Source: Planctomycetota bacterium
Lineage (GTDB): Bacteria; Planctomycetota; JAJSAM01; JAJVHW01
Reading direction: 5' to 3'
DNA length: 64,000 nt
Assembly (NCBI GenBank): GCA_024280885.1
Contig: JAJRPF010000070.1
Span: forward strand, 107,861-171,860
Part shown: piece after piece, positions 1 to 64,000 of the stretch
How positions within the stretch are numbered: position 1 is the first letter of the stretch
How the letters are laid out: every line of letters begins with the position of its first letter
Made by a program: the position numbers and the translations under genes
Notes under the pieces: model-generated
Database searches by the model: none
Seen by the model: the letters and a program-made list of their open reading frames with translations, nothing else
Told to the model about the DNA's origin: nothing

Positions 1-1034
1 GCGAATGCCGCGGCGACCGCCGACGGTGTCCCGATGCCGCCCGCGGCGCCGATACGAATGGGGCGTGTGAAACCGTGCTTCTTCATCATCTCGTCACGCA
101 GTTGCAGGACGGTGGGGAAGAGAGCCGTGAGCGTCTGGTTGTCCGTGTGCCCGCCGGAGTCGGCTTCGACGGTGTAATCCTCGGCCACCGGCACGCGCGC
201 GCCCAGGCGCGCCTCGTCGGCCGTGATGCGGCCCGCCGCAGCGAGATCGCGCAGCATCTCGGCTGGTGCGGGCGCCATGAAGCGGCGGGCGACCTCGGTC
301 CGGCTGATCTTCGCGAAGACGTGGTTGCGGCGCTGGATGCGACCGCTGGCGTCTTCGGTCAACCCCGTCACCGCGTAGCGCACGATCATCGGCGTGAGCT
401 GCATGTAGGCCGATGCCGAAACGCGCGTCACGCCGCGGCGCAGATAGAGATCGACGACCTCATCCTCGAGCGCCGGCTCGCTGGGCGAATGAATGAGGTT
501 GCTGCCCCAGGTCGGCGCAGCGGGCCCGGTGCCGAGCGCTTCCTCGATGCGGTCGATATTCTCCTCGACGCGCTCAGCGCGCAGCCCCGCGGCGCCGAAG
601 AACGCGAGCATCCCGGCGCGCGCCATTTCGATGACGAGTTCGGCCGTCGCGATCCCATTCGCCATCGCCCCGGCGACGTACGGGAAGCGCACACCGTGGG
701 TCTCGCAGAAACTGCGGTCGCCCAGCCACTCGGGGTACATCGCGGGGAGCGTGGCGACGAGCTCGAGCGCGGGCGGCTCCGAGCCTGCCGTGGCCTGCGT
801 CGCGCGTCCGCCCAATCCGACGCCGAGGCGCCCCGTCGCAGCGTCGCGAACGACGTGTACAGGCTCACGAACCCGCTGCACTGCGCTCGCGAGCTCGTCC
901 TGCGTGAACGCAGGGGCGATCGCGTCCGCGGTCCAGCCTGTGGGGGCCGGAGCGTGCGTGCTCGAGGGCGATGTACTGGCAGACGAGGCTGATTGGGGCA
1001 AGATGGAGAGCTCGTTCGTTCGAGAAGTGCGCAT
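1..1034 (-). CDS. PfaD-family / nitronate-monooxygenase-like enoyl reductase (FMN TIM-barrel), 3-prime end beyond window edge
   Basis: Minus-strand frame open from ATG at 1032-1034 to the window edge. Reverse-complement translation gives ...VEADSGGHTDN...IRIGAAGGIGTPSAVAAAF, typical of the NPD/PfaD enoyl-reductase fold. The plus ORF 75..992 and minus ORF 428..1312 in the track are Arg-rich shadows. The gene is not in the track because no stop lies inside the window. Confidence 0.5.
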   Translation of the reverse strand, partial: MRTSRTNELSILPQSASSASTSPSSTHAPAPTGWTADAIAPAFTQDELASAVQRVREPVHVVRDAATGRLGVGLGGRATQATAGSEPPALELVATLPAMYPEWLGDRSFCETHGVRFPYVAGAMANGIATAELVIEMARAGMLAFFGAAGLRAERVEENIDRIEEALGTGPAAPTWGSNLIHSPSEPALEDEVVDLYLRRGVTRVSASAYMQLTPMIVRYAVTGLTEDASGRIQRRNHVFAKISRTEVARRFMAPAPAEMLRDLAAAGRITADEARLGARVPVAEDYTVEADSGGHTDNQTLTALFPTVLQLRDEMMKKHGFTRPIRIGAAGGIGTPSAVAAAF

Positions 1035-1112
1035 GCGGTACGTTGGAAAGTCGGCGACGCGGCGATCAGCAGCGCTCCGCGAAGCGAAGCATGAGACGAA
1101 CGGCGCGTCACG

Positions 1113-1131
1113 AACGGCACTCTGTGCCGTT
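1113..1131. promoter_or_regulatory. Perfect 8-bp-arm palindrome AACGGCAC-TCT-GTGCCGTT ~40 bp upstream of the TetR start; candidate TetR operator
   Basis: Read directly in the sequence. It lies in the divergent intergenic region between the PfaD-like gene and the TetR gene. Confidence 0.3.
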
Positions 1132-1169
1132 TGTCACCGAGTGTCACGATTAAAAAGCGAGATCTGCCC

Positions 1170-1775
1170 ATGCCAAGCGGTCTACGAGAGCAAAAGAAGG
1201 CGGAGACGCGCGCGGCCCTCGTCAAGGCGGCCCAGGATCTCTTCCGCAAGCAGGGATATGAGGCCACGACGATCGAGGAGATCGCGGAACTGGCCTCCAT
1301 CTCGCGGCGCACGTTCTTTCGCTACTTCCCCACAAAAGAGGATCTGGTCTTCCCGCAGCAGGAGTCGCGGTTGCAGGGGTTCATGATGCTGCTCGAGACG
1401 CATCGCCCCGAGGAGACCCCCTTCGAGACGTTGCGCAACCTGACGGCGCTCTTCGCAGCGGACTACACGCGCCACGCCGAGCGGATCCTCGTCCAGCAGG
1501 AGTTGATCCTCTCGTCACCCGACCTCCTCGCCCGCGAGCGCGAGATCGACCGCGCGTGGGAGGCCACGATGTTCGAGTACCTCGCCAAGTGGGGCGGCGG
1601 CGGACGCGAGGCCGAGCACCGCGCGCGCGTGCTCGCCGGTGCGGCGATCGGCGTCATCCGCGCGACGCTGCGCTATTGGTTCAGCACGGGCGGCACCGAG
1701 GACCTCAACCAACTCGGGCAAGAGGCGCTCGACTTCCTCGAACAGGGCTTCCGCAAGATCGTCCCGATGGACTGA
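1170..1775 (+). CDS. TetR/AcrR family transcriptional regulator
   Basis: N-terminal HTH: RAALVKAAQDLFRKQGYEATTIEEIAELASISRRTFFRYFPTKEDLV. ATG at 1170 preferred over the TTG at 1131 given in the track. Confidence 0.85.
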   Translation: MPSGLREQKKAETRAALVKAAQDLFRKQGYEATTIEEIAELASISRRTFFRYFPTKEDLVFPQQESRLQGFMMLLETHRPEETPFETLRNLTALFAADYTRHAERILVQQELILSSPDLLAREREIDRAWEATMFEYLAKWGGGGREAEHRARVLAGAAIGVIRATLRYWFSTGGTEDLNQLGQEALDFLEQGFRKIVPMD

Positions 1776-1786
1776 CCGGGTAGGGA

Positions 1787-1874
1787 GCCAGGACAACTTC
1801 GGCAGAGTTCGGAGCGCGGGCGACGCAAGCACAACGACGCTGCCCCGAACTCCGCCGAAGTTGTCCTGGCTCCG
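1787..1874. repeat. Palindromic structured repeat, copy 1 (29-nt arms GGAGCCAGGACAACTTCGGCAGAGTTCGG / CCGAACTCCGCCGAAGTTGTCCTGGCTCC around a ~30-nt centre)
   Basis: Near-perfect inverted repeat. A second copy at 17426..17514 carries compensatory arm substitutions. Confidence 0.7.
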
Positions 1875-1928
1875 TATCTAGACCGACTCGTCCGCGTTCG
1901 CCGAGCCGAGTGGTAGAGTCGTGGCATC

Positions 1929-2441
1929 ATGAAAATCCTCCATGCGAAGAACGGCCCGCTCGCGGGCAACTCGTACAAGCTCGGCGCGAGCACCGTGATC
2001 GGTCGCGACGGCGAGTCGGATATCCAGCTCATCGACGACGGCGTCTCGCGGCGACACGCCTGCGTTGTCGAGAACGAGAACGGCAGCTTCTCCATCATCG
2101 ATCTCGGCAGCCGTAACGGTACGCAGGTGTGCGGAGAAGCCGTCCGCACGCGAAGCCTCGCGCAGCGCGACGAGATCACGATCGGCGGTACGACGTTTCT
2201 CTTCGGCGAGGTCGACGACGCGCAGGTGGATACGGACCATCCCGACATGCGCCTGACCAGCGGCCCCGCACTCGAGAGCACCGTCATGCACGAGGTCAGT
2301 GACGTCGTCGCGGATCTCCGCGCCAGAGCCGCCGCCGGCGAGGCCGCGTCGCCCTCGCCGTGCTGCGACAGCCCACTGGCGAGCCGCGCACAGACCGAGG
2401 GCTGGGCGCATTGTCCCTCGTGTGGCTCTCCCGTCGAGTAG
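1929..2441 (+). CDS. FHA-domain protein with Cys-rich C-terminal tail
   Basis: GRDGESDIQLIDDGVSRRHACVV...NGSFSIIDLGSRNGTQV is a canonical FHA core. The C-terminus CCDSP...HCPSCGSP is zinc-ribbon-like. Confidence 0.8.
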   Translation: MKILHAKNGPLAGNSYKLGASTVIGRDGESDIQLIDDGVSRRHACVVENENGSFSIIDLGSRNGTQVCGEAVRTRSLAQRDEITIGGTTFLFGEVDDAQVDTDHPDMRLTSGPALESTVMHEVSDVVADLRARAAAGEAASPSPCCDSPLASRAQTEGWAHCPSCGSPVE

Positions 2442-2494
2442 CCGTCGCCGGTTCCGCCCGGGTTTGCGGCTGGGCCCCTACACTGCGCGGTTCC

Positions 2495-4111
2495 ATGCCG
2501 AACACGCGCTTCTACGTCACGACCCCGATCTATTACGTCAACGATCGGCCGCATACCGGACACGCCTACACCTCCGTGTTGGCGGACGTCATGGCGGGCT
2601 ACCACCGCCTGCTCGGGATCGACACGTGGTTCCTGACCGGCACCGACGAGCACGGGCAGAAGGTGCAGGACTCTGCCGCCGAACGTGACGTGGCGCCGCA
2701 GGCTCTGTGCGATGAGATGGCTGCGCACTTTGGCGACTTGCTGGAGCGTCTGCGCGTCCGGAACGACGATTTCGTGCGCACGACCGAGCCGCGTCACACC
2801 GCCGTCGTGACGCAGGTACTCGCGGAATTGCATGCCCGCGGCGACGTGTATCTCGATCACTACGAGGGCTGGTATTGCGCGCGCTGTGAGCGCTATTGGA
2901 CCGACCGTGACGTCGAGGAGCAGGGCGGCGGTCGCTGCCCGGACCAGCCCGAGTTGCACGGCGTCGAGCGACTTGCGGAGGAGAACTACTACTTCCGCAT
3001 GTCGAAGTACGCCGATCGGTTGCGCGAGGCGATCGAGACCGACGTGTTCCGCGTTCATCCCGAGAAGCGCAAGAACGAGGTGCTTGGTTTCCTGAAAAAG
3101 GGCCTCACCGATCTTTGCATCAGCCGCAATCGAGAGCGGCTGTCGTGGGGAGTGCCGCTCCCTTTCGATGACAAATACGTCTGCTACGTCTGGGTCGATG
3201 CGCTCTTCAACTACAAGAGCGCGATCGGGTATCTCGCCGCCGATGACGCAGAGCACGAGCGCCATGCGCGGTGGTGGCCCGCGGACGTCCACGTGATCGG
3301 CAAGGACATCCTCACGACGCACGCGGTCTACTGGCCGACGCTTCTGATGGCGATGGGGGAGGCACTCCCGCGCATGGTGCTCGCGCACGGCTGGTTGCTG
3401 GACTCCAGGGGCGGCAAGCTCAGCAAGACCAAACGCGAGGGCGACGACGCGGAGGGCGTGTTGCCGGTGCCGACCATCGACGGTCTGCTCGACGTATTCG
3501 GCGCCGACGGCACGCGCTGGTTCCTCGCTACGGCGATGAAGCCAGGCGACGACACAGCGTTCGATTGGACGATCGTGCGCGAGCGCGTGAATACCGATCT
3601 GGCGAACGGTCTTGGCAACACGGCGAACCGGCTACTGAAGATGGCGGCCGGCGCGTGCGACGGTGTCTTCCCCGGACTGGGCGAAGACGACGATGTGGGG
3701 GAGACGCAAGAGCGCGTTCGTGCAGCAGCCGTTGCGGCGGTCGACGCGGTGCGCGCCTTCCCGGAGACGCTTGACGTGACGGCGGTCGTGGCCGCTGTCC
3801 GGAGTGGCGTGGCTGCGATCTCGCTCTTCCTGCAAGACGAGAAGCCGTGGAAACTCGTGAAGACCGACGACGGGCTGCCGCGCGCGCGCATCGTGATCGC
3901 TTGGTCGCTCGAGTCGCTGCGGTTGCTCGCTCTCGCCGTCCATCCCATACTGCCTGAGTCATTCGCCACACTCCGTACGGCACTCGGGATGACCGGCGAT
4001 CTCGATTTCGCGCGCGAGTCGCAATTCGGTGCGCTGCCCGAGGGGGCTCGTCTGGGCGCACCGCCGAATCTCTTCCCCCGTATCGGAGCTGACGCCATTC
4101 CCTCCGCGTAG
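2495..4111 (+). CDS. metG: Methionyl-tRNA synthetase (short form without C-terminal tRNA-binding domain)
   Basis: MPNTRFYVTTPIYYVNDRPHTGHAYTSVLADV (HIGH-type motif) and KLSKTKREG (KMSKS-type). The ORF begins at the ATG at 2495; the track ORF from 2360 carries an N-terminal shadow extension. Confidence 0.9.
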   Translation: MPNTRFYVTTPIYYVNDRPHTGHAYTSVLADVMAGYHRLLGIDTWFLTGTDEHGQKVQDSAAERDVAPQALCDEMAAHFGDLLERLRVRNDDFVRTTEPRHTAVVTQVLAELHARGDVYLDHYEGWYCARCERYWTDRDVEEQGGGRCPDQPELHGVERLAEENYYFRMSKYADRLREAIETDVFRVHPEKRKNEVLGFLKKGLTDLCISRNRERLSWGVPLPFDDKYVCYVWVDALFNYKSAIGYLAADDAEHERHARWWPADVHVIGKDILTTHAVYWPTLLMAMGEALPRMVLAHGWLLDSRGGKLSKTKREGDDAEGVLPVPTIDGLLDVFGADGTRWFLATAMKPGDDTAFDWTIVRERVNTDLANGLGNTANRLLKMAAGACDGVFPGLGEDDDVGETQERVRAAAVAAVDAVRAFPETLDVTAVVAAVRSGVAAISLFLQDEKPWKLVKTDDGLPRARIVIAWSLESLRLLALAVHPILPESFATLRTALGMTGDLDFARESQFGALPEGARLGAPPNLFPRIGADAIPSA

Positions 4112-4132
4112 CGGGCGGGCAAGGCCGACGAC

Positions 4133-4552
4133 ATGAGCGACGACGCCGTCACCCGCATCCTGCGCCGCGATCCGCGGTTCGCGCGCGCCGCGTACGACTT
4201 CGTGCGCGCGTCGTTGCGTCGCGCCGTCGAGATGGAACCCGAGCCGCGCCACATCTCGCCGCGCGAGTTGCTCGAGATCATCCGGGACCATGCACGCGAG
4301 ACGTTCGGCGCCCTGGCCCGGACCGTGCTGCGCGACTGGGGTGTCACGTCCACGAACGACTTCGGTGAGATCGTGTTCCACCTGATCGAAGAGAATGAAT
4401 TCGGCAAGAGCGCCGACGACAAGCTCGCGGATTTCCACGACGTCTTCGACTTCGATGCTGCCTTCCCGACCGATCTGGCGACGATGGGCGAGGTGCGCGT
4501 CCACGCGCCTGGCGACGAGTGGGACGACCTCGACGACGATGATGCGGAGTAA
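4133..4552 (+). CDS. Hypothetical small acidic protein
   Basis: Clean 139-aa ORF 22 bp after metG with non-shadow composition and an acidic C-terminus (DEWDDLDDDDAE). No family recognised with confidence. Confidence 0.55.
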   Translation: MSDDAVTRILRRDPRFARAAYDFVRASLRRAVEMEPEPRHISPRELLEIIRDHARETFGALARTVLRDWGVTSTNDFGEIVFHLIEENEFGKSADDKLADFHDVFDFDAAFPTDLATMGEVRVHAPGDEWDDLDDDDAE

Positions 4553-4627
4553 CGCGCCGCGGTCCGTCCGCGCGGCAAGCGCGTAGGACGGAAACGGTCG
4601 CATGGTGGCGGTTGGACGTCCTCCAAC

Positions 4628-6385
4628 TTGCCGCGTGATAGAGTCCCGCGCGTGAGCACTCCGGCCACCACCACCGCTGCAGCCCCCGCGCCTCCGAGCC
4701 GCTGGCTCCACGGGCCCGTGAGCGATCTGCTGCTCGGATGTGGCGCGCTCTACGTCGTTTTCTTCCTGGCGCAGTCGCTCGCCGGCGACGCGATGCGCGG
4801 GCTCCTCCCGATGGCGCTCGCGCCACTCATCACGCTGGCCGTCTCGGTCCCTCACTACGGAGCCACGCTGCTGCGCGTGATGGAGCGCCCCGCTGATCGC
4901 CGGACGTACGGTCGCGCGACCACGTGGACCACGCTTGCCGCACTCGTGGCTCTCTTCGTCGGCCTGCGCGTGCCGTTGCTCGGGGCCTGGATCGTCACGC
5001 TCTACCTCACGTGGAGTCCGTGGCACTACTCCGGCCAGAACTACGGCATCGGCATGATGTTCCTGCACCGCCGTGGCGTGCAGGTCTCGCCGGTCGCGCA
5101 GCGTCTCTACAAGTGGTCGTTCTGGCTGGCATTCGTGCTGGCGATACTCGCGATCCACGGTCCCTCGCCGATCGCCGAGTACTCGGCCCCGGGACTCGCC
5201 GCCGCCGACTTCAACTTCAAGCCGCTCGGCATCCCGGTCGGTATCCGCGACGCCTTGTTCATAGGGTTCGGCGCAGCGTACGTCGTCACGGTCGTGCTCT
5301 CGTTCGTGCATCTGCGCCGCGGCGCGGTGGGCTGCGAGCGCGGTGCGCTGCTCCCGGCATTCGCAATCGTCGCCACGCAGGCGCTCTGGTTCGTTGCGCC
5401 GGCGATCGTGCGGCGTTGGGATCTCCTCCCCTCGATCGAGCCGCTCTCGCGCGACGAACCCGCCTACAGCTTCCTGTGGGTCGCCGTCGGTCACGCGCTG
5501 CAGTACTTGTGGATCACGACCTACTTCGCCGAGCGCTCGGGTGCCGCACCATCGCGTGTGCGCTATCTCGGCAAGGCGATGACCGTCGGCATCGTCGCCT
5601 GGGCTCTCCCTGCGCTCGTGTTCGCCCCGGGGCTCCTCGGCGACGTTCCGTTCGATGCGGGACTCGGCATCCTGGTGGCGTCGGTCGTGAACTTGCACCA
5701 CTTCGTGATCGATGGCGTGATCTGGAAACTCCGCAAGGGACGGATCGCGCGCGTGCTCCTGCGGCGGGCGACGCCCGAGGAGCAACCATCCGATTCCACG
5801 TCGGCCACCGAGCCTCCGCAATCCCCTGCACGACGCTGGGTGTGGCCGGCACTCGGTGCGCTCGGAGTACTGCTGGTCGCGGCGTCCGCGTTCTCCGTGG
5901 TCGAGGAACAGATCGGATTCCAGCGTTCGCTCGACGCACAACCGCCGCGCTACGAGCGCGCGCGCGTTGCCTCGGAACGACTGCGATGGTTTGGCCGCGA
6001 GAGCGCGCAGCGCGAGACGCGACTCGGCATGGCCGCGCTTGCGCTCAAGCGTCCGGACGCAGCCGAGCGCGCGTTCGTGCGCGCCGTGGAGATCGATCCG
6101 AGCGTCGTCGCGTGGCTCGGATTGGGCGTGCTCCGACGGACGCGACGCGACGCTTCCGGCGCGCGCGCAGCATTCGACGCAGCGCTCAAGATCGACGCGC
6201 GCCACCCGGCCGCCTTGCTCTGCGCCGCGCAACTCGACGTGGCAGAAGGGCACACGATTTCCGCGACCGAGCGCCTACGCGCCGCAATCCGCGAAGCCGA
6301 CGTGCGGCGCGACATCCCCGAAGACAAACGCCGCAACGTAGCCCGCACCGCGCAGCGCCTGCTCACGACACTCGACGCCCGCTGA
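4628..6385 (+). CDS. Polytopic membrane protein with C-terminal TPR repeats
   Basis: About 10 hydrophobic segments followed by TPR-like helices (AERAFVRAVEIDPSVVAWLGLG...AFDAALKIDARHPAAL). Start uncertain (4628 or 4651). Confidence 0.6.
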   Translation: MPRDRVPRVSTPATTTAAAPAPPSRWLHGPVSDLLLGCGALYVVFFLAQSLAGDAMRGLLPMALAPLITLAVSVPHYGATLLRVMERPADRRTYGRATTWTTLAALVALFVGLRVPLLGAWIVTLYLTWSPWHYSGQNYGIGMMFLHRRGVQVSPVAQRLYKWSFWLAFVLAILAIHGPSPIAEYSAPGLAAADFNFKPLGIPVGIRDALFIGFGAAYVVTVVLSFVHLRRGAVGCERGALLPAFAIVATQALWFVAPAIVRRWDLLPSIEPLSRDEPAYSFLWVAVGHALQYLWITTYFAERSGAAPSRVRYLGKAMTVGIVAWALPALVFAPGLLGDVPFDAGLGILVASVVNLHHFVIDGVIWKLRKGRIARVLLRRATPEEQPSDSTSATEPPQSPARRWVWPALGALGVLLVAASAFSVVEEQIGFQRSLDAQPPRYERARVASERLRWFGRESAQRETRLGMAALALKRPDAAERAFVRAVEIDPSVVAWLGLGVLRRTRRDASGARAAFDAALKIDARHPAALLCAAQLDVAEGHTISATERLRAAIREADVRRDIPEDKRRNVARTAQRLLTTLDAR

Positions 6386-6614
6386 CACGGAGTGCGACCC
6401 GGTCACGGGTACACGACGCGTGGTGAGATGGACGATCGGTGAGCGGCCGTTCAATGACGCGTGGGGGAGGTCCAAGTGCCCGCGAGAGAGTCCGAGCGGG
6501 CGTCCAGAGAAGTGCCTCGGACGCGATCCCCTATCCTCGGCTGAGCATGCGCACGGCACAGAGTATCCTCCGACTCACGTTGACGATTACGACCGCCGGA
6601 TCGAGGAGCCAGAC

Positions 6615-7076
6615 GTGGGCATGACAGACGACATCGACAGGGCATGGAAGCTGTTCGTCGATGCGCATTCGGCGTACGTCGCGGCGAGGATGGACCTGTT
6701 CGCGACGGGTGGGAACTCGGGAGGCCACCTGGTCGACGCCCTGCGGTCCCCCGGCCAACGGCCGGCCGCGCTGGAACTCCTCGAATTCCTGCCGGAAGCG
6801 GAGAGTCGCGCGTATCTCGCCGAACTCGTTGCTCTCGCTTCGTGGGTGCATGGCGACATACTCGCTGCGCGCCACCTCATTGGCCGCATGGACCGCGAGT
6901 GGGTCATGGGGCGAATCGACGCCGTCGTCGTCTCCATGCTCGATGACGAGGAGTCATACCGACGGTTCGCCGAACTGTACGTCGAACTCGGAGGTGATCT
7001 GCTCTCATCGCACTTGCGCCGGTGCGCGGAGCACGCCGATCCGGAGGTTCGCGAGATCGCCGCCGACTTCGCGTGA
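6615..7076 (+). CDS. Hypothetical all-alpha cytoplasmic protein
   Basis: GAGGAG 5 nt upstream of the GTG at 6615 (ATG at 6621). Composition non-shadow (MTDDIDRAWKLFVDAH...). The upstream part of track ORF 6420..7076 looks non-coding. Confidence 0.45.
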   Translation: MGMTDDIDRAWKLFVDAHSAYVAARMDLFATGGNSGGHLVDALRSPGQRPAALELLEFLPEAESRAYLAELVALASWVHGDILAARHLIGRMDREWVMGRIDAVVVSMLDDEESYRRFAELYVELGGDLLSSHLRRCAEHADPEVREIAADFA

Positions 7077-7395
7077 CTTGCGCAGCTCGCGACGTCCTGG
7101 AGTCTCGAGCATTCCGTGCCAGGCTCGTCGGCGCGCCTGGCGAAGCGCCCGAGCTGACATTCGGCTGCGTCGCGCTCCACTGTGTATGGAGCGACGCGTC
7201 GTCATCGTTCGTGGACGATGATCGTTCCGCGCCACGAGCATGCCGTCGCTCGCGCCCGCGTTGCCCCGGCGACTCGGCGTCGCATCTTAGTCCCTGTGTA
7301 GGGCTCGGAGTGACGTTGTGCGCCGCGCCGATGCCGTTGACAGGCTCGTCAGATCGCCATCCACACGGTCATGCCGCGAGAGTGCGCAGCACTGC

Positions 7396-7431
7396 GTTGA
7401 CACAATGTGCCACAGACCCTAGCTTGGCCCC
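7396..7431 (+). promoter_or_regulatory. Candidate sigma70-type promoter for parDE (TTGACA ... TAGCTT)
   Basis: TTGACA at 7396, 17-nt spacer, then a weak -10 TAGCTT, 7 nt before the parD ATG. Called by eye only. Confidence 0.2.
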
Positions 7432-7704
7432 ATGGCGTCTCGCACGACCCTGAACGTCTCGCTCACTCCGGAACTTGGTCGCTTCATCGAGAGCCGACTG
7501 CGGTCCGGGAAGTACCAGACCGCGAGCGAGGTGGTGCGCGAGGCGCTGCGCCTGCTCGAGTCCCGGGGCCGCGAGCCGGTCGCGGGCGTCGAGGAGTTGC
7601 GAACCGAGATCGAATTGGGTCTCGATCAATTGCGTCGAGGCGAGGCCGTCGATGGAGACGAGTTCTTCGATGCCTTGCAGGCCCGTCGCAACGGCACGGG
7701 CTGA
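7432..7704 (+). CDS. parD: ParD-family ribbon-helix-helix antitoxin
   Basis: MASRTTLNVSLTPELGRFIESRLRSGKYQTASEVVREALRLLE matches the ParD/CopG antitoxin signature. A ParE gene follows 6 bp downstream. Confidence 0.8.
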   Translation: MASRTTLNVSLTPELGRFIESRLRSGKYQTASEVVREALRLLESRGREPVAGVEELRTEIELGLDQLRRGEAVDGDEFFDALQARRNGTG

Positions 7705-7710
7705 CCGCCG

Positions 7711-8010
7711 ATGAGCGGATTCGTCCTCTCGCCCGCGGCCGCGGCCGATATCGAGGACATCGCGTCGTTCCTGGACGATCACGCATCGCACGCAACGGAT
7801 TCAGTGCTCACCGCTCTGCGCGGATCGATGACGCGCCTCGCCGAACGACCTGGCCTCGGACATCTTCGCGAGGACCTCGCGGACGAACCGCTGCGCTTCT
7901 ACGCCGTCTGGAGCTACCTGGTCATCTACCGCGTCGCTGCGCGCGTCGAGATAGTGCGCGTGATTCACGCTGCGCGCGACGTGGCCGACGAGCTCAGCGA
8001 CTCCTCGTAG
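7711..8010 (+). CDS. parE: ParE/RelE-family toxin
   Basis: 99 aa with ...PGLGHLREDLADEPLRFYAVWSYLVIYRV..., a ParE-like fold signature. Paired with parD. Confidence 0.8.
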   Translation: MSGFVLSPAAAADIEDIASFLDDHASHATDSVLTALRGSMTRLAERPGLGHLREDLADEPLRFYAVWSYLVIYRVAARVEIVRVIHAARDVADELSDSS

Positions 8011-8106
8011 CACACCCCGGTCGACACGAACCTCGCTCCCAATCTCCTACCCTGCCTCTACCTGCCGACAGACCGCCCAGCGACCCGCTCATCCGCGAGG
8101 ACCAAG

Positions 8107-8757
8107 ATGCCCCAGCCCATCGAACTCGTGATTTTCGACTGCGATGGTGTCCTCGTGGACAGCGAGCGCCTCGCGGTGCGCATCGATGCACTCGTTCTCG
8201 CGCGCATGGGATGGCCGCTGTCGGAGTCGGAGATCATCGAGCGCTTCGTGGGCCGCTCCGATGCCTACATGCGCGAGGAGGTTGGGAAACACATCGGTCG
8301 CGAACTGGCCGAGGATTGGGACGCGGAGTTTTCGGGCCTCTACCGCGAGACGTTCGAGAACGAGCTCCGCCCGGTGGACGGCATCGTCGATGCGCTCGAC
8401 GAGCTGTCACTTCCCACGTGCGTGGCATCGAGCGGCAGCCATCGGAAGATGCGCTTCACACTTGGGCTGACGGGTCTTTGGGATCGCTTCGACGGGCTGA
8501 TCTTCAGCGGAGATGAAGTCGAGAATGGGAAGCCCGCTCCCGACCTCTTCCTCCACGCCGCCGATCGCATGGGAGTTGCGCTGGCGGCGTGCGCCGTCAT
8601 CGAGGACAGCAGATTTGGGGTCGCAGCCGCGCGCGCCGCGGGAATGCGTGCCTTCGGATTTGCGGGCGGATTGACGAGCGCGGAGCGACTCGCCGGACCC
8701 GGTACGAGAGTCTTCGACAAGATGCGGGAGCTTCCCCGCCTGCTCGCCGCGTCGTAA
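8107..8757 (+). CDS. HAD-IA family hydrolase (beta-phosphoglucomutase-like)
   Basis: ELVIFDCDGVLVDSE (motif I DxDGV), SSGS, ENGKPAPD and EDS motifs. Confidence 0.85.
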   Translation: MPQPIELVIFDCDGVLVDSERLAVRIDALVLARMGWPLSESEIIERFVGRSDAYMREEVGKHIGRELAEDWDAEFSGLYRETFENELRPVDGIVDALDELSLPTCVASSGSHRKMRFTLGLTGLWDRFDGLIFSGDEVENGKPAPDLFLHAADRMGVALAACAVIEDSRFGVAAARAAGMRAFGFAGGLTSAERLAGPGTRVFDKMRELPRLLAAS

Positions 8758-8993
8758 GTCTCTGGCATGTTGTCGGCGTGCCGAGACGTGCGCGGGCCGG
8801 CCCGTCGCGAGCGGACGTGGACCGGGTCCGCGCGGTCGGCGAGAAGTATCTTCCACACAGGACATCTCGGCGCGTCGCTGTAGTTGTCGCTGCGAAGTAC
8901 AGAACCCGGATGAACTCTTCGGCCCACCGACGCGTCCGAAGAATCCACCCGGGTTCAGCACTTCAGGGATAGGTCGAGTCGGAGGCACGCCCT

Positions 8994-10118
8994 TCACGTG
9001 CCCTTGAAACTCAGCACGGGGCGCAGCCGGCGATCGATGCGCGTGAGCTCGCGCTGCGCGCGCATGACGGCGGCGATGTCGCGGTATGCTCCTGGCGCCT
9101 CGTCGAGCAGATGTCGCTCGCGGCGATGGTCGTACCACACGCCCTGCATCTGACGCCGAAACGTGCGCATCGGGATGCGTCGGCGCGCCTCGGTGCGGCT
9201 CATTGCACGACCTGCGCCGTGGGACGACGAGTTCAGGGCTGCGGCACATCCGCGTCCGGACGTGTGGTAGCTGGCGACGCCCATGGAGCCGGGGATGATC
9301 CCGGCCTCGTCCTGGCGCGCGGAGATCGCGCCCTTGCGATGGACAAGGAGTGGTTCCCCGGCGTGCGTCTCACGCCGAACGTGATTGTGATGGCAGGCGA
9401 AGAACGTCTCCGCATCGGCGGATGCGTCGAGCACATCTGCAATGACCGTCACCGCGCGACGCACGAGCTCCGCTCGATTGGCCTGCGCATACGCGAGAGC
9501 CCACTCGTGATCGCAGATATAGGCCCGTCCTTCGTCGCTGTCGACATCGAGGAAGAGCAGTCCGGATGCCCTGTCGGTCGTTGCCGCGTGCAGATGATGA
9601 TCGCGGATCGCGACGCCCATGCTGCGCGAACCGGAATGGACCATTAGCCACAGCCGCTCCTCGTCGTCCCTCTGGAACTCGAGGAAGTGATTCCCGCGAC
9701 CGAGAGTGCCGAGCTGAAACCGGCCCTCGCGCGCCCGTCGGCGTTCGAGCGTCGGAGCGCTGAGCTGCGCATCTGCGAGCGCGGCAGCGAGCGGTCTTGC
9801 AGCACGGTGCTTGAGGCATGGGATGGTCGAGTAGAGTGCAGATAGGACGCGCGCCGCAGCGATCTCACCGTCGAGGATCGAGGCGTCGGCATTGAATGCG
9901 ATCGCTGCCATGCCGCAGCCGATGTCCCCGCCGACGGCGGCGGGGTAGATCCGATCGCGCGTGGCCAGAACCGTTCCCACGCACACGTCGTGGGCGAGGT
10001 GGGCGTCGGGCATGACGGCGATGTGTGCGGCGCCGCCGGCCGATGCGAGCCGTTGGAGTGACGCATCGACATCGACACCGAGCGGTGTCGACGTCCATCT
10101 GTGGAGTGTCGCCGTCAT
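8994..10118 (-). CDS. rtcB: RtcB-family RNA ligase, short (~374 aa) variant
   Basis: Metal-site and catalytic motifs HIAVMPDAHLA, GGDIGCGM, GRGNHF, ACHHNH, SSSHGAGR. Its length matches the short PrfH-coupled RtcB subgroup. Confidence 0.85.
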   Translation of the reverse strand: MTATLHRWTSTPLGVDVDASLQRLASAGGAAHIAVMPDAHLAHDVCVGTVLATRDRIYPAAVGGDIGCGMAAIAFNADASILDGEIAAARVLSALYSTIPCLKHRAARPLAAALADAQLSAPTLERRRAREGRFQLGTLGRGNHFLEFQRDDEERLWLMVHSGSRSMGVAIRDHHLHAATTDRASGLLFLDVDSDEGRAYICDHEWALAYAQANRAELVRRAVTVIADVLDASADAETFFACHHNHVRRETHAGEPLLVHRKGAISARQDEAGIIPGSMGVASYHTSGRGCAAALNSSSHGAGRAMSRTEARRRIPMRTFRRQMQGVWYDHRRERHLLDEAPGAYRDIAAVMRAQRELTRIDRRLRPVLSFKGT

Positions 10119-10552
10119 GACGACGGCTCCGCGCGCGGAAGGACATCGAAGATGAGTTCCGGCGCCTTGCGGCGACGGATGGCCTGCGCGACGGCGGAAC
10201 GCAACACTCCGTGCGCCCGTTCGAGGCGCGCGCGCACGTCGTCGATCGAGTCGGCGTCAGATGGTGCGTGCACGATCACGCGTAGTCGTCGCGCGTCGGG
10301 AGCGGGCTCCACGGACACGACGTCGAGTTGTTGAAGCAGGGGATCACGGCACACACCGCCGAGAGCGAATTGGAGTGCCCGAGCGGCCTGTGCGGCGAGT
10401 TGGTGGTTCTTGCGGTCGTTGCGAGACCGCGGTTGTTCGTTGCGGAAGAGAATGCGTGGATCGATTCCGTCGTCGGGACCGAGTTCGTCACAGGGCGGCT
10501 GGTTGTTTCGGCACCGCCGATTCCAATCGAAAGACATGGAGACTCCCACCAT
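10115..10552 (-). CDS. rbfA: RbfA-like (ribosome-binding factor A family) protein, overlapping rtcB start by 4 nt
   Basis: C-terminal ~105 aa align to RbfA: ...RDPLLQQLDVVSVEPAPDARRLRVIV...RARLERAHGVLRSAVAQAIRRRKAPELIFDVLP versus E. coli ...[27 protein letters not shown]...[30 protein letters not shown]. There is no GGQ motif, so it is not PrfH. Start codon uncertain: the nearest in-frame ATGs are at 10552 and 10537, giving an N-terminal extension. Confidence 0.55.
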   Translation of the reverse strand: MVGVSMSFDWNRRCRNNQPPCDELGPDDGIDPRILFRNEQPRSRNDRKNHQLAAQAARALQFALGGVCRDPLLQQLDVVSVEPAPDARRLRVIVHAPSDADSIDDVRARLERAHGVLRSAVAQAIRRRKAPELIFDVLPRAEPSS

Positions 10553-10934
10553 CGGGGCCCCGCGTGCGAATCCGCGGACAGACCCCGGGTCTGAAGAAGA
10601 GGGGGAGAGCCGCAGCGGTGCGGTCGAGTGCCCGTGAACTTTTGCCCCGTGAACTTGCACGGGACGCCTGTCAGCGATCGAAGCGCTGAACTAGGGGCCC
10701 GGCCAGAAACCCCCGCGGCGCCGGTGAAGGCGTGATTGCTGGCCGACGTGCGGAGCATCCACCGCGCCCGGGCGGGCCGTCTGCCGCGGCTGCCAGGCTC
10801 GGAGACTCTCCGGAGTCGAGTCGCCTGGCACCCACGACAGCCGTCCCACCCGGACACGTCCGGCTATCCACGGGGGTTTCTAGCCGCACCCCTAGCGGTG
10901 GTTCGGGCCGCGGCTCGAGATCAGACGGTGGGTG

Positions 10935-11300
10935 TCAGAGAGTTGCACGACTGATCTCCTTCTCCGCCATGTGGCGGGCTCGCGGGATGTGGAACGGCAG
11001 TAGCGTAGTCGCGGCCCCGCGCGCGTCAACCCCCGACCGGAGAATCTTCTCGGCCGCACGTGATCGCTCGGGGTCGAGCTCATGGTGTGGCGAGCGCGGC
11101 GCTTCGATCTCCACGCGGACGTTCTCGTGCACGCATGCAGGATGGACGGGCGTGTGGCACGCGATCGTGTACTCGCCCGCCCCGGAGTCGCGATCCGCAG
11201 CTGGCTGTTCTGACCGCCCGGCAGCTCCAACGAGAACTCCCCCTCGGGACCGGTCGTGGCGGAGACCGTGAGTCTGTGTGGCGGTGCTCGTCGCGGACTG
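10935..11300 (-). pseudogene. Carboxypeptidase-regulatory-like domain fragment, apparently frameshifted
   Basis: Two adjacent minus-strand frames each hold half of the domain pattern: ...VSATTGPEGEFSLELPGGQ... then ...SGAGEYTIACHTPVHPACVHENVRVEIEAP.... No usable start codon after the FAD-oxidase stop. Confidence 0.25.
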
Positions 11301-11304
11301 ACCG

Positions 11305-12819
11305 CTACCGGATCTCCGGACCGTAGGTCTCGTAGAAGCGGTTGCGGAAGATGCCGTTGGGGTCGTACTTGCGCTTGAGTTCGAAGAACCGCGTCGACAT
11401 GGGATAGGCGCGCTCGAACTGCTCCCGCGAGGCGTGCAGACGGTACGGGAGGTAGTACCGACCGCCGTGCGCAAGGGACGCGTCGATGAGTTCGCGGGTC
11501 ATGGCGGACATGGCGGTGTCTGCCGCCGCCGACCTCGCCTGGTTGAAGAGCATCACGAACGCGAACATGGGCCCGTCCGCGTAGCGCAGGACGGTGTCCG
11601 TGTCCTCCGTCACGTAGCGAACCGTCACGTTCAGGAGATCGGCGCCGTGGGCCGGGACGATCCGCTGAACCGCCTTCACGAATGCCGCGGTGCCCGCGCG
11701 CGGCACGAAGTACTCGTGGAGGATGTCCGTGGAGTCGGCGCTGCGGTTTTCGAAGACCTCGACGCTTTCGTTGAGCAGTTGGTTGCGCGTGAAGTGCGAG
11801 TCCTTGAGGTGCGGCTGAAGTTGCGCCTCCGCCATCCAGCGCAATTCCTTGCCGTAGTCGCTGCCCACGGAGCCGCGAAAGACAGTGCGGCGCAGCGCGA
11901 TCATCTCCGGTTCCAACAGGGCGGCGAGCGAGCCGTCGGGGGCGGGGTCCGGAGTGAACACGGTCAGGATGACCTCGTTCAGGAAGTCGTCGGGCACGAT
12001 GCCGAGACGCGCGTAGACCATGGCGACGCCGTCGTGCGAGGCCACTTCCCGCTCGTACGTCTCGAAGCCCTGCGTTGCGGGGACGACGAACTGTTCGAGC
12101 CGGTAGCGCTCGTTCGGCACGACGCGGAGTTCGACGTCGAGGATGATCCCGAAGAGCCCGTAGCCGCCCAGGACGACGGAGAAGAGCTCCGCGTTCTCCG
12201 TGCGGCTGCAACGCTTGATGGAGCCGTCAGCCAACATCAGTCGCAGACTCTCGACGGTGGACGCGATGGGCGGGGCCCCGTACTGCCACCCATGGCAGTT
12301 CACGCTCACGGAGCCACCCACGGAGAACGAGTTGTTGGATTGCATCACCCCGACGGAGCGGCCGCTGGCGTCGAGGTACGCGATCACGTCCTTCCAGACG
12401 GCGCCAGCGCCGACGGTGAGGAACTCGCGTTCCTCGTCGAGCCCCATCGTCCGAAACGGCAGCATGTCCACGGCGATGCCGCCGGGATAGAGCGTGTGAC
12501 CGCCCATGGAGTGGCGGGTGCCGGCTACCGATACCTTGAGCCCCTCGCGCGTGGCGCGGCCGAGCAGATCTGCGAGCAGGCGTTCGGCCTCCTCCGCATC
12601 TGCGGGGACGGCGAAGACCTCGTTCATCGGGGTCGCGTTCATGCGACTCGCGTCGTCGAGATAGCCCGCGGGCAGCGGGGCCCGCGTGTCGTCGTCCCTG
12701 TAGACGGTGGTTCCGAGATGCAGGAGGGGGCGAGCGATGACCGCAACGACGGTGAGAACTCCCGCCAGGACCAGACAGAGTCTCCACTTGCGCCTGAGGA
12801 ATCCGGGAGAGCGTGTCAT
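11305..12819 (-). CDS. FAD-binding oxidoreductase (PCMH/vanillyl-alcohol-oxidase type), N-terminal membrane anchor
   Basis: N-terminal TM helix (LCLVLAGVLTVVAVIA), FAD motif VAGTRHSMGGH and ...GGYGLFGIILDVELRVVP.... Confidence 0.8.
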   Translation of the reverse strand: MTRSPGFLRRKWRLCLVLAGVLTVVAVIARPLLHLGTTVYRDDDTRAPLPAGYLDDASRMNATPMNEVFAVPADAEEAERLLADLLGRATREGLKVSVAGTRHSMGGHTLYPGGIAVDMLPFRTMGLDEEREFLTVGAGAVWKDVIAYLDASGRSVGVMQSNNSFSVGGSVSVNCHGWQYGAPPIASTVESLRLMLADGSIKRCSRTENAELFSVVLGGYGLFGIILDVELRVVPNERYRLEQFVVPATQGFETYEREVASHDGVAMVYARLGIVPDDFLNEVILTVFTPDPAPDGSLAALLEPEMIALRRTVFRGSVGSDYGKELRWMAEAQLQPHLKDSHFTRNQLLNESVEVFENRSADSTDILHEYFVPRAGTAAFVKAVQRIVPAHGADLLNVTVRYVTEDTDTVLRYADGPMFAFVMLFNQARSAAADTAMSAMTRELIDASLAHGGRYYLPYRLHASREQFERAYPMSTRFFELKRKYDPNGIFRNRFYETYGPEIR

Positions 12820-12912
12820 CCCGTCACTCTACCGGACGCACCCGGCGCGCGGTCACGACGGGGTTCGTGCTTGCCTCACCAGACCCGCGTTGTCGCGCTA
12901 CGCGTTGTTGCG

Positions 12913-15102
12913 CTATCTGGGCGTGACGACGGGGTTCACCGGCAGCGCGCCGCCGCGCTTTCCCGCCCACTCGCGCATGGCATCGGCGAGTCCCTGCACA
13001 CGTGCGAGGGCGGCCAGGCGAGCCTTCACGTCTGCGTCGGCCGATGTGTCCGCGGCCCACGCACTGTCGGCCCACTTCTCGATGCCCGCGTCCGAGAGGC
13101 GGAAGACCGCGCCGTCGGTGCTCGCGACGATCGTCTGTCCGACCGGCGAGATCTCCGTCGTGCGATCTCCGAGTGGGAAGCGATCGGCCGGGAGACCGTC
13201 GCGCGCGAGAACATCCTCGGCCCACGTCGCGTAGATGTCGGGGCGCGGCGCGGCGGTGTCAAATGCGTCGGCGTCGATCGAGTAGGGGAACATGCGGCGG
13301 CCGCCTTGCAGGTAGCGGTCGGCGTACCACCGCACGCGTCCGTAGCTCGCCGTGTAGGCTGACCACTCGCTCGCTCGGGCGAGTCCGTCGTCGCCGTAGA
13401 GCACGCTGCGTGGACGGAACACCCCGGCCAGCGGGTCGTACCAACGGTTCTCGCCGTACGTGCGCGGCGCCGGATACCAGTTGCCGTTGCGCAACATCCC
13501 CCGACGGTCCCAGCCATTGCCGTGGACTGGAACGCCCTTGTGCAGATAGACGCCGCGGTAGGGGCCGAAGGCGGCGAAGCGGAAGCCCTTCTCGCCTGCG
13601 CCGAGAGGCTTGCACCACGTCACATGATACGAGCCCGTGGACTCGGGCACGCTCGCCAGTTCCTCCGGCAGCTCCTCGACGGCTGTCCAGCGCCCCTTTC
13701 CGGAGGTGGAACGGAACCACGCGCCGCGCACGCAGACCAGGTACTCGCCACCGAATTGGAATTCCGCGTCCTCGGTACTCGTGACCTTGCGGTACTCCAC
13801 CTTCTCGATCGGCGACGTGACGATCTCGCCCTTCTCGTACTTCACGCTCGCGAGAATGCGGCGATGGAGCAGTACGCGCTCGGGCAAGAGCGCGCGAGCC
13901 GCCGCCTCGGCGGCCTGCGGGGTGCCGGGCACGGAGTAGAGTACGTGGGCGCGCGAGTGCGTGACCGGGATGCTTGCGAACTCGTCCGGGAGCGAGCCGT
14001 AATGCTGCGCCCACGGGCCGTCGATCTCGTCAGCCGCGAACCAGCGCCCCGAGATCAGCAGGAAGTACTTCCCCGTCCGCGGGTGGAAGAGGAGATCGCT
14101 CGCCGTGTTGGCGACGATCATCAGCTTGACTCCCGGGACCAGCGTGAAGAGCGGATCGCCGAGCAGACTCACGAGCTCCGCCGGTTCCTCCGTGACGATG
14201 ACCTCCGGCAGCGTCTCCGGGCGTTCCGGAGGTGTCTTGCCGACGCGCTTGTTGTAGCGGCGTGTACCCGGAACGAAACGGCGCACGTGGCCCCGTGGGT
14301 GATCGACGGGGAGTTGGGTCAGGACGATCGGGAGTTTGCCGTCGAACCAGGTCCACGGTCCTTCGAGCTTGGGCGCTGCGGCCCAGAAGCCGTCAACGAG
14401 CATCAGCCAACGATCGTCCCGCAGCTCGTGGAAGATGTCGGCGGCGGAGTTCAGGACGTATTCGAGTGGGAAGCTCTCGACCTGTCCCAGGACCGGTTCA
14501 CCGTCGATCTGGACGAGCATCGCCGGCGTGCGGCGGACGTGGATCTTTGGCGGGCGCGAGCTGACCTTGCCGGTGAGCGCATCGCCCTCCGGCGCGGCGC
14601 CTGGACGATCCGTGATCAGCTCGAGACGGATCAGGGTCTCTGCGGGCAGGTGATCCGGCAAGCCCTCGGCGGCCGCCTTCGCCAGGACTTCGTCGAGCCC
14701 GGGGAAGGCCGTCTTGACGACGGACAGGCCATCGATTGCTGCCAGCCGCGCGTTCAGATCGAGGTGCGCGACGCCCGCCAGTTCCACGGCGCCCCACGTC
14801 AGACGCCCGACGGCGTCGGTGATCTCGACCGGGACACGCAGTGTGATGGTGCCGTCCGCTGCCGTGTATCCGAGCACCGCAGGCTCGTGGAAGGCGAAGC
14901 GGACGCCGCCCGCCTCGACCTTGCGCGGGAACTCCCATGCCGACTGGGCTGCGACTTCTGCGGCCCCGCTGCCCGACGCTGCGGTGCCCGATGCTGCGTT
15001 GTCCGGCTTGGCCGGGTCCTCGCCGCGGGCGGTCGATGCCGGCGTGGCGGCCAACAGGAACGTGGCTGAGAGGACCAGGGCGAGCGACGAGCGTGACAAC
15101 AT
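12913..15102 (-). CDS. Secreted hypothetical protein with three Trp-rich internal repeats
   Basis: Start ATG at 15100-15102 preceded by GGAAGGAG. Signal peptide MLSRSSLALVLSATFLLAATPASTA. Repeated motif x(Y/W)xLxxxGxWFxxxxxxGPWxxxxxLPxE x3. The track ORF extending to 15825 is an upstream shadow. Confidence 0.7.
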   Translation of the reverse strand: MLSRSSLALVLSATFLLAATPASTARGEDPAKPDNAASGTAASGSGAAEVAAQSAWEFPRKVEAGGVRFAFHEPAVLGYTAADGTITLRVPVEITDAVGRLTWGAVELAGVAHLDLNARLAAIDGLSVVKTAFPGLDEVLAKAAAEGLPDHLPAETLIRLELITDRPGAAPEGDALTGKVSSRPPKIHVRRTPAMLVQIDGEPVLGQVESFPLEYVLNSAADIFHELRDDRWLMLVDGFWAAAPKLEGPWTWFDGKLPIVLTQLPVDHPRGHVRRFVPGTRRYNKRVGKTPPERPETLPEVIVTEEPAELVSLLGDPLFTLVPGVKLMIVANTASDLLFHPRTGKYFLLISGRWFAADEIDGPWAQHYGSLPDEFASIPVTHSRAHVLYSVPGTPQAAEAAARALLPERVLLHRRILASVKYEKGEIVTSPIEKVEYRKVTSTEDAEFQFGGEYLVCVRGAWFRSTSGKGRWTAVEELPEELASVPESTGSYHVTWCKPLGAGEKGFRFAAFGPYRGVYLHKGVPVHGNGWDRRGMLRNGNWYPAPRTYGENRWYDPLAGVFRPRSVLYGDDGLARASEWSAYTASYGRVRWYADRYLQGGRRMFPYSIDADAFDTAAPRPDIYATWAEDVLARDGLPADRFPLGDRTTEISPVGQTIVASTDGAVFRLSDAGIEKWADSAWAADTSADADVKARLAALARVQGLADAMREWAGKRGGALPVNPVVTPR

Positions 15103-15285
15103 GCGGGACTCCTTCCCCTCACGGGGACGCTCAAAGTAACCAACTGGGGTTCGGAAACGTGTGGGTTCCCGCCCGGTCTCTTCCGCCGCCGCGCTCGGAT
15201 CTGCGTTCGGGAGGCCGCCGACGCACCGCTGCGCGAACCGACGAAACGCACGCGCGGCGCGCAGCCGGGCGTATCCTCGTGCGCG

Positions 15286-16119
15286 ATGCCACGCACTCGC
15301 TTCGTCGCGCTCTACACGGACTTCGGCACCACCGACATCTACGCCGGAGTCGTGCATGGCATCATTCGTACGCTCGCACCGGAGGCTGGCGTGATCGACC
15401 TGACGCACGGGATCGCGGCGGGGGATCGCCATGGCGGTGCGTTCATGCTCCTCTCTGCGGTGCCTTTTCTCCCGCGTGGCACGGTGCATCTCTGTGTCGT
15501 GGACCCCGGCGTGGGCACCGAGCGGCGGATCGTTGCCGTGCGGGCGGGCGGCCACACGTTCGTCGGCCCGGACAACGGCGTCTTCGCCCCCGTGGTCGAG
15601 GCTCTGGGCGGCGTCACGGATCTGCGCTACGTCACGAATGAGCGGCTGATGCGAAGGCGGCGCAGCGCGACGTTCGAGGCGCGTGACATCATGGCCCCCG
15701 TCGTGGCGCATCTCGTGCGCGGGATCGACTTCGCCGCGGTGGGGGAGGTTGCCGACGAACTGGTGCCGCTGCCGGGCTTCGCTCCCGAGGTGGCCGCCAC
15801 GCAGGCGCGTGGGCGTGTGTTGCACGTGGATCGCTATGGGAACGTCGTCACGAACCTACTCCCCGGCGAGTTGCACGGCCCGCGCGGCAGCTGGCAACTC
15901 GAGGTGGGCGGGTGCGTCGTGGATCGCTGGGGTACGACGTTCGGGGATGTCGCTCCCGGCGAGCTGGTGGTCTATCCCGGCAGCGTCGGATTCCTGGAGG
16001 TCGCGCAGCGCGACGGCGACGCAGCCGGGCGGCTTGGCGTCTCGATCGGGGACGCGGTGCTGGCGCGGCCAGGCGGCGGCGCGAACAGTGTGGGCGCAGC
16101 GCCGGGAGAGAGCGCGTGA
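15286..16119 (+). CDS. SAM hydroxide adenosyltransferase family protein (DUF62; fluorinase/chlorinase-like SAM hydrolase)
   Basis: ALYTDFGTTDIYAGVVHGII...DLTHGI...GAFML...GTVHLCVVDPGVGTERR...GGHTFVGPDNGV matches the DUF62 signature. Confidence 0.8.
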   Translation: MPRTRFVALYTDFGTTDIYAGVVHGIIRTLAPEAGVIDLTHGIAAGDRHGGAFMLLSAVPFLPRGTVHLCVVDPGVGTERRIVAVRAGGHTFVGPDNGVFAPVVEALGGVTDLRYVTNERLMRRRRSATFEARDIMAPVVAHLVRGIDFAAVGEVADELVPLPGFAPEVAATQARGRVLHVDRYGNVVTNLLPGELHGPRGSWQLEVGGCVVDRWGTTFGDVAPGELVVYPGSVGFLEVAQRDGDAAGRLGVSIGDAVLARPGGGANSVGAAPGESA

Positions 16120-17402
16120 GGACGCTCTATCTCGACTGCTTCTCGGGCATCGCGGGCGACATGTTCGTCGGGGCGCTCATCGATCTCGGTGCGCCCTTCG
16201 AAACGATCCGGGCCGGATTGGAACGCCTGGGGCCGATGGGGCCGGGCGGCTTCGAAGTCGGCGTCCGCGAAGTGGAGCGCGGAGCCATTCGCGCCACGAA
16301 GTTCGATGTGCGCGTCGCCGGACACGTGGCCGACTCGCCCGAGCACGTGGACCATCAGCATGGGCATCATCACGCGGATCACGCTGATCCGCTGCGCGCC
16401 GCACACGGACCGCAGGCCGGAGCCGCCGATCTCCCCGCGCGTGGATTGCGCGAGGTGCGTGCCCTGATCGAGCCGGCGGATCTGCCCGATACGGTGAAGA
16501 CGCGCGCTCTCGCGGCATTCTCGCTGCTGGCCGAGGCCGAGGGGCGTATCCACGGTCGTCCGGCAGACCAGGTGCACTTTCACGAAGTCGGCGCCGTGGA
16601 TGCGATCTGCGACATCGTCGGCGTCGCGCTCGCCCTCGACGCTCTCGATGTGCAGGACGTGCGCGTCGGTCCACTCCGCGTCGGATCCGGGTTTGTCCAA
16701 TGCGCGCACGGCAAGCTGCCGGTGCCCGCTCCCGCGACGCTGGAATGCCTGACCGGCTTCGACGTGCGGATGGATGCCGGCAGGGGCGAGCTCATCACGC
16801 CGACCGGCGCGTGTCTTCTCGCCGCGCTCGCCACGCCGATCATTTCCGCGACGGGCGGCGCGCTCGGCGAGTTCCGCGTCGAGCGCGTCGGCTACGGGGC
16901 GGGAACGCGCAACCCGGAGGGCGTCCCGAACGTCCTGCGGGCTGTCCTTGGAGAGACGCCGGAGTCGGACGCCGAGCCGTTGATGGAACTGCGTACGAAC
17001 GTCGATCATCTGCCCCCGAACGTGTTGGCCGCGGGGCTCGAAAGCGTGCGCGCTGCCGGGGCGCTCGAGGTCTTCACGACGCCGTGCACGATGAAGAAGG
17101 GGCGCAGCGGACACCTCATCACGGTGCTCGTACCGGCGTCGCGCCGCGCCGACGCCGAGACGGCACTCTTCCGCGAGACGGGAACGCTCGGCATCCGTGC
17201 GTTCCCCGTCACACGGAGCGTGCTCTCCCGCGCGTTCGAGACGGTGGCGACGCCGTGGGGTGCGGTACACGTCAAGCTGGGTCGCCATCGCGGTCGCGTC
17301 ACCAGCCGCGAGCCGGAACTGGAAGACTGCCGACGTCTCGCGGGCGAGCACGGCGTCGCGGTCGCGGACGTGGTGGCCGCAGCCCGGCGCGCTGATGGGT
17401 AG
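16116..17402 (+). CDS. larC: LarC-family nickel insertase (DUF111, nickel-pincer cofactor biosynthesis type)
   Basis: GTG start at 16116 overlaps the upstream stop (GTGA). N-terminus MRTLYLDCFSGIAGDMFVGALIDLG is the LarC hallmark. The His-rich stretch HVDHQHGHHHADH fits a Ni site. Confidence 0.8.
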   Translation: MRTLYLDCFSGIAGDMFVGALIDLGAPFETIRAGLERLGPMGPGGFEVGVREVERGAIRATKFDVRVAGHVADSPEHVDHQHGHHHADHADPLRAAHGPQAGAADLPARGLREVRALIEPADLPDTVKTRALAAFSLLAEAEGRIHGRPADQVHFHEVGAVDAICDIVGVALALDALDVQDVRVGPLRVGSGFVQCAHGKLPVPAPATLECLTGFDVRMDAGRGELITPTGACLLAALATPIISATGGALGEFRVERVGYGAGTRNPEGVPNVLRAVLGETPESDAEPLMELRTNVDHLPPNVLAAGLESVRAAGALEVFTTPCTMKKGRSGHLITVLVPASRRADAETALFRETGTLGIRAFPVTRSVLSRAFETVATPWGAVHVKLGRHRGRVTSREPELEDCRRLAGEHGVAVADVVAAARRADG

Positions 17403-17425
17403 GGGCGACACGGAGCCAGCGATAC

Positions 17426-17514
17426 GGAGCCAGGACAGTTCCGGCAGAGTTCGGGGCACGGGTAACGCAAGCACGACGGCGCTCTCCGAACTCTGCCGGA
17501 ATTGTCCTGGCTCC
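17426..17514. repeat. Palindromic structured repeat, copy 2
   Basis: GGAGCCAGGACAGTTCCGGCAGAGTTCGG ... CCGAACTCTGCCGGAATTGTCCTGGCTCC. Arms differ from copy 1 at paired positions (ACTT/GAAGT versus GTTC/GGAAT) while preserving base pairing. Confidence 0.7.
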
Positions 17515-17544
17515 GTATCGAGCCGTCCCGGGTAGCTTCGCCCC

Positions 17545-18918
17545 GTGAGTACGAACGAAGCCCCCCCGCACGCGATGGACGTCCTCCTGGTCGAGGACGA
17601 GAAGACGATTGCGATCACCTTGCGTGATGCACTCGAAGAGGACGGCCACAACGTCACCGTGGCCTGCGATGGCCTCGAGGGGCGCCGCCACATCGAGGAC
17701 CGCACGTACGACGTCGTGATCACGGACCTCAAGATGCCCGGGATGCCGGGGATGGAGGTCCTGCGCCTCGCGAAGAGCAACTCGCCGGATACCGAGGTCA
17801 TCGTAATGACCGGCTACGGCACCGTCGAGACCGCCGTCGAGGCGATGAAGTCGGGTGCCTACGAGTACATCTTGAAGCCCTTCTCGAACGAGGAGGTCGT
17901 GCACTACCTGCGGCGCATCGCCGCGCAACGCAAGTTGGTCGCAGAGAACCGCTCGCTGAAGGAACAACTCGGCCGCGCCCAGAGTCTGGAAGGGCTGATC
18001 GGTCAGTCGCGCCCCATGCGCGAGGTTTTCCAGACCATCCGCCTCGTCGCGCCGGGCGACGCGCGCATCCTGGTCGTCGGCGAGAGTGGTACGGGCAAGG
18101 AACTCGTCGCGCGCGCCATCCACAATCTCTCCGAGCGCCGCGCGAAGCCGCTGGTTGCGATCTCGTGCGCGTCGGTTCCAGAGACGCTGCTCGAGGACAC
18201 GCTCTTCGGCCACGAGGCGGGCGCGTACACAGGGGCGACCGACCGTCGCATCGGGCGCTTCGAGTACGCCGATGGCGGGACCGTGTTGCTCGATGACATC
18301 GACGACATGCCGCTCTCCACGCAGGTGAAGCTCCTGCGCGTCCTGCAAGAGGGCGAGGTGGAGCGGCTTGGGTCCGCCGCGCCGCTCCACGTCGACGTGC
18401 GCGTGATCGCTGCGACGAAGGTCGATCTTCTCGATGCGGTCGAAGACGGTCGCTTTCGCCGTGATCTCTACTATCGCCTGAACGTCGTCCCCATCGAGCT
18501 GCCCCCGCTGCGCGATCGCGAGGACGATCTCAAGCTACTGGCGCAGCACTTCATCGAGTGCTTCGGTAAGAAGACGGCGTTCCGGATCGAAGACGAACTC
18601 GTCGACGAGATGCTGCGCTACTCGTGGCCAGGGAACGTCCGCGAACTCGAGCACTCGATCGAGCGTGCGATCGCGCTGGCGGGCGGCAACGAGGTACTGC
18701 AGCGGGTCCACATTCTCGGAACGAAGGCCGTCCCCACGCGTCGCGCCGCGCCTGCGCGCGTCACCACGCTGCGCGAAGCCGTCGAGGAGGCCGAGAAGGG
18801 GGCGATCCGCGCCGCTCTCGAACACACCGGCGGCCGCAAGGCCGAGGCCGCGAAGGTCCTGGGCATCTCCCGCAAGAATCTGTGGGAGAAGATGAAGGCG
18901 TACGAACTCGAGGCCTGA
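17545..18918 (+). CDS. Sigma-54-dependent response regulator (NtrC family: REC + AAA+ + Fis HTH)
   Basis: Receiver motifs (DVLLVEDE, VITDLKMPGM), AAA+ GESGTGKE, GAFTGA-like (GHEAGAYTGA) and a C-terminal HTH. Confidence 0.85.
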   Translation: MSTNEAPPHAMDVLLVEDEKTIAITLRDALEEDGHNVTVACDGLEGRRHIEDRTYDVVITDLKMPGMPGMEVLRLAKSNSPDTEVIVMTGYGTVETAVEAMKSGAYEYILKPFSNEEVVHYLRRIAAQRKLVAENRSLKEQLGRAQSLEGLIGQSRPMREVFQTIRLVAPGDARILVVGESGTGKELVARAIHNLSERRAKPLVAISCASVPETLLEDTLFGHEAGAYTGATDRRIGRFEYADGGTVLLDDIDDMPLSTQVKLLRVLQEGEVERLGSAAPLHVDVRVIAATKVDLLDAVEDGRFRRDLYYRLNVVPIELPPLRDREDDLKLLAQHFIECFGKKTAFRIEDELVDEMLRYSWPGNVRELEHSIERAIALAGGNEVLQRVHILGTKAVPTRRAAPARVTTLREAVEEAEKGAIRAALEHTGGRKAEAAKVLGISRKNLWEKMKAYELEA

Positions 18919-19022
18919 GCGAGGGTCTCCGTCGCGGCGCGATCACGCCGGACGAGAGACCCGGTGCCGACGTGACGGCGCCGCTCCGGCCTCACGCAGT
19001 TGCGGGCCTGAGTGAGTGAGTC

Positions 19023-19895
19023 TCAGTCGCGCGTGAGCCAGTCGTCCTCGATTGCAACGGCCGCCTCGTGCTCCGCTCCCTCGACGTAGAGGGTCGGCTC
19101 GAGCCATCCGGCGGTGTCCGAGAACGCCCCGGTCGGCGTGCCCATCAGCGATCCGGACTCCGGCGCGACGTCTTCGGCATCGGCCCACTCGGCATCGTCG
19201 AAGTCGGTGGCGTCGTGCGCGGCGAATGAACTCGGATCGGAGGCGCCGGAGGCGAGTCGCCCTTCGAGCGCCATTGCTGCGGCCATTGGCGAGCCGCGCG
19301 AGACGCCATCGTCCGCGTCGTCCGGCGCCTGCTCGTCGCAATCCTCGAACTCGGTATCCCAGGCGCGCTCTTCACCGGGGCCAGTGCCGCCGTGGAAGCT
19401 CAGTTCGCCCTCGAAGACGGGGTCGCCCACGCGCACCTCGCGCGCACTGCCGTACTCCTCGAGCGACAGGATCTGCCCGGTCTCCTCGTCCTCGAAGACG
19501 CGGTAGCGCACGCGGTCACTGGTCGTCCCCGTCTCGCCGAAATGACGCACGGCGCAGGCCCCTTGGTCCGCGATCCGGAAGTCCTCATCTTCGGGGCCGC
19601 GCTGCACGTCCTGATCCCAGGCGACCTTGACGTCGCTGCGGACACGCTCGAGGGCGAACCCGTCGGCGACATCGCCACCCGCCACCAGGATCGCGATGCT
19701 CTTGTCCTCCGCCCGCAGGCGATATTGATACACGAGGCGCTCGCCCCGCGTCTGGACGCGAGTTCCGATCACGCGGTAGCGCGTGTCGTAGTGCGAGAGC
19801 TCGTCACCGGGGAGGAGGCCCAGCGGACCCTTGGGGTCGAGCTTGGCCTGATCTCGTCGTGCAATCAGTGAGGTGAAGCGGTCGAAAATGCCCAC
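19023..19895 (-). CDS. Hypothetical acidic protein
   Basis: Clean region of track ORF 19023..20792 begins at a GTG (19895) with GGAGAG 5 nt upstream. Highly acidic, non-shadow composition. Confidence 0.5.
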   Translation of the reverse strand: MGIFDRFTSLIARRDQAKLDPKGPLGLLPGDELSHYDTRYRVIGTRVQTRGERLVYQYRLRAEDKSIAILVAGGDVADGFALERVRSDVKVAWDQDVQRGPEDEDFRIADQGACAVRHFGETGTTSDRVRYRVFEDEETGQILSLEEYGSAREVRVGDPVFEGELSFHGGTGPGEERAWDTEFEDCDEQAPDDADDGVSRGSPMAAAMALEGRLASGASDPSSFAAHDATDFDDAEWADAEDVAPESGSLMGTPTGAFSDTAGWLEPTLYVEGAEHEAAVAIEDDWLTRD

Positions 19896-19964
19896 GGATC
19901 TCTCCAAGTTGTGTGTGCAGGGGTAACCTCCCATCGGCCTGAACGTGCCGGGAGGTGAAGTACC

Positions 19965-20738
19965 GTGATCGAGCCTGAGTTGGAGCGTGACGGAGAGGGG
20001 GGCGACTGCGACGAGACGGGCGTCGTGCTCTTCGTGAGCGACACGCACCTGACTCCGGCGTTCCCCGAGGGCATCGACCGCTTCCTGCGCTTCCTTCGCG
20101 GTCCGTGCGCCGCCGCCTCGCGCGTGATCCTGCTCGGCGACCTCTTCGATTTCTGGGTATCGCCTTCCCAGGCTCGGACGCCGGCGTTGGCGCGCATACT
20201 GACGGGGCTCTCGCGCCTCGCCGCGACGGGCGTTGATGTGGGGTTCGTTGAGGGCAACCGCGACTTCGCGGCGTCGCCCGAATTGCGCGCTGCGGGCGTG
20301 CGGAGCTTGCCTGACGTGGGCGTGCTGACCAGCGGAGGACGCCGGGTTGCATTCACGCACGGGGATCTGCTGTGTACGCGCGACGTGCGCTACCAAGCGC
20401 TGCGGCGGGTCGCGCGGACGCAGATCGTGCGTCATGTGTTGCGCGTGTTGCCGGAACGAGCGGCGATTAGCCTCGGCGAGGGCGCGCGCGAGGGCAGTCG
20501 ACGCGAGACCACACGCAAGGCCGAGGGCGATATGGGATTGGTGCCAGAGGCGGTCGCCGCGCTCCTTCGCGACCGCAACGCCGACGCGTTGGTCTGCGGG
20601 CACGTGCACTGGGGGCGGCGCTACAGCCTCGCGGTCGAGGGCACGCCGCGCGACGTTGTCGTGCTGTCGGCCTGGGAGGACGCAGGCACGTACGCTCGCG
20701 TCGAGGCCGGCTGCGTGGACTTCGTCCGCTTCGCGTGA
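19965..20738 (+). CDS. Calcineurin-like metallophosphoesterase, LpxH-like (UDP-2,3-diacylglucosamine diphosphatase family)
   Basis: FVSDTHL, GDLFDFW, GNRD and GHVH metallophosphatase motifs. Confidence 0.7.
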   Translation: MIEPELERDGEGGDCDETGVVLFVSDTHLTPAFPEGIDRFLRFLRGPCAAASRVILLGDLFDFWVSPSQARTPALARILTGLSRLAATGVDVGFVEGNRDFAASPELRAAGVRSLPDVGVLTSGGRRVAFTHGDLLCTRDVRYQALRRVARTQIVRHVLRVLPERAAISLGEGAREGSRRETTRKAEGDMGLVPEAVAALLRDRNADALVCGHVHWGRRYSLAVEGTPRDVVVLSAWEDAGTYARVEAGCVDFVRFA

Positions 20739-20878
20739 TGTGCGCGCCGCAGCGGTTCCTCGGAGGAGTCCGCGCGAGCCGAAAGTCTCCAAAAGACCCC
20801 GAAACGGGTCCGATTAGCTCGCGCGGCTCTTCGCGACCGGCGTATTCTCCTGGGCTTGTTCCTCGTCCGCAGGCCGGA

Positions 20879-21586
20879 ATGTCCATGAGATCGCGTCTCA
20901 TCATCGCCATCGACGGACCCGCCGGCGCGGGTAAGAGCACGGTTGCACGCCAGTTGGCGCGGCGACTCGGGTATCGCTTCCTGGACACAGGAGCGCTCTA
21001 CCGGGCTGTCACGTTTGCGGCGCTGCGGGCCGGGCTCGCGCCCTCGGACGAGGAGCAGGTCGCCGCACTCGCGCGGACGATGGATCTGAGGCTCGAGAAC
21101 GAGCCGGACGGTTCACGCGTCTTGCTCGGGGGTGACGACATATCTACCGAGATCCGTGGCCCCGACGTAACGACGGCGGTCTCCACGGTGGCCGCATTGC
21201 CGCGTGTCCGTGCGGCGATGGTTCCTCTTCAGAGGGCTGTCGCCAAAGACGGAGGCGTGGTCGCGGAAGGTCGTGACATCGGAACGGTCGTCTTCCAGGA
21301 CGCCGACTTGAAGTTCTACCTCGATGCCGATCCCGCCGTGCGGGCCGGCCGCCGCGCTCTCGAGAGCGGCGAAGGGGACGTGGCACGCGTGCACCGCGAG
21401 ATGGCGGAGCGCGATCGCGACGACCGAGAACGAGAGGCCTCGCCGCTACGTGCGGCCGACGATGCGATCCGCATCGACTCGACCGCGCTCTCGTTGGACG
21501 CGGTCGTGGAGCAAATCCTGGAAGCGGTCGAAGGTAGATTGAACGCCGATGAGTTGAATGCCGACGGGCGGGCACGCGATGAGTGA
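20879..21586 (+). CDS. cmk: Cytidylate kinase
   Basis: IIAIDGPAGAGKSTVARQLARRLGYRFLDTGALYRAV. Upstream part of the track ORF is a shadow. Confidence 0.85.
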   Translation: MSMRSRLIIAIDGPAGAGKSTVARQLARRLGYRFLDTGALYRAVTFAALRAGLAPSDEEQVAALARTMDLRLENEPDGSRVLLGGDDISTEIRGPDVTTAVSTVAALPRVRAAMVPLQRAVAKDGGVVAEGRDIGTVVFQDADLKFYLDADPAVRAGRRALESGEGDVARVHREMAERDRDDREREASPLRAADDAIRIDSTALSLDAVVEQILEAVEGRLNADELNADGRARDE

Positions 21587-22334
21587 GCCCGGAACGGAGC
21601 GACAGGGACTGGGCTCGCAACAGGGGCTGGTAACGGACGACATGACGCCGGTCGAGCGCAAGCTCGCGATCGGCGAGGCGGCCACGCCCAGCCCGTTCTG
21701 GTACTGGCTCGCGACGTTCTTGTCGCGCTGGGTCGGGCGCATCTTCTGGGGCGCGCGCGTCTCGGGGACGCACCACGTTCCGGCCGAAGGCGCGCTCATC
21801 ATCGCGGTCACCCACGAGTCGGTTCTCGACCCGCCCTTCGCGTCGGGTTTCGTCCGCCGCAAGATGCGCTTTCTCGCGCGCAGCTCGCTCTTCGGACCCG
21901 AAGGCGAATACTCCGCTTGGGGGCGCTTTCTGCTCAAGCTGGGCGCGGTGCCCATCGAGCGAGGCGGCGGCGCACGCGCCACGTTGCGGACCGCGCGGAA
22001 GCTCTTGCGACGCGGCGACGCGGTGCTGATCTTCCCCGAGGGCACGCGTTCGACGGATGGGGAAGTGCAGCCATTCCGGCGCGGGATCGGGCTGATGGCG
22101 CGCTCGGCAAAGTGCGCGGTCTTGCCGGTCTCGCTCCACGGCAGCCGACGGATCTGGCCGAAGGGGCGGAAGTTCCCGCGCATCTTCGGCGGCCCCGTCC
22201 ACGTGAAGATCGGGGCGCCACTCACCTTCGACAAGACGACCTCGGCCGAGGAAATCGCCACGCAACTGCGTGACGTCATCCTCAAGCTGCGTGGAACCGA
22301 TGCCGGAGACGGTGGTCGGGACCATGCCGACTGA
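21579..22334 (+). CDS. plsC: 1-acyl-sn-glycerol-3-phosphate acyltransferase
   Basis: VTHESVLDPP (HxxxxD) and FPEGTRS motifs. Overlaps the cmk stop. Confidence 0.8.
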   Translation: MSEPGTERQGLGSQQGLVTDDMTPVERKLAIGEAATPSPFWYWLATFLSRWVGRIFWGARVSGTHHVPAEGALIIAVTHESVLDPPFASGFVRRKMRFLARSSLFGPEGEYSAWGRFLLKLGAVPIERGGGARATLRTARKLLRRGDAVLIFPEGTRSTDGEVQPFRRGIGLMARSAKCAVLPVSLHGSRRIWPKGRKFPRIFGGPVHVKIGAPLTFDKTTSAEEIATQLRDVILKLRGTDAGDGGRDHAD

Positions 22335-22335
22335 T

Positions 22336-22410
22336 CGACTGCCACGATTGACTGGCAAGACTGGCTGACTGGCAAGACCGACTGACAAGACTGAACAAAT
22401 GACCAAGATG
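22336..22410. repeat. Degenerate tandem direct repeats (unit ~TGACTGGCAAGAC, ~4-5 copies) in the plsC-rpsA intergenic leader
   Basis: Read directly: cgactgccacga / tgactggcaagac / tgactggcaagac / cgactgacaagac / tgaacaaatgaccaaga. Confidence 0.5.
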
Positions 22411-22655
22411 GTCGCGCGATGAGACCTCCGCCGGTGACGGTGCGGAACTCGGCGCGGCCCCCGATGGCGGCCTCTCACAGTGAGGGGCGATCGGGTACGA
22501 AAGAGAAGACCGAGAGCCGTAGTTCACGCAATGGACTGGGGCTCGGAACCCACAAACGCTCTCCGCCTCGGCGGAGATGACCGTCGCATGATGTTTCCCG
22601 GAAACCCTGCATCGCAGGTACGCGGGTGACTCGGCCCTGGAGGGGCCACCTGATC

Positions 22656-24353
22656 ATGAATCCCAAAGAACTCCTGAAGCGCGTTGACATCCCCAAGGAC
22701 CGCCTCGAAGAGGAAGTCGAGAGCGCATTCGCGGCCTCCGGCCTCACCGACGGTTATGAGGACACGGTCAACGCGTTCTCCACGGATACGGTCCTGAAGG
22801 GCCGCGTGCTCGACATCATCAACGACGATGTGATCGTCGATGTCGGCTACAAGTCCGAGGGCATCATCCCCAAGTGGGAATTCGAGAACCCCGAGGACAT
22901 CGACATCGGCGACGAGGTCGAGGTGCTGCTCGAGGCCGTCGAGGACGAGACCGGAGCCATCGTGCTCAGCAAGCGCAAGGCCGATCGCCTACGCGGCTGG
23001 GAACGGGTCATCGCCAACAACAACGAAGGCGATGCCGTGCGCGGCAAGGTCATGCGCAAGATCAAGGGTGGCCTGGTCGTCGACATCGGCGTTCCGGTCT
23101 TCCTCCCGGCCTCCCAGGTTTCCATCCGCCGTCATGCGGATATCTCCGAGTTCATCGGACAGGAGATCGAGGGCAAGATCATCAAGATCGACGAGAGCCG
23201 CATGAACATCGTCATCTCGCGTCGCCGCCTCATCGAGGAACAGCGCGACTCCATGAAGCGTCAGCTCATGGACGAGATCGCCGAGGGCCAAGTGCGGCGC
23301 GGCATCGTCAAGAACATCGCCGACTTCGGCGCGTTCGTCGACCTGGGCGGGATCGACGGTCTGCTCCACATCACCGACATGAGCTGGGGCCGCGTCGGTC
23401 ACCCGAGCGAGGTCGTGAAGATCGAGCAGGAGCTCGACGTCGTGATCCTGAAGGTCGATCGCGATCGCGAGCGCATCGCGCTCGGTCTCAAGCAGCTCAC
23501 GCCGTCGCCTTGGAAGAAGGTCGACGAGCGCTACCCGCTCGGCACGCGTGTCGATGGCGAGGTCACGAACATCGTCAACTACGGCGCGTTCGTCAAGCTG
23601 GAGGAGGGCCTCGAGGGCCTCGTCCACATCTCCGAGATGTCCTGGACCAAGCGCATCAACCACCCGAGCGAGCTGCTCACGGTGGGCGAAAAGGTCGAGG
23701 TCATCGTGCTCGACATCAACAAGGAGAAGAAGGAGATCAGTCTCGGCATGAAGCAGACCGAGACGAATCCCTGGGATCTCGTCGAGAGCAAGTACCCGAC
23801 CGGAACGATGATCGAGGGCGAGGTGCGCAACCTCACCAACTACGGCGCGTTCATCGAGATCGAGGAGGGCATCGATGGCCTCCTGCACGTCTCGGATATG
23901 TCCTGGACGAAGAAGGTCTCGCATCCGAGCGAGGTCCTCGAGAAGGGCGACAAGGTCAAGGCCGTCGTCCTCTCCGTCGACCAGGACAAGAAGCGCGTGG
24001 CACTCGGCGTGAAGCAGCTGCTCTCCGACCCGTGGCGCGACGACATCCCGATGCGTTATGGCATCGGTACGATCGTGGACGGCAAGGTCACGAAGCTCAC
24101 GAACTTCGGCGTTTTCGTCGAACTCGAGGAGGGCCTCGAGGGTCTGCTCCACGTCTCGGAACTGACGGAGGATCGCGAGGTCGCTCCCGAGGAGATCGTG
24201 AAGGTTGGCGACGAGGTGCAGGTCAAGGTCATCCGGGTGGACCCGGAGGATCGCAAGATCGGCCTCACCTTGATGGGCGGCGAGGAAAGCGAAGCGGTCG
24301 AAGACCCCGTCGACCTCTCGCGCGATCGCAAGAGCGAGCGCCCCAAGAAGTAG
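22656..24353 (+). CDS. rpsA: 30S ribosomal protein S1
   Basis: Six S1 domains (repeated GxVxxIxxFGAFVxL motifs). Confidence 0.9.
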
Positions 24354-24410
24354 TAGTACGAGCGAAGTAGAGCCGTGCGAGGCGCAGTTGTGAAAGGGCA
24401 GTCGAACGTC

Positions 24411-25445
24411 ATGCAGAGCATCCGTTCCACCGCTGTCCCCGCAATGACTGCGATCCGTTACAAGAAGTCGAGGGTCGTCACGAGAGTGGCGACCCTCTTC
24501 GCATTCCTGTTGGGCGTGGCGCTGCAACTTCCGGGTTGCGCGCTCTTCGGGCTGGGGGACGAGAACCCCGAGGACGGGATCAGTTCGGCGCCCCTGATCT
24601 CGATGGCGGAAGAACTTGATGAGCGCTCTGCCGCCGCCGAGTCCGCACTCGCGGCGGCGACCCAGGCGTGGCGCGACGGCGACGCCCTCGGGGCGATGTC
24701 GATCGCGAATGCGGCCTTGCGCGAGGGCGCGCCCGACGAGTACGAGACGAAGTTGCGCGCGCTACGCAGCCGGGCGCGCGAGGCGCTCGTGACGTCGAAG
24801 ATTGCGCGCCTCTCCGTCCTACCAGCACGCGACGCCGTCGCTGACGGGACCGAGGTTCTCGGTACGGTCCACGTCCGCAACCTTAGCAGCGCACCGCTCA
24901 CCATTCCCGCGACTGCGGACGACTCGTCCACGTCACAGGTCGTGCTCGCCGTGCTGCGCGAGGACTTCGATCTCTACGGCAACATGCGCCGTACGGAGTT
25001 CAACGTGCGCATTCCGCTCGAAGAAGATCTCGTACTCGCGGCGGGCGGCGTCGCTGACATTCCGATCGCGATCCCATCCGAGCACGTACGTCTCTCGCAC
25101 ACCGGTTTCGCAGTGTTGAAGATCGGTGGACACCTGCGTCCCGTGGTCATCCGGATCGGAGCGACCGAGTTCTTCGACGCGCTCGATCTTGACGACGCCA
25201 CGGTCCGGATCTTCATGGATGGCTTCGAGCAGCTCGCGGCCGATCCGTTCGCGTCGTTGCAACGCGCGGTCTCGAAGCGTTCCCCGCCGCATATCCTGAC
25301 GGCGGCCGAGTTGCTGGCTCCAGACGAGCGCTCGCGCGCGGCGGCGTTCTTGCTGGAGTCGGCCGACGCGGATCCCGACCTGGCCTTCGTCTGCCTTGCG
25401 GCCGCCGCTCGTCTGAAGCAGATGCTGGCCGACGAGCCGAGGTAG
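24411..25445 (+). CDS. Hypothetical lipoprotein
   Basis: Signal peptide plus lipobox LQLPGC. Start ambiguous (24375, 24411 or 24444). Confidence 0.5.
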   Translation: MQSIRSTAVPAMTAIRYKKSRVVTRVATLFAFLLGVALQLPGCALFGLGDENPEDGISSAPLISMAEELDERSAAAESALAAATQAWRDGDALGAMSIANAALREGAPDEYETKLRALRSRAREALVTSKIARLSVLPARDAVADGTEVLGTVHVRNLSSAPLTIPATADDSSTSQVVLAVLREDFDLYGNMRRTEFNVRIPLEEDLVLAAGGVADIPIAIPSEHVRLSHTGFAVLKIGGHLRPVVIRIGATEFFDALDLDDATVRIFMDGFEQLAADPFASLQRAVSKRSPPHILTAAELLAPDERSRAAAFLLESADADPDLAFVCLAAAARLKQMLADEPR

Positions 25446-25446
25446 G

Positions 25447-26670
25447 GTGGCCGCCATGGCGCACGACTTCCTGCCCGTCGACGAGCAACTCGCGCGCATC
25501 AAGCGCGGTGCCGAGGACGTCTTTCCCGAAGACGAACTCCGCAAGAAGCTCGAGAAGAGTCGCGCGACCGGGACACCACTGCGTGTGAAACTCGGCGTCG
25601 ATCCGACGGCGCCGGATCTGACACTCGGCAACGCCGTTCCGCTGTGGAAGTTGCGCACGTTCCAGGATCTCGGACATGTCGCCGTGCTCATCATCGGCGA
25701 CTACACGGCGCAGGTGGGGGACCCATCTGGCCGCAACTCTCTGCGTCCGATGTTGACGGCGGAAGACGTCGCCGCACACGCGCAGACGTACATCGATCAA
25801 CTCGATCGCATCCTGCTGAAGGAGCGTCTCGAGATCCGCCGCAACGGCGAGTGGTTCGCCGCCATGAACTTCATGGAGGTCATGCAACTTGCGGGTCGCA
25901 TGACGGTGGCGCAGATGCTCGAGCGCGACGACTTCAACAAGCGCTACACGTCGCAGCAGCCGATCTCGGTCCACGAGTTCCTCTACCCGCTGATGCAGGG
26001 CTGGGACTCGGTCGTCATCCGTTCCGACGTCGAACTCGGTGGCTCCGACCAGCGCTTCAACCTGATCGTCGGACGCGACATGCAGCGCTCGGACGGACAG
26101 GCGCCGCAGGCGATCGTCATCAACCCGCTCGTCCCTGGCACCGACGGCGTGATCAAGATGTCGAAGAGCAAGGGCAACTACGTCGGCGTGACCGAGGCGC
26201 CATCCGAGCAATTCGGCAAGTGCATGAGCGTTCCCGACACCATGCTGCGCCCGTGGCTGACATGCTTCACCGATGTGGACGAGGCGCAGATCGACGCACT
26301 TTGTAACGGCGACAAGACGCACCCGCGCGACGCGAAGGAAGCGATGGCGAAGGGCGTCGTCACCCGCTACTGGGGCGCCGCTGCCGCAGACGAAGCCGCC
26401 GCCGGTTTCCGGCGCGTCTTCGCGCAGGGCAAGCTCCCGGACGACATGCCCGAGCTGACGATCCCGGCGGGCGGCCTGCCCCTGGTCGAAATCCTCACGT
26501 CGGAGACGCTCGCGTTCGCGAAGAGCCGCGGCGAGGCCCGTCGCCTCGTCAAGCAAGGTGGCGTCAAGATCGACGACGTGAAGCAGGACGACGCCGAAGC
26601 CATCATCGACCCGACGGACGAAGTTGTCCTGAAGGTCGGCAAGCGCCGCTTCGCGAAGCTCGTTCGCTGA
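25447..26670 (+). CDS. tyrS: Tyrosyl-tRNA synthetase
   Basis: KMSKSKGN motif and C-terminal S4 domain. Confidence 0.9.
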   Translation: MAAMAHDFLPVDEQLARIKRGAEDVFPEDELRKKLEKSRATGTPLRVKLGVDPTAPDLTLGNAVPLWKLRTFQDLGHVAVLIIGDYTAQVGDPSGRNSLRPMLTAEDVAAHAQTYIDQLDRILLKERLEIRRNGEWFAAMNFMEVMQLAGRMTVAQMLERDDFNKRYTSQQPISVHEFLYPLMQGWDSVVIRSDVELGGSDQRFNLIVGRDMQRSDGQAPQAIVINPLVPGTDGVIKMSKSKGNYVGVTEAPSEQFGKCMSVPDTMLRPWLTCFTDVDEAQIDALCNGDKTHPRDAKEAMAKGVVTRYWGAAAADEAAAGFRRVFAQGKLPDDMPELTIPAGGLPLVEILTSETLAFAKSRGEARRLVKQGGVKIDDVKQDDAEAIIDPTDEVVLKVGKRRFAKLVR

Positions 26671-26778
26671 CACAGGGTCGGGCGACGGTCGCCGAATGGC
26701 ACTTCGGCGGACCGCGCACCGAAGAAGCGTGCAAAATGACTGTCCCCGGGCGCCGGTCCGCGGCGTTCCGGGGTTGTC

Positions 26779-28341
26779 ATGAGCGATCTTCCACACACAG
26801 CCGACATCTCGATCCACGTACTTCTCGACCATCACAAGTGGGTGTTGCATCTCGCGCGAGCCCTCTCGCGGGACGATGCCTCGGCGGCGGACCTGGCGCA
26901 GGATGCGTGGGTGCGCGCCCTTGAGCGCCCTCCCGCGCACGGTGGGGCGCTGCGCGCCTGGTTCGGGACCGTCGTTCGCAACCTCGCTCGCGATCGCGCG
27001 CGATCCGCCGAGCGACGAGAACGGCGGGAGAGTGCTCCAGGCCGTGGCTCGGACTCGGGCGATGCGGCGGTTCTCGTCGCGCGGGCCGAGGCGCATGCGC
27101 GTGCCGTGGACGCGGTGGTTGCGCTGCAGGAGCCGTATCGCACGACGGTGTTGATCCATTACTTCGAGGGCGCGCCGCTCGGCGAGGTCGCCGAGCGAAT
27201 GGACGTATCCCGGGACGCGGCGAAGAAGCGGCTGCAGCGTGCGCACGTGATGTTGCGCAGAGCGCTCGACGACGCGCACGACGGCGACCGGAGAGCGTGG
27301 CTCGTACCGCTGCTTGCGGTGGGCGATTGGGGTGCGCCTCCCGTGGCGCGTACGCGACTCCGCACGGCGGCGACCGGGGTCTCGGTCGCTGTGGGCCTTG
27401 CGGTCGTCGCGACTCTCTCCTGGCGCGCTCTCGACGGACGGGAGTTCGGAGTCGATGACGGCGTTGCGTCGCCGGCGAGCGTGGCGACAGCGACCGACGC
27501 CACGATGCCCGTACCGCATGGCTCGGGTGGTCTGCAACCGGATGCGACGGCCCGGAGTGACGACGCGCGATCGGCTTCGAGGGGGCCGGGTGAAGCGGTC
27601 GGCCCGGCCGAGGTCGGCCGCGCAGAAATCTCGTACGGGTTCCGAATCGAGGACGAAGCCGGATCGCCGCTCTCAGGCGTGTCGCTCTCTGCATTCGTCG
27701 AACCCGAGAGGACCGCGTTCGACGACATCGAGGCCGTGCTCTGGGCGTCCCGGGTGATCCCCGCTCCCGACGTGACCGCGTCCACGGATGCGGGCGGGTT
27801 CGCCCGGATCGCGTGGCCCTCGAGTCCGCAGATGAGCGCGCTCGTTGTCGTGCGCCGAACCGGATTCGCGGAAGCGAGAACTCGCGTCGGGCGCAGCGAT
27901 GCGGGGCGCGGTGCTCCAGTCCGTGTTCTCACACTCGGTCGCGCTCACGTCCTGCGCGGTCGCATCGTGGGGGCCGAGGGCGTTGGTCGTTCCGACCTGG
28001 TGGTCCATGCCTCGCCGGTGCTGGGCGTCGGTGGCCTGGAGGAGTACGTTGCACGCCGGGTCGTCGAGACCTCCAGCGGCGGGTGGTTCGAGATCGAGGA
28101 CGTCGCGGCTGGCGATTGGGCAGTCTTCGTGCGCGGTCGCGACATGGTGCGGTCGCGCGTGGCGACGGTCCGTGTGCCGGACTCCGAGGCCGTGGTGATC
28201 CGGTTGTCGCGCGGAACGACCATCTCCGGCTCTCTCACCGATGCCGAGACGGGCGCTCCGCTCGCTGGCGTTAGGGTGGCGATCTTGGCGCAGACGGACG
28301 AAGCCTGGCCCATGCGAGTGCAGGGTGACCACTGCGGTTGA
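26779..28341 (+). CDS. ECF (sigma-70 family) sigma factor fused to transmembrane segment and extracytoplasmic carboxypeptidase-regulatory-like repeats, part 1
   Basis: Region 2 (DLAQDAWVRALE) and region 4 (PYRTTVLIHYFEGAPLGEVAERMDVSRDAAKKRLQRAH), then TM helix VSVAVGLAVVATLSW, then beta-repeat domains. Frame ends in the middle of a repeat. Confidence 0.6.
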   Translation: MSDLPHTADISIHVLLDHHKWVLHLARALSRDDASAADLAQDAWVRALERPPAHGGALRAWFGTVVRNLARDRARSAERRERRESAPGRGSDSGDAAVLVARAEAHARAVDAVVALQEPYRTTVLIHYFEGAPLGEVAERMDVSRDAAKKRLQRAHVMLRRALDDAHDGDRRAWLVPLLAVGDWGAPPVARTRLRTAATGVSVAVGLAVVATLSWRALDGREFGVDDGVASPASVATATDATMPVPHGSGGLQPDATARSDDARSASRGPGEAVGPAEVGRAEISYGFRIEDEAGSPLSGVSLSAFVEPERTAFDDIEAVLWASRVIPAPDVTASTDAGGFARIAWPSSPQMSALVVVRRTGFAEARTRVGRSDAGRGAPVRVLTLGRAHVLRGRIVGAEGVGRSDLVVHASPVLGVGGLEEYVARRVVETSSGGWFEIEDVAAGDWAVFVRGRDMVRSRVATVRVPDSEAVVIRLSRGTTISGSLTDAETGAPLAGVRVAILAQTDEAWPMRVQGDHCG

Positions 28342-29896
28342 CGGGAGCTATCGACATGTCACCATGGCTCCGGGACGCCTCGATGGACTGATCGCAACTC
28401 GCGATGGCTACTTCCGCGCCGAGATCGTCGGACCCCGCAGCGGCGGCCTCAGACTCCCGCCCGGAGGGTCGCGGATCCTGGACGCCGCGCTGCGTCGCGG
28501 CGGGTCGGCACGAGGGCGCGTGACCGTGGATGGTCTGCCCGCGAGCGGGGTGCGTGTGACGGCAATGCGCCCCACCCTGCCGTGGCCGCCGGTGGCCAGC
28601 GCGACGACCGGCACCGACGGCCGGTTCGAAATGCGGTCGCTTCTGGACGAAGCGCTGCATTTCTCGGCTCGTGTTCCGATGCCCGGAGGTCCCGCTCTCG
28701 TGCTGGCCCCCACAACGGGGGTGGACGCTGTTCAGATGGCGGCGGGCGCGGCGCCGCTCGAGGTCAACTTTGTCGGGACCTCCGTACCGGTGACGACGGT
28801 TGCAATCAGCGGGCGCGTCGTCGATCCGGAGGGGGCACCGATCGCCGACGCTGCGATCGGCCGGTACGGGGCGTCGTCTGCTGCCGATGGATCGTTCATG
28901 CTCATGCTCTCGCTTGCACTCCCGATCTCGAACGAGCCGCGTCAGGTCGTGATCTCCCACAGGGACTTCGCATACGCGCTTCTCGCGGTACCCGACGGGG
29001 CAAGGGATCGCGAAGACGTCGGAGAGATCGTCCTCCGGCGTCCGGCTCTGGTGCGTGGTCGCATCCTGGACTCTCGTGAGGTGCCGATCGTAGGCGCCGA
29101 TGTCTGGTTCGGTGAAGACCGCGGCGCGTCTGGCGGACCGGCGTGGACTTCGCCCGCGAGCCGCGCACCGGGACCGACGAGGACTGACGCGCGAGGCGAC
29201 TTCGAGCTCCGGCTCCCTTGGGCGTCCGGGCGCTATCGACTGCGCGCGCGCGCCGCCGGCCATGCGACCGCCGAGTCCGCGACGATCGACCATCCGGGCG
29301 CACCCACGATCCCCGTCGTCGATCTCGTCCTGCAGCCCGCCGAGGTCTTGCGCGGGAGGGTTGTGAACGCGCGGACCGGGACGCCCGTTCCGGGTGCGCG
29401 CTTGGGTCTGGTCTCACTCACGCGGTTCTCCGGCGCCAACAGCGCGGCGGCGTGGGTCCGGCAGGGCTCTCACCCGGTCGTCGCACGCACGGATGCCGGT
29501 GGAGCGTTCACGATCGGGGACCTCGATCCGGGTGGCTACGTCGTGGGGGCCCTGGCGGACGGCTACGCCTCGGCAGACGTGGCTGTGTCTGCGCCGGTCG
29601 AAGCCCCGCTCGTGTTGCGCCTTGAGCCTCTCTTCGAGATCAGTGGCACGGTGATCGCCGCCGACGGAACGTCCGCCGTAGGGGTCCGCATCCGCGCCGG
29701 CAACGGCGGCGGCCGCGAGGGAGACCGCTCTCGGGGGATCACCGACGCGAACGGCGAATTCCGCCTTCGTGGGCTGCTCTCCGGCGCGTACTCGGTCGTC
29801 GCCGTCGGTACCGGCGGCCACCTCCTCCGCGTCCCAGCGGGCACACATGACGTTCGTGTCGTCATCCCGGCGCCGGCAAACCGTGAGCACGAGTGA
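28310..29896 (+). CDS. Carboxypeptidase-regulatory-like repeat protein; probable continuation of the ECF-sigma fusion after a frameshift
   Basis: Domain pattern continues into the second frame (...RVTTAVDGSYRHVTMAPGRLDGLIATRDGYF...) with no credible independent start. Multiple repeats of the form GxVxDxxGxPxxGAxVxL...TDxxGxFxL. Confidence 0.5.
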   Translation, partial: PCECRVTTAVDGSYRHVTMAPGRLDGLIATRDGYFRAEIVGPRSGGLRLPPGGSRILDAALRRGGSARGRVTVDGLPASGVRVTAMRPTLPWPPVASATTGTDGRFEMRSLLDEALHFSARVPMPGGPALVLAPTTGVDAVQMAAGAAPLEVNFVGTSVPVTTVAISGRVVDPEGAPIADAAIGRYGASSAADGSFMLMLSLALPISNEPRQVVISHRDFAYALLAVPDGARDREDVGEIVLRRPALVRGRILDSREVPIVGADVWFGEDRGASGGPAWTSPASRAPGPTRTDARGDFELRLPWASGRYRLRARAAGHATAESATIDHPGAPTIPVVDLVLQPAEVLRGRVVNARTGTPVPGARLGLVSLTRFSGANSAAAWVRQGSHPVVARTDAGGAFTIGDLDPGGYVVGALADGYASADVAVSAPVEAPLVLRLEPLFEISGTVIAADGTSAVGVRIRAGNGGGREGDRSRGITDANGEFRLRGLLSGAYSVVAVGTGGHLLRVPAGTHDVRVVIPAPANREHE

Positions 29897-29946
29897 CGCA
29901 GCGCGTCCCGTGGCGACTTGCCCTCGCACGGGCATGCGTATAGACT

Positions 29947-30294
29947 ATGCGCATGCTGTCATCTCGTGTGCATCTTCTCCTGGAGCCGAGTGAGCGTGAG
30001 CGTTTCGTGCGTGCCGCCGATCGTTGTGGCGAGTCACTGAGTACGTGGCTGCGGCGAGCCGGTCGCGAGCGATTGGAGCGCGAGGACCGCAGCGGCGTCA
30101 TGTCGGTGTCCGAACTGCGCGCATTCTTCGCGGACTGCAATGCGCGTGACGACGGCGTGCCGGAGCCGGATTGGGACGAGCAGAAGCGCGTGATCGAGTG
30201 CTCGGTCCGCTCTGGCGCGGGCGACGCCGGAACGACTGACTCGGAGACGCCTGATGTCGCCAGCTGCGAGACGCGAGAGCGTGGCGAGTCGTGA
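29947..30294 (+). CDS. vapB: Ribbon-helix-helix antitoxin (VapB-like)
   Basis: RVHLLLEPSERERFVRAADRCGESLSTWLRRAGRERLE is RHH-like. Stop overlaps the GTG start of a PIN gene. Confidence 0.6.
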   Translation: MRMLSSRVHLLLEPSERERFVRAADRCGESLSTWLRRAGRERLEREDRSGVMSVSELRAFFADCNARDDGVPEPDWDEQKRVIECSVRSGAGDAGTTDSETPDVASCETRERGES

Positions 30295-30674
30295 TCTTCG
30301 TCGATACCAACGTGTTCATGTATGCGGTCGGCGGGAGGCACCCGTTGCGCGCGCAGGCGCAGGCGTTCTTCACCGCGAGTCAAGGACCGGGCGGCGAGCC
30401 GCTGTGTACGTCTGCCGAGGTGCTCCAGGAACTGCTGCACGCGTATCTGGCGGTCGGGCGGACAAGCACTCTCGACGACGCGCTGCGTCTCGCGCGCAGC
30501 ACGATGGGCGAGGTCTTCGCGATCGAGGCCGACGACGTGCTCTTCGCTCGTGATCTGAACACATCTCTCCCGGGCCTGAGCGCGCGCGATCTCCTGCACG
30601 TCGCGACTTGCCGTCGCCGTGGGATCGACTCCGTCAAGACCTACGATCGCGCGCTGGCCGCCATTTTCGCGTAG
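30291..30674 (+). CDS. vapC: PIN-domain toxin VapC
   Basis: MIFVDTNVFMYA start with downstream acidic residues. Confidence 0.85.
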   Translation: MIFVDTNVFMYAVGGRHPLRAQAQAFFTASQGPGGEPLCTSAEVLQELLHAYLAVGRTSTLDDALRLARSTMGEVFAIEADDVLFARDLNTSLPGLSARDLLHVATCRRRGIDSVKTYDRALAAIFA

Positions 30675-30830
30675 TCGGGTTTGGGCCCAAGACCTGTCCT
30701 CGGCGTCGATGACGAGTCGTCGCCCATGCGTCCCGCCGCCGCTGACGGTTGGAGTCGGGACTCCGTACGCTTCCGCGTGATCGTCGACTTCGATCTGGCT
30801 CCGCGTTGCGTTCTCTGGTGACCTGCGTGC

Positions 30831-31904
30831 GTGCAGCGTGACTCTCGTCTCGATTCCCTGCGAGGGCTCGCCCTGGTCGTCATGACCGCGGTGCATCTGC
30901 CGTACTCGACACACCCATGGTTTTCCGGGTGGCTGGGGCTCGCCACGTTCGCACACGTCTTTGTCTTCCTGTCCGGGTTCGTGGCGGGGATGGTCTACGA
31001 GCACCGCGCGCCCGAGATGACGGATGCCGACGTGTGGCGGAAGACACTGAGGCGGGCTGGCGGAATCTGGGTGGCCAATGTCGTCGTGACAGCGCTCATG
31101 GCCGTGTACTTGACGTCGCTCGATCGAGTTGGCGTGTCGTACACCCCCTACGGTGCACAATTCCTCCACGCGCGACCGGTGCTCGGTGTCGGGCTCGCCG
31201 CCGCGATGATCTACCTCCCCGGATACACGCACATCCTGGCGATGTATGTGTTCTTTGTCGCGACGCTCGCGCCCGCGGTGATCGGGATCCGGCGGCGGCG
31301 AACCTGGCTCGTGCTCGGGGCGAGCGTCGCGCTCTGGGGTGCCGCCCAGGCAGGGCTACGTGATGTCTTCGAGTCCGAACTGCAGAAGCACGTACACACC
31401 CGCCTCGGTCATTTCGATGTGCTGGGGTGGCAGCTGCTCTTCATCGCGGGCGTTGTCCTCGGAGCCCTGCGGCAGCGGGGAGCCCTGAAGGCGATTCGCG
31501 TCTCCCTTCCGGTCGCGATCCCGACGCTGGCGGTACACGCTGTGCTGACCGCCATTCGCCACGGCTGGCGACCGGACTCGGAACTGTCCATCGTCGTCCA
31601 TCAGGTCGCAGACAACAACGTGCTCGGGCCGCTGCGCGTGTTCGATTTTGCCCTCGTCGCAATGCTCGGCGCAGACCTCATGCGCCGCTGGCCGCGCGCG
31701 ACATCGATCGGCGCTCTCTCCCTGCTCGGACGTCATTCGATGGCGGTCTTCATCTACCACATCGTGTTGGTGTACGCGGTCACGCCCTTCACTCTGCCCG
31801 CGTGGTTCCACGTGCCCGCGACAGTCGCTGCACTCACGAGCCTGGCGTTGCCCGCGTACTGGGCCGAGCGCCGCCGGGATGCGCGGCGTCTCCTCATGCA
31901 ATGA
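30831..31904 (+). CDS. Acyltransferase-3 / OpgC-like membrane protein
   Basis: RLDSLRGLALVVMTAVH start and ~10 TM helices. Confidence 0.65.
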   Translation: MQRDSRLDSLRGLALVVMTAVHLPYSTHPWFSGWLGLATFAHVFVFLSGFVAGMVYEHRAPEMTDADVWRKTLRRAGGIWVANVVVTALMAVYLTSLDRVGVSYTPYGAQFLHARPVLGVGLAAAMIYLPGYTHILAMYVFFVATLAPAVIGIRRRRTWLVLGASVALWGAAQAGLRDVFESELQKHVHTRLGHFDVLGWQLLFIAGVVLGALRQRGALKAIRVSLPVAIPTLAVHAVLTAIRHGWRPDSELSIVVHQVADNNVLGPLRVFDFALVAMLGADLMRRWPRATSIGALSLLGRHSMAVFIYHIVLVYAVTPFTLPAWFHVPATVAALTSLALPAYWAERRRDARRLLMQ

Positions 31905-31989
31905 CCGGTGTCGACGCGCGGCGATGTCTCAATCCGCCGACGGGCGCATTCCCGGTTCGTGCCGTCGCGAGCGCGCCGCGTCCCACCGC

Positions 31990-32949
31990 TCAGAGCTGGG
32001 CGAAGCGGACGGCGCGGCGCAGGGTCTTGGCGCCCATCAGGAGTGCGGCCGTTGCGAGGACGAGCGTGCCCACCTGGTCGAGGAAGGCGTTCACGGGCTC
32101 GCGAAACGCTTTCAGTTCTTCGAGTTCCGGTACCTGCATGAGCGGGTCGCCGTTCAGGAGGTAGAGCATCAGGATGACCCCGAGGAAGCCGTGGATCGCG
32201 TCAGCGGCAACCGGAATGCGTCGTTCGCCGAGCGCCGTGTAGAGCAGGTCTTTTCCAGCTGCCAGCACGAAGAGGCCGGTCACGAGCGAGACGACGCTCG
32301 CCGACCAGTTTGTGAAGAGCGGATAGGCGCGACCGCCGCTGATCACGACGAAGACGTCGTCGCGAAAGACGGTAATGAGCATCGCGAAGAGCAGCGCGAG
32401 GACCGCGCGCCCGAGGGCATGCCGTCTGCGGGCCTCGACCGCGAACGACGACGAAGCCGCCGTGAGAGGTCCGGCGAACGCGCCGCTGACCCCGTAGACC
32501 GCGGTCACGAGACCCAGGTCGACCAAACCGGCATGGACAGCGGCTGCGACGAGACTGAGGAGACCGTTCGGTCCGACCGGTGCGATCTCGAAGAGCCCGA
32601 CGTGAAACGGGCGCGAGAGCGCGGTGGCAATTCCGATCAGAATGAGATGCACGATGAGCACGAGGCCGGTATGGAAGAGGAAGGCGCGGAACGCCTCGGG
32701 GGCGACCAGGTAACGGGCCGGGGTGTAGGACGCTGCAATGGTCTCGGGCGCGCCGATCTCGTCGATCGCGCGTCGGATCAATGCGTCGTCAACCGCGCCC
32801 TGATCCCCCTCGGCGAGGCGGTCGGCGCGGTCGAGAACGGCCCCCTCGAGCTCCATGAGGATGTCTTTGGCGTCGCGCAGCGGGAGGTGCGGGCGCACCT
32901 TCCCCAGGAACTCACGAAGAGCGGGACTCCGGGTCTGCGTCTGCACCAT
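31990..32949 (-). CDS. DUF1700-like (HAAS) membrane protein, PadR partner
   Basis: N-terminal ...LREFLGKVRPHLPLRDAKDILMELEGAVLDRADRLAEGD... followed by multiple TM helices. Immediately downstream of PadR. Confidence 0.55.
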   Translation of the reverse strand: MVQTQTRSPALREFLGKVRPHLPLRDAKDILMELEGAVLDRADRLAEGDQGAVDDALIRRAIDEIGAPETIAASYTPARYLVAPEAFRAFLFHTGLVLIVHLILIGIATALSRPFHVGLFEIAPVGPNGLLSLVAAAVHAGLVDLGLVTAVYGVSGAFAGPLTAASSSFAVEARRRHALGRAVLALLFAMLITVFRDDVFVVISGGRAYPLFTNWSASVVSLVTGLFVLAAGKDLLYTALGERRIPVAADAIHGFLGVILMLYLLNGDPLMQVPELEELKAFREPVNAFLDQVGTLVLATAALLMGAKTLRRAVRFAQL

Positions 32950-33258
32950 CGTTCGTGCGGCCTCCGACTCGGTCGAGCACGTTCACGAGTGCCCGATCCA
33001 CCGCTGCCCATTCCGCGATCAGCGCGACCTGGACTGCTCTTCCACTATCGGTCGTCCGGTAGTACTTCCTTGGGCGCGATCCGGAGGTATCCCACTCGCT
33101 CTCGAGGAGACCCTCTTTCTCGAGTCGCCGCAGGACGGGGTAGAGTGTGCCTTCTTCCGTGCGTAATCCGGCAGTGCCGAGCACGTTGAGGAGGTCGTAG
33201 CCGTAACTGGGCGAGCGTAGCAGCGAAAGCACGGCGAGCTGGAGCACGCCGCGCTTCA
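32912..33258 (-). CDS. PadR family transcriptional regulator
   Basis: MKRGVLQLAVLSLLRSPSYGYDLLNVLGTAGLRTEEGTLYPVLRRLEKEGLLESEW. The rest of the track ORF to 34135 is shadow. Confidence 0.8.
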
Positions 33259-33421
33259 TCTCAGCAAATGCGCGATCCTGGAAGGATGATCCCAAGCAGT
33301 CAAACCTCTCAATCCACGATATCGTGTGTTCCGAGGTATTTCCTGAATAGCCCCCCGGAAACGCCTCCCGAATTGTGCGCCTCATTCGTCGGAGACAGAG
33401 AAACCGACTGAGCCTGCTACG

Positions 33422-34900
33422 ATGACCGCTCCCATGAGACTCCTTCGCACTGCCGCCGCCGCTCTCCTGCTCTTCGCCGCGTGTGGCGTGGCGCGGGCGG
33501 ATCTCGATGCCGAGGCGCTGCTGCGTGAGCTCGGGGCCGACTCGGCCCACGTTCGGCGACGATCGCGGCTCCGATTGGAGATGGCGGACGACGTGACGTC
33601 CGCCGCAGTGGTGGCAGCGCTCGTCGCCGCGCGCGCTGGAGACCACCCGGACGCGATCCCGGAGTTGCTCGCGCTGGCTGGCGCGCGCGGGTTCACCGCG
33701 GTGGGGGATGTCGCTGTCAACATTGCGCAGGACGAGGATCCGATTCTCGCCGAGGCGGCGCTGCGATGTCTCGTCATGCTGGGGCCGGATCACGCCCGGA
33801 GCGGGATCGCGGCTCTCGGAGTCGCGCGGCCGGACTCCGGTGTCGCGACGACCACTCTCTCTGCGTCGATCGTTGGGGCCCGTCGGGATCGACTGCAAGC
33901 ACTTGCGATTCAGGACGCCGTCGAGCTGGATCTCTTCCAGCGCTGGCGACGCAAGGGCGGCACGTACGAGGGGCGTTTCGCGTTGCTGAAGCGCCACGGG
34001 TGGGCCGCGCAGCCGGTGCTCTTCGCGATGCTGCTCGACGTGCCGCTCGAGGATCGCTTCCTCGCGCTTCCCGAGGACCGCGAGCCCTCGCTCGGGGAGC
34101 GCTTCATCGTCCTGCGCGAGATCCTGCGCTCCCATCGTCGCGGTTACCGAACGTTCCGGCAGTTACCGCGGGATCTGAACGCCGACGACCTCTTCGACCT
34201 CTCAGCGCAGGCGTTGATGGACGTCGCAGACATGGACGTGCTCGGCGATGTCCTCGATGCCATCGCACAGACGCTCGAGAACGCACACGATCGCTACCGC
34301 TGGAACATCGGGTTTCAGTTGCGTCCGTGGGAGGACAGCTACGCCGAGGTTCTCGGTGAGATCCTCGCGGCGCACGATCGCAAGGAACGGCTCGCACGAC
34401 GCGCAGAGCGCATCGAAACCGCAGCGCGTGACTCGCGGCGGATCGCGATGCGCGTCCCGAAGGAGCTGCGGGCCCGAGCCCTGTTCTCGTACGCGCGCGA
34501 TCTCACTGACCTGGCGGGCGTGCTGCACCGCATGCGCGAGTTCGACCGCGCTGCCGCCGTGTACGCCGAGTCCATTCGCGTCTCGACGGAGCTCGGTGGC
34601 GAGGCACCGACGATCGCTGCCTACAATCGCGCGTGTGCTCTGGCGCGGGCGGGGCATGTCGATGACGCTCTCAAGCAACTGGACGTCGCGCTCCAATCCG
34701 ATCTCACGGACCTCCGGCGCGGGTGGGTCGAGGAGGACGGAGATCTGCGTACTCTCCGCGACGATGCGCGCTTCCAGGAGATCCTCGATCGACACTTCGG
34801 ACGTGAGAGCGGAAGTGCGAGCGGGGCGGCAGACACGGACTCGCCGGCGCCAGCTGCGGACGGTGGCGGCGGCACGTCAGGATCGCAGTCGGGCGAGTAG
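33422..34900 (+). CDS. Secreted alpha-helical repeat (HEAT/TPR-like) hypothetical protein
   Basis: Signal peptide MRLLRTAAAALLLFAACGVARA. Remainder helical and Arg/Asp/Leu-rich but not shadow-like. Confidence 0.55.
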   Translation: MTAPMRLLRTAAAALLLFAACGVARADLDAEALLRELGADSAHVRRRSRLRLEMADDVTSAAVVAALVAARAGDHPDAIPELLALAGARGFTAVGDVAVNIAQDEDPILAEAALRCLVMLGPDHARSGIAALGVARPDSGVATTTLSASIVGARRDRLQALAIQDAVELDLFQRWRRKGGTYEGRFALLKRHGWAAQPVLFAMLLDVPLEDRFLALPEDREPSLGERFIVLREILRSHRRGYRTFRQLPRDLNADDLFDLSAQALMDVADMDVLGDVLDAIAQTLENAHDRYRWNIGFQLRPWEDSYAEVLGEILAAHDRKERLARRAERIETAARDSRRIAMRVPKELRARALFSYARDLTDLAGVLHRMREFDRAAAVYAESIRVSTELGGEAPTIAAYNRACALARAGHVDDALKQLDVALQSDLTDLRRGWVEEDGDLRTLRDDARFQEILDRHFGRESGSASGAADTDSPAPAADGGGGTSGSQSGE

Positions 34901-35773
34901 GAAGCGCAACCCGACGTAGACGAGGATCAACCAGAAACCTGCGTCGTACCACGTGGCTCCCATCAGCCACGCAGCGTCCACCAGCAGGAAGCCGAACACG
35001 GCCCGTCGGATGAGAGCGCCCAGTCCCGGTCCGTCCGGGATCTGCGCATCGCGCGCGCCAGAGACGAGCGTCGCGGCGAGCGCGAAGAGCGGCAGTGCGG
35101 GCGCCCACCACCAGCGCGCGGCGAAGAGCGGCCACGCGAGTGCAGCGGGAAGGATGAGGATCAGGGCCAGGCCGCCCGCGAGAACGGCGGTCGGCCTGCG
35201 CTCCTCGAATGTGCTCGCATACGTGAGGAGCACTGTGTAGCCGCCGACGGCGATCGGATAGGCGAGCGCGCCCGGACTGGGAGCGCCCAGCGCCACCTCA
35301 ACCGTGAGGGCCGACGCGAGCATCCCGGCCGCCGCATTGGATGCCCGTGCGCCGCCCATCAGCAACGACCCGGGTACGCGCCAGCGCTTCCCGCCGATGT
35401 CGTAGAGGAGCGCGCAGAGAGCGGCCGCGCCCATGGCGACGCCCGCGGCAGGTCCGGCCATGGCGAGTGCGACGAGGGGCCCCGCAACGAGGAGCCCGAG
35501 CCCGAGTGCGATGGCGGTCGCGCGCGTGACGTCGCCCGCCGGGATCGGGCGCCCCGGATGCAACGCGCGGTCGCGCTCTGCGTCGCAAGCGTCGTTCAGT
35601 ACCACGCCGCCGAGATAGACGAGGACGGCCGAACTGGCGATTGCGGCCGCTGCCAATCGCGTGCCGTCCCCGCCGGCCCTGCGCACGAGCAGGAAGCCCG
35701 TCACGGCGTTCGCGGCCGCGGTCAGCGCCCCGGGCCAGCGCAGGAGTCGAAGACAGCCCGTGAGCGTGGACAT
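34877..35773 (-). CDS. UbiA-family prenyltransferase
   Basis: NDACDAERD (NDxxDxxxD) and polytopic membrane character. Confidence 0.75.
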   Translation of the reverse strand: MSTLTGCLRLLRWPGALTAAANAVTGFLLVRRAGGDGTRLAAAAIASSAVLVYLGGVVLNDACDAERDRALHPGRPIPAGDVTRATAIALGLGLLVAGPLVALAMAGPAAGVAMGAAALCALLYDIGGKRWRVPGSLLMGGARASNAAAGMLASALTVEVALGAPSPGALAYPIAVGGYTVLLTYASTFEERRPTAVLAGGLALILILPAALAWPLFAARWWWAPALPLFALAATLVSGARDAQIPDGPGLGALIRRAVFGFLLVDAAWLMGATWYDAGFWLILVYVGLRFLLARLRS

Positions 35774-35783
35774 GAAGGTCCTT

Positions 35784-37622
35784 CTACAGCCTGGAGAGAT
35801 CGTTCGCGACGACGAAGACCATCAGTGTGAGCAGCAGGATGAGGCCCGCCCATTGCAGCCCCTCCTGCACGATGCTCGGCAGTGGGCGGCCGCGGATGCG
35901 CTCGGCGGTGTACATGGCAAGTTGTCCGCCGTCGAGCATCGGGATCGGCAGCACGTTCAGGACCGCGAGGTTCATGCTGATGAAGCCGAGGAAGAGCAGG
36001 AACTGCCCCAGTCCGGACTCGGCCTGGCTGTATGTAGCCTGCGCGATGGCGATCGGTCCAGCGAGGTTCTTGGGACTGACTCGGCCTGTGAAGAGTGACG
36101 ACAGCGTCGTGAGGATGCGGCCGACCCAACGCTGTGTCCGGCGCATCCCGAGTGCCACCGCGGCGACCACGTCGGTCTCCTGCACGATTGTCATGCGCTG
36201 GCCGACGCGCATGCCTGGGTCGGCGCGGGACTCCACTGTCACCGGCGCGATGTCGGCCGCGTGCTCCGTCCCGTCCTGGTCCACCCAGCGTACGTTCAGG
36301 GCGCGTGCGTCCTCGCCTGCGGCTTTGACAGCGGCAACCAACTCCGGCAGCCCGTCGATCGAGTCGCCGTCGGCTTCGACGATCTGCGAGCCGGCCTTGA
36401 TGCCGGCAGCGTGAGCAGGGCCCGTCGCCTGCCCGTCGAGACTCGGTGAGACGATCAGGCCGCTGGTCCGATCGGGCGCGAGCGAGGCGACGAATGCCGC
36501 CGCGTCAGCGCCGATCGCGATTTCCACTGTGGCGCCGTCGCGCTCGACCGCGCACGTGGATGCACCCGTGGATGCAGCCGTGGACCCATCGGTGCCGCGC
36601 TTGTCGCCCGTGATGCGCGCGACGAACTCCGACACCGTGGTGACGGCTTGACCGTCAACGGTGACGGGGCGGTCCCCACGTTGCAGGCCTGCCCGCGCCG
36701 CGACGCCGTCTCGTCGCACTGCGCCGATCCGCAACGCATCGTGCAGGACACCGATCAGGTACGTGTCCTGCATCGGCGACGTGACGGAGACGTCGATGCG
36801 CTCGCCATCGCGCTCCACGGTGAACACACCGGAGTCCTTGGCGTCGTAGAGTGCGAGAGCCGCGCGCGCCGATGTGACCGGTGCGCCGTCGAAGAGGACG
36901 ACGTGGTCGCGGTCCTCGAGACCCGCCTCCTCCGCCACGGAATCCGGAACGATCCGTACAGAGGGGGAGTTGTCGAACGCCGGGCCGACACCGATGCGGC
37001 GCAGGCCGCCGCTCGCCTCCTGCGTCTCGATACGCATGACCGGCAGCAGCTCGCCGTTGCGTCGGATCTCGACATCGACGACCTCGACGAGAGCTACGTC
37101 CTGCACGACATCTCGAAACTCGATGATCTCCTTGCCGTCGAGCGTGACGATCTCGTCGTCGGGCAGAATGCCGTGTTCCCACGCGGGCGCGCCGGGCATG
37201 ACCGTTCCGACGATGGGCGCGGGCAGGTCCACGCCGATCGAGAAGGTCCACACGAAGAGCAGGAACGCGACGAGCACGTTCATCGCGACGCCTGCGAGCA
37301 GGATCGCGGCCTTGCGTGGATACGTAGCGGACTGGAACGAGTCGGGTGCCGGCTCGGCCTCTTCATCGGGGTTCTCGCCGAGAAATTTGACGTAGCCGCC
37401 AAGGGGGATCGGCGCCAGTCGGTACTCCGTGGCGCCAGGCGTCCACTTGAGGAGCGCTGGCCCGAAGCCGATCGAGAAGATCTCGGCTCGGACGCCACAC
37501 CAGCGCCCGACGAGGAAGTGCCCGAGCTCGTGCACGAAGATCAACCCGCCGATTCCGAAGATCGTCTTCAAGACGTTCAGCACGGGGTCGAGGGAATCGA
37601 GGGCCGCCAGAACCGTCAGCAC
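35784..37622 (-). CDS. rseP: RIP zinc metalloprotease RseP (site-2 protease, multi-PDZ)
   Basis: HELGHFLV, PDZ domains, C-terminal LDGG. Confidence 0.85.
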   Translation of the reverse strand: MLTVLAALDSLDPVLNVLKTIFGIGGLIFVHELGHFLVGRWCGVRAEIFSIGFGPALLKWTPGATEYRLAPIPLGGYVKFLGENPDEEAEPAPDSFQSATYPRKAAILLAGVAMNVLVAFLLFVWTFSIGVDLPAPIVGTVMPGAPAWEHGILPDDEIVTLDGKEIIEFRDVVQDVALVEVVDVEIRRNGELLPVMRIETQEASGGLRRIGVGPAFDNSPSVRIVPDSVAEEAGLEDRDHVVLFDGAPVTSARAALALYDAKDSGVFTVERDGERIDVSVTSPMQDTYLIGVLHDALRIGAVRRDGVAARAGLQRGDRPVTVDGQAVTTVSEFVARITGDKRGTDGSTAASTGASTCAVERDGATVEIAIGADAAAFVASLAPDRTSGLIVSPSLDGQATGPAHAAGIKAGSQIVEADGDSIDGLPELVAAVKAAGEDARALNVRWVDQDGTEHAADIAPVTVESRADPGMRVGQRMTIVQETDVVAAVALGMRRTQRWVGRILTTLSSLFTGRVSPKNLAGPIAIAQATYSQAESGLGQFLLFLGFISMNLAVLNVLPIPMLDGGQLAMYTAERIRGRPLPSIVQEGLQWAGLILLLTLMVFVVANDLSRL

Positions 37623-38773
37623 GTGTGTACCTCCAGGCGCGCCGCAGCATCGGCGGCGCGTAACTCGTCGAGCGTCGCGGCGGTCGCCACGTCGCCCTCG
37701 GGACAGAGACTGTCCATCGTTCGGCGAACGCGTTCCACGATCTCCGTGAATGCGATCTTGCCGCTCAGGAACAACTCGACTGCGACCTCGTCAGCCGCGT
37801 TCATCACGGCGCCCGCGATCCCGCCCGAGCGTGCCGCGCGATAGCCGAGCGCAAGTGCCGGATAGCGCTCGGGATCGACCGCGCGGAAGCTCAACTCTGC
37901 GTAGTCACCGAGCGAGAAGCGCACTGCGTCGTACTCCGGTCGATCCGGGTACGCGAGCGCGAAGAGCACGGGCAGCCGCATGTCAGGCCGACTCATCTGT
38001 GCCATCACGCTGCCGTCCCGGAATTCCACCATGGAGTGGACGATTGACTGCCGGTGGATGAGCACGTCAATCCGCTCGGGCGGCACGTCGAAGAGGACGT
38101 GGGCCTCGGCGACTTCGAGCGCCTTGTTCATCATCGTGGCCGAGTCGACCGTGATCCGAGGCCCCATACTCCAGGTCGGATGGCGGAGCGCCTCGTCCGG
38201 CGTTGCTGCGGCGAGCGACTCAAGCGGTCGGTCGCGAAAGGAGCCGCCACTGGCGGTCAGGATGATTCGTTCGACCTCGGATGGACGCCCCGAGCGCAAG
38301 CACTGGAAGATGGCGGAGTGCTCACTGTCCACGGGGACCACCGTCGAGCCATGGCGCGCTGCGAGGTCCATCAGCAGTGGCCCTGCGACGACGAGGCTCT
38401 CCTTGTTCGCGAGACCGACGACGACGCCGCGTTCGAGCGCAGCCAGCGTCGTCTGAAGCGCCGCCGCACCTACGGTCGCCTGCACGATGACGTCCACGTC
38501 GACGCGACGCACCAGTTCCAGCGCCGCTCCGGCTCCCCCGAGCACCTCGATGTCGGTGCCGGCGAGCAACTCGCGCGCCCGTGCGGCCGCCGCCTCGTCC
38601 TCCAACGCGATGATCCGTGCGCCGTGCGTGCGGGCCTGCTCCGCCAGTGCAACGGCGCTCGACCGAGCCGCCAATGCGACGACCTCGAAGCGCTCCGGTA
38701 GGCTCCGGGCGACGTCAAGGGTGCTCTTTCCGACGGAGCCGGTGGAGCCGAGCAGGAGGACGCGTCGTTTCAT
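37616..38773 (-). CDS. dxr: 1-deoxy-D-xylulose 5-phosphate reductoisomerase
   Basis: LGSTGSVG, LANKESLV and DSEHSAIFQ motifs. Confidence 0.9.
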   Translation of the reverse strand: MKRRVLLLGSTGSVGKSTLDVARSLPERFEVVALAARSSAVALAEQARTHGARIIALEDEAAAARARELLAGTDIEVLGGAGAALELVRRVDVDVIVQATVGAAALQTTLAALERGVVVGLANKESLVVAGPLLMDLAARHGSTVVPVDSEHSAIFQCLRSGRPSEVERIILTASGGSFRDRPLESLAAATPDEALRHPTWSMGPRITVDSATMMNKALEVAEAHVLFDVPPERIDVLIHRQSIVHSMVEFRDGSVMAQMSRPDMRLPVLFALAYPDRPEYDAVRFSLGDYAELSFRAVDPERYPALALGYRAARSGGIAGAVMNAADEVAVELFLSGKIAFTEIVERVRRTMDSLCPEGDVATAATLDELRAADAAARLEVHTC

Positions 38774-38960
38774 GCAGGAAGGTGGTCCGGCGAGGGTCGA
38801 ATGCAGGTCGGCGAGGGTGGGGGATGGCTCGGTGGCCAGAGATCGCGGACAGCCGGCGACCCGGGAGCCGGGCGAGGATAGCGGCGCCGCGCGAGCCCGG
38901 CCCTCTTTGGCGGAGCCGCGATCACGAGGATCTGCACGGCGATCTGTGCGATGCGATGGC

Positions 38961-39473
38961 TCAGTCGCGGCGCTTCGCGAGCGCGGTGACCACCCGCGCG
39001 CCGGGGTGCAGCAGGAGCGCCTGCGGTGCGACGAGGATCTTCGACGTGCGCCCGCCGGTCCCCACGATCACGCGCTCCGGGGCCATGACGGCCTCGTCGA
39101 TCAGGAGTGGCAGCTCAGCCGGGAGTGCGAATGGCGTGACGCCTCCGATCTCCATGCCTGTCACCTGGCGCATGTCATCGGCCGAGGCGAACGAGACCTT
39201 TCCGGCCCCGAGTTCGTGCCTGACAGCGCGATTGACATCGAGACGTGTCGTCGCGAGCGCAAGGCATGCAGCGAAGACCCTGGGCTTCTTCTTCGACGCG
39301 ACGACGAGCGCGTTCGCCGAGATCTCGAGTGGGTAGCCGTAGTGGGCGCAGAAGGCCGCGGTATCCGCCAGGGCGGGGTCGCACGGTATGCGTTCGAAGG
39401 GGATGTCATGCGCGGCGAGGTGGGCCAGGACGCGGGCTTCGGTGGGATGGGCTTCGATGGGATCAGTACTCAC
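38961..39473 (-). CDS. ybaK: YbaK/ProX-type aminoacyl-tRNA deacylase
   Basis: Clean 170-aa region from a GTG at 39473 (...KKKPRVFAACLALATTRLDVNR...GMEIGGVTPF...). Upstream part of the track ORF is shadow. Confidence 0.65.
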   Translation of the reverse strand: MSTDPIEAHPTEARVLAHLAAHDIPFERIPCDPALADTAAFCAHYGYPLEISANALVVASKKKPRVFAACLALATTRLDVNRAVRHELGAGKVSFASADDMRQVTGMEIGGVTPFALPAELPLLIDEAVMAPERVIVGTGGRTSKILVAPQALLLHPGARVVTALAKRRD

Positions 39474-39678
39474 AGCGACGAGGATGCCCGAGGGCCCGCT
39501 GCACGCGAGAGACTTCGCGGCGATCGCAGGCGGCGAGGTCGTCCCCGTCGTGCTGCCGACGGTCGGGGCTCTCGACCGGTCACGCGCTGTCCCGCCGCGC
39601 CCCCGTCGGCTCGGCGGGTGCCTCTCGCGCAGAAGCCGGGTTCCCGGATACGCTCTGGCGAGTCCAAGGGAGCCGTGC

Positions 39679-41004
39679 ATGCGCAGATATTCGACCAAGA
39701 GGGCCCGGGGCCGGAGGCTCCGGCAACGGGTGTGCGGCGTCCTCGTGACTGTTGCCGCCGCGGCAGCGCCGGGGTTCGCAGCCGAGGCCGCGGATGCGGA
39801 GGTCATCGCGATCCGCGGCGCGACCGTGATGACGGCTGGCCCGGCGGGCACACTCGAGAACGCGACCGTCATCGTGCGTGCCGGGAAGATAGCGGCTGTC
39901 GGGCTCGACGTCGCCGTCCCGGATGGTGCGACGATCGTCGATGCCGCCGGGCGCTATCTCTTGCCGGGCATCATCGATACGCACTCGCACATGGGGGTGT
40001 ACCCGTGGCCCGGGAGCAAGAGCAACGCCGACGGCAACGAGATGACGTCGCCGATCACGCCCGAGGTACGCGCCGAGGACTCCGTGTATCTGCAGGACCC
40101 CGCCTTCGCACGGGCCCGAGCGGGAGGCGTCACCACTGTCATGATCCTGCCGGGCAGCGGCAATCTGATCGGCGGTGAGGGAGTCACGCTGAAGTTGCGC
40201 CCCGTCGAGACGCTTGCCGGTCTCAAGTTCGCGGGCGCACCGCGCAACATGAAAATGGCGTCAGGCGAGAACCCGAAGCGTGTGTACGGCGGGCGCAATC
40301 AGGCGCCGAGCACGCGCATGGGATCGGCCGCGTTCTTGCGTCGCGTGTTCACCGAAGCGCGTGAGTACGGCGCCAAGTGGACGCGCCACCGCGAGAAGAC
40401 CGCGCGCGCGACGGAAGACGGCAAGGACCTGCCGGATCCACCCGACGTCGATCTTCGCAAGCAGGCGCTGCTCGACATGCTCGAGGGGCGCGTGCAGGTG
40501 CATCTGCACGGCTACACGGTCAGTGATTACACGTCGTACCTGCGCGTCTTCGACGAGTTCGGAATCCGCCCGCGCGCGTTTCATCACGCCCTCGAAGCGT
40601 ACAAGATGCGCGACGAGCTGGCGCGGCGCGGGATCGGCGTCTCGACGTGGGCCGACTGGTGGGGGTTCAAGGTCGAGGCGTACGACGGTATCCCTCACAA
40701 CGCTGGGCTGTGCGCCGCGGCCGGTGTACGCGTCGCGTTGCACTCGGACAGCGCCGAGGGAATTCAGCGGCTCTTCGTCGAGGCGGCGAAATGCGTGCGC
40801 TTTGGGATGACGGAGGAGGACGCGATCAAGGCATTGACCATCAACCCGGCTTGGCAGATCGGCGTGCATGAGCGCGTCGGCTCGATCGAGGTCGGCAAGG
40901 ACGCGGATCTCGCACTCTTCTCGAAGCATCCGTTCGACATCACGACACGCGTCGATGGCACGTGGATCGATGGCGTGCGCGTCTTCACACGGGAGGGGCG
41001 CTGA
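39679..41004 (+). CDS. Amidohydrolase-family metallohydrolase, secreted (paralog 1)
   Basis: Signal peptide. LLPGIIDTHSHMG metal-binding motif, HSD and DAD motifs. Confidence 0.8.
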   Translation: MRRYSTKRARGRRLRQRVCGVLVTVAAAAAPGFAAEAADAEVIAIRGATVMTAGPAGTLENATVIVRAGKIAAVGLDVAVPDGATIVDAAGRYLLPGIIDTHSHMGVYPWPGSKSNADGNEMTSPITPEVRAEDSVYLQDPAFARARAGGVTTVMILPGSGNLIGGEGVTLKLRPVETLAGLKFAGAPRNMKMASGENPKRVYGGRNQAPSTRMGSAAFLRRVFTEAREYGAKWTRHREKTARATEDGKDLPDPPDVDLRKQALLDMLEGRVQVHLHGYTVSDYTSYLRVFDEFGIRPRAFHHALEAYKMRDELARRGIGVSTWADWWGFKVEAYDGIPHNAGLCAAAGVRVALHSDSAEGIQRLFVEAAKCVRFGMTEEDAIKALTINPAWQIGVHERVGSIEVGKDADLALFSKHPFDITTRVDGTWIDGVRVFTREGR

Positions 41005-41005
41005 T

Positions 41006-42301
41006 ATGCGTGCGACGACACGGATCCTCGCAGCGTTGGCGATCGCTTGCTCGACAACGGTCGCAATCGCTCAGGAGGTGACCGTCATCTCCGGCGGTCG
41101 CGTTGTCCCCATCGTCGGGGAGCCGATCGATGATGGCGTTGTCGTGATCCGCGGGGCGAAGATCGCGTTCGTCGGCGCGGCGGGTTCGTTTGACCTCCCC
41201 GCTGGCGCGACCGTCGTGGACGCCGCGGGACGGATCGTCATGCCCGGCCTGATTGATGCATTCACGCACGTCGGAACGCGCGAAATCGGCGCCGTGAAAG
41301 TGACACGCGACGACGACGAGGCCACGTCGCCGATGACGCCCGCGGTTCATACGGCCGACGCCCTCAACGTGTCGTCTTCGCACTTTCGCGTGACGCGCAT
41401 GAACGGGACGACGACGGTGCTCGTCGCCCCGGCTCCCGGCAATCTGATCTCGGGTCGTTCGTGTGTCATCGCTCTTGATGGCGAGAGCGTCGATGCCATG
41501 CTGCGTCTGCCGCATGCAGCGTTGCACGCGTCGCTCGGCGATCCACCCAAGTTGCGCTACGGAGAGAAGAACCAGGCGCCGGCCACACGCATGGGCGAGA
41601 TGGCGATGTTGCGCGCGGCCGTGACGAAGGCGCGAGAGTACGTCGCGAAGTGGGCCCGGTTCGAGGAGCAGCAGCGTCGCTCGATGGAGGACGGCGAGGA
41701 GCAGCCCGATCCCCCGAGTCGGGATCTCGATCTCGAAGCGTGGCGGCCCATTCTATCGCGCGAGCGACCACTCATCGTGCGCGCGCAGCGACTCTCCGAC
41801 GTGCAGGCCGCGCTGCGCTTCGCTCGCGAATTCGACGTCCGGATCGCACTCTTCGGTGGGGCAGAGGCGTGGAAGGTCGCTGACGAGATCGCCGCGGCTG
41901 GAGTCCCGGTGTTACTCGGAACGGTGACCACACAACCGTCGTCGCACGAGACGCTCGCCGCGCGCATGGATGCGGCGCAGATCCTCGAAGCGGCGGGCGT
42001 GGAATTGGTCATCGTCTCGGCAGCCGCCCACAACGCGCGTCGCCTGCCTTCTCTCGCGGGCATTGCGATGAGTTATGGGTTGCCGGCAGACGCCGCGCTC
42101 GAAGCGCTCACGATCCGCCCGGCACGCGTGCTCGGCCTGGCGGATCGGATCGGATCGCTGACCGTCGGCAAGGATGCCGACGTCATCATTCTCGATGGTG
42201 ACGTCGTGCAACCGCGCACGCGGGTCACGCATATGTGGATCCGGGGCAAGCGCGTCGTGTTGACGTCGCGTCAGACCGAACTCGCCGAGAAGTACAAGTA
42301 G
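41006..42301 (+). CDS. Amidohydrolase-family metallohydrolase, secreted (paralog 2)
   Basis: Signal peptide. [12 protein letters not shown] motif. Start 1 nt after the paralog-1 stop. Confidence 0.8.
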
Positions 42302-42330
42302 CGCGGCACGTCTGCGCCGACGGAGAGAGC

Positions 42331-42750
42331 ATGCCGCCGCCATTCCATCTCGCGTTTCCGGTGGACGATCTCAACGCTGCGCGCGCCTTCTACGGAGGGC
42401 TTCTCGGCTGCGCCGAAGGGCGCGCGTCGGAGGCGTGGATCGACTTCGACTTCGAGGGACATCAGATCGTCGCGCATCTCGTGCCGGGGCAGAGCGGCGA
42501 CGCCGGCAACAACCCGGTCGACGGGCACGGCGTCCCGGTCCCACATTTTGGTCTCGTGCTCGCGTGGGGTGCATGGGAGGCACTTGCGGAGCGGCTTCGC
42601 TCGGCCGGGCATGCGTTCGTGATCGAGCCCTACGTGCGCTTCGTGGGCGAGGTGGGGGAGCAGGGCACGTTCTTCGTTCGCGACCCCGCGGGGAACGCCC
42701 TCGAGTTCAAGGCGTTCCGCGATCCGGAGCAACTCTTCGCGCGGTGGTGA
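42331..42750 (+). CDS. VOC (glyoxalase/bleomycin-resistance/dioxygenase) family protein
   Basis: [27 protein letters not shown] ... GNALEFKAF. Confidence 0.7.
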
Positions 42751-42844
42751 CGGCTCTTCGACGCGCGCATGCGGTTGCGGAATCGAGACCGCCCGAGAGA
42801 TCGCTCTCTCGGGCAGTTTCGGAACGACAGGCGTCCGTTGCGAG

Positions 42845-43549
42845 TCAGTTGACCTGCTTCCACCTGTTGGAGTCTCGTCCCGGCGTGCCGACGGCCACTT
42901 GGCCCGTGATCGCGCCTGCATCGCCCGAGCCGGAGAACGCCGAGCCGCTCGTGGCCTCGTCGATTGCGCTCGATCCCGAGTACGCGCTCGAGTCGGTGGA
43001 GACGATGTCGCCACCCTGGTTGACGAAGAACGTGCGGTTCCCCGACGTCGCGTAGTTCGCCGGCCAGGCGTAGGCGCACCAGGTGGTCTCGGCGAGATCG
43101 TTGTCGACCGTGCCGTCCACGCTGTCGCCGGACTGCGTCTCTTCCTGTCCGAAGCCGTTGTTCCCCGGAAGGAACATCTTGTAGAGGTAACCGGAGCGGC
43201 TGACCTGCGCCGAGGGATTCAGTGTCCGGAACGCGCCCGAGAGTACGGGCGGGTTGAGTGTCGATCCACCGGTTGCGGAACCGTCCGCGGACGTGCGGAC
43301 AGCGACGCCGCCGGACAGCTCGCGGAACATGCCGAATTCACCTGCGCCGTCGAGGTCGGCATCCGCCTTGGCACCCGCCTGGAACTGCGCTTGCGACGAA
43401 CTGATGTTACGGAGCGTCGAGATGGCCGCCGTCTCGTTGGCGTTGAGACGGGCACTCAGCAGGTTCGGGATCGCGATCGCGGCAATGATGGCGATGATCG
43501 CGACAACGATCATCAGCTCGATCAGAGTGAAGCCGGTGTGCTTCTTCAT
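42845..43549 (-). CDS. Type IV pilin-like / prepilin-type N-terminal cleavage-methylation domain protein
   Basis: MKKHTGFTLIELMIVVAIIAIIAAIAIPNL. Confidence 0.75.
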   Translation of the reverse strand: MKKHTGFTLIELMIVVAIIAIIAAIAIPNLLSARLNANETAAISTLRNISSSQAQFQAGAKADADLDGAGEFGMFRELSGGVAVRTSADGSATGGSTLNPPVLSGAFRTLNPSAQVSRSGYLYKMFLPGNNGFGQEETQSGDSVDGTVDNDLAETTWCAYAWPANYATSGNRTFFVNQGGDIVSTDSSAYSGSSAIDEATSGSAFSGSGDAGAITGQVAVGTPGRDSNRWKQVN

Positions 43550-43759
43550 CGTGGAGTCTCCTCGTCAGTTCCGTAGTCGGAGGACGAACGCCTGCGTTGG
43601 TCGCGTTGCCTCACTCAGCAGGAGGATCGGGACCGACGTGCCGATGACTTGAGACGTCGTTCAGAATAATCAACACGCGTGTCATTCGAATGCAACGTGC
43701 GCGGGGCGCTGCGAGCGTGGTTCTCGACGGCGTCAGGCAGACGCCGCCGGATTTGCGAC

Positions 43760-44662
43760 TCACGGCGCGAGGAGCCCCGACAGGCCTCCTGCGAGGATCT
43801 CGGTGTAGGCCTGCTGTTGCGGCGAGCGCACGTTGCCGAGCCAGGTCGGTGTCGTATTCACGTCCAGCAGGATCGGGCGGCCCTCGTGCATCACGTAGTC
43901 GAATTTCCCGTAGTCGAAGCCGAGTCGGCGTCGCGCGTGGAGCAGCTCGTCGGGGATCGAGACTTCTTCTCGTTCGCCCGTATCGCGTCCCTTCGCGAGG
44001 GGGTGATCAGAGAAGCGTCGGTAGGCGATGCCCGCGGTCCCGAGGAAGAGGTAGTTGCGGATGCAGTAGCGCTCGCCGTCCCGCTCGGGAACGAAACGCT
44101 CAACGATGAGATGGGGGTTGTCGAACGCTGACCGTGGCACTGCACGCAACGAAGCAAAGATCGGGTAGGCGTGAGGCGAGAGAGAGTCGGTGTCCGAGAG
44201 CGGATGCCAGATGCGTTCGCGCAGAGCCCGCGGAAGCGCGTAGCGCAGGCGAGCCTTCCACAGCGCCGCACCGGTCGGTCGCGGCGGCTCTTCTCCTGCC
44301 CGCCTGGCCGCGAGCCGTTCCGGCAGTCCACCGTAGTTGCAGTCCGTCTTGACGATCACCGGTCCGTCCCAGTCGTCCCTCCGTCGCAAACGGATGCGAC
44401 TGAATGTGGATTTGCGGATGTCGACGACGTCGCGATTGACGACGTGCGGGTAGCGTTCAATGAACGCGCGATACGCTGCGGGTAGCACGGAGAGATCGAC
44501 CTGCGGCACGAGCATGTCGGCGTCCGGCGCGTTTGCTGTTCCCTGTAAGTAGACGATCTCAGTCCCCGTCCGTTCGCACTCGCGGGCCACCGACGAGAAG
44601 ATGTACTCTCCGTCTTTCGGGAGTTCCGCGTGTTCGTGCAACAGGATCGCGACGCGCTTCAT
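43760..44662 (-). CDS. Hypothetical protein, possibly ATP-grasp fold
   Basis: C-terminal ...YVMHEGRPILLDVNTTP... resembles the ATP-grasp C-lobe. Weak call. Confidence 0.4.
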   Translation of the reverse strand: MKRVAILLHEHAELPKDGEYIFSSVARECERTGTEIVYLQGTANAPDADMLVPQVDLSVLPAAYRAFIERYPHVVNRDVVDIRKSTFSRIRLRRRDDWDGPVIVKTDCNYGGLPERLAARRAGEEPPRPTGAALWKARLRYALPRALRERIWHPLSDTDSLSPHAYPIFASLRAVPRSAFDNPHLIVERFVPERDGERYCIRNYLFLGTAGIAYRRFSDHPLAKGRDTGEREEVSIPDELLHARRRLGFDYGKFDYVMHEGRPILLDVNTTPTWLGNVRSPQQQAYTEILAGGLSGLLAP

Positions 44663-44681
44663 CGCGGAGTTGTAGCACGTC

Positions 44682-45797
44682 GTGCGAGATGCATTCGTCG
44701 CGGCGGCGCGGCCGCAGAGGCTGGCTCAGAGCTCGCGATCAGATAGTCGCTCTGACGAGGAATTCACTCCGTTGCACTTCGGCGAGATGACCAGTGATGC
44801 ACTCGCCGCCTGGGCGTGTCGGCAGGGAGCGAGTGCGCCCGCAGCGCGTGCGCTCGCCCGCGCACTTGTCGGTCGGTGGGCCGGGAGCAGCGACACCGTC
44901 GAACCGGGCAAGCGTCTGATCGCGCAAGCGGAGGCGACGTTTCGGAGCGACCTCCCTCAGGCGGAGTGCGTGACCGATCCCGACGGCACACGACGCCTGA
45001 TGGTGACGTACGCCGACGCTGCCGTTGTCGAGACGGTCGTCATCCCGCACCCCGAGCGGACGACGATTTGCGTCTCGACGCAGGTCGGCTGTGCGCGCGC
45101 ATGCGTCTTCTGCGAGACCGGGCGTCTGGGACTCCAGCGTCATTTGCGGGCGGAGGAGATCACCGCGCAGTTCACCCTCGCGGCCCGGCACTTGGCTGCG
45201 AGCGGGATGCCAGCACCCACCAACGTCGTCTTCATGGGCATGGGCGAACCGCTCGACAATCTGGAACCCGTCCTCCGCGCCGCGGATGTTCTCGCCGACG
45301 ACAACGGCTTCGCCGTCGCAGCGCGCCGCATCTCAGTTTCGACGGTCGGCATCGTGCCCCAGATGCACGCCTTCTACGCGCACGGCCGCTACCGACTCGC
45401 CGTCAGCCTGCACGCCGCAAACGACGCAGAACGCGAAGCACTCCTGCCCGCCGCCCGGATCTGGAACCTCGAACAACTCCACGCCGCCATCGCCGCTTCG
45501 CCCCGCACGGTCCTCCTGCAGTGGACGCTGATCGAGGGGGTGAACGACAGCGACCGCCACATCGAAGAACTCCTCCGCTTCACAGCAGACCTGGACGTCC
45601 GCCTGAACCTCATCCCCCTGAACCCCGGCCCGGTCGACACGCTCCGCGCCCCGCCAATGCCCGCAATCCGTGCCTTCCAGAGAAAACTCCAGACTGCCGG
45701 CCTCCCAACGAACGTGCGCCTACCCCACGGCCAGAAGATCGGCGGAGCATGCGGACAGTTGGCAGGCGGAGCACGCCGAGGAGCGGAGCAAGCCTGA
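44682..45797 (+). CDS. rlmN: 23S rRNA/tRNA adenine-C2 methyltransferase RlmN (radical SAM)
   Basis: CARACVFC radical-SAM cluster, GMGEPL. Confidence 0.85.
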   Translation: MRDAFVAAARPQRLAQSSRSDSRSDEEFTPLHFGEMTSDALAAWACRQGASAPAARALARALVGRWAGSSDTVEPGKRLIAQAEATFRSDLPQAECVTDPDGTRRLMVTYADAAVVETVVIPHPERTTICVSTQVGCARACVFCETGRLGLQRHLRAEEITAQFTLAARHLAASGMPAPTNVVFMGMGEPLDNLEPVLRAADVLADDNGFAVAARRISVSTVGIVPQMHAFYAHGRYRLAVSLHAANDAEREALLPAARIWNLEQLHAAIAASPRTVLLQWTLIEGVNDSDRHIEELLRFTADLDVRLNLIPLNPGPVDTLRAPPMPAIRAFQRKLQTAGLPTNVRLPHGQKIGGACGQLAGGARRGAEQA

Positions 45798-46021
45798 GTG
45801 GAGGCGCTGCGGCGTGAGGGGCGCACCGAGCCCGGGTCAAGAGGTCACAATTCGAACCAGGCGCCGCAGGTGAGCCAAAGCAGGAAGAGAGTTGACACCA
45901 CAATCGCCATGGCGATGACTGCGGGCCCGAAGCCATGCATGGTCTGTCTACCCGTCACGGGATCGCGCATGGCCGAAGAGTAGTAGGACCACCGCGAGCG
46001 GCGGCGCCGCCATGACCGCAA

Positions 46022-46330
46022 CGCCAAGGGGAAAGATCTGGGGAAACGGTCAAACCCGAAGACGCCCGAGGTGACGTACGTGCCCCACGGTGCAGGTCGG
46101 ATGTGGTCTGCGACCATGTGGATTGGCGCGGAGTCGGTACCCAAGGCCGCGAAGCGACGTCGGTATCCGAGTCGGAGTGGGCGAAGCCCAGTCCCCCGTG
46201 CTCATGAACCTGACCGCTATCGTCACGGTATCTCCCAATCGGCGCGCTGGCCTGCGGCCGCGCTCCGGCCCGGCGTGGTGGGCGATGCTGGACTTGAACC
46301 AGTGACATCCCTGCGTGTCGGTCAGGTGCG
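46022..46330. repeat. Left copy of a ~300-bp duplicated segment, ending in a 3-prime-half tRNA-Val fragment (46276..46330)
   Basis: 46276..46330 matches the 3-prime 55 nt of tRNA-Val at 48598..48652 with ~5 mismatches. 46150..46245 is ~85% identical to 48475..48568. The distal block CCGTTTCCCCAGATCTTTCCCCTTGGCG matches 48373..48400. Confidence 0.7.
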
Positions 46331-46874
46331 CCATCGTGATTGCACGCGCCTCCTCATTCGAGGGTTGCGGCCCGTAGTCGGCGCGGTCGAATGCCGCCTG
46401 CGACGGCGTTCCGCGACCACTCACCAAGATCGCGCAGCAGGCAACGGCAAGAAGCGGACTACGCATGGAGTTCCTCTTCTGCGACCGAACCCGCCTCCCA
46501 TTCCCAAGCGAGTGTACGCGACCGGGAAGGCGCACACAGTGTGTCGGCTCACCCGGGCGCTCGGGGCGTGTGCGGTGGGCTTCGCGCAGCGCCACGCAGG
46601 CCCCGCGACCTCGTCCGGAACGGGAACGGCATACTGCGCGCCGCAATCAGATGCCGATGAGCCATGCGGCTATTCGCGAACGCTGACCGCCCTGGCGACC
46701 ACGGTCACGAGGAGAGCGCACCCGGCTCTGACCGGAGCGGCGAGGGTTGCATTGCGCGTTCGGGTGTCGTCCGGCTACGCGGGCACGTCTCCTCGACATG
46801 CACATCCGCCTGCGCGACGAGGATCTCGAGCGACGCGTCGAGTGGCCCCGTGACGCGCAACTGGCAGCCAGCAC

Positions 46875-47459
46875 TCACAGGCGCCATTCCCGAATCCACG
46901 CGAACAGCTCATTCCAGGATGGCTCCGGAAGAGACCACCTCAGGGATCCGACAGCGAGGCATGTGAGAAACGACTGCACAACGAGTGGCATGTCGGCTGG
47001 GAGATCCACGTGGTACTTGTGGCCGTCGAGGAGATGCTCGCGCCGGATGGCCCCGATTCGGGACTCGCCCTTGCTGAGCAGCCACTCGGATTGGAAGAGT
47101 GATTGGCTCTCCAGCAGGTACTCCGACTCCCCGTGAACAACCACGAAGCAACGGCTAGTAGCGCCGCCGGACATCTCCGCAGACGCGATCATCTCCTCCC
47201 CACGGCGCATTTCGATTCGTTGGCGCGAGCGCCGATTGAGTTCCACGACGTAGTGCGTACGATCAATCGTGATCTCGCAACGGGGATTGAAGAACGCGAA
47301 GAGCATCCGAGCGAGGACCAACTCGACCTGCCGAAGCTCATACGTCGGCGACCCGAATCCAGTGGCTACCGCTCTCAGCATCCGCGCGTTGCTCCAAGGA
47401 ACAGGGACCGTGGCAATCGCCGGTCTCTGGCGAAGACGGCTGGTGGATTGTACTCGCAC
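46875..47459 (-). CDS. Hypothetical protein (islet gene 1)
   Basis: 194-aa ORF in a visibly lower-GC stretch, no recognisable motif. A shorter start at 47381 is possible. Confidence 0.4.
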   Translation of the reverse strand: MRVQSTSRLRQRPAIATVPVPWSNARMLRAVATGFGSPTYELRQVELVLARMLFAFFNPRCEITIDRTHYVVELNRRSRQRIEMRRGEEMIASAEMSGGATSRCFVVVHGESEYLLESQSLFQSEWLLSKGESRIGAIRREHLLDGHKYHVDLPADMPLVVQSFLTCLAVGSLRWSLPEPSWNELFAWIREWRL

Positions 47460-47832
47460 CGCGGGGGCGTCCCCACGCCGTGCGGCAGATTCTGCTCGAT
47501 CTGTGTCCCGCTGCTGAGTTGGATCCGCGACACCTCGATCGCGAGCTCTTCACGAGCATTCTCGAAGCCCAGGTGGCGCTGGGCGACTTGCTGGTGGAGT
47601 GCAACACGGAGCGTCCCCGCGGGGCACTCCGGCAACTGACCCGGTCGGAGTTTGCCCCGCGCTTTGCTGCGGCAGGCTCCGCTTCGCTGCACCTGCCGCA
47701 GCAAGGCGAATCGAACGAGAAAGCTCTCACATGAGGTGGTACGGAGAACGGGGGCAGATCAACGTCGTTTGCGCCGCGCGCAGCGATCACGATAGAGTTC
47801 GTGCGGAACTGACCTCGGGGAGGGAGTGAACG

Positions 47833-48267
47833 GTGCCAAAGATACGCATGTTAGCGATGATAGTGATGGCGGCGCTGGTTGCCGGTGGCTGCTCGACGAT
47901 GCAAGACGCAGTGCGAGAACATGATGAGGGCGGTGGGACGTCTGCGACCTACGCCGTGAGCATGGATCAGGCGTGGAAGATCTCGAAGGCGGTCTTTCGG
48001 TGGGAAGGCTGCGACGCAATCGAGGAGCACCGTGACGACGGCTACATGCTCACGAGCAGCGGCCAGAACATGGTCTCGTGGGGTGCCGTTATGGGCGCTT
48101 GGCTGACGCCGGTGGGCAACGGAGCCACGGAGGTGACGGTCGTGACGAAGCGCCGACTCTCAATGAACGTTGCGACTACGCTGACCGAGGGCACGTTTCA
48201 CAAGCGGTTCCGAGAGGCCATCGAGATCGTCAAGTCGGGCGAGCCGCTCCCGGCTGCCTCCCCCTAG
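47833..48267 (+). CDS. Hypothetical lipoprotein (islet gene 2)
   Basis: MPKIRMLAMIVMAALVAGGCSTMQ: signal peptide plus lipobox. Confidence 0.6.
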   Translation: MPKIRMLAMIVMAALVAGGCSTMQDAVREHDEGGGTSATYAVSMDQAWKISKAVFRWEGCDAIEEHRDDGYMLTSSGQNMVSWGAVMGAWLTPVGNGATEVTVVTKRRLSMNVATTLTEGTFHKRFREAIEIVKSGEPLPAASP

Positions 48268-48372
48268 AACTGGCCCGCCTTCATCTGCTCGAAGACGTCG
48301 GGCGCGTCCCCATACTCGAACGACGGGCCGCATGCGCCTTCTGCGACGCGATCATCGGCGTGCCTGGATCGA

Positions 48373-48597
48373 CGCCAAGGGGAAGGATTCGGGGAAACGG
48401 TTGGGCCCGGATCGGCGCATGTGCCTTCCGGGCCTTGTCTCGCGTGGTGGGGCTCCCAGGACTTGAACCGAGCGAAGCGAGGTCTGCGACCGAGTCGAAC
48501 TGGGCGCAGCCCAGTTCCCCGTGGTCGTGAACCTGACCGCTATCGTCACGGCCTCTCCCAATCGGGGCGTTGATCCAAAGCCGCGCAGGTTCCCGCG
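48373..48597. repeat. Right copy of the duplicated segment, contiguous with intact tRNA-Val
   Basis: See the left copy. Contains stable hairpins (GAACTGGGC-TGC-GCCCAGTTC; CCGTG...CACGG). Confidence 0.7.
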
Positions 48598-48674
48598 TGG
48601 TGGGCGATACTGGACTTGAACCAGTGACCCCCTGCGTGTCGAGCAGGTGCTCTAGCCAACTGAGCTAATCGCCC
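48598..48674 (-). tRNA. tRNA-Val (anticodon GAC)
   Basis: Manual cloverleaf: GGGCGAT/ATCGCCC acceptor, GCTC-AGTTGGCTA-GAGC D arm, CCTGC-TCGACAC-GCAGG anticodon arm, ACTGG-TTCAAGT-CCAGT T arm, CCA encoded. Confidence 0.85.
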
Positions 48675-48945
48675 ACGCGGGAGCGGAAGTGTACGCACGG
48701 GGCACGGGGCTTCAAGTTCCGGAGCGCCGGGATGGCGAGGAATGCCGAGATCCGTGGACGGAACGGGGCGGTCGCGGACGTCGAGGGAGCGATTTCGAGG
48801 CGTGGACGTGCGCTTCGTCGCGGTGCGCGATCCATTCCGCTTTCCGGCGTAGCGCGTCCCGACGTAGAATCTGGGACTTCCCGGGCGCGACGCCCGACGA
48901 GTCCCCGAGGCGAGCTCGGGCGAGTGCGAACCAAGGAGACCGGCG

Positions 48946-50055
48946 ATGATCGTGGGCGTGCCGCGCGAGATCAAGGACAACGAAAACCGCATTGCCATCG
49001 TGCCTGCCGGTGTGGACGCACTGCGCCGTGACGGCCACATGGTGCTGGTGGAGCAGGGGGGCGGTGTCGGCTCCGGGATCTCCGACGACGAGTTCGTCGA
49101 GGCCGGTGCCGAGATCGTCGAGGGCCACGCCGAGGTCTTCGCCAAGGCTGACATGATCATGAAGGTCAAGGAGCCGCTCCCCGAAGAGTACGGTCTCATT
49201 CGCCCCGGCCAGATCGTGTTCACGTACTTTCACTTCGCCGCGAGCCGTGAGTTGACCGACGGCATGCTGGCATCGGGTGGGGTCTGCATCGCCTACGAGA
49301 CGGTCGAACATGGCGCCACGTTGCCGCTGCTGACTCCGATGAGCGAAGTCGCGGGCCGGATGTCGATCCAGCAGGGCGCGAAGTACCTCGAGAAGCCGCA
49401 GATGGGGCGCGGCATTCTGCTCGGTGGCATCCCCGGCGTGGAGCCGGCGACGGTGATGATCATCGGCGGCGGCGTCGTGGGGACCAACGCGGCGAAGATG
49501 GCCGCGGGGATGGGCGCGAACGTCATCATCTTGGATCTTGATGCCGATCGGATGCGCTACCTCGACGACGTCATGCCAGCCAACTGCACGACGCTCTTCA
49601 GCAACGCGTACAACATCCGCAAGGTGCTGCGCTACGCCGATCTCGTGGTCGGCGCCGTTCTCATTCCAGGCGCCAAGGCGCCGTCGCTCGTCACGCGCGA
49701 TGACCTGAAGATGATGAACGAGGGCGCAGTGATCGTTGACGTGGCCGTCGACCAGGGTGGTTGTGTCGAGACCACGAAACCGACCACGCACAGCAACCCG
49801 ACGTATATCGTCGACGGCGTCGTGCACTACTCTGTGGCCAACATGCCGGGCGCTGTCGGCCGCACATCGACGTACGGTCTGACCAACGTCACGCTCCCGT
49901 ACGCGCGCATACTCGCACGCGACGGATGGTCGAAGGCCGTGCGGGAGAACCACGGTATTCGGACCGGCGCGAACATCGTCGAGGGCAAGGTCACGTACGA
50001 AGCTGTGGCGCGCGCATTCCAACTGGAGTACGTCGACATCGATCAACTCGTCTGA
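48946..50055 (+). CDS. ald: Alanine dehydrogenase
   Basis: MIVGVPREIKDNENRIAIVP... and IIGGGVVGTNAAKMAAGMGANV (Rossmann). Confidence 0.9.
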   Translation: MIVGVPREIKDNENRIAIVPAGVDALRRDGHMVLVEQGGGVGSGISDDEFVEAGAEIVEGHAEVFAKADMIMKVKEPLPEEYGLIRPGQIVFTYFHFAASRELTDGMLASGGVCIAYETVEHGATLPLLTPMSEVAGRMSIQQGAKYLEKPQMGRGILLGGIPGVEPATVMIIGGGVVGTNAAKMAAGMGANVIILDLDADRMRYLDDVMPANCTTLFSNAYNIRKVLRYADLVVGAVLIPGAKAPSLVTRDDLKMMNEGAVIVDVAVDQGGCVETTKPTTHSNPTYIVDGVVHYSVANMPGAVGRTSTYGLTNVTLPYARILARDGWSKAVRENHGIRTGANIVEGKVTYEAVARAFQLEYVDIDQLV

Positions 50056-50114
50056 GTAGGCGATGGATGAGTCGGTGACGGGCCCGCGACGGCGCGAGAC
50101 CATCGTCCCAGATC

Positions 50115-50143
50115 GGCCCCGCAGCCACTCAGGCTGCGGGGCC
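50115..50143 (+). terminator. Perfect 11-bp-stem hairpin (GGCCCCGCAGC-cactcag-GCTGCGGGGCC) 60 bp after ald; candidate intrinsic terminator without U-tract
   Basis: Read directly. Confidence 0.4.
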
Positions 50144-50252
50144 AGCTCGATTCCGGTCACGAAGTGCGTGTCCGGGCTCAAGTTGAACACGTCGAATTGT
50201 AGATAGGTATGCGCGGGCGCCTCCCCTGATGGGAGCGGCTCGCGGAGGCACC

Positions 50253-50627
50253 ATGCAACTCGATGTCACTCGCAATGGCGACCGGATGGTCGTCAGATTC
50301 TCGGAGCGCGTGGATCTCGAAGGCGAGAGCTCCGATCGGTTCAAGAACCAGCTCAAGGACATCGTCTCGCAGGGCGGGAAGTACCTTGTCGTTGACCTTG
50401 GTCACGTCGGTTTCATCGATAGCTGTGGACTCGGAGCGCTGATCTCCGCGCTGAAGGTGCTGCGCAGATCGGGTGGGTCGCTCGTGCTGGCGAACATCTC
50501 GGAGCCGGTCGAGGCGGTTCTGCGCATCACGCGTCTGTCGCGCGTCTTCGATATCTGCCCCGACGTGCAGGACGCCCTTGTTCTCTCGTCCACGCATGCG
50601 AACTCGTCGGGTGAGTCGACTCGATGA
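50253..50627 (+). CDS. STAS-domain anti-sigma-factor antagonist (RsbV/SpoIIAA-like)
   Basis: ...LVVDLGHVGFIDSCGLGALISA... Confidence 0.75.
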   Translation: MQLDVTRNGDRMVVRFSERVDLEGESSDRFKNQLKDIVSQGGKYLVVDLGHVGFIDSCGLGALISALKVLRRSGGSLVLANISEPVEAVLRITRLSRVFDICPDVQDALVLSSTHANSSGESTR

Positions 50628-52039
50628 ACGAGCTGCGGCTTCAGTTGGTCGGGAGCGATCCGGAGACGGAGGCTCGACTGCGTCGACGCTTCGAGCGCTC
50701 CGGCGTGCGCATCGCGGAATCCGTTCCGCTGCACGACGCACCGTCACGGCTGGCCAACTCGGATCCTGACGTCGTCCTTCTCGACGCGGGCGAGGGCGGA
50801 GCCGCTGCCGCCGACGGATTGGTGGCCTTGAAGGAGGCGTTCCCGGAGTTGCCGGTGATCTTGCTCGCGGCGGCCGAGGATGTGGCGTCGCTCGCGGGGG
50901 CCGTGCGCGGCGGAGTGTTCGACGTCGTCCCGAAACCGCTGGATCTCACGCGCCTCGACCTCGCGATCAAGAACGCCTCGCAAATGCACCGGCTTCTGCG
51001 ACGTGTGCAGCAGTTGCAAGAACGCGGCGCGGCGCCGAGTGGGTTCCGTGGGATCGTCGGAGAGTCGAGCGCGGTGCGGGATGTCATCGCGTCCATCGAG
51101 CAGGTCGCCCGAACCGACGTGGGCGTGATCCTCGCGGGGGAGAGTGGCACGGGGAAGGGACTCGTCGCGCGCACCATCCACGACTCGGGCGAGCGCAAGG
51201 CGCGCTCGTTCGAGGCGTTCCATGCAGCTGCGATCCCCGCGTCTCTGCTCGAGAGCGAGCTCTTCGGCCACGAACCTGACGCCCTTGAGGGCGCGACCGC
51301 GCCGTACCCTGGCTGCTGTGAGCGCGCTGATGGGGGCTCGCTCTTCATCGGTGAACTCTGCGATCTCTCGCTGGACGTCCAGGCCGTCCTGCTGCAATTC
51401 CTGCGCGAGGGGAGTTTCCGCAGGTTGGGTGGCACGTCGCCGATGACCGCAGACGTCCGCGTCATTGCCGCCACGAGCCACGATCCGGCGGAGGCGATCT
51501 CCAGTGGCCGATTGCGCGAAGACCTCTACTACCAGTTGAACGTCGTCACGATTGCCACGCCGCCGTTGCGACGCCGCACCGGCGACGTCCCGCTCCTCGC
51601 ACAGCACTTCCTGGCGCGCTTCTCGGGCAAGTACGGACGCTTCTTCCAGGGCTTCGACGCGGAGGCCCTCGAGTCCCTGTCTCGACACGCGTGGCCTGGC
51701 AACATCCGCGAACTCGAGAACGTGATCGAGCGGATTGTCGTGCTCTACGACGGGCCGACCGTGACGGCGCGCATGCTGCCGCCCGAAGTCCTCGATGCCG
51801 CGCCTCATGTGGATCTCGATCGCCACGATCGCGGTCTCGACGAGATCCTGCCATTCGTCGAGATCGAGCGCCGCGAGATCGTGCGCGCGCTGCGCATCTG
51901 CGAAGGCAACGTGTCGCATGCCGCGGAGCGGTTGGGGATCGGGCAAGCGACGCTCTACCGCAAGATCAAGAAGTTCGGTCTCCGCTCTCGACGCGGCTTT
52001 CGCGAGCCGGCAGCAGACCCCCTGGGACAATCTGGGTGA
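50624..52039 (+). CDS. Sigma-54-dependent transcriptional activator (REC-like N-domain + AAA+ + HTH)
   Basis: GESGTGKG, GAFTGA-like (GHEPDALEGA), ESFRRLGG. ATGA overlap with the STAS gene stop. Confidence 0.85.
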   Translation: MNELRLQLVGSDPETEARLRRRFERSGVRIAESVPLHDAPSRLANSDPDVVLLDAGEGGAAAADGLVALKEAFPELPVILLAAAEDVASLAGAVRGGVFDVVPKPLDLTRLDLAIKNASQMHRLLRRVQQLQERGAAPSGFRGIVGESSAVRDVIASIEQVARTDVGVILAGESGTGKGLVARTIHDSGERKARSFEAFHAAAIPASLLESELFGHEPDALEGATAPYPGCCERADGGSLFIGELCDLSLDVQAVLLQFLREGSFRRLGGTSPMTADVRVIAATSHDPAEAISSGRLREDLYYQLNVVTIATPPLRRRTGDVPLLAQHFLARFSGKYGRFFQGFDAEALESLSRHAWPGNIRELENVIERIVVLYDGPTVTARMLPPEVLDAAPHVDLDRHDRGLDEILPFVEIERREIVRALRICEGNVSHAAERLGIGQATLYRKIKKFGLRSRRGFREPAADPLGQSG

Positions 52040-52154
52040 ACTCGTTCGGCCGCAACCTGGCGCGGGCGATCGGCGCGCTGCTGCGGCAGGTGATGCGCGA
52101 CAGATGTCTGGTTCCGCTTCCCGCGCGGGTTCGCCCGCGTCGCGGTGACCCGCG

Positions 52155-52598
52155 GTGAGCGCGTCCATGCCGGTCGTCAGTCTGGATCTCCCGGCAGAGC
52201 GTTCGTCACCGGCCGCCGCGCGAGCGCTGCTCTCCGAGGTCGCGCGCGAGTGTCGGTCGGTGCGACTCTCGGAAGCGGAGATCGCGGAACTGAGTGTCGT
52301 CCTTCACGAGGCGTGCACGAATGTGATCGAGCACGCGCTGGGTGGGGATCGAGAGCGCCGGTTCCGCGTGGAATTCCATCGGCTCGCCACGGGTCTAGCG
52401 ATTGTCATCGAGGACGATGGAGCTGCCTACTCTCTCCCGGAGCGAGCGCCGCCCACGCCGGAGGATCTTCACGAACGCGGTTACGGCTTGCACATCATGC
52501 GCTCGTGGTCGGATCGCGTCCGCCTGGAACGACGTGGAGGCGTCAACCGCTTGCACCTGTTCCGTGCGTACGAAATCCGCGCGGGAGACCGGGCATGA
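52155..52598 (+). CDS. Anti-sigma regulatory factor / Ser-protein kinase (RsbW/SpoIIAB-like GHKL ATPase)
   Basis: ...LHEACTNVIEHA... (N-box) and ...DDGAAY...GYGLHIM... (G-boxes). Confidence 0.7.
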   Translation: MSASMPVVSLDLPAERSSPAAARALLSEVARECRSVRLSEAEIAELSVVLHEACTNVIEHALGGDRERRFRVEFHRLATGLAIVIEDDGAAYSLPERAPPTPEDLHERGYGLHIMRSWSDRVRLERRGGVNRLHLFRAYEIRAGDRA

Positions 52599-54199
52599 CC
52601 GCCGTCCGGAACGTCGCGCGTGAGGCCGGTCGATCGGGCGCATTGCGCGCGCTGATCGACATGGCAGCGGACACCGGTTGGGATGTCGGGCTCTACGACC
52701 TCGAAGGTAATCCGCTCGCTCCCGCAGGCGGGTTGCGCGGCCTGCCGCAACTTGAAGTGCAGATGCCGCTCGCCTGGACGCTCGCGCATCGCGCCGCAGT
52801 GACGTCGCTCGGCGACGTGACAGGTCACGTGGTGGTGCAGCCCCGGATCGACGGCGCCATGGGCGGGTGGTCGCTCGCGGCGCGCGTCGCGGAGGTCATC
52901 GGAGATCTCTGTCGCCTGGAGGTCGAGTTGGAGGACCTGGCGCGCGAGATCGCCGGAGCGTATGAAGAACTCAACCTCTTCTACGATCTGTCCGCGTCGT
53001 TGGCGGGCGCGCGGGAAGCGTCGGTTGTTTGCAGCGCGGTCCTCGAGCGCGCGTTGCGTGTGGTGCCTGCTCGGGCTGCACGCATTCTGCTGCGCGAGCC
53101 CGAGGGCGGATTGCGTGCTGTCGCCCAGTGGGGCGGGGCCGGCGACGAGACCGGCGTGGGCGTGCTCTCGGCAGCTCGCGTCTGTGTTGACAGCCGTCAG
53201 CACGTTCTGCTGGGGTTGGACGCGGCGCTCGGCAATTCGACCCTCGACGAATGGGAGGAAGCGGCGCATCGCTCGCTGGTCGCGGTGCCGGTGCGCGTCT
53301 TTTCGATGGAACGTGTGACGGTTGTCGGTGTACTCGAATTGCGCGATCGCGTGGATGGCGTGGCCGGGCGCCCACAAGCGTTCTCGGCCGGCGATGTCAA
53401 GCTCGTGCAGGCCCTTGCCGATCAGGCCGCGCTCTTGCTTGAGAATACGCGCTTGGCCTCGTACGAACGCGAGGTCCAACTCGCCAGCAATATTCAACAG
53501 GGCTTGCTGCCCGCCGAGCCGCCGCGGATCAGCGGGCTGGAGATCGCCGCCCGCTGCGTGGCCGCGCGGGATGTGGGCGGGGATTACTACGACTTCTTGG
53601 AGTGCTCGGGCGACTCGCTGGGTGTCGTTGTCGCTGACGTCTCCGGACACAACCTGGCGGCAGCGCTCTTGCAGACAGCCACGCGCGCCACGTTTCGTGC
53701 GGCAGCATTGCGCGGCGCGGATCCGGCCCAGATGCTCGCGACGAGCAACGACGCGCTCATGCAAGATCTCGAGCGCGCCGGTCACTTCCTGACGGCGTGG
53801 GTGGCGCGTCTGGATACACGTACAGGCGAGCTGGAGTTCGAAGGAGCCGGACACCCACCGGCGCTTCTGCTTCGCGCGGACTCGGGAGTCGTCGAGCGGC
53901 ACGCGGGAGGAGGCCTCCCGGTCGGGGTCGATCCCGACGCGAAGTACGCGACGCATCGTGCCGTCCTGCGTCCTGGAGACGTGCTGCTGCTCTACACGGA
54001 CGGTCTGCTCGAAGCGCGCGATGACAGTGACGAACCGTTCGGAGAAGAGCGCCTGATTGACGTGTTGCGCACGGCGCATTCCGGCGGCGCAGAGCAGGTG
54101 GTGGAAGAGATCCTCGCGGCGATCCGCGCCCACACCGCTGTGCAATCCGACGACCGGACGCTCGTCGCGCTCAAGCGCAGCAGCCCCGATATTCGATGA
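52596..54199 (+). CDS. GAF-domain PP2C-type Ser/Thr phosphatase (RsbU/SpoIIE family)
   Basis: ATGA overlap with the preceding gene. PP2C motifs DVGGDYYDF, VADVSGHN, YTDGLLEA. Confidence 0.8.
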
Positions 54200-54233
54200 A
54201 GAGTCGGGTGGGAGTCCACCCCTGGAGGTCAAA

Positions 54234-54644
54234 ATGTCGCAACGTGTCCTCGTCGTGGACGACGAACCGTTCATCCTGCGGTCGCTGAGTTTTGTACTCG
54301 AGCGTGCAGGGTACGAGGTGCTGCAGGCCCGAGATGGCGATGAGGCGCTCGAAGCCTTGCGCGATCATCGTCCACAGGTCTGCCTGCTCGACGTGATGAT
54401 GCCGCGCCGTAGCGGATTCGAGGTCTGCGAGATCGTGAAGGGTGATCCCGACCTGCGCGATACGTACGTCGTCATGCTCACGGCCAAGGGCCAGGACGCG
54501 GCGCGCGAGCGCGGTGTGCAAGCGGGCTGTGACGAGTACCTCACGAAGCCGTTCAGTCCCAGCCTGATTGTCGAAAAGGTGCGTGCCGCGTTCGGCGCCG
54601 CCGAGAGGCTGGCCGCTTCGGCGACGACTGCCGAGGAAAGCTAA
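54234..54644 (+). CDS. Single-domain response regulator (CheY-like receiver)
   Basis: GGAGG 7 nt upstream. VLVVDDE ... LLDVMMP ... KP. Confidence 0.8.
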   Translation: MSQRVLVVDDEPFILRSLSFVLERAGYEVLQARDGDEALEALRDHRPQVCLLDVMMPRRSGFEVCEIVKGDPDLRDTYVVMLTAKGQDAARERGVQAGCDEYLTKPFSPSLIVEKVRAAFGAAERLAASATTAEES

Positions 54645-54646
54645 CG

Positions 54647-56452
54647 GTGCCGTCGGTCCCACTGACCGGCATCCCCGCGCTGATTGCGGCCGTTCTGGGT
54701 CTGGGCTGCGTCTTCGTCGTCCTTTCGCAGGCGTCTCGGTCGCGCGTCGTGCGGACGATCGTGCTGGCGTTGGCCCTCGGCGCCGTCGCCGCGGGTGGCG
54801 CGCTCGGCATGCGCGAGGAGCACACCGCATCCGTTCTCGGCGGACGGCTCTTCCTCGTCGGGGTGTCTTCCGCGGTTCTCGCAGTGGGATACTTGCTGCA
54901 CCAGTTGACGGCGGCCGAACGAGCGCTGATCGGCGCGTTCTCGGACAGCGGTCGCTTCGAGCGGGAGAGCGAGTTGTTGGCCGCGCGAAACGCCGTGCTG
55001 CAAACGCAACTCGAACAGTCGCAGGCGCAACTCGCGCAGACCGCCATCAGCGGCTCTGCCGCCATCCTGGACCCGTCCGATGATGGCACGGACGTGCGTG
55101 TGCTTGAGGACCGTGCCGAAGACGCCGAGCAGGCTGCCCGGCGGTCGAGTGCAATCGGCGACGAGATCGTCGATGCCGTGGTCACGCTTGAGCGCAAGTC
55201 CATGCGAGTGGTTCGTCATAACGCGGCGCTCTGCCGCCTGCTCGGCCGCTCAAGGGGCGAGCTTCAAGGAGCGCGACTGGTCGATGTTCTCGGCACGAAC
55301 GAGTCCGTTGTTCGTGCGTTCGACATCGATCAGATGGCACACGCCGGTAGCTCGGTGGTTGTGGCGATCACGCGCCCAGACGGTGCCCAGATCGAGGCCG
55401 AATTGCGCATCGGTACGGCCGGTGACGGGCAGGACCGGCAACTGATCGCCGTTCTGCGCGACGTGACGGAGAGCAGCGAGCAGGCGCGGAAGCTGTGTGC
55501 GGTCGAGGAGCAGGTCCGGGTACTGGAAGCCGAGGCCGCGGCGCATCAGTGCGCCGCGACGACTCCTGCGGCGGCACCGGCGGATGCGCGCGATGCGGCG
55601 ACATCCGAGTCCGGTCCCACGCAGAGCGATTCTTCCTCTCAGCGTGTGCACGCGTCGATCGATGCTCTGATCGATCGCGAATTCGCGTGGGTCTCTGAGA
55701 CACTGCCTTCGGATGCCGACGTCGCGCACGAGCGATCGGTCGAAGCCATCGCCCACGACTTGCGCGTTCCATTGACCAGCATCCGGAGCTTTGCCGAGAT
55801 CCTGCTCGAGCACGACGATGTCGAGGCCGACGAACGGGTCGAGTTCTTGCAGATCATCCAGAAGGAGAGTCGGCGCCTGACGCGCATGGTCAACGACCTG
55901 CTCGATGTGCGCCGGATCAAGTCCGGAGTTGGTGAGCTCGACCTCGAGGACATGGATCTTCGCGACCTCGTGCGCGACGGCCTCAACTCCCTGAACGGCC
56001 TTGCGCTCTCGCGTGGGGTCTCGTTCGAAGGGACGTGGGATGGCGAGGTGCGGACGGTGCGTGGTGACCGCGATCGGTTGCACCGCGTCGTGGCCAATCT
56101 GCTCTCGAATGCCGTGAAATTCAGCCCCGAGGGCGGCGCGGTCGAGGTCATTCTGCGCGAAGGCGAGGAAGCTGGATCGGTGCGGCTTGGCGTTCGAGAC
56201 CACGGTCCGGGTATCGCGGAAGAGGATCAGGGAGTCGTCTTCGAGCGCTTCAGTCGCGGTGCGGACGGTCCCGAGAACGTCTCCGGTACCGGTCTCGGCC
56301 TCTCGATCTGCCGCGAGATCGTCGAGATCCACGGCGCACGAATCTGGCCAGAGAGCAGGCCGCAGAGTGGCGCCACGCTCTGGGTCGAATTCCCTCCTCC
56401 CGAGCGGGTCAACGCGACCCCGGCTCACGCGGTCACCGCCGACTGCGCCTGA
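54647..56452 (+). CDS. Sensor histidine kinase (TM + PAS-like + HisKA + HATPase_c)
   Basis: H-box AHDLRVPLTSIRSFAEIL, N/G boxes NLLSNAVKFS ... GTGLGLSI. Confidence 0.8.
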   Translation: MPSVPLTGIPALIAAVLGLGCVFVVLSQASRSRVVRTIVLALALGAVAAGGALGMREEHTASVLGGRLFLVGVSSAVLAVGYLLHQLTAAERALIGAFSDSGRFERESELLAARNAVLQTQLEQSQAQLAQTAISGSAAILDPSDDGTDVRVLEDRAEDAEQAARRSSAIGDEIVDAVVTLERKSMRVVRHNAALCRLLGRSRGELQGARLVDVLGTNESVVRAFDIDQMAHAGSSVVVAITRPDGAQIEAELRIGTAGDGQDRQLIAVLRDVTESSEQARKLCAVEEQVRVLEAEAAAHQCAATTPAAAPADARDAATSESGPTQSDSSSQRVHASIDALIDREFAWVSETLPSDADVAHERSVEAIAHDLRVPLTSIRSFAEILLEHDDVEADERVEFLQIIQKESRRLTRMVNDLLDVRRIKSGVGELDLEDMDLRDLVRDGLNSLNGLALSRGVSFEGTWDGEVRTVRGDRDRLHRVVANLLSNAVKFSPEGGAVEVILREGEEAGSVRLGVRDHGPGIAEEDQGVVFERFSRGADGPENVSGTGLGLSICREIVEIHGARIWPESRPQSGATLWVEFPPPERVNATPAHAVTADCA

Positions 56453-56658
56453 GCGGCGGTCCGTTGTCCGGCCGACCGCCTCTGTCACGAGCGGGCAATC
56501 GTTGACCGCTCCCGCCATGCAGCGTGGAATCGCCGACTGCACGCGAGCCTCCCACGAGAAGTGGACGGACAGCGCGCATCGCGCCGCGCCGCCGCGGCGA
56601 TCGGTCGGGGTCGTGTGACCTCGGCGTCCATCGTCGTCCCCGAGATCTGTCGAGGCCC

Positions 56659-58101
56659 ATGTCCGAGTCCGCTTCGACCGAAAAGACGGGTTCGACTGAG
56701 AATGCGGATTCGACCACCCCGACGGGCTCGCGAAGCCTGACCCGCGGCCTGCCGGCACTGCTCAAGCTGGGTCTGCCGCTGGTCGCTGGCATGGGCGGGC
56801 ATGCGTTCTTCAACCTGATCGATCTCGCGATGGTCGGGGCCTACGAGAGCGACCCACATCGAGCGGAGTTGACGATCTCGGGCGTCACGATCGCATCGCT
56901 CCTCATCACGGTGCCGCTCGTCTTCGTGAACGGCATCTCGAATGGCTCCGTGGCTGTGATCGCGCAGCAATTCGGTGCCGGCAAGATGAAACGCGCCAAT
57001 CGCTCGGCGCGCCAGGCACTGCTTCTAGCGCTCGTGCTCTCCATCGTGCTCGGAGTGCTTCCGGGGCTCTTCTCCGGTCCGATCGTCTCGATGTTCGACG
57101 TCACGTCGTCGTTGGAACGCAGTGTCGCCGAGCAATATTTTGCGATCATGAGCCATGGGGCCATCACCGGTTTTCTGCTGGTGCAGATCACCGCCAATAT
57201 GCGCGCGATCGGCATGGGAATGTGGCCCATGATCCTGTTGCTGACGTCGAACGCCGGCAACATCATCGGCAACTATGTGCTCATTTTCGGGAAATGGGGC
57301 TTCCCCGAATTGGGCGCGACAGGGGCGGCGTGGTCCACGACGATTGCGCGCGGCGTGGCGATCCTCATTGGCGCAGCCGTGCTCTTCCGAGCGCATCCCT
57401 CGATCCGTATCGGCTGGACCGGCTGGCGCATCGACAAGCGCGTCTTGCGGAACGTGGCAGGCGTCGGTCTGCCCGTTGCGCTCCAGTGGACCGTGCGCAT
57501 GGTCGGCATGCTGGCGCTCCTCCTCGTGGTCTCGCCGTTCGGGTCGCCGGTCAAGGCGGCGTTCGGCGTCGGCACGCGATTGGATACGCTCGCGACGTTC
57601 GCGGGCCTCGGCTGGGGTGGAGCTTGCGCCGCCATGCTCGGGCAGCGCCTGGCTCAGGATCGCATTGCGGACGCCCGCCGTGTCGCACTGCAGTCGGCGA
57701 TCCTCAACGTCGCGACGATGTCTCTGTTGGCGGCCGTATTCTACATCTGGGCGGCACCGCTGATCAGGCTGTTCAGCCTTTCAGTCGATGGGCCGGTCGA
57801 TCCCGATTCGGTCGCCCACGGTGTCACGTATCTGCGGATCGTGGTCCTCTCCTATCCTTTCTACGCATTGACCATCATCTGGTGCCACGCGCTCAACGGT
57901 GCCGGTAGCATGAAGACCCCGCTCCTGATCGACGCGATCGGCTTGCTCGCCGTCCAAGTCCCGCTCGCCTGGTGGCTCAGCACGACCGATCTGGCGGAGA
58001 CCGGCGCATGGTGGGCGATGGTCGTTTCGCAGATCTTGATGGCGCTGGTCTACTGGCTCGTGTTCCGAGGGGGAGCCTGGGAATCGAAGAGATTGCGCTG
58101 A
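56659..58101 (+). CDS. MATE-family efflux transporter
   Basis: 12 TM helices with MATE-like repeats. Start ATG at 56659 (upstream track extension is shadow). Confidence 0.8.
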   Translation: MSESASTEKTGSTENADSTTPTGSRSLTRGLPALLKLGLPLVAGMGGHAFFNLIDLAMVGAYESDPHRAELTISGVTIASLLITVPLVFVNGISNGSVAVIAQQFGAGKMKRANRSARQALLLALVLSIVLGVLPGLFSGPIVSMFDVTSSLERSVAEQYFAIMSHGAITGFLLVQITANMRAIGMGMWPMILLLTSNAGNIIGNYVLIFGKWGFPELGATGAAWSTTIARGVAILIGAAVLFRAHPSIRIGWTGWRIDKRVLRNVAGVGLPVALQWTVRMVGMLALLLVVSPFGSPVKAAFGVGTRLDTLATFAGLGWGGACAAMLGQRLAQDRIADARRVALQSAILNVATMSLLAAVFYIWAAPLIRLFSLSVDGPVDPDSVAHGVTYLRIVVLSYPFYALTIIWCHALNGAGSMKTPLLIDAIGLLAVQVPLAWWLSTTDLAETGAWWAMVVSQILMALVYWLVFRGGAWESKRLR

Positions 58102-58103
58102 AC

Positions 58104-59252
58104 GTGGCTGCCAACAAACGAACCAAATCATCGAACGGGCCCCGGACTTCGGCGCCTGGTGGAACGGGTGGAGAACCGACACGGATCTCCAAGCCGGAGC
58201 GGCTGCTTAACCTGGTCGCGTTCCTGCTGAGCTCGCGGCGCGCCGTCCCGTTCTCGCAGATCCGCGGGCGGGTTGCCGGTTACGACGATCCCGCGAGCCC
58301 CGAGGCGCTCGAGAAGCGCTTCGATCGTGACAAGGCTGAACTGCGCGCGTTGGGTGTGCCGATCATCTACGACGCGTCCGACGACCAGGGCGAGGATGGC
58401 TACCGCATTCCGCGCGAACAGTACTTCCTGCCCGACATTCGGTTGACGGTCGAGGAGGCCGCCGCGCTCGCCGTCGTGCAGCGCTACGCGTTCTCGGCAT
58501 CGGACGATCCACTGGCCGCTCCGCTGCAGAGTGCGCTGCGCAAGGTGGTGGTCGACAGTCCGCTCACCGGGGCAGCCGCGGCGTCGGTGACAGAGCAGCA
58601 TCGGCTGGGGGTCCGAACCGCCGGGGGCGCGCCGGAATTGGGGCCTAATCTCGAGGCGCTGACGGATGCCGTCATCCGGCATCTCCCCGCGCGCTTCCGC
58701 TACTACAGTATCGAGCGCGACGAGGTCCTCGATCGGGAGGTCGAGCCCTACGGCCTCGGCTGGCACGGTCGCTGGTGGTACATGGTCGGGTACGACCGCA
58801 CGCGCAAGGCCGTCCGGCAGTTCCGCGTCGACCGTGTACGCGGGCGCGTGAAGGTGCGTGCCGGCCGACCGTTCGAAGTTCCCGAAGGCTTCGAGATCTC
58901 CGAGCATGTGGGCCGCCCGGCGTTCATCTTCGAGGGGGACGAGTCCGACGATCGCGAGACGGTGCGCGTCACGGTGGAGTTGCGTCCGGAGATCGCGTTC
59001 ATGGCTCGCGATGGGCTGCGCCAGGGATGGACGCTCGCGATGCAGGACGACGGGAGTGGGCTGCTGTCATTCCCCGCGCGGCATGCCGCCGCCGTCTTGC
59101 GCTTCGTCGCGTCGCATGCCGAGCGGGCCCGGATCGTTGCCCCCGCCGATTTCCGCGAGAGCGCCCGCACACATTTCCGCGCGATCCTCGACCGCCACGT
59201 GGGCACGCCCACCGCCGTCCCCGGGCAGCGCCCGCGGAAGCGCCGCCGATGA
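58104..59252 (+). CDS. WYL-domain transcriptional regulator, PafB-like
   Basis: N-terminal HTH and WYL motif (WHGRWWYMVGYDRTRKAVRQFRVDRV). Confidence 0.7.
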   Translation: MAANKRTKSSNGPRTSAPGGTGGEPTRISKPERLLNLVAFLLSSRRAVPFSQIRGRVAGYDDPASPEALEKRFDRDKAELRALGVPIIYDASDDQGEDGYRIPREQYFLPDIRLTVEEAAALAVVQRYAFSASDDPLAAPLQSALRKVVVDSPLTGAAAASVTEQHRLGVRTAGGAPELGPNLEALTDAVIRHLPARFRYYSIERDEVLDREVEPYGLGWHGRWWYMVGYDRTRKAVRQFRVDRVRGRVKVRAGRPFEVPEGFEISEHVGRPAFIFEGDESDDRETVRVTVELRPEIAFMARDGLRQGWTLAMQDDGSGLLSFPARHAAAVLRFVASHAERARIVAPADFRESARTHFRAILDRHVGTPTAVPGQRPRKRRR

Positions 59253-60238
59253 GTCGCGATCCGTACCAAGGCGTGCGCCACGCACTGACGATCATCCCCC
59301 TGATTCAGGCCCGTCAGGGGATCACGATCGAGGAGCTGATGGAGGCGACCGGCCTCTCCGAGAGCCAGATCCGGGACGAGCTTCAGAGCCTCGTGATGCT
59401 CTGCGGCGTGCCGCCGTACTCGCCCAATAACTACGTTTCGCTCTGGATCGAAGACCGCCAGGTCTACATCCGTTTCGCCGAGCAATTCGAACGTCCTGTG
59501 AGACTTGTCGTTCCGGAAGCGCTGGCGCTCCTGCTCGCGCTCCAGCGGCTGGATCGGCGCGAGCACCCGTACCGCGACGCCGTGCGCCGGTTGCAGGGCA
59601 AGATCCGTGAGGCGCTCGGGCCGGAGGCAGCGCGCGAACTCGAGAAGGCCGAGAAGGCCATTCGCATGGGGGACCGCGCGGGCGGAGGGCGCGTGCGCCA
59701 GTTGCGCGAGGCGATGGCCCAGTGTCGCGAGCTGCGCATCACATACTGGTCGGCGCATCGCTCGGCACTGTCAGAGCGTGTCATCCAGCCCTACGGAATG
59801 ACCGAGTTCGGGGGCGACTGGTACGTCGTCGCTCACGACTCGGTGCGCGGCAAACCCGTGACGTTCCGGATCGACCGGATCCGCGAGGCGGAACTGCTCG
59901 ACTCCGAGTATGAGATTCCCGACGACTTCGACATCCAGTCCTGGCGCGATGCGTCGCAGTTCACGGCTCCCGCAGGTCGCACGATTGCGCGTGTGATCCT
60001 CCGCGGGATGGGGGCCCGTTTCGCACGCGAGCAACTGCCGCGGCGCGATGTCAAGGACCTGCCCGACGGCTCGCTGCTCGCTCGCGTTACGGTGCGCTCC
60101 GAGGCCTGGTTCTTCTCGTGGCTCTTGCCTTTTGGTCCCGACGCGGAGGTGATCGAACCGCTCGACCTGCGCGAGCGGGTTGCGGAGACCTGTCGCAAGA
60201 TCCTCGATTTCTACGACGAGCGTCCGCCCGCCGCCTGA
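59249..60238 (+). CDS. WYL-domain transcriptional regulator, PafC-like
   Basis: ATGA overlap with the PafB-like gene. WYL motif (GGDWYVVAHDSVRGKPVTFRIDRI). Confidence 0.7.
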   Translation: MSRDPYQGVRHALTIIPLIQARQGITIEELMEATGLSESQIRDELQSLVMLCGVPPYSPNNYVSLWIEDRQVYIRFAEQFERPVRLVVPEALALLLALQRLDRREHPYRDAVRRLQGKIREALGPEAARELEKAEKAIRMGDRAGGGRVRQLREAMAQCRELRITYWSAHRSALSERVIQPYGMTEFGGDWYVVAHDSVRGKPVTFRIDRIREAELLDSEYEIPDDFDIQSWRDASQFTAPAGRTIARVILRGMGARFAREQLPRRDVKDLPDGSLLARVTVRSEAWFFSWLLPFGPDAEVIEPLDLRERVAETCRKILDFYDERPPAA

Positions 60239-60293
60239 GGGCGGGGTGCTGATCGACTCACGCGAGCGCCGCCGCGCGCCGAAGGAAACGCCG

Positions 60294-61463
60294 ATGTCCA
60301 TTCCCGTAGCCGATCGAATTGCGTCCCTTGGGGGCTACGCCTTTGCCGAGGTCGACAAGCTCGTCCAGAATCTGCGCGACCAGGGTGCCGCTGTCATCGA
60401 CTTCGGGGTGGGCGATCCGCGCGCGCCGACTCCGCAGCTCGTACGCGACGCCGCATCGGCGGCGATGGCGCGTCACGCGACGAGCGGCTATCCGTCGTAT
60501 ATTGGCTCGCTCGACTTCCGCACGGCGTGCGCGGAGTGGGTGGGACGACGCTTCGGCGTGAAGGTGGATCCGGCGACGCACGTCACGGCGACGATCGGGA
60601 GCAAGGAGGCTGTGTTCCATGCCCCGCTCGCATTCGTCGATCCCGGGGATACCGTCATTTCCCCGGATCCGGGCTATCCGCCCTACGTTCGTGGGACGAC
60701 GTTCGCCGGCGGCGTGAACTACCGCTATCCGCTGCGTGCGTCGAACGACTACCTCCCCGATCTCGGGGCCATCCCGGACGACGTTCTCACGCGGGCAAAG
60801 GTGCTCTGGCTCTGCTACCCGAACAGCCCGACCGGGGCGGTCGCGAACCTCGACTTCTACCGCGAGGCGGCGCGCTTCTGTCGCGAGCGCGACATCCTGC
60901 TCTGCTCCGATGAGGCATACAGCGAGCTCTACTTCGGCGCCGATGCGCCCGTCAGCGCGCTCGAGACGGGGCTCGACAATGTGCTCACGTTCTTCTCGAT
61001 GAGCAAGCGTTCGGCGATGACGGGGTGGCGTTGCGGCTACGTCGTCGGCGACGCAGAAGCGATCGCGGCCTATCGGAAGCTGAAAACCAACATCGACTCG
61101 GGCACGCCGAACTTCGTGCAGGAGGCGGCGGTCGCTGCGCTGGCGGACGAGGAGCACGTCGAAGCGATGCGCGCGGACTATCGCGTGAAGCGCGACCTCA
61201 TCTGCGACGCGTTCGTGGCGACCGGATTGCCGGAATGCCGTCCCGCGGCCACCATCTACGTCTGGCAGAAGGTGCCGGACGGCGTCTCTGCCGAGGACTT
61301 CGCGAAGCGCCTGCTGGATCCGGCGATCGCGCTCGTGGCCACCCCGGGCACGTGGCTCTCCTCGGATCGCGAGGATGACCCTGCCGCGGGCCACATCCGC
61401 CTAGCGCTGGTACCGACGATCGCGGACTGCGAGGAAGCCGCCCGTCGGATCCGGTTGCTGTAG
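60294..61463 (+). CDS. Class I aminotransferase, LL-diaminopimelate aminotransferase (DapL)-like
   Basis: PLP-lysine region SMSKRSAMTGWRCGY. Overall DapL-like layout. Confidence 0.7.
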   Translation: MSIPVADRIASLGGYAFAEVDKLVQNLRDQGAAVIDFGVGDPRAPTPQLVRDAASAAMARHATSGYPSYIGSLDFRTACAEWVGRRFGVKVDPATHVTATIGSKEAVFHAPLAFVDPGDTVISPDPGYPPYVRGTTFAGGVNYRYPLRASNDYLPDLGAIPDDVLTRAKVLWLCYPNSPTGAVANLDFYREAARFCRERDILLCSDEAYSELYFGADAPVSALETGLDNVLTFFSMSKRSAMTGWRCGYVVGDAEAIAAYRKLKTNIDSGTPNFVQEAAVAALADEEHVEAMRADYRVKRDLICDAFVATGLPECRPAATIYVWQKVPDGVSAEDFAKRLLDPAIALVATPGTWLSSDREDDPAAGHIRLALVPTIADCEEAARRIRLL

Positions 61464-61745
61464 CGGCCGCGGGCGCGGGCTTCGACCACCCTCGACGCGC
61501 GCGGCTTTCCGGAGGGTACCCGGGCATCGGCGCGACACCTGGCTCCGGCTGGCGACCGTCTTGAGCGCCGCTGACCGGGGACCCGGAGCAACGTGCGAGG
61601 GCGTGCGGCGCGCGTGGATCACCTGGCATCCCGGACGCTGCGTGCATCGGCCGCCGGGTCAATCTGCCCGGTTGCCCACCAGGCGTGATCCGCGGCCCGC
61701 ACGCTTCCGCGGAGTCTCCGTGGCATCTCGCCCGTAGAATCCCCG

Positions 61746-64000
61746 TATGCACGTATCCCGCCCGGTCTTCTCCCGCTGCCTCGTGACCCGCTCCGTCCTC
61801 GCCGTCGCGCTCGTGACCGCATCGGTCGCCGGTCTTCGCGCAACGTCGCCCGCCCTCTTCGCCCAGGAGACGGACGAAGACCCGATTGCGGAGGCCCGAG
61901 AGCGCGTTGACGTGGCGCGACCGCTCATGGAGCGGGGCTCGTACAGCGATGCGAGCCGTCAGCTCAAGCGTGCTCTCGAGGCGGACCCGACGAACGTCGA
62001 TGCCGCGCTCCTTCTGGCCGAGGCGTATCGCCAGACCGGCAAGCTCCGCAAGGCCGTGGACGCGCTCGCCGCATTCGACGCCGACACGCGGGTCCTCGCG
62101 CGACGCGGCGAACTACTCCTCGATGCGGGCGATGACTCCGGAGCGCGTATCGCCCTCGACGCCGCCCTTGTGGCCGACGAGGCGAATCTCGTCGCGCGCC
62201 GCTTGCTGGGACGGCTGCTCGAAGAGACCGGCCACCGGGATGAGGCGGTCGAGGCGTACGTCGCGGTGAACTCGACGTGGGCCCAGACCGAGGGTGAGGG
62301 TTCGGACGACGAACTACTTGCTGTCGCACGGGCGCGCCTGGGGGTCTTCCGCCTCTCCAAGGAGTTCAGCCCCAGCATCAATGGGGTGCTCTCGCGTCTC
62401 GAACCGATTGTGAAGCGCAGCCCCGGTCGCGTCGACGCTCTTGTCGAACTCGGCGACCTCTATCTTTCCGATCAGCGCGACGTCTTCGCGAAGACGTGGT
62501 ACGAGCGCGCCCTCGACCGCAATCCGCACTACGCGCCGGCGATCTTCGGAGTCGCCAGACAGAAGGCGTTCCGATTCGACATGGAGGCTCGGAAGGATGC
62601 CGAGCGTGCGCTTCGGGCGAACGGTGAGTTCATCCCAGCGTTGCTCTTCCTCGCGGCGCTGGAACTGGGGGATGGTCGCTACGACGCTGCAGAGAAGCAG
62701 ATCGACAAGGCGCTCGCGGTGAACGCGCGCCACCCCGAGGCGCGCGCTGCACGCGCGGCGCTGCATTATCTGCGCGGTGAGTCGGACGCATTCGAGGCCG
62801 AGGTGAAGGAAATTCTGGCGCGCAACGCCCACGCGTCGGTCGCGTATCTCGTACTGGCGCGCGCGTTGGAGGAGCAACGGCGCTTCGCGGAATCGCTGTC
62901 GCTGGGAGAGCGCGCACTCGCGGTCGACGAGCGTGACTGGGATGCTCATTTCCTCGTCGGCCGCAACGCGATGAACATCGGCGACGACGAGAAGTCCGAG
63001 GGCCATCTCAAGTCGGCCGAGGACGGCGACCCGTTCGCCAATATCTACCGCGCCAACTTCCTGAGCGTCTTTCGCCGTCTCCAGCGTTTCCCCGTGCGTG
63101 ACGACGCCGATTTCGTCGTGAAGCTCCCGTTGATCGAGGACGAGGCGTACTTTCCGCTCTTGCGTTCCGAACTGGGCAAGTCGCTGGCGGAACTGGAGCG
63201 GCGCTGGGACTTCGAGCAGCCGCGCCCACTCTTCATCTCGGTCTTCGATCAGCAGAATGACTTCGCCGCGCGCACGATCGGATTGCCGGGCTTCCCGGCG
63301 CTCGGCGCGTGTTTCGGCCGCGTCGTGACACTCGACAGCCCGCGGGCTCTGCCGCCGGGAGCGTTCTCGTGGCGGGCGACTCTGCACCACGAACTCGCGC
63401 ACGTCATCACGCTGGAGCTGTCCAAGGGACGCGTGCCGCGCTGGCTCACCGAAGGGCTCTCGGTCTACGAGGAGCGCAAGGTCTCGCCGCAGTGGAACCG
63501 TGAGTCGGAGCGCCAGTTGATCGATGCCATCGCGTCGGACGAGGTGCTGACGCTAGCCGATATCAACTCCGCGTTTCGCGGTCCGCGCGTGCTCTATGCG
63601 TACTACCAGGGCGGGCTCATGTGCGAGTTCATCGAGCGCGACTTCGGCTTCCCGGCGTTGCGCGAGATGGTGCGGCTCTTCGGGGATGGCTTGACCACGC
63701 CGCAGGTGGTGGAGCGCGCGCTCGAGATCGACGCCGAGGCGTTCGACGCACGCTTCCTGCAGTACGCGCAGGAGTACGTTGCTGGCCTGGCTGTCCTCGC
63801 GCGGCCCTCGCGGCGGAAGATGCGCAGGCTGAAGCTGCGGCTCCGCAAGGACAAGGACGACATCGATGGGCTGCTGCTCCTCGCTTCCGGACAGATTGCC
63901 CGTGGAGATGCGCCCGGTGCGCTCTCGTCGCTCTCCAAGGCCAGCAAGGTGGCCCCCGACGATCCCCGAATTGCGTTGATCCGGAGCCTGGTGGCGCAGT
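61746..64000 (+). CDS. Secreted TPR-repeat protein with HExxH zinc-peptidase-like C-terminal domain; 3-prime end beyond window
   Basis: Signal peptide MHVSRPVFSRCLVTRSVLAVALVTASVAGLRA, many TPRs, LHHELAHVITLE. Not in the ORF track because no stop lies inside the window. The antisense track ORF 62314..63402 is a shadow. Confidence 0.65.

Follow-up and report, generated by a model that had tools for sequence, protein, structure and literature searches.

The gene described here lies on the forward strand at 26779..29896 of the window, the 64-kb stretch of contig JAJRPF010000070.1 from a Planctomycetota bacterium that was analysed as a whole. It is read in two overlapping frames. The 5' part, ORF1 (26779..28341, frame 1), encodes 520 aa, terminates in ...AILAQTDEAWPMRVQGDHCG* and is closed by a TGA codon at 28339-28341. 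Frame 2 runs without a stop from 28199 onwards (566 codons), contains ...CECRVTTAVDGSYRHVTMAPGRLDGLIATRDGYF... and ends with a TGA at 29894-29896. On the sequence data, 26779..29896 is one frameshifted gene whose product, if the frames are joined, would have about 1036 aa, since only the joined frames complete the third domain of its extracytoplasmic stalk, the closest homolog (P0001) is single-frame across the junction and 82 homologous loci consist of a single long ORF. The sequence-only reading of this DNA had proposed a polypeptide of ~1040 aa, composed of an ECF sigma factor, a transmembrane (TM) segment and CarboxypepD_reg repeats and broken by a frameshift, and had suggested looking for single-frame orthologs; the joined domain 3, the collinearity of P0001 and the 82 loci bear it out.

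The N-terminal part of ORF1 carries sigma-70 regions 2 and 4, as had been read from the sequence. Region 2 (26827..27015, aa 17-79) matched Pfam Sigma70_r2 (PF04542) with an E value of 7.3e-12 and 45.3 bits (cut-off 24), and was modelled by AF2 with a pLDDT of 90-98. Region 4 (27109..27273, aa 111-165) was recognized by PF08281 and PF04545, the Sigma70_r4_2 model (PF08281) covering aa 111-155 with an E value of 9.3e-7 and 28.8 bits (cut-off 25.7); AF2 placed helices at 120-166 (pLDDT 94-98). In addition, the NCBIfam model TIGR02937 (sigma70-ECF) scored 53.3 bits, above its cut-off of 42.9, while Sigma70_r3 and r1 gave no Pfam match in ORF1. In the AF2 model the sigma part consists of two helical bundles (12-85 and 96-166) with a short sigma2-sigma4 linker. 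ORF1 thus has the composition of an ECF (group 4) sigma factor, with regions 2 and 4 and neither region 1.1 nor region 3. The nearest structures are solved ECF sigma factors, and the Foldseek and phmmer matches were the ECF sigmas SigL, SigH, SigW and AlgU. All NCBIfam subfamily and equivalog sigma models remained far under their cut-offs, the best being PRK09645 (56.7 vs. 202).

Region 4 is followed by a conserved juxtamembrane segment, L-D-x-x-H-G-G-D-R-R-A-W-x-x-x-L (27268..27321, aa 164-181), for which AF2 modelled a helix at aa 171-181. Among 68 family members, L163 was conserved in 63, W174 in 58, R171 in 52 and L178 in 48, and the motif was seen in about half of 93 homologs. A single TM helix comes next (27340..27435; AF2 helix at aa 188-219), with a hydrophobic core at aa 196-214 and a Kyte-Doolittle mean of 1.74 across 19 residues; almost all of the ~88 homologs with a sigma part have an equivalent segment at aa ~185-235. 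The segment is preceded by three Arg and followed by acidic residues, and this arrangement fits an N-in topology. The hydrophobicity, the model and the flanking charges support the TM helix and the extracytoplasmic beta-domains proposed earlier.

Beyond the membrane, a low-complexity linker predicted to be disordered (27436..27624, aa 220-282, AF2 pLDDT <50) shares only 22% identity with P0001. It leads into beta-sandwich domains 1 and 2 (27625..28212, aa 283-478), which went undetected in the Pfam search of ORF1 and were modelled by AF2 as all-beta domains at 283-375 and 382-475, with a pLDDT mostly of 85-97. The Foldseek matches of this part were tandem beta-sandwich pilins, SdrD and S-layer proteins. 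Of domain 3, frame 1 holds the N-terminal third (28213..28325), equivalent to positions 1-25/26 of the CarboxypepD_reg model; the Pfam match is partial, aa 481-506 corresponding to model positions 1-25 of 82, and AF2 confidence drops to 40 at the cut-off C-terminal end. Altogether, ORF1 comprises ECF regions 2 and 4, the juxtamembrane helix, the TM segment, the linker and two and one-third beta-sandwich domains.

The frame-2 continuation (28322..29896) supplies the remainder of domain 3 and domains 4-8. CarboxypepD_reg (PF13620) was found in this frame in five stretches, with an E value of 2.9e-38 and 130.5 bits (cut-off 32.3), and the frame is collinear with residues ~505-1032 of P0001. Its only in-frame starts are the ATG codons at 28241 and 28364, both located inside a domain and neither followed by a signal peptide, in agreement with the earlier statement that the +1 frame carries on the repeat pattern with no plausible start. 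The complete stalk adds up to two cryptic beta-sandwiches, modelled confidently, and six Pfam-detectable ones. As predicted from these features, the gene encodes a single-pass membrane-anchored ECF sigma factor with an extracytoplasmic stalk of eight transthyretin-like (CarboxypepD_reg) beta-sandwiches.

A frameshift had been placed near 28310. The frameshift itself stood, while the exact position did not, as the junction scan, the collinearity with P0001 and the tandem 4-mer analysis locate the break only within about 28285..28325 (+ strand). The net effect on the frame is +1 nt, equivalent to a 1-nt or 4-nt insertion or to a 2-nt deletion. Domain 3 reaches model positions 1-26 and 21 bits in frame 1 alone, and 1-81/82 and 32-35 bits when the frames are joined. 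In the junction scan its score was 31.8-35.0 bits at 28285-28323, 29.4 bits at 28327 and 25.1 bits at the stop codon; junctions from 28285 to 28323 differ by at most about 3 bits, so that the domain score does not pinpoint the indel. The candidate lesions are an extra G in the GGG run at 28323-28325, removal of one G being the best-scoring repair, or the GACGGACG tandem at 28293-28300. Dropping one GACGGACG copy also restores the frame and aligns PGP with EPGP of P0001. The tandem was nevertheless rejected as evidence of the lesion, because 0.22 such 4-mer tandems are expected by chance per 45 nt.

The closest homolog, P0001, has 1034 aa, is 70% identical in the sigma part and ~40% in the extension, and aligns collinearly in a single frame with 99% of the joined protein, junction included. 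No homolog closer than this one (43% identity) was found in genome-contig and metagenome scans. A further ~88 proteins, the majority from Planctomycetota and Myxococcota, have the fused architecture in a single chain. Paralogs are numerous per genome; in MAG CAVXOA01, for example, a single contig carries four loci. The sigma-TM-CarboxypepD_reg family is multi-copy in Planctomycetota, present in Myxococcota and, split members aside, single-ORF. The split members are the window gene, L017, L025, L043 and L089/L091, all shifted in the +1 direction. Their break positions vary, being located in the linker (L017/L025), in domain 2-3 (L089) or at the C-terminus (L043). In L089/L091 the break is a 2-nt deletion with respect to L090, an intact allele 99.9% identical, and the change lies within a (CG)5-6 dinucleotide run; truncated alleles of this paralog occur in two independent metagenomes.

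With respect to regulation, no anti-sigma domain was found in the precomputed Pfam lists of 93 homologs, and no conserved anti-sigma gene accompanies the 82 family loci, where the best neighbour-gene cluster was limited to 7 loci, with mixed orientation. The lack of a neighbouring anti-sigma gene agrees with the rule that a C-terminal extension replaces the anti-sigma factor (PMC7826278). When the upstream regions of 81 family genes were searched for a common bipartite promoter of the ECF type, only GC-rich noise resulted, and 26500-30400 contained no match to a sigma-70 promoter or to a terminator. No literature linking CarboxypepD_reg to sigma factors or their extensions was found in the papers that could be searched. 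This membrane-anchored sigma family is sizeable and experimentally untouched.

The gene is part of a lineage-specific insertion of ~5.3 kb (26671..31992) between tyrS and a conserved hyp318/PadR pair, as shown by synteny with five relatives (L160-L164) whose TyrRS is 76-82% identical. The sigma gene is absent from all five, and in them hyp318/PadR or some different gene comes directly after tyrS. No convincing repeats flank the insertion, which contains, besides the sigma gene, vapBC and a gene for an OpgC-like acyltransferase (30831..31904; OpgC_C Pfam match, E 1e-49). The vapBC-like toxin-antitoxin pair (29947..30674, + strand), outside the sigma gene, lies directly downstream, as had been noted earlier. 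It consists of a PIN toxin gene (30291..30674; PF01850, E 8.3e-16) and, overlapping it by 4 nt, an antitoxin-like ORF of 115 aa (29947..30294), for which only weak family matches were obtained (NikA-like and Rv0623-like, E ~0.004). A PIN toxin preceded by a small coupled ORF is the VapBC arrangement, with a weak assignment of the antitoxin to a family. In addition, an RseP homolog (Peptidase_M50 plus PDZ) is encoded from 35787 to about 37622-37790. It is a conserved housekeeping neighbour which is also kept in relatives without the sigma gene; therefore, its proximity to the sigma gene is meaningless.

The sequence-only reading had offered a sequencing error, a recent pseudogenisation or programmed frameshifting as causes of the break. 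The last of them found no motif, structure or conservation in its favour, and the choice lies between the first two. Identity to P0001 is 43% upstream of the break and 40% downstream, and such equal conservation on both sides indicates either a recent lesion or an assembly error. We consider it somewhat probable that the break is a real, recent and non-programmed mutation in an accessory gene, which would now be a young pseudogene or a truncated 520-aa allele. In favour of this, homopolymers in the interval do not exceed 3 nt, no other broken gene was detected among the ~30 ORFs of the window compared with Pfam or with relatives (same-strand overlapping ORF pairs elsewhere are separate, intact genes), the gene belongs to a variable insertion, and real truncated alleles are known in a paralog. 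The same observations speak against an assembly or sequencing error, in which case the organism's gene would be intact, with 1036 aa, and the extra base(s) at 28285-28325 would be present in the consensus only. Such an error nevertheless keeps an appreciable probability, short of even. Decay downstream of the break is zero, which fits a consensus or assembly error equally well, and both halves, including all the stop-free codons of frame 2, are preserved. The best repair, as indicated above, takes one G out of a GGG run. Furthermore, the source is apparently a metagenome-assembled genome, all relatives are MAGs, and several MAG family members are split too, among them L025, which derives from a hybrid long-read assembly.

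Programmed +1 frameshifting, or a phase-variable switch yielding either the truncated 520-aa protein or the full 1036-aa one, is very unlikely, because no slippery site was found, the RNA structure is ordinary and the shift is not conserved. The frame overlap contains no slippery motif, prfB-like or other: neither a slippery heptamer nor a prfB-type CUU UGA C with its Shine-Dalgarno element is present, CTTTGAC being found in the 64-kb window only once, at 36323. The codon in the P site ahead of the TGA is GGT, for which +1 re-pairing is impossible, and a shift at this stop codon gives the worst domain score. RNA folding around the break was no stronger than in shuffled sequences (z-score -0.95), and repeats at the junction are limited to the 2-copy 4-mer with the chance expectation given above. 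The shared +1 direction of all split members and the location of the L089/L091 change in a run of a slippage-capable type would suit a switch; however, agreement of five out of five in direction is expected by chance in only about 1 case of 16, the break in L089/L091 is a plain 2-nt deletion, the positions differ among family members, and P0001 and more than 80 homologs are single-frame. The alternative of two separate genes, one for a sigma-TM protein of 520 aa and one for a secreted repeat protein of 551 aa that has a start of its own, is effectively refuted by the collinearity of P0001 as a single chain over the junction and by the junction scan. Frame 2 does have an ATG at 28241, and a few family members are short (294-473 aa), but this ATG falls inside the frame-1 CarboxypepD_reg match, it lacks a Shine-Dalgarno sequence, and MPRRALRSLALGWRSWRRR... 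after it is no signal peptide. Moreover, ORF1 stops 26 residues into an 82-residue domain, and the first 73 residues of frame 2, left unjoined, give no domain match.

Regarding the function of the intact protein, control by regulated intramembrane proteolysis is likely by analogy with known systems. The sigma domain would be tethered to the membrane through the TM helix of the same chain; a signal received by the external stalk would induce a site-1 cut, which would be followed by intramembrane cleavage by the site-2 protease RseP, and the sigma domain thus freed could associate with RNA polymerase, a route demonstrated in IutY and proposed for the ECF52 member SCO4117. The truncated product, for its part, may be inactive or constitutively processed. 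The lack of an anti-sigma domain between region 4 and the TM segment, unlike IutY and ECF52, counts against proteolytic release. Similarly, the lack of a promoter motif common to the family members counts against the mechanism. A sigma/anti-sigma-like architecture had been suggested for the single chain. The TM segment and the outside part agree with it; the anti-sigma domain does not, as only ~30 residues separate region 4 from the TM segment, and "sigma/anti-sigma fusion" is only loosely right given that no such domain is detectable. We regard as improbable the broader proposal that sigma-TM-(CarboxypepD_reg)n proteins are a distinct class without anti-sigma, controlled via the HGGDRRAW helix and an envelope-probing stalk of an estimated ~30 nm, in which the truncating +1 alleles found here and in L089/L091 would be heritable on/off switches.

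In practical terms, 26779..29896 should be annotated as a single frameshifted gene instead of a sigma factor and a separate hypothetical protein, and it does not qualify as a case of recoding. The locus directs attention to a membrane-anchored ECF family having no anti-sigma domain, a strongly conserved juxtamembrane motif and an outside beta-sandwich rod. Establishing how these proteins are switched on, by proteolytic release as in IutY or otherwise, would broaden what is known of ECF regulation, and this question concerns the whole family and not the particular broken copy.

Neither the type of protein nor the lesion is particularly unusual. C-terminal extensions that span the membrane, and the variable extensions of planctomycete ECFs in particular, have already been published for sigma factors (PMC7671368, PMC7826278, PMC8999054). 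The lesion resembles the ordinary frameshift pseudogenes and split genes of bacteria and MAGs, with a small indel, two overlapping frames and no distinguishing feature. Planctomycete ECFs with variable C-terminal extensions were described by Pinto et al. 2020 (PMC7671368) and, as ECF57, by Casas-Pastor et al. 2021 (PMC7826278). The window protein shares with them the phylum, the multiple paralogs, a conserved sigma core, a poorly conserved extension of variable length and the lack of a conserved neighbourhood. ECF57 is described as having two conserved cysteines that connect sigma2 with sigma4, and WD40-like repeats in its extension (PMC8999054); in the window protein, aa 1-170 are free of Cys and there was no WD40 match. 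ECF52 (SCO4117), ECF48 and ECF53 possess long C-terminal extensions with one or two TMs and an extracytoplasmic module that in many cases binds carbohydrate, are not accompanied by a separate anti-sigma gene and have been proposed to be activated by proteolysis (PMC8999054, PMC5826349). An extension with a TM segment and an extracytoplasmic part is common to them and to the window protein. However, those groups, restricted to Actinobacteria, carry a ZAS-like zinc finger before the TM and, on the outside, a carbohydrate-binding domain together with a proline-rich region, while the Cys-free sigma part of the window protein has no zinc finger and its family belongs to Planctomycetota and Myxococcota.

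IutY of Pseudomonas putida (ECF243) is a sigma/anti-sigma hybrid of cell-surface signalling, experimentally shown to be released by sequential proteolysis with Prc and RseP, and its C-terminal truncation renders it signal-independent; ECF48, ECF52 and ECF53 are predicted to undergo a similar release (PMC8999054, PMC5411451). Between sigma and TM, IutY carries a FecR-type anti-sigma domain; it also has a periplasmic FecR domain and is partnered by a TonB-dependent receptor. In the window protein, only the ~30 residues with the HGGDRRAW helix separate region 4 (aa 165) from the TM core (196), and no Pfam match to FecR N-terminal, zf-HC2/ZAS or RskA was obtained there at E <= 0.1; its outside part is made of eight beta-sandwich repeats and no partner gene is conserved. 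Nevertheless, both have in one chain an N-terminal ECF sigma, a single TM and a C-terminal part beyond the membrane and, by analogy, IutY would be the best functional model for the intact protein as well as for the effect of its truncation.

ORF1, the frame-1 reading frame of the sigma gene, extended from an ATG at 26779 to a TGA at 28339-28341 and encoded 520 aa ending in ...AILAQTDEAWPMRVQGDHCG*. Pfam identified Sigma70_r2 at aa 17-79 (E 7e-12), Sigma70_r4_2 at aa 111-155 (E 9e-7) and, at the extreme C-terminus (aa 481-506), a CarboxypepD_reg match covering only model positions 1-25 of 82. ORF1 passed the ECF-wide NCBIfam model TIGR02937 (53.3 bits, cut-off 42.9), fell far short of all narrower NCBIfam sigma subfamily models, and its membership of the ECF sigma superfamily is established. 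Frame 2, open from 28199 to a stop at 29896 and reading ...CECRVTTAVDGSYRHVTMAPGRLDGLIATRDGYF..., contained five more CarboxypepD_reg stretches (E 2.9e-38). Downstream of it, a small ORF (29947..30294) overlapped a PIN toxin gene (30291..30674, E 8e-16) in a vapBC-like arrangement. The sequence-only reading, which had described sigma-70 regions 2 and 4 followed by CarboxypepD_reg repeats, a break of frame and a downstream vapBC pair, was accurate on all these points. A second toxin-antitoxin-like pair was recognized by eye at 7432-8010 (+), in which a 90-aa ORF with a ribbon-helix-helix/ParD-like N-terminus (MASRTTLNVSLTPELGRFIE...) is followed 7 nt on by a 99-aa ParE/RelE-like ORF.

The relation between the two frames was examined with 101-residue peptides that changed frame, from 1 to 2, at varied codons and were scored against CarboxypepD_reg. 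Each junction from 28285 to 28323 yielded one match over model positions 1-81 of 82, at 31.8-35.0 bits. Unjoined frame 1 reached 21 bits over positions 1-26 and the unjoined frame-2 peptide gave no match to this model; junctions after 28324 were weaker (29.4 bits), and the lowest score came from shifting at the stop codon (25.1 bits). The joined protein of 1036 aa, used as a database query, retrieved a closest homolog, P0001, of 1034 aa (E 2e-203), whose alignment covered 99% of the query and crossed the junction in a single frame. The same search returned about 88 other proteins of 670-1500 aa that combine sigma r2/r4 with, in most cases, CarboxypepD_reg in a single chain, and scans of genome and metagenome collections found a single long ORF of this type at 82 loci, chiefly in Planctomycetota MAGs and some in Myxococcota. 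The in-frame ATGs of frame 2, at 28241 and 28364, fall within a domain, and no signal peptide follows them, so an independent second gene is not credible. The joined-domain scores, the collinearity with P0001 and the single-ORF loci show that frames 1 and 2 are the halves of one gene, as had been proposed, with an expected chain of about 1040 aa, from the continued domain pattern and the lack of a plausible start in the +1 frame.

An AlphaFold2 model of ORF1, built from an alignment of 68 family members (mean pLDDT 77), placed sigma2 and sigma4 in two confident helical bundles (aa 12-166, pLDDT 90-98), followed by a short helix (aa 171-181), a long helix (aa 188-219) matching the hydrophobic segment at 196-214, and a disordered stretch (aa 220-280). 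Two confident all-beta domains missed by Pfam came next (aa 283-375 and 382-475), and in a third beta domain the model confidence collapsed toward the premature end. Together with the five frame-2 Pfam stretches and the junction-spanning domain, the beta-sandwich domains of the intact protein number eight. Foldseek searches against the PDB matched the N-terminus to the ECF sigmas SigL, SigH, RpoE, SigW and AlgU, with matches also at sequence level, and the outer part to tandem beta-sandwich stalks such as Gram-positive pilins, SdrD B repeats and S-layer proteins. Since the TM helix is flanked by three Arg on its N-terminal side and by acidic residues on the other, the sigma part is predicted to be cytoplasmic and the repeats to lie outside, in accordance with the topology first supposed. 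A hydrophobic segment is present at aa 185-235 in nearly all homologs that bear the sigma part.

Conservation was unexpectedly high in the stretch of about 30 residues that links sigma region 4 to the TM helix. In the same 68-sequence alignment, this juxtamembrane segment (27268-27321, aa 164-181) has the motif L-D-x-x-H-G-G-D-R-R-A-W-x-x-x-L, with W174 present in 58 of the 68 sequences and R171 in 52; P187 (52/68) and G200 (57/68) follow it. Across the family the segment is more conserved than either the TM helix or the linker, and no known domain matches it. It is too short to hold an anti-sigma domain, and zf-HC2, FecR and RskA domains were found neither in the window protein by Pfam nor in the Pfam annotations precomputed for its homologs. 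For these two reasons the description as a sigma/anti-sigma-like architecture in a single chain is only loosely right: the sigma region, TM helix and outside repeats are present, but the sigma factor is joined straight to the TM helix that tethers it. Apart from this wording, the earlier interpretation was supported overall.

Passing from frame 1 to frame 2 requires a net gain of 1 nt. The break, previously located near 28310, is indeed present, but junction scores were so similar that it can be placed only within 28285-28325, where the longest homopolymer is three bases. A surplus G in GGG at 28323-28325 gave the top domain score. The other candidate lesion is the tandem GACGGACG at 28293-28300: deletion of one of its two copies restores the frame and brings K-P-G-P into register with E-P-G-P of P0001, so that a 4-bp duplication is a possible origin of the frameshift, with 4-mer tandems expected by chance at 0.22 per 45 nt. 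Programmed frameshifting, also suggested by the sequence-only reading, is very unlikely. Neither a prfB-like CUU UGA C nor another slippery site was found, GGT, the codon before the stop, cannot re-pair at +1, local RNA folding was no better than that of shuffles (z = -0.95), and the shift is conserved neither in P0001 nor in the family.

Whether the frameshift is a mutation or an error of sequencing or assembly was weighed from both sides of the break. Identity to P0001 was 70% in the sigma part and, in the outside domains, 43% (98/227) before the break and 40% (207/518) after it; no stop interrupts the 566 codons of frame 2. Given this similar identity on either side and the stop-free frame 2, the lesion is either very young or not real. 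The perfect preservation of both gene halves and a source that is evidently a MAG speak for an error, which we regard as a serious possibility, though short of probable. Against it, the junction interval lacks an error-prone homopolymer, and the same-strand overlapping ORF pairs examined with Pfam or against relatives (about 30 ORFs) were all separate, intact genes. Truncated alleles are also demonstrated in the family: L089 (at 7343) and L091, loci of a paralogous member from two metagenomes differing by 11 SNPs, are identically split after about 476 codons, each one CG short of a (CG)6 run, while L090, 99.6-99.9% identical to them, has an intact ORF of 1029 aa (5914-9003). The comparison illustrates the nature of such breaks; in this paralog the truncation is a naturally occurring polymorphism, or perhaps marks a site prone to slippage. 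Three further MAG loci are split, L017 in the linker at about 8700-8860, where it carries G7/C6/G6 runs, L025 upstream of 8630, before the TM helix, and L043 at about 9466, in the C-terminal domain. Counting L089/L091 as one case, the shift was +1 in all five, including the window (chance about 1 in 16), which is suggestive. Considering the lack of an error-prone homopolymer, the intact ORFs checked, the truncated alleles and the accessory genomic context, we lean slightly towards a real mutation. A real mutation would leave the 520-aa product with a misfolded partial domain at its end, and this product could be degraded, or processed constitutively.

With regard to this context, the neighbouring TyrRS used as a query retrieved one 100% identical protein and relatives at 76-82% identity; the named matches, at 54-64%, were Planctomycetota. 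Three relatives (L160, L161, L162) have the order rpsA - hypothetical - tyrS - hyp318(-) - PadR(-) - TPR protein - ubiA(-), with rseP(-) and dxr(-) next where the contig extends that far. L164 has the same tyrS - hyp318 - PadR junction, and in L163 tyrS is followed by a different small gene (DUF6624). All genes of this order were found intact in the window, with approximately 5.3 kb of additional sequence (26671..31992) inserted between tyrS and hyp318/PadR, where the sigma gene, vapBC and an OpgC-like acyltransferase gene are located. This makes the sigma gene accessory and specific to its lineage, at a variable site that is empty in four relatives and occupied by another gene in the fifth. 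The position after tyrS thus resembles a hotspot of variation, a plausible setting for gene decay; flanking repeats, an integrase or a tRNA were not found at the insertion. The sole Rfam/ARAGORN match in the 64 kb was a tRNA-Val (GAC) at 48598-48674 (-). Elsewhere, two tandem amidohydrolase genes and a glyoxalase-family gene lie at 39343-42747, and a signalling cluster at 52094-56449 (+) consists of consecutive genes for a GAF-SpoIIE (PP2C) phosphatase, a stand-alone response-regulator receiver and a PAS histidine kinase.

No neighbour gene was conserved across the 82 family loci (the best cluster comprised 7 loci in mixed orientation) and no common upstream promoter motif emerged. The lack of a conserved neighbour agrees with the published rule that no separate anti-sigma factor accompanies ECFs with C-terminal extensions (PMC7826278), and with an account of planctomycete ECFs in which the core is conserved, the extensions diverge and the gene context is not conserved (PMC7671368). 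Among sigmas that have a TM segment of their own, IutY of Pseudomonas putida offers the model with the best experimental support: Prc and RseP release it, and once truncated at the C-terminus it becomes independent of the signal; ECF48/52/53, SCO4117 included, are predicted to act likewise (PMC8999054, PMC5411451, PMC5826349). By analogy, we tentatively propose that the outside stalk would sense an envelope or surface cue, a site-1 cut would follow, and RseP would next free the sigma domain. An RseP homolog is encoded at 35787..37622 (-), within a conserved housekeeping block at 34877-39067 (-) of a ubiA-like prenyltransferase, rseP (Peptidase_M50 and PDZ domains) and dxr. This block is likely the source of the site-2 protease for membrane-tethered sigma/anti-sigma proteins in this organism; its proximity is not evidence, since it is a conserved housekeeping neighbour also found in relatives without the sigma gene. 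In a rival to proteolytic release, the sigma would work, or be regulated, without leaving the membrane, through the conserved juxtamembrane helix. At family level, the roles of the HGGDRRAW helix and of the eight-domain stalk are of more interest than the broken copy, whose lesion is an ordinary frameshift.

A general account exists of the diversity of Pfam domains in planctomycete ECF extensions (PMC7671368), and the literature searched yielded no paper that connects CarboxypepD_reg repeats to sigma-factor extensions. The window protein differs from the IutY-type and ECF52-type sigma/anti-sigma fusions, whose defining anti-sigma domain it lacks, and from ECF57, a multi-copy planctomycete group whose conserved cysteines and WD40 repeats are absent from it. 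The gene belongs with the ECF sigma factors that have membrane-spanning C-terminal extensions, a kind already known.

Follow-up and report, generated by a model that had tools for sequence, protein, structure and literature searches.

A partner switch of the type that usually controls sigma factors is encoded here, in an uncultured planctomycete, together with an NtrC-family regulator resembling an enhancer-binding protein (EBP). Because the two are found together in other phyla as well, the true target of the switch may be this regulator. The conservation of the gene order, the recurrence in other phyla, the decay of EBP motifs under purifying selection and a promoter-like motif upstream of the cluster are new, and we found no literature on the pairing of a partner switch with an EBP. 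We tentatively favor, with somewhat less than even confidence, a full operon model in which the output of the switch is the adjacent NtrC-family regulator, gated by protein contact.

A six-gene signaling cluster

The cluster occupies positions 50253-56452 of the window (the whole 64,000-nucleotide stretch of DNA that was analyzed) and comprises, all on the plus strand, genes for a STAS protein, the NtrC-family EBP, an RsbW-like kinase, a GAF-PP2C phosphatase, a CheY-like receiver and a PAS histidine kinase (Table 1). An earlier note on this DNA had described this order, with ATGA couplings between the STAS and EBP genes and between the kinase and PP2C genes; both overlaps are real (50624-50627 and 52595-52598), and the histidine kinase gene begins 2 nt past the receiver stop. 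The STAS start is backed by a GGAGG sequence 8 nt upstream and by the alignment of orthologs. The six genes probably form one signaling operon, read as a single transcript. That the cluster lacks a sigma factor gene, as the note also held, is borne out over about 22 kb, the nearest candidate being an ECF-type sigma ORF at 26740-28341.

Table 1. Features of the cluster and of its upstream region
Feature	Position	Strand	Length	Basis of assignment
Bipartite promoter-like motif TCAAGTT-N16-AGATAG, about 45 nt upstream of the STAS ATG	50178..50206	+		upstream alignment
STAS protein, single-domain, RsbV/SpoIIAA-like	50253..50627	+	124 aa	Pfam STAS PF01740, E = 4e-21
NtrC-family EBP-like regulator	50624..52039	+	471 aa	Pfam Response_reg 34 bits, Sigma54_activat 8e-53, AAA_lid_14, HTH_8
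RsbW/SpoIIAB-like GHKL serine kinase	52155..52598	+	147 aa	Pfam HATPase_c_2, 1.5e-22
GAF-PP2C (SpoIIE-family) serine phosphatase	52595..54199	+	534 aa	Pfam SpoIIE 1e-52, GAF_2 2e-8
Stand-alone CheY-like receiver	54234..54644	+	136 aa	Pfam Response_reg, 4e-29
Membrane-anchored PAS-HisKA-HATPase_c histidine kinase	54647..56452	+	601 aa	Pfam HATPase_c 4e-30, HisKA 9e-17, PAS_9 4e-7

The STAS protein carries a phosphorylatable Ser57 within the motif FIDSCGLG, whose DS is kept in orthologs, and matches TM1442, SpoIIAA and RsbV in the PDB. The nearest solved chain to the kinase is RsbW (6m36, E = 2.8e-10), and its N-box (E..N..H) is kept in all orthologs. In the phosphatase translation the PPM motifs GDYYD, DVSGH, YTDGL and DDRT can be seen, and an N-terminal region of about 140 aa has no domain assignment. 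These are the three parts of the Bacillus RsbV-RsbW-RsbU/P and SpoIIAA-SpoIIAB-SpoIIE switches, namely a STAS protein with its serine, an RsbW-homologous GHKL kinase and a SpoIIE-family PP2C with an N-terminal sensor domain. In contrast to the Bacillus systems, however, neither the operon nor its surroundings contain a sigma gene in any relative, the STAS and kinase genes are separated by that of an NtrC-family regulator, a two-component pair is appended, and some related loci encode kinase and phosphatase as a fusion. The fusion (HATPase_c_2-GAF-SpoIIE in L056, L058, L061 and L065, all from other phyla) suggests that the pair works as one unit on the STAS protein, which would therefore be the likely carrier of the output.

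As to the two-component pair, the CheY-like receiver has the complete canonical phospho-acceptor set (DD pocket, Asp, Thr and Lys) and, at 59-83% identity across loci, shows the highest conservation of any cassette protein. The histidine kinase is found in all cassette loci except L001, which keeps the rest of the cassette.

Conservation and recurrence of the pairing

The order STAS, EBP, kinase, PP2C, receiver, histidine kinase is found in 15 Planctomycetota loci (the window, L001-L006, L008, L011-L016 and L088), over which EBP identity falls from 86% to 45%; the EBP is thus no lineage-specific insertion. The flanks vary, the upstream gene changing from alanine dehydrogenase to aminotransferase. 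The only conserved neighbors are a MatE gene and a WYL pair, and structural genes of the kind grouped in a polysaccharide locus do not accompany the cassette.

A homologous EBP subfamily adjoins STAS, kinase and GAF/PP2C genes in 31 loci of other phyla, 30 of them from “Deltaproteobacteria”, Myxococcales, Bdellovibrio, Nitrospira and UBA10199 MAGs, the remaining one (L092) reached independently from the PP2C protein. There the order is histidine kinase, three EBPs, STAS, kinase, GAF/PP2C, and the EBP next to the STAS gene is the homolog of the window's EBP. In a neighbor-joining tree the two switch-linked EBP clades are separated by unlinked clades. EBP and STAS genes are immediate neighbors in both orders, in most loci overlapping by 4 nt or lying 3-20 nt apart. 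Being kept across divergent genomes, the STAS-EBP-kinase-PP2C arrangement is no chance juxtaposition, and the linkage argues for a functional coupling of switch and regulator. On the other side, one subclade of triple-EBP clusters lacks the switch, and some of the PP2C homologs nearest to those of the cassettes have no EBP link: in L089 the triad stands with glycosyltransferase genes and no EBP, and in L090 PP2C, receiver and histidine kinase genes lie beside an ECF sigma gene.

No sigma gene was found in or near any cassette examined, in Planctomycetota or in other phyla, and none was called within 10 kb on either side in six related loci. A co-located SigB-like gene, which the earlier note had named as the finding that would weigh against its proposal, was seen in no relative examined. 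That proposal, a link between the switch and the EBP in place of a sigma factor, gains from these results and from the conserved linkage; the upstream motif described below nevertheless keeps the classical reading alive.

A regulator that has lost its sigma-54 motifs

The regulator has the layout of an EBP, with a degenerate receiver, an AAA+ domain and a Fis-type HTH. The earlier designation “sigma-54 EBP” stands as regards the Pfam domain, but the residues that define a sigma-54 activator are lost: DALEGA (D219-A-L-E-G-A224) stands in place of GAFTGA, G243-E244 in place of the Walker B D-E and Q304 in place of the Arg finger, while Walker A is intact. By motif criteria the protein is thus predicted not to be competent as a sigma-54 activator, and “control of an EBP” would here refer to an atypical regulator that probably works without sigma-54. 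Among solved structures it is closest to ordinary activators (NtrC4, ZraR, NtrC1 and LuxO), and VpsR (7v2b) and NtrX (5m7n) are also among its relatives. The motif losses are recent and differ in degree within a single clade, in which other members retain GAFTGA. GAFTGA has decayed at least twice, in the clade of the window, L001, L002 and L008 and in that of L011 and L013; the switch genes stay intact there, which points to their independence from sigma-54. A search for sigma-54 promoters, which the note had recommended with a pilin gene in mind, gave none above chance in the window, including the vicinity of the pilin-like gene.

In the receiver, G10 and S11 replace the acidic pocket and A82 the Thr, D54 and K104 being kept; the phospho-Asp and Lys are also lost in EBP receivers of relatives that carry the cassette (L006 and, in L025, the third EBP). 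Phosphotransfer can therefore not be the conserved input, and the protein would need some non-phosphoryl input. Could the gene simply be a decaying remnant without function of its own, carried inside a functional switch and two-component operon? The loss of three catalytic or contact motifs would fit. However, the reading frame is intact, the HTH and linker are nearly invariant across the clade, and dN/dS against the 86%-identical ortholog in L088 is 0.10 overall, 0.11 for the HTH and 0.04 for the N-terminal receiver, the most constrained part. The EBP is under purifying selection, and the remnant explanation, already disfavored, strikes us as very improbable. A receiver without phosphoryl input that is yet the most constrained domain speaks, rather, for the regulator as output of the switch.

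The upstream motif and the possibility of a distant sigma factor

Alignment of the 220 nt upstream of the STAS gene from 13 Planctomycetota loci revealed a single conserved block, TCAAGTY-N16-RGATAR, present in 13/13 loci at fixed spacing (in L011 the -10 block is off by one base). The pattern T[CA]AAGT[CT]-N16-[GA]GATA[GA] is found a single time in each aligned locus, at the same place throughout, L011 excepted, and has one further occurrence in the 1.5 Mb of sequence fetched; in the window the motif is unique even with 2 mismatches allowed. It fits neither the sigma-70 consensus nor sigma-54. It appears to resemble sigma-28 promoters, whose consensus is TAAAGTTT-N11-GCCGATAA, with matches at 6/8 and 6/8 positions and a spacer 2 nt longer.

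This motif lends weight to a serious rival of our model, a classical partner switch. The kinase would sequester a group-3 sigma factor (FliA-, SigB- or SigF-like) encoded elsewhere, which unphosphorylated STAS protein would free to read the motif; the operon would be positively autoregulated like sigB, with the EBP and the two-component pair as regulon members. The upstream motif looks like what an autoregulated sigma/anti-sigma operon of this group would have, the solved protein closest to the kinase, RsbW, is a genuine anti-sigma factor, and the STAS matches and phospho-Ser accord with this. Against it, one must set the absence of sigma genes in or within 10 kb of the cassettes examined, the longer spacer, the absence of the motif from the other-phylum clusters with the same pairing, and the kinase/phosphatase fusion, typical where STAS is the output. 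It also leaves unexplained the constant EBP-STAS adjacency in two different orders. We regard this explanation as rather unlikely, though it has to be taken seriously.

The regulator as proposed output of the switch

In the model that we favor, the operon would be transcribed from the conserved promoter, recognized by neither sigma-70 nor sigma-54. The kinase and phosphatase would form an opposed pair setting the phosphorylation of Ser57, their balance biased by the membrane histidine kinase with the CheY-like receiver and by a ligand that the GAF domain binds. The EBP, no longer driven by phosphorylation, would be gated through contact of its pseudo-receiver or AAA+ part with the unphosphorylated STAS protein or with the kinase, as NifA is by NifL and FleQ by FleN. 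Its ancestors and its counterparts in sister lineages would be ordinary sigma-54 activators; the protein of the window's lineage would have lost sigma-54 contact and ATP hydrolysis, and would most likely be a DNA-bound repressor or a sigma-70-type activator, as are VpsR, NtrX and TyrR. We infer that the switch acts directly on the EBP, which proteins bind each other, which way control runs and that the regulator works without sigma-54. The concept is that of the anti-activators of NifL-NifA, FleN-FleQ and PspA-PspF, where an EBP without phosphorylatable input is gated by a neighbor-encoded partner. NifL uses a GHKL domain. The likeness would be one of mechanism alone, since the STAS/RsbW/PP2C triad has no sequence relation to NifL, FleN or PspA. 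Anti-activator control is documented for FleN-FleQ (PMC8528422).

Adjacency would also be compatible with mere co-regulation, by analogy with the syp locus of Vibrio fischeri. This locus encodes SypA (STAS), SypE (RsbW-like kinase, receiver and PP2C), the histidine kinase SypF and the sigma-54-dependent regulator SypG (PMC4517449), and thus unites a similar set of parts with a non-sigma output. SypA is reported to act post-transcriptionally, not on SypG, and the switch is not known to act on an EBP (PMC4517449). By this precedent, the histidine kinase would feed two parallel branches, one to the EBP through its residual receiver and hence to transcription, the other through the CheY-like protein to the kinase/phosphatase pair and a non-transcriptional target of STAS, so that STAS and EBP never touch. 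A single phosphorelay does control SypG and SypE, SypA acting by an unknown post-transcriptional route (PMC4517449, PMC12826045); the EBP-less triad of L089 adjoins glycosyltransferase genes, and Asp54 and Lys104 are kept in the window's EBP. Yet the acidic pocket and Thr are gone, as are Asp and Lys in the relatives noted above, L001 keeps the remaining cassette without its histidine kinase, and the cassette, its conserved neighbors being only MatE and a WYL pair, has no structural gene set, whereas the Syp regulators lie inside an 18-gene polysaccharide locus. Moreover, SypE is one protein where three genes are found here, and SypG, whose receiver can be phosphorylated, functions as a sigma-54 activator, whereas the window's EBP has a degenerate receiver and, in its lineage, no longer has the sigma-54 and ATPase motifs. 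We consider such parallel branches improbable.

Direct control of the regulator, the reading that we prefer, has partial precedents on both sides. Atypical sigma-54-independent EBPs include VpsR, NtrX, TyrR, PhhR, HupR, HsfA and NtrC of Rhodobacter capsulatus and Caulobacter. An NtrC-like layout that lacks GAFTGA and deviates from the Walker B consensus, like that of the window's EBP, is known from VpsR (PMC6158489) and Caulobacter NtrC (10.1101/2023.06.06.543975), and such proteins can act with sigma-70. The window's EBP is an ortholog of none of those listed, and partner-switch linkage is reported for none of them. RsbW-like kinase/STAS pairs with outputs other than direct sequestration of a sigma factor by the kinase are exemplified by HptB-HsbR-HsbA of Pseudomonas, where HsbA acts through its own phosphorylation state (PMC8256260), and by CapK-CapS, where the STAS-like repressor CapS is phosphorylated by CapK (PMC13373217). 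HsbR, however, fuses receiver, phosphatase and kinase, and CapS itself binds DNA, whereas the STAS protein described here is a bare domain and the DNA-binding protein its separate, EBP-like neighbor.

Composition and conservation of the cassette

The six genes of the cassette, from STAS antagonist to histidine kinase, all lie on the + strand and are supported by Pfam in the order and interval that the earlier note had assigned to them; both ATGA overlaps that it reported are present in the sequence. The other gaps measure 115 nt (EBP-kinase), 34 nt (PP2C-receiver, containing GGAGG) and 2 nt (receiver-histidine kinase). In a window with a G+C content of ~63-70%, the cassette is preceded by an alanine dehydrogenase gene, then a GC-rich hairpin, and is followed by genes for MatE and two WYL proteins (Pfam).

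On sequence criteria, the triad is a putative partner-switching system of the RsbV/RsbW/RsbU type, comprising a STAS protein with a phospho-Ser, a GHKL kinase and a PP2C phosphatase. Ser57 of the STAS protein (in FIDSCGLG) aligns with the DS motif of its orthologs, a motif kept in nearly all cassette STAS proteins, and the PDB matches of this protein are TM1442, SpoIIAA and RsbV. The kinase has a single PDB match, RsbW (6m36, 2.8e-10), and carries an N-box (EACTNVIEH) and G-boxes (DDGAAY and GYGLHIM); the metal-binding Asp motifs of the PP2C are visible in its translation. The last two genes are predicted to form a two-component system, pairing a canonical histidine kinase (H-box AHDLRVPL) with a receiver-only protein that has the full phospho-acceptor set (DD pocket, Asp, Thr, Lys).

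The closest homologs of the window EBP all come from uncultured Planctomycetota. Public assemblies contained no exact copy of it; the nearest entry, on a contig of 6.6 kb, is 99% identical. Among the fetched loci of homologs, the order STAS-EBP-kinase-PP2C-receiver-histidine kinase recurs in L001-L006, L008, L011-L016 and L088 as EBP identity falls from 86% to 45%, and the STAS and EBP genes overlap by 4 nt or lie 3 nt apart in every case. The conservation of gene order, which the earlier note had proposed to check, is borne out. L005 and L006 have an aminotransferase gene upstream in place of alanine dehydrogenase and an additional gene behind the histidine kinase; in L001 there is no histidine kinase. 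In this 63%-identical relative (L001/L009, 576-kb contig) MatE comes directly after the receiver and the other five cassette genes are kept. Other Planctomycetota EBPs, those of L017, L019 and L085 with 41-47% identity, have no cassette beside them. On the 3' side, the window has genes for MatE, a pair of neighboring WYL/WCX proteins, an aminotransferase and a TPR/Peptidase_MA_2 protein of large size. Counterparts occupy equivalent positions in every Planctomycetota locus examined (L001-L006), even where the upstream flank differs; one of the two WYL/WCX proteins has a PafC-type HTH in relatives.

Features of the window and of related loci
Locus	Feature	Position	Strand	Evidence or remark
Window	STAS	50253-50627	+	Pfam STAS, 4e-21
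Window	NtrC-family EBP	50624-52039	+	weak Response_reg (34 bits; Pfam cutoff 30.2), Sigma54_activat 8e-53, AAA_lid_14 6e-26, HTH_8 9e-13
Window	RsbW-like GHKL kinase	52155-52598	+	HATPase_c_2, 1.5e-22
Window	GAF-PP2C phosphatase	52595-54199	+	SpoIIE 1e-52 (190/192 profile positions), GAF_2 2e-8
Window	CheY-like receiver	54234-54644	+	Response_reg, 4e-29
Window	PAS-HisKA-HATPase_c histidine kinase	54647-56452	+	HATPase_c 4e-30, HisKA 9e-17, PAS_9 4e-7
Window	GC-rich hairpin	50115-50143
Window	Upstream motif	50178-50206	+
Window	MatE to TPR/Peptidase_MA_2 gene set	56524-60238	+
Window	Second NtrC-family EBP	17575-18918	+
Window	Pilin-like gene	42845-43564	-	239 aa
Window	Best sigma-54-like site near pilin-like gene	43669-43684
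Window	ECF-type sigma-like ORF	26740-28341	+	533 aa
Window	ECF-type ORF and following ORF	26740-29896	+
Window	RtcB RNA ligase	8994-10256	-
Window	ORF	12913-15855	-	980 aa
Window	ORF	15972-17813	-	613 aa
Window	Small ORF upstream of PIN gene	29944-30294
Window	PIN-domain protein	30255-30674	+
L001, L002, L003, L004, L005, L006, L008	Upstream motif	9547, 2458, 9551, 9554, 9550, 9556, 951
L012, L013, L014, L016	Upstream motif	9550, 7718, 9551, 1225
L001/L009	MatE directly after receiver	13502-14127
L023, L025, L028, L032, L033, L035-L039, L043, L045-L049, L051, L053-L058, L061, L065-L067, L071, L073, L082, L092	Three-EBP island	core ~5.8-13.5 kb		21-kb loci
L056	HATPase_c_2-GAF-SpoIIE protein	12721-14445
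L058	HATPase_c_2-GAF-SpoIIE protein	11593-13302
L061	HATPase_c_2-GAF-SpoIIE protein	6996-8675
L065	HATPase_c_2-GAF-SpoIIE protein	11627-13294
L089	Triad with GAF-HD protein	5910-14418

Decay of the sigma-54 motifs in the EBP

The earlier note had taken the second gene of the cassette for a sigma-54 EBP. Its domain layout agrees with this name, Pfam recognizing the AAA+ sigma-54 interaction domain and a DNA-binding HTH, and its closest solved chains are NtrC4, ZraR and NtrC1; however, alignment with 32 homologs and Aquifex NtrC4 revealed that the residues expected of such an activator have been lost. GAFTGA is replaced by DALEGA (residues 219-224), Walker B reads LFIG243E244L as opposed to LFLDEI, and the arginine finger YYQ304L as opposed to YYRL, with the Walker A sequence GESGTGK intact. 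The N-terminal domain does not qualify as a phosphorylatable receiver of the NtrC group I kind: it has G10 and S11 in place of the DD acidic pocket and A82 in place of Thr, and retains D54 and K104. The phospho-Asp and Lys are additionally lost in the EBP of L006 and in the third EBP of L025, a locus from another phylum. Judged by these residues, the receiver of the EBP would not be its conserved input.

Judged by motif, the window protein should be filed as an atypical EBP rather than as a sigma-54 activator. Proteins of this class have the EBP layout, a lost GAFTGA and a non-consensus Walker B (PMC6158489), a definition that the window protein fits. The class comprises VpsR, NtrX, TyrR, HupR, HsfA, PhhR and the NtrC proteins of Rhodobacter capsulatus and Caulobacter; for some of them, action at sigma-70 promoters has been described (PMC6158489; 10.1101/2023.06.06.543975).

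The decay is graded within one orthologous clade. Distant cassette orthologs (L003, L005, L006, L012, L014-L016) have GAFTGA, GSFTGA or GSYTGA, a DE Walker B and the arginine finger; the EBPs of L001, L002 and L008 combine GAFDGA with an E-E Walker B; and in the window EBP and its 86%-identical relatives all three motifs are gone. In the closest relatives the GAFTGA position reads DGVEGA, DAVEGA, GAFDGA or GAFEGA. On a second branch, represented by L011 (GALGGG) and L013 (GAMPGA), the Thr was lost independently.

One might take such a protein for a functionless remnant, a pseudogene decaying neutrally. This we regard as extremely improbable and reject because dN/dS between the window EBP and its ortholog in L088, at 0.10 overall, shows purifying selection. 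The values are 0.04 for the N-terminal domain, 0.13 for AAA+ and 0.11 for the HTH, so that selection is strongest on the pseudo-receiver.

The second NtrC-family EBP of the window has a canonical receiver, GAYTGA, an arginine finger and the Walker B sequence LLDDID. This suggests that the genome still uses sigma-54, and the loss of motifs in the cassette EBP would therefore be specific to that gene.

The loss of receiver residues also bears on a reading modeled on the syp genes, in which the two branches would run in parallel and the switch would act on a non-transcriptional target. There is precedent for such an arrangement (PMC4517449), and the syp regulator set is the nearest described locus-level analogue of the cassette. 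It differs from the cassette by a domain fusion, by a working sigma-54 regulator and by its embedding in a polysaccharide locus. Around the cassette the regulator set is present with no adjoining polysaccharide or other structural locus; the conserved neighbors are alanine dehydrogenase, MatE, two WYL proteins and an aminotransferase. Parallel branches fit poorly with the disappearance of receiver residues in cassette-bearing relatives, and we consider this explanation quite unlikely.

The promoter region and the question of a sigma factor

The window contains no TGGCAC-N5-TTGCW site at one mismatch or fewer; at two mismatches there are 27, against 18 ± 4.5 expected by chance, none of them in the intergenic regions of the cassette. 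In the Planctomycetota and other-phylum loci, sigma-54 sites are chance-level matches, none at a conserved position. Upstream of the pilin-like gene, where the earlier note had suggested looking for a sigma-54 promoter, there was no convincing one, the best site nearby breaking the GG as well as the GC dinucleotide. The product of this gene combines an N-terminal methylation motif of the prepilin kind with a DUF2950-like region. Targets of sigma-54 activation may lie elsewhere in the genome. Across 49900-56700 we found no sigma-70 consensus promoter, and terminator-like sites were at chance level.

Alignment of the 220 nt upstream of STAS from 13 Planctomycetota loci uncovered a single conserved block in otherwise unconserved sequence. 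It is bipartite, consisting of CT[CA]AAGT[CT], a 13-nt spacer and G[CT][GA]GATA[GA]G. The pattern T[CA]AAGT[CT]-N16-[GA]GATA[GA] matches once per aligned locus, at a fixed place (L011 excepted, whose -10 block is one base off), and once more in the 1.5 Mb of fetched sequence; in the window it is unique even when two mismatches are allowed. A general housekeeping promoter was rejected since the 64-kb window and each related locus hold a single copy of the motif, and a dyad bound by the EBP is unlikely since the motif lacks inverted symmetry. In what we take to be the sigma-28 consensus, TAAAGTTT-N11-GCCGATAA, 6/8 positions of each half agree with the motif, whose spacer is 2 nt longer. The motif would resemble a sigma-28-type promoter more closely than a sigma-70 or a sigma-54 one, and hints at a sigma factor encoded elsewhere.

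This hint, together with the similarity of the kinase to RsbW, would fit an anti-sigma switch of the classical type, with a group-3 sigma factor that is encoded at a distance and reads the conserved promoter. Two observations speak against it: none of the cassettes has a linked sigma gene, and EBP and STAS are adjacent. No sigma gene that might be the cognate partner was found in the cluster, within 22 kb of it in the window or within ±10 kb in relatives. The annotated part of the window, which covers all but ~41-42.8 kb, 44.7-47.5 kb and 60-64 kb, holds one sigma-like ORF, of the ECF type. On balance we judge the anti-sigma explanation unlikely; were it true, the cassette would be an anti-sigma operon of the ordinary kind, its sigma factor unlinked, and of modest interest.

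The ECF-type ORF has its sigma domain (Sigma70_r2/r4_2) at the start and a CarboxypepD_reg repeat at the end; the next protein, of 565 aa, has several such repeats. The two could represent a sigma/anti-sigma pair carrying unusual extensions, or else an artefact of ORF boundaries.

A second arrangement in other phyla

HMMs built from the six cassette proteins and run over all fetched loci detected 30 loci with the order PAS-histidine kinase, EBP, EBP, EBP, STAS, RsbW-like kinase, GAF-PP2C. They belong to MAGs labelled Deltaproteobacteria, Myxococcales, Bdellovibrio, Nitrospira/Nitrospirales, UBA10199 and "Pseudomonadota". In L025, where Pfam places housekeeping genes on the flanks, the first EBP has a canonical receiver, the second has a receiver and no HTH, and the third, a homolog of the window EBP at ~40% identity, has a degenerate receiver of the VpsR type. 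The third EBPs of these phyla retain GA[FY]TGA, a DE Walker B and the arginine finger. In four of the loci (L056, L058, L061 and L065) kinase and phosphatase are fused in single HATPase_c_2-GAF-SpoIIE proteins, which follow the order of the overlapping kinase and phosphatase genes in the window and match their ATGA coupling. No description of a three-EBP island with STAS, kinase and PP2C was found in the literature.

A search starting from the window PP2C led back to this arrangement for one of the three distant homologs examined (P0176, 32% identity), which lies in the three-EBP cluster of L092. The other two lie in L089, a triad with histidine kinases and glycosyltransferases, and in L090, where PP2C, receiver and histidine kinase stand beside an ECF sigma gene. 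Of the PP2C homologs found outside EBP-linked cassettes, that of L089 is the nearest, and it is accompanied by a GAF-HD protein, STAS and an RsbW-like kinase; with three glycosyltransferase genes and no EBP, the layout of this locus is Syp-like.

The two EBP clades that are linked to the switch do not group together in a neighbor-joining tree: between them fall clades that lack the linkage, comprising a Thermodesulfobacteriota group (in MoxR/Bat context), a Verrucomicrobiota group and L017/L019. This leaves two histories for the linkage, an old origin followed by losses or two separate acquisitions. In either case, it is not a lineage-specific accident.

Proposed mechanism and significance

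We tentatively propose, as a model not quite amounting to a probability, that the kinase/phosphatase pair sets the phosphorylation of STAS Ser57, and that STAS or the kinase gates the EBP by contacting it at the N-terminal or the AAA+ part, much as anti-activators might be said to do with NifA, FleQ and PspF. The two-component pair and a GAF ligand would feed into the kinase/phosphatase balance, and in the window lineage the regulator would act without sigma-54. The model draws on the completeness of the STAS/kinase/phosphatase switch, the canonical histidine kinase/receiver pair, the kinase-phosphatase fusion, the invariant adjacency of EBP and STAS in two gene orders and several phyla, and the retention of the switch where the coupling to sigma-54 has been lost. 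The suggestion of the earlier note that the switch may control the EBP rather than a sigma factor gains from the comparative evidence; it needs amending in that the EBP is predicted to be sigma-54-blind in the window, and the manner of control is something that we infer.

A more specific formulation, possible though doubtful, is that the switch directly gates an NtrC-family factor via its pseudo-receiver. The pairing would be old and widespread (Planctomycetota, "Deltaproteobacteria", Myxococcales, Bdellovibrio and Nitrospira lineages) and would constitute an undescribed class of both partner-switching output and EBP input; the window regulator would have shed sigma-54 and ATP hydrolysis while still being wired to the switch.

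To our knowledge, partner-switching modules are very common outside Firmicutes, most of them without a known target, and we likewise know of no input for many EBPs with degenerate receivers. If true, the pairing would provide a target for the orphan switches and an input for these EBPs, and it predicts binding of STAS or the kinase to the EBP N-domain. Outputs other than sigma factors are established for RsbW-like kinase/STAS pairs, in the form of HsbA (PMC8256260), SypA (PMC12826045) and CapK/CapS (PMC13373217). Our literature search, which also took in Planctomycetes partner switches, found no switch linked to an EBP; its coverage was incomplete and novelty is unproven. The series of losses, from GAFTGA to Walker B to arginine finger, runs through one clade under purifying selection with the partner genes intact, and could be used for studying the conversion of a sigma-54 activator into a sigma-54-independent regulator.

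Other features of the window

Enterobacterial rtcBA depends on sigma-54 and the EBP RtcR; beside the RtcB RNA ligase gene of the window no RtcR-like gene was noticed. Two long minus-strand ORFs have coding-like GC3 and gave no Pfam match at E <= 1e-4. The gene for a PIN-domain protein is overlapped by a small upstream ORF that may encode an antitoxin, making the two a probable VapBC-type toxin-antitoxin pair.
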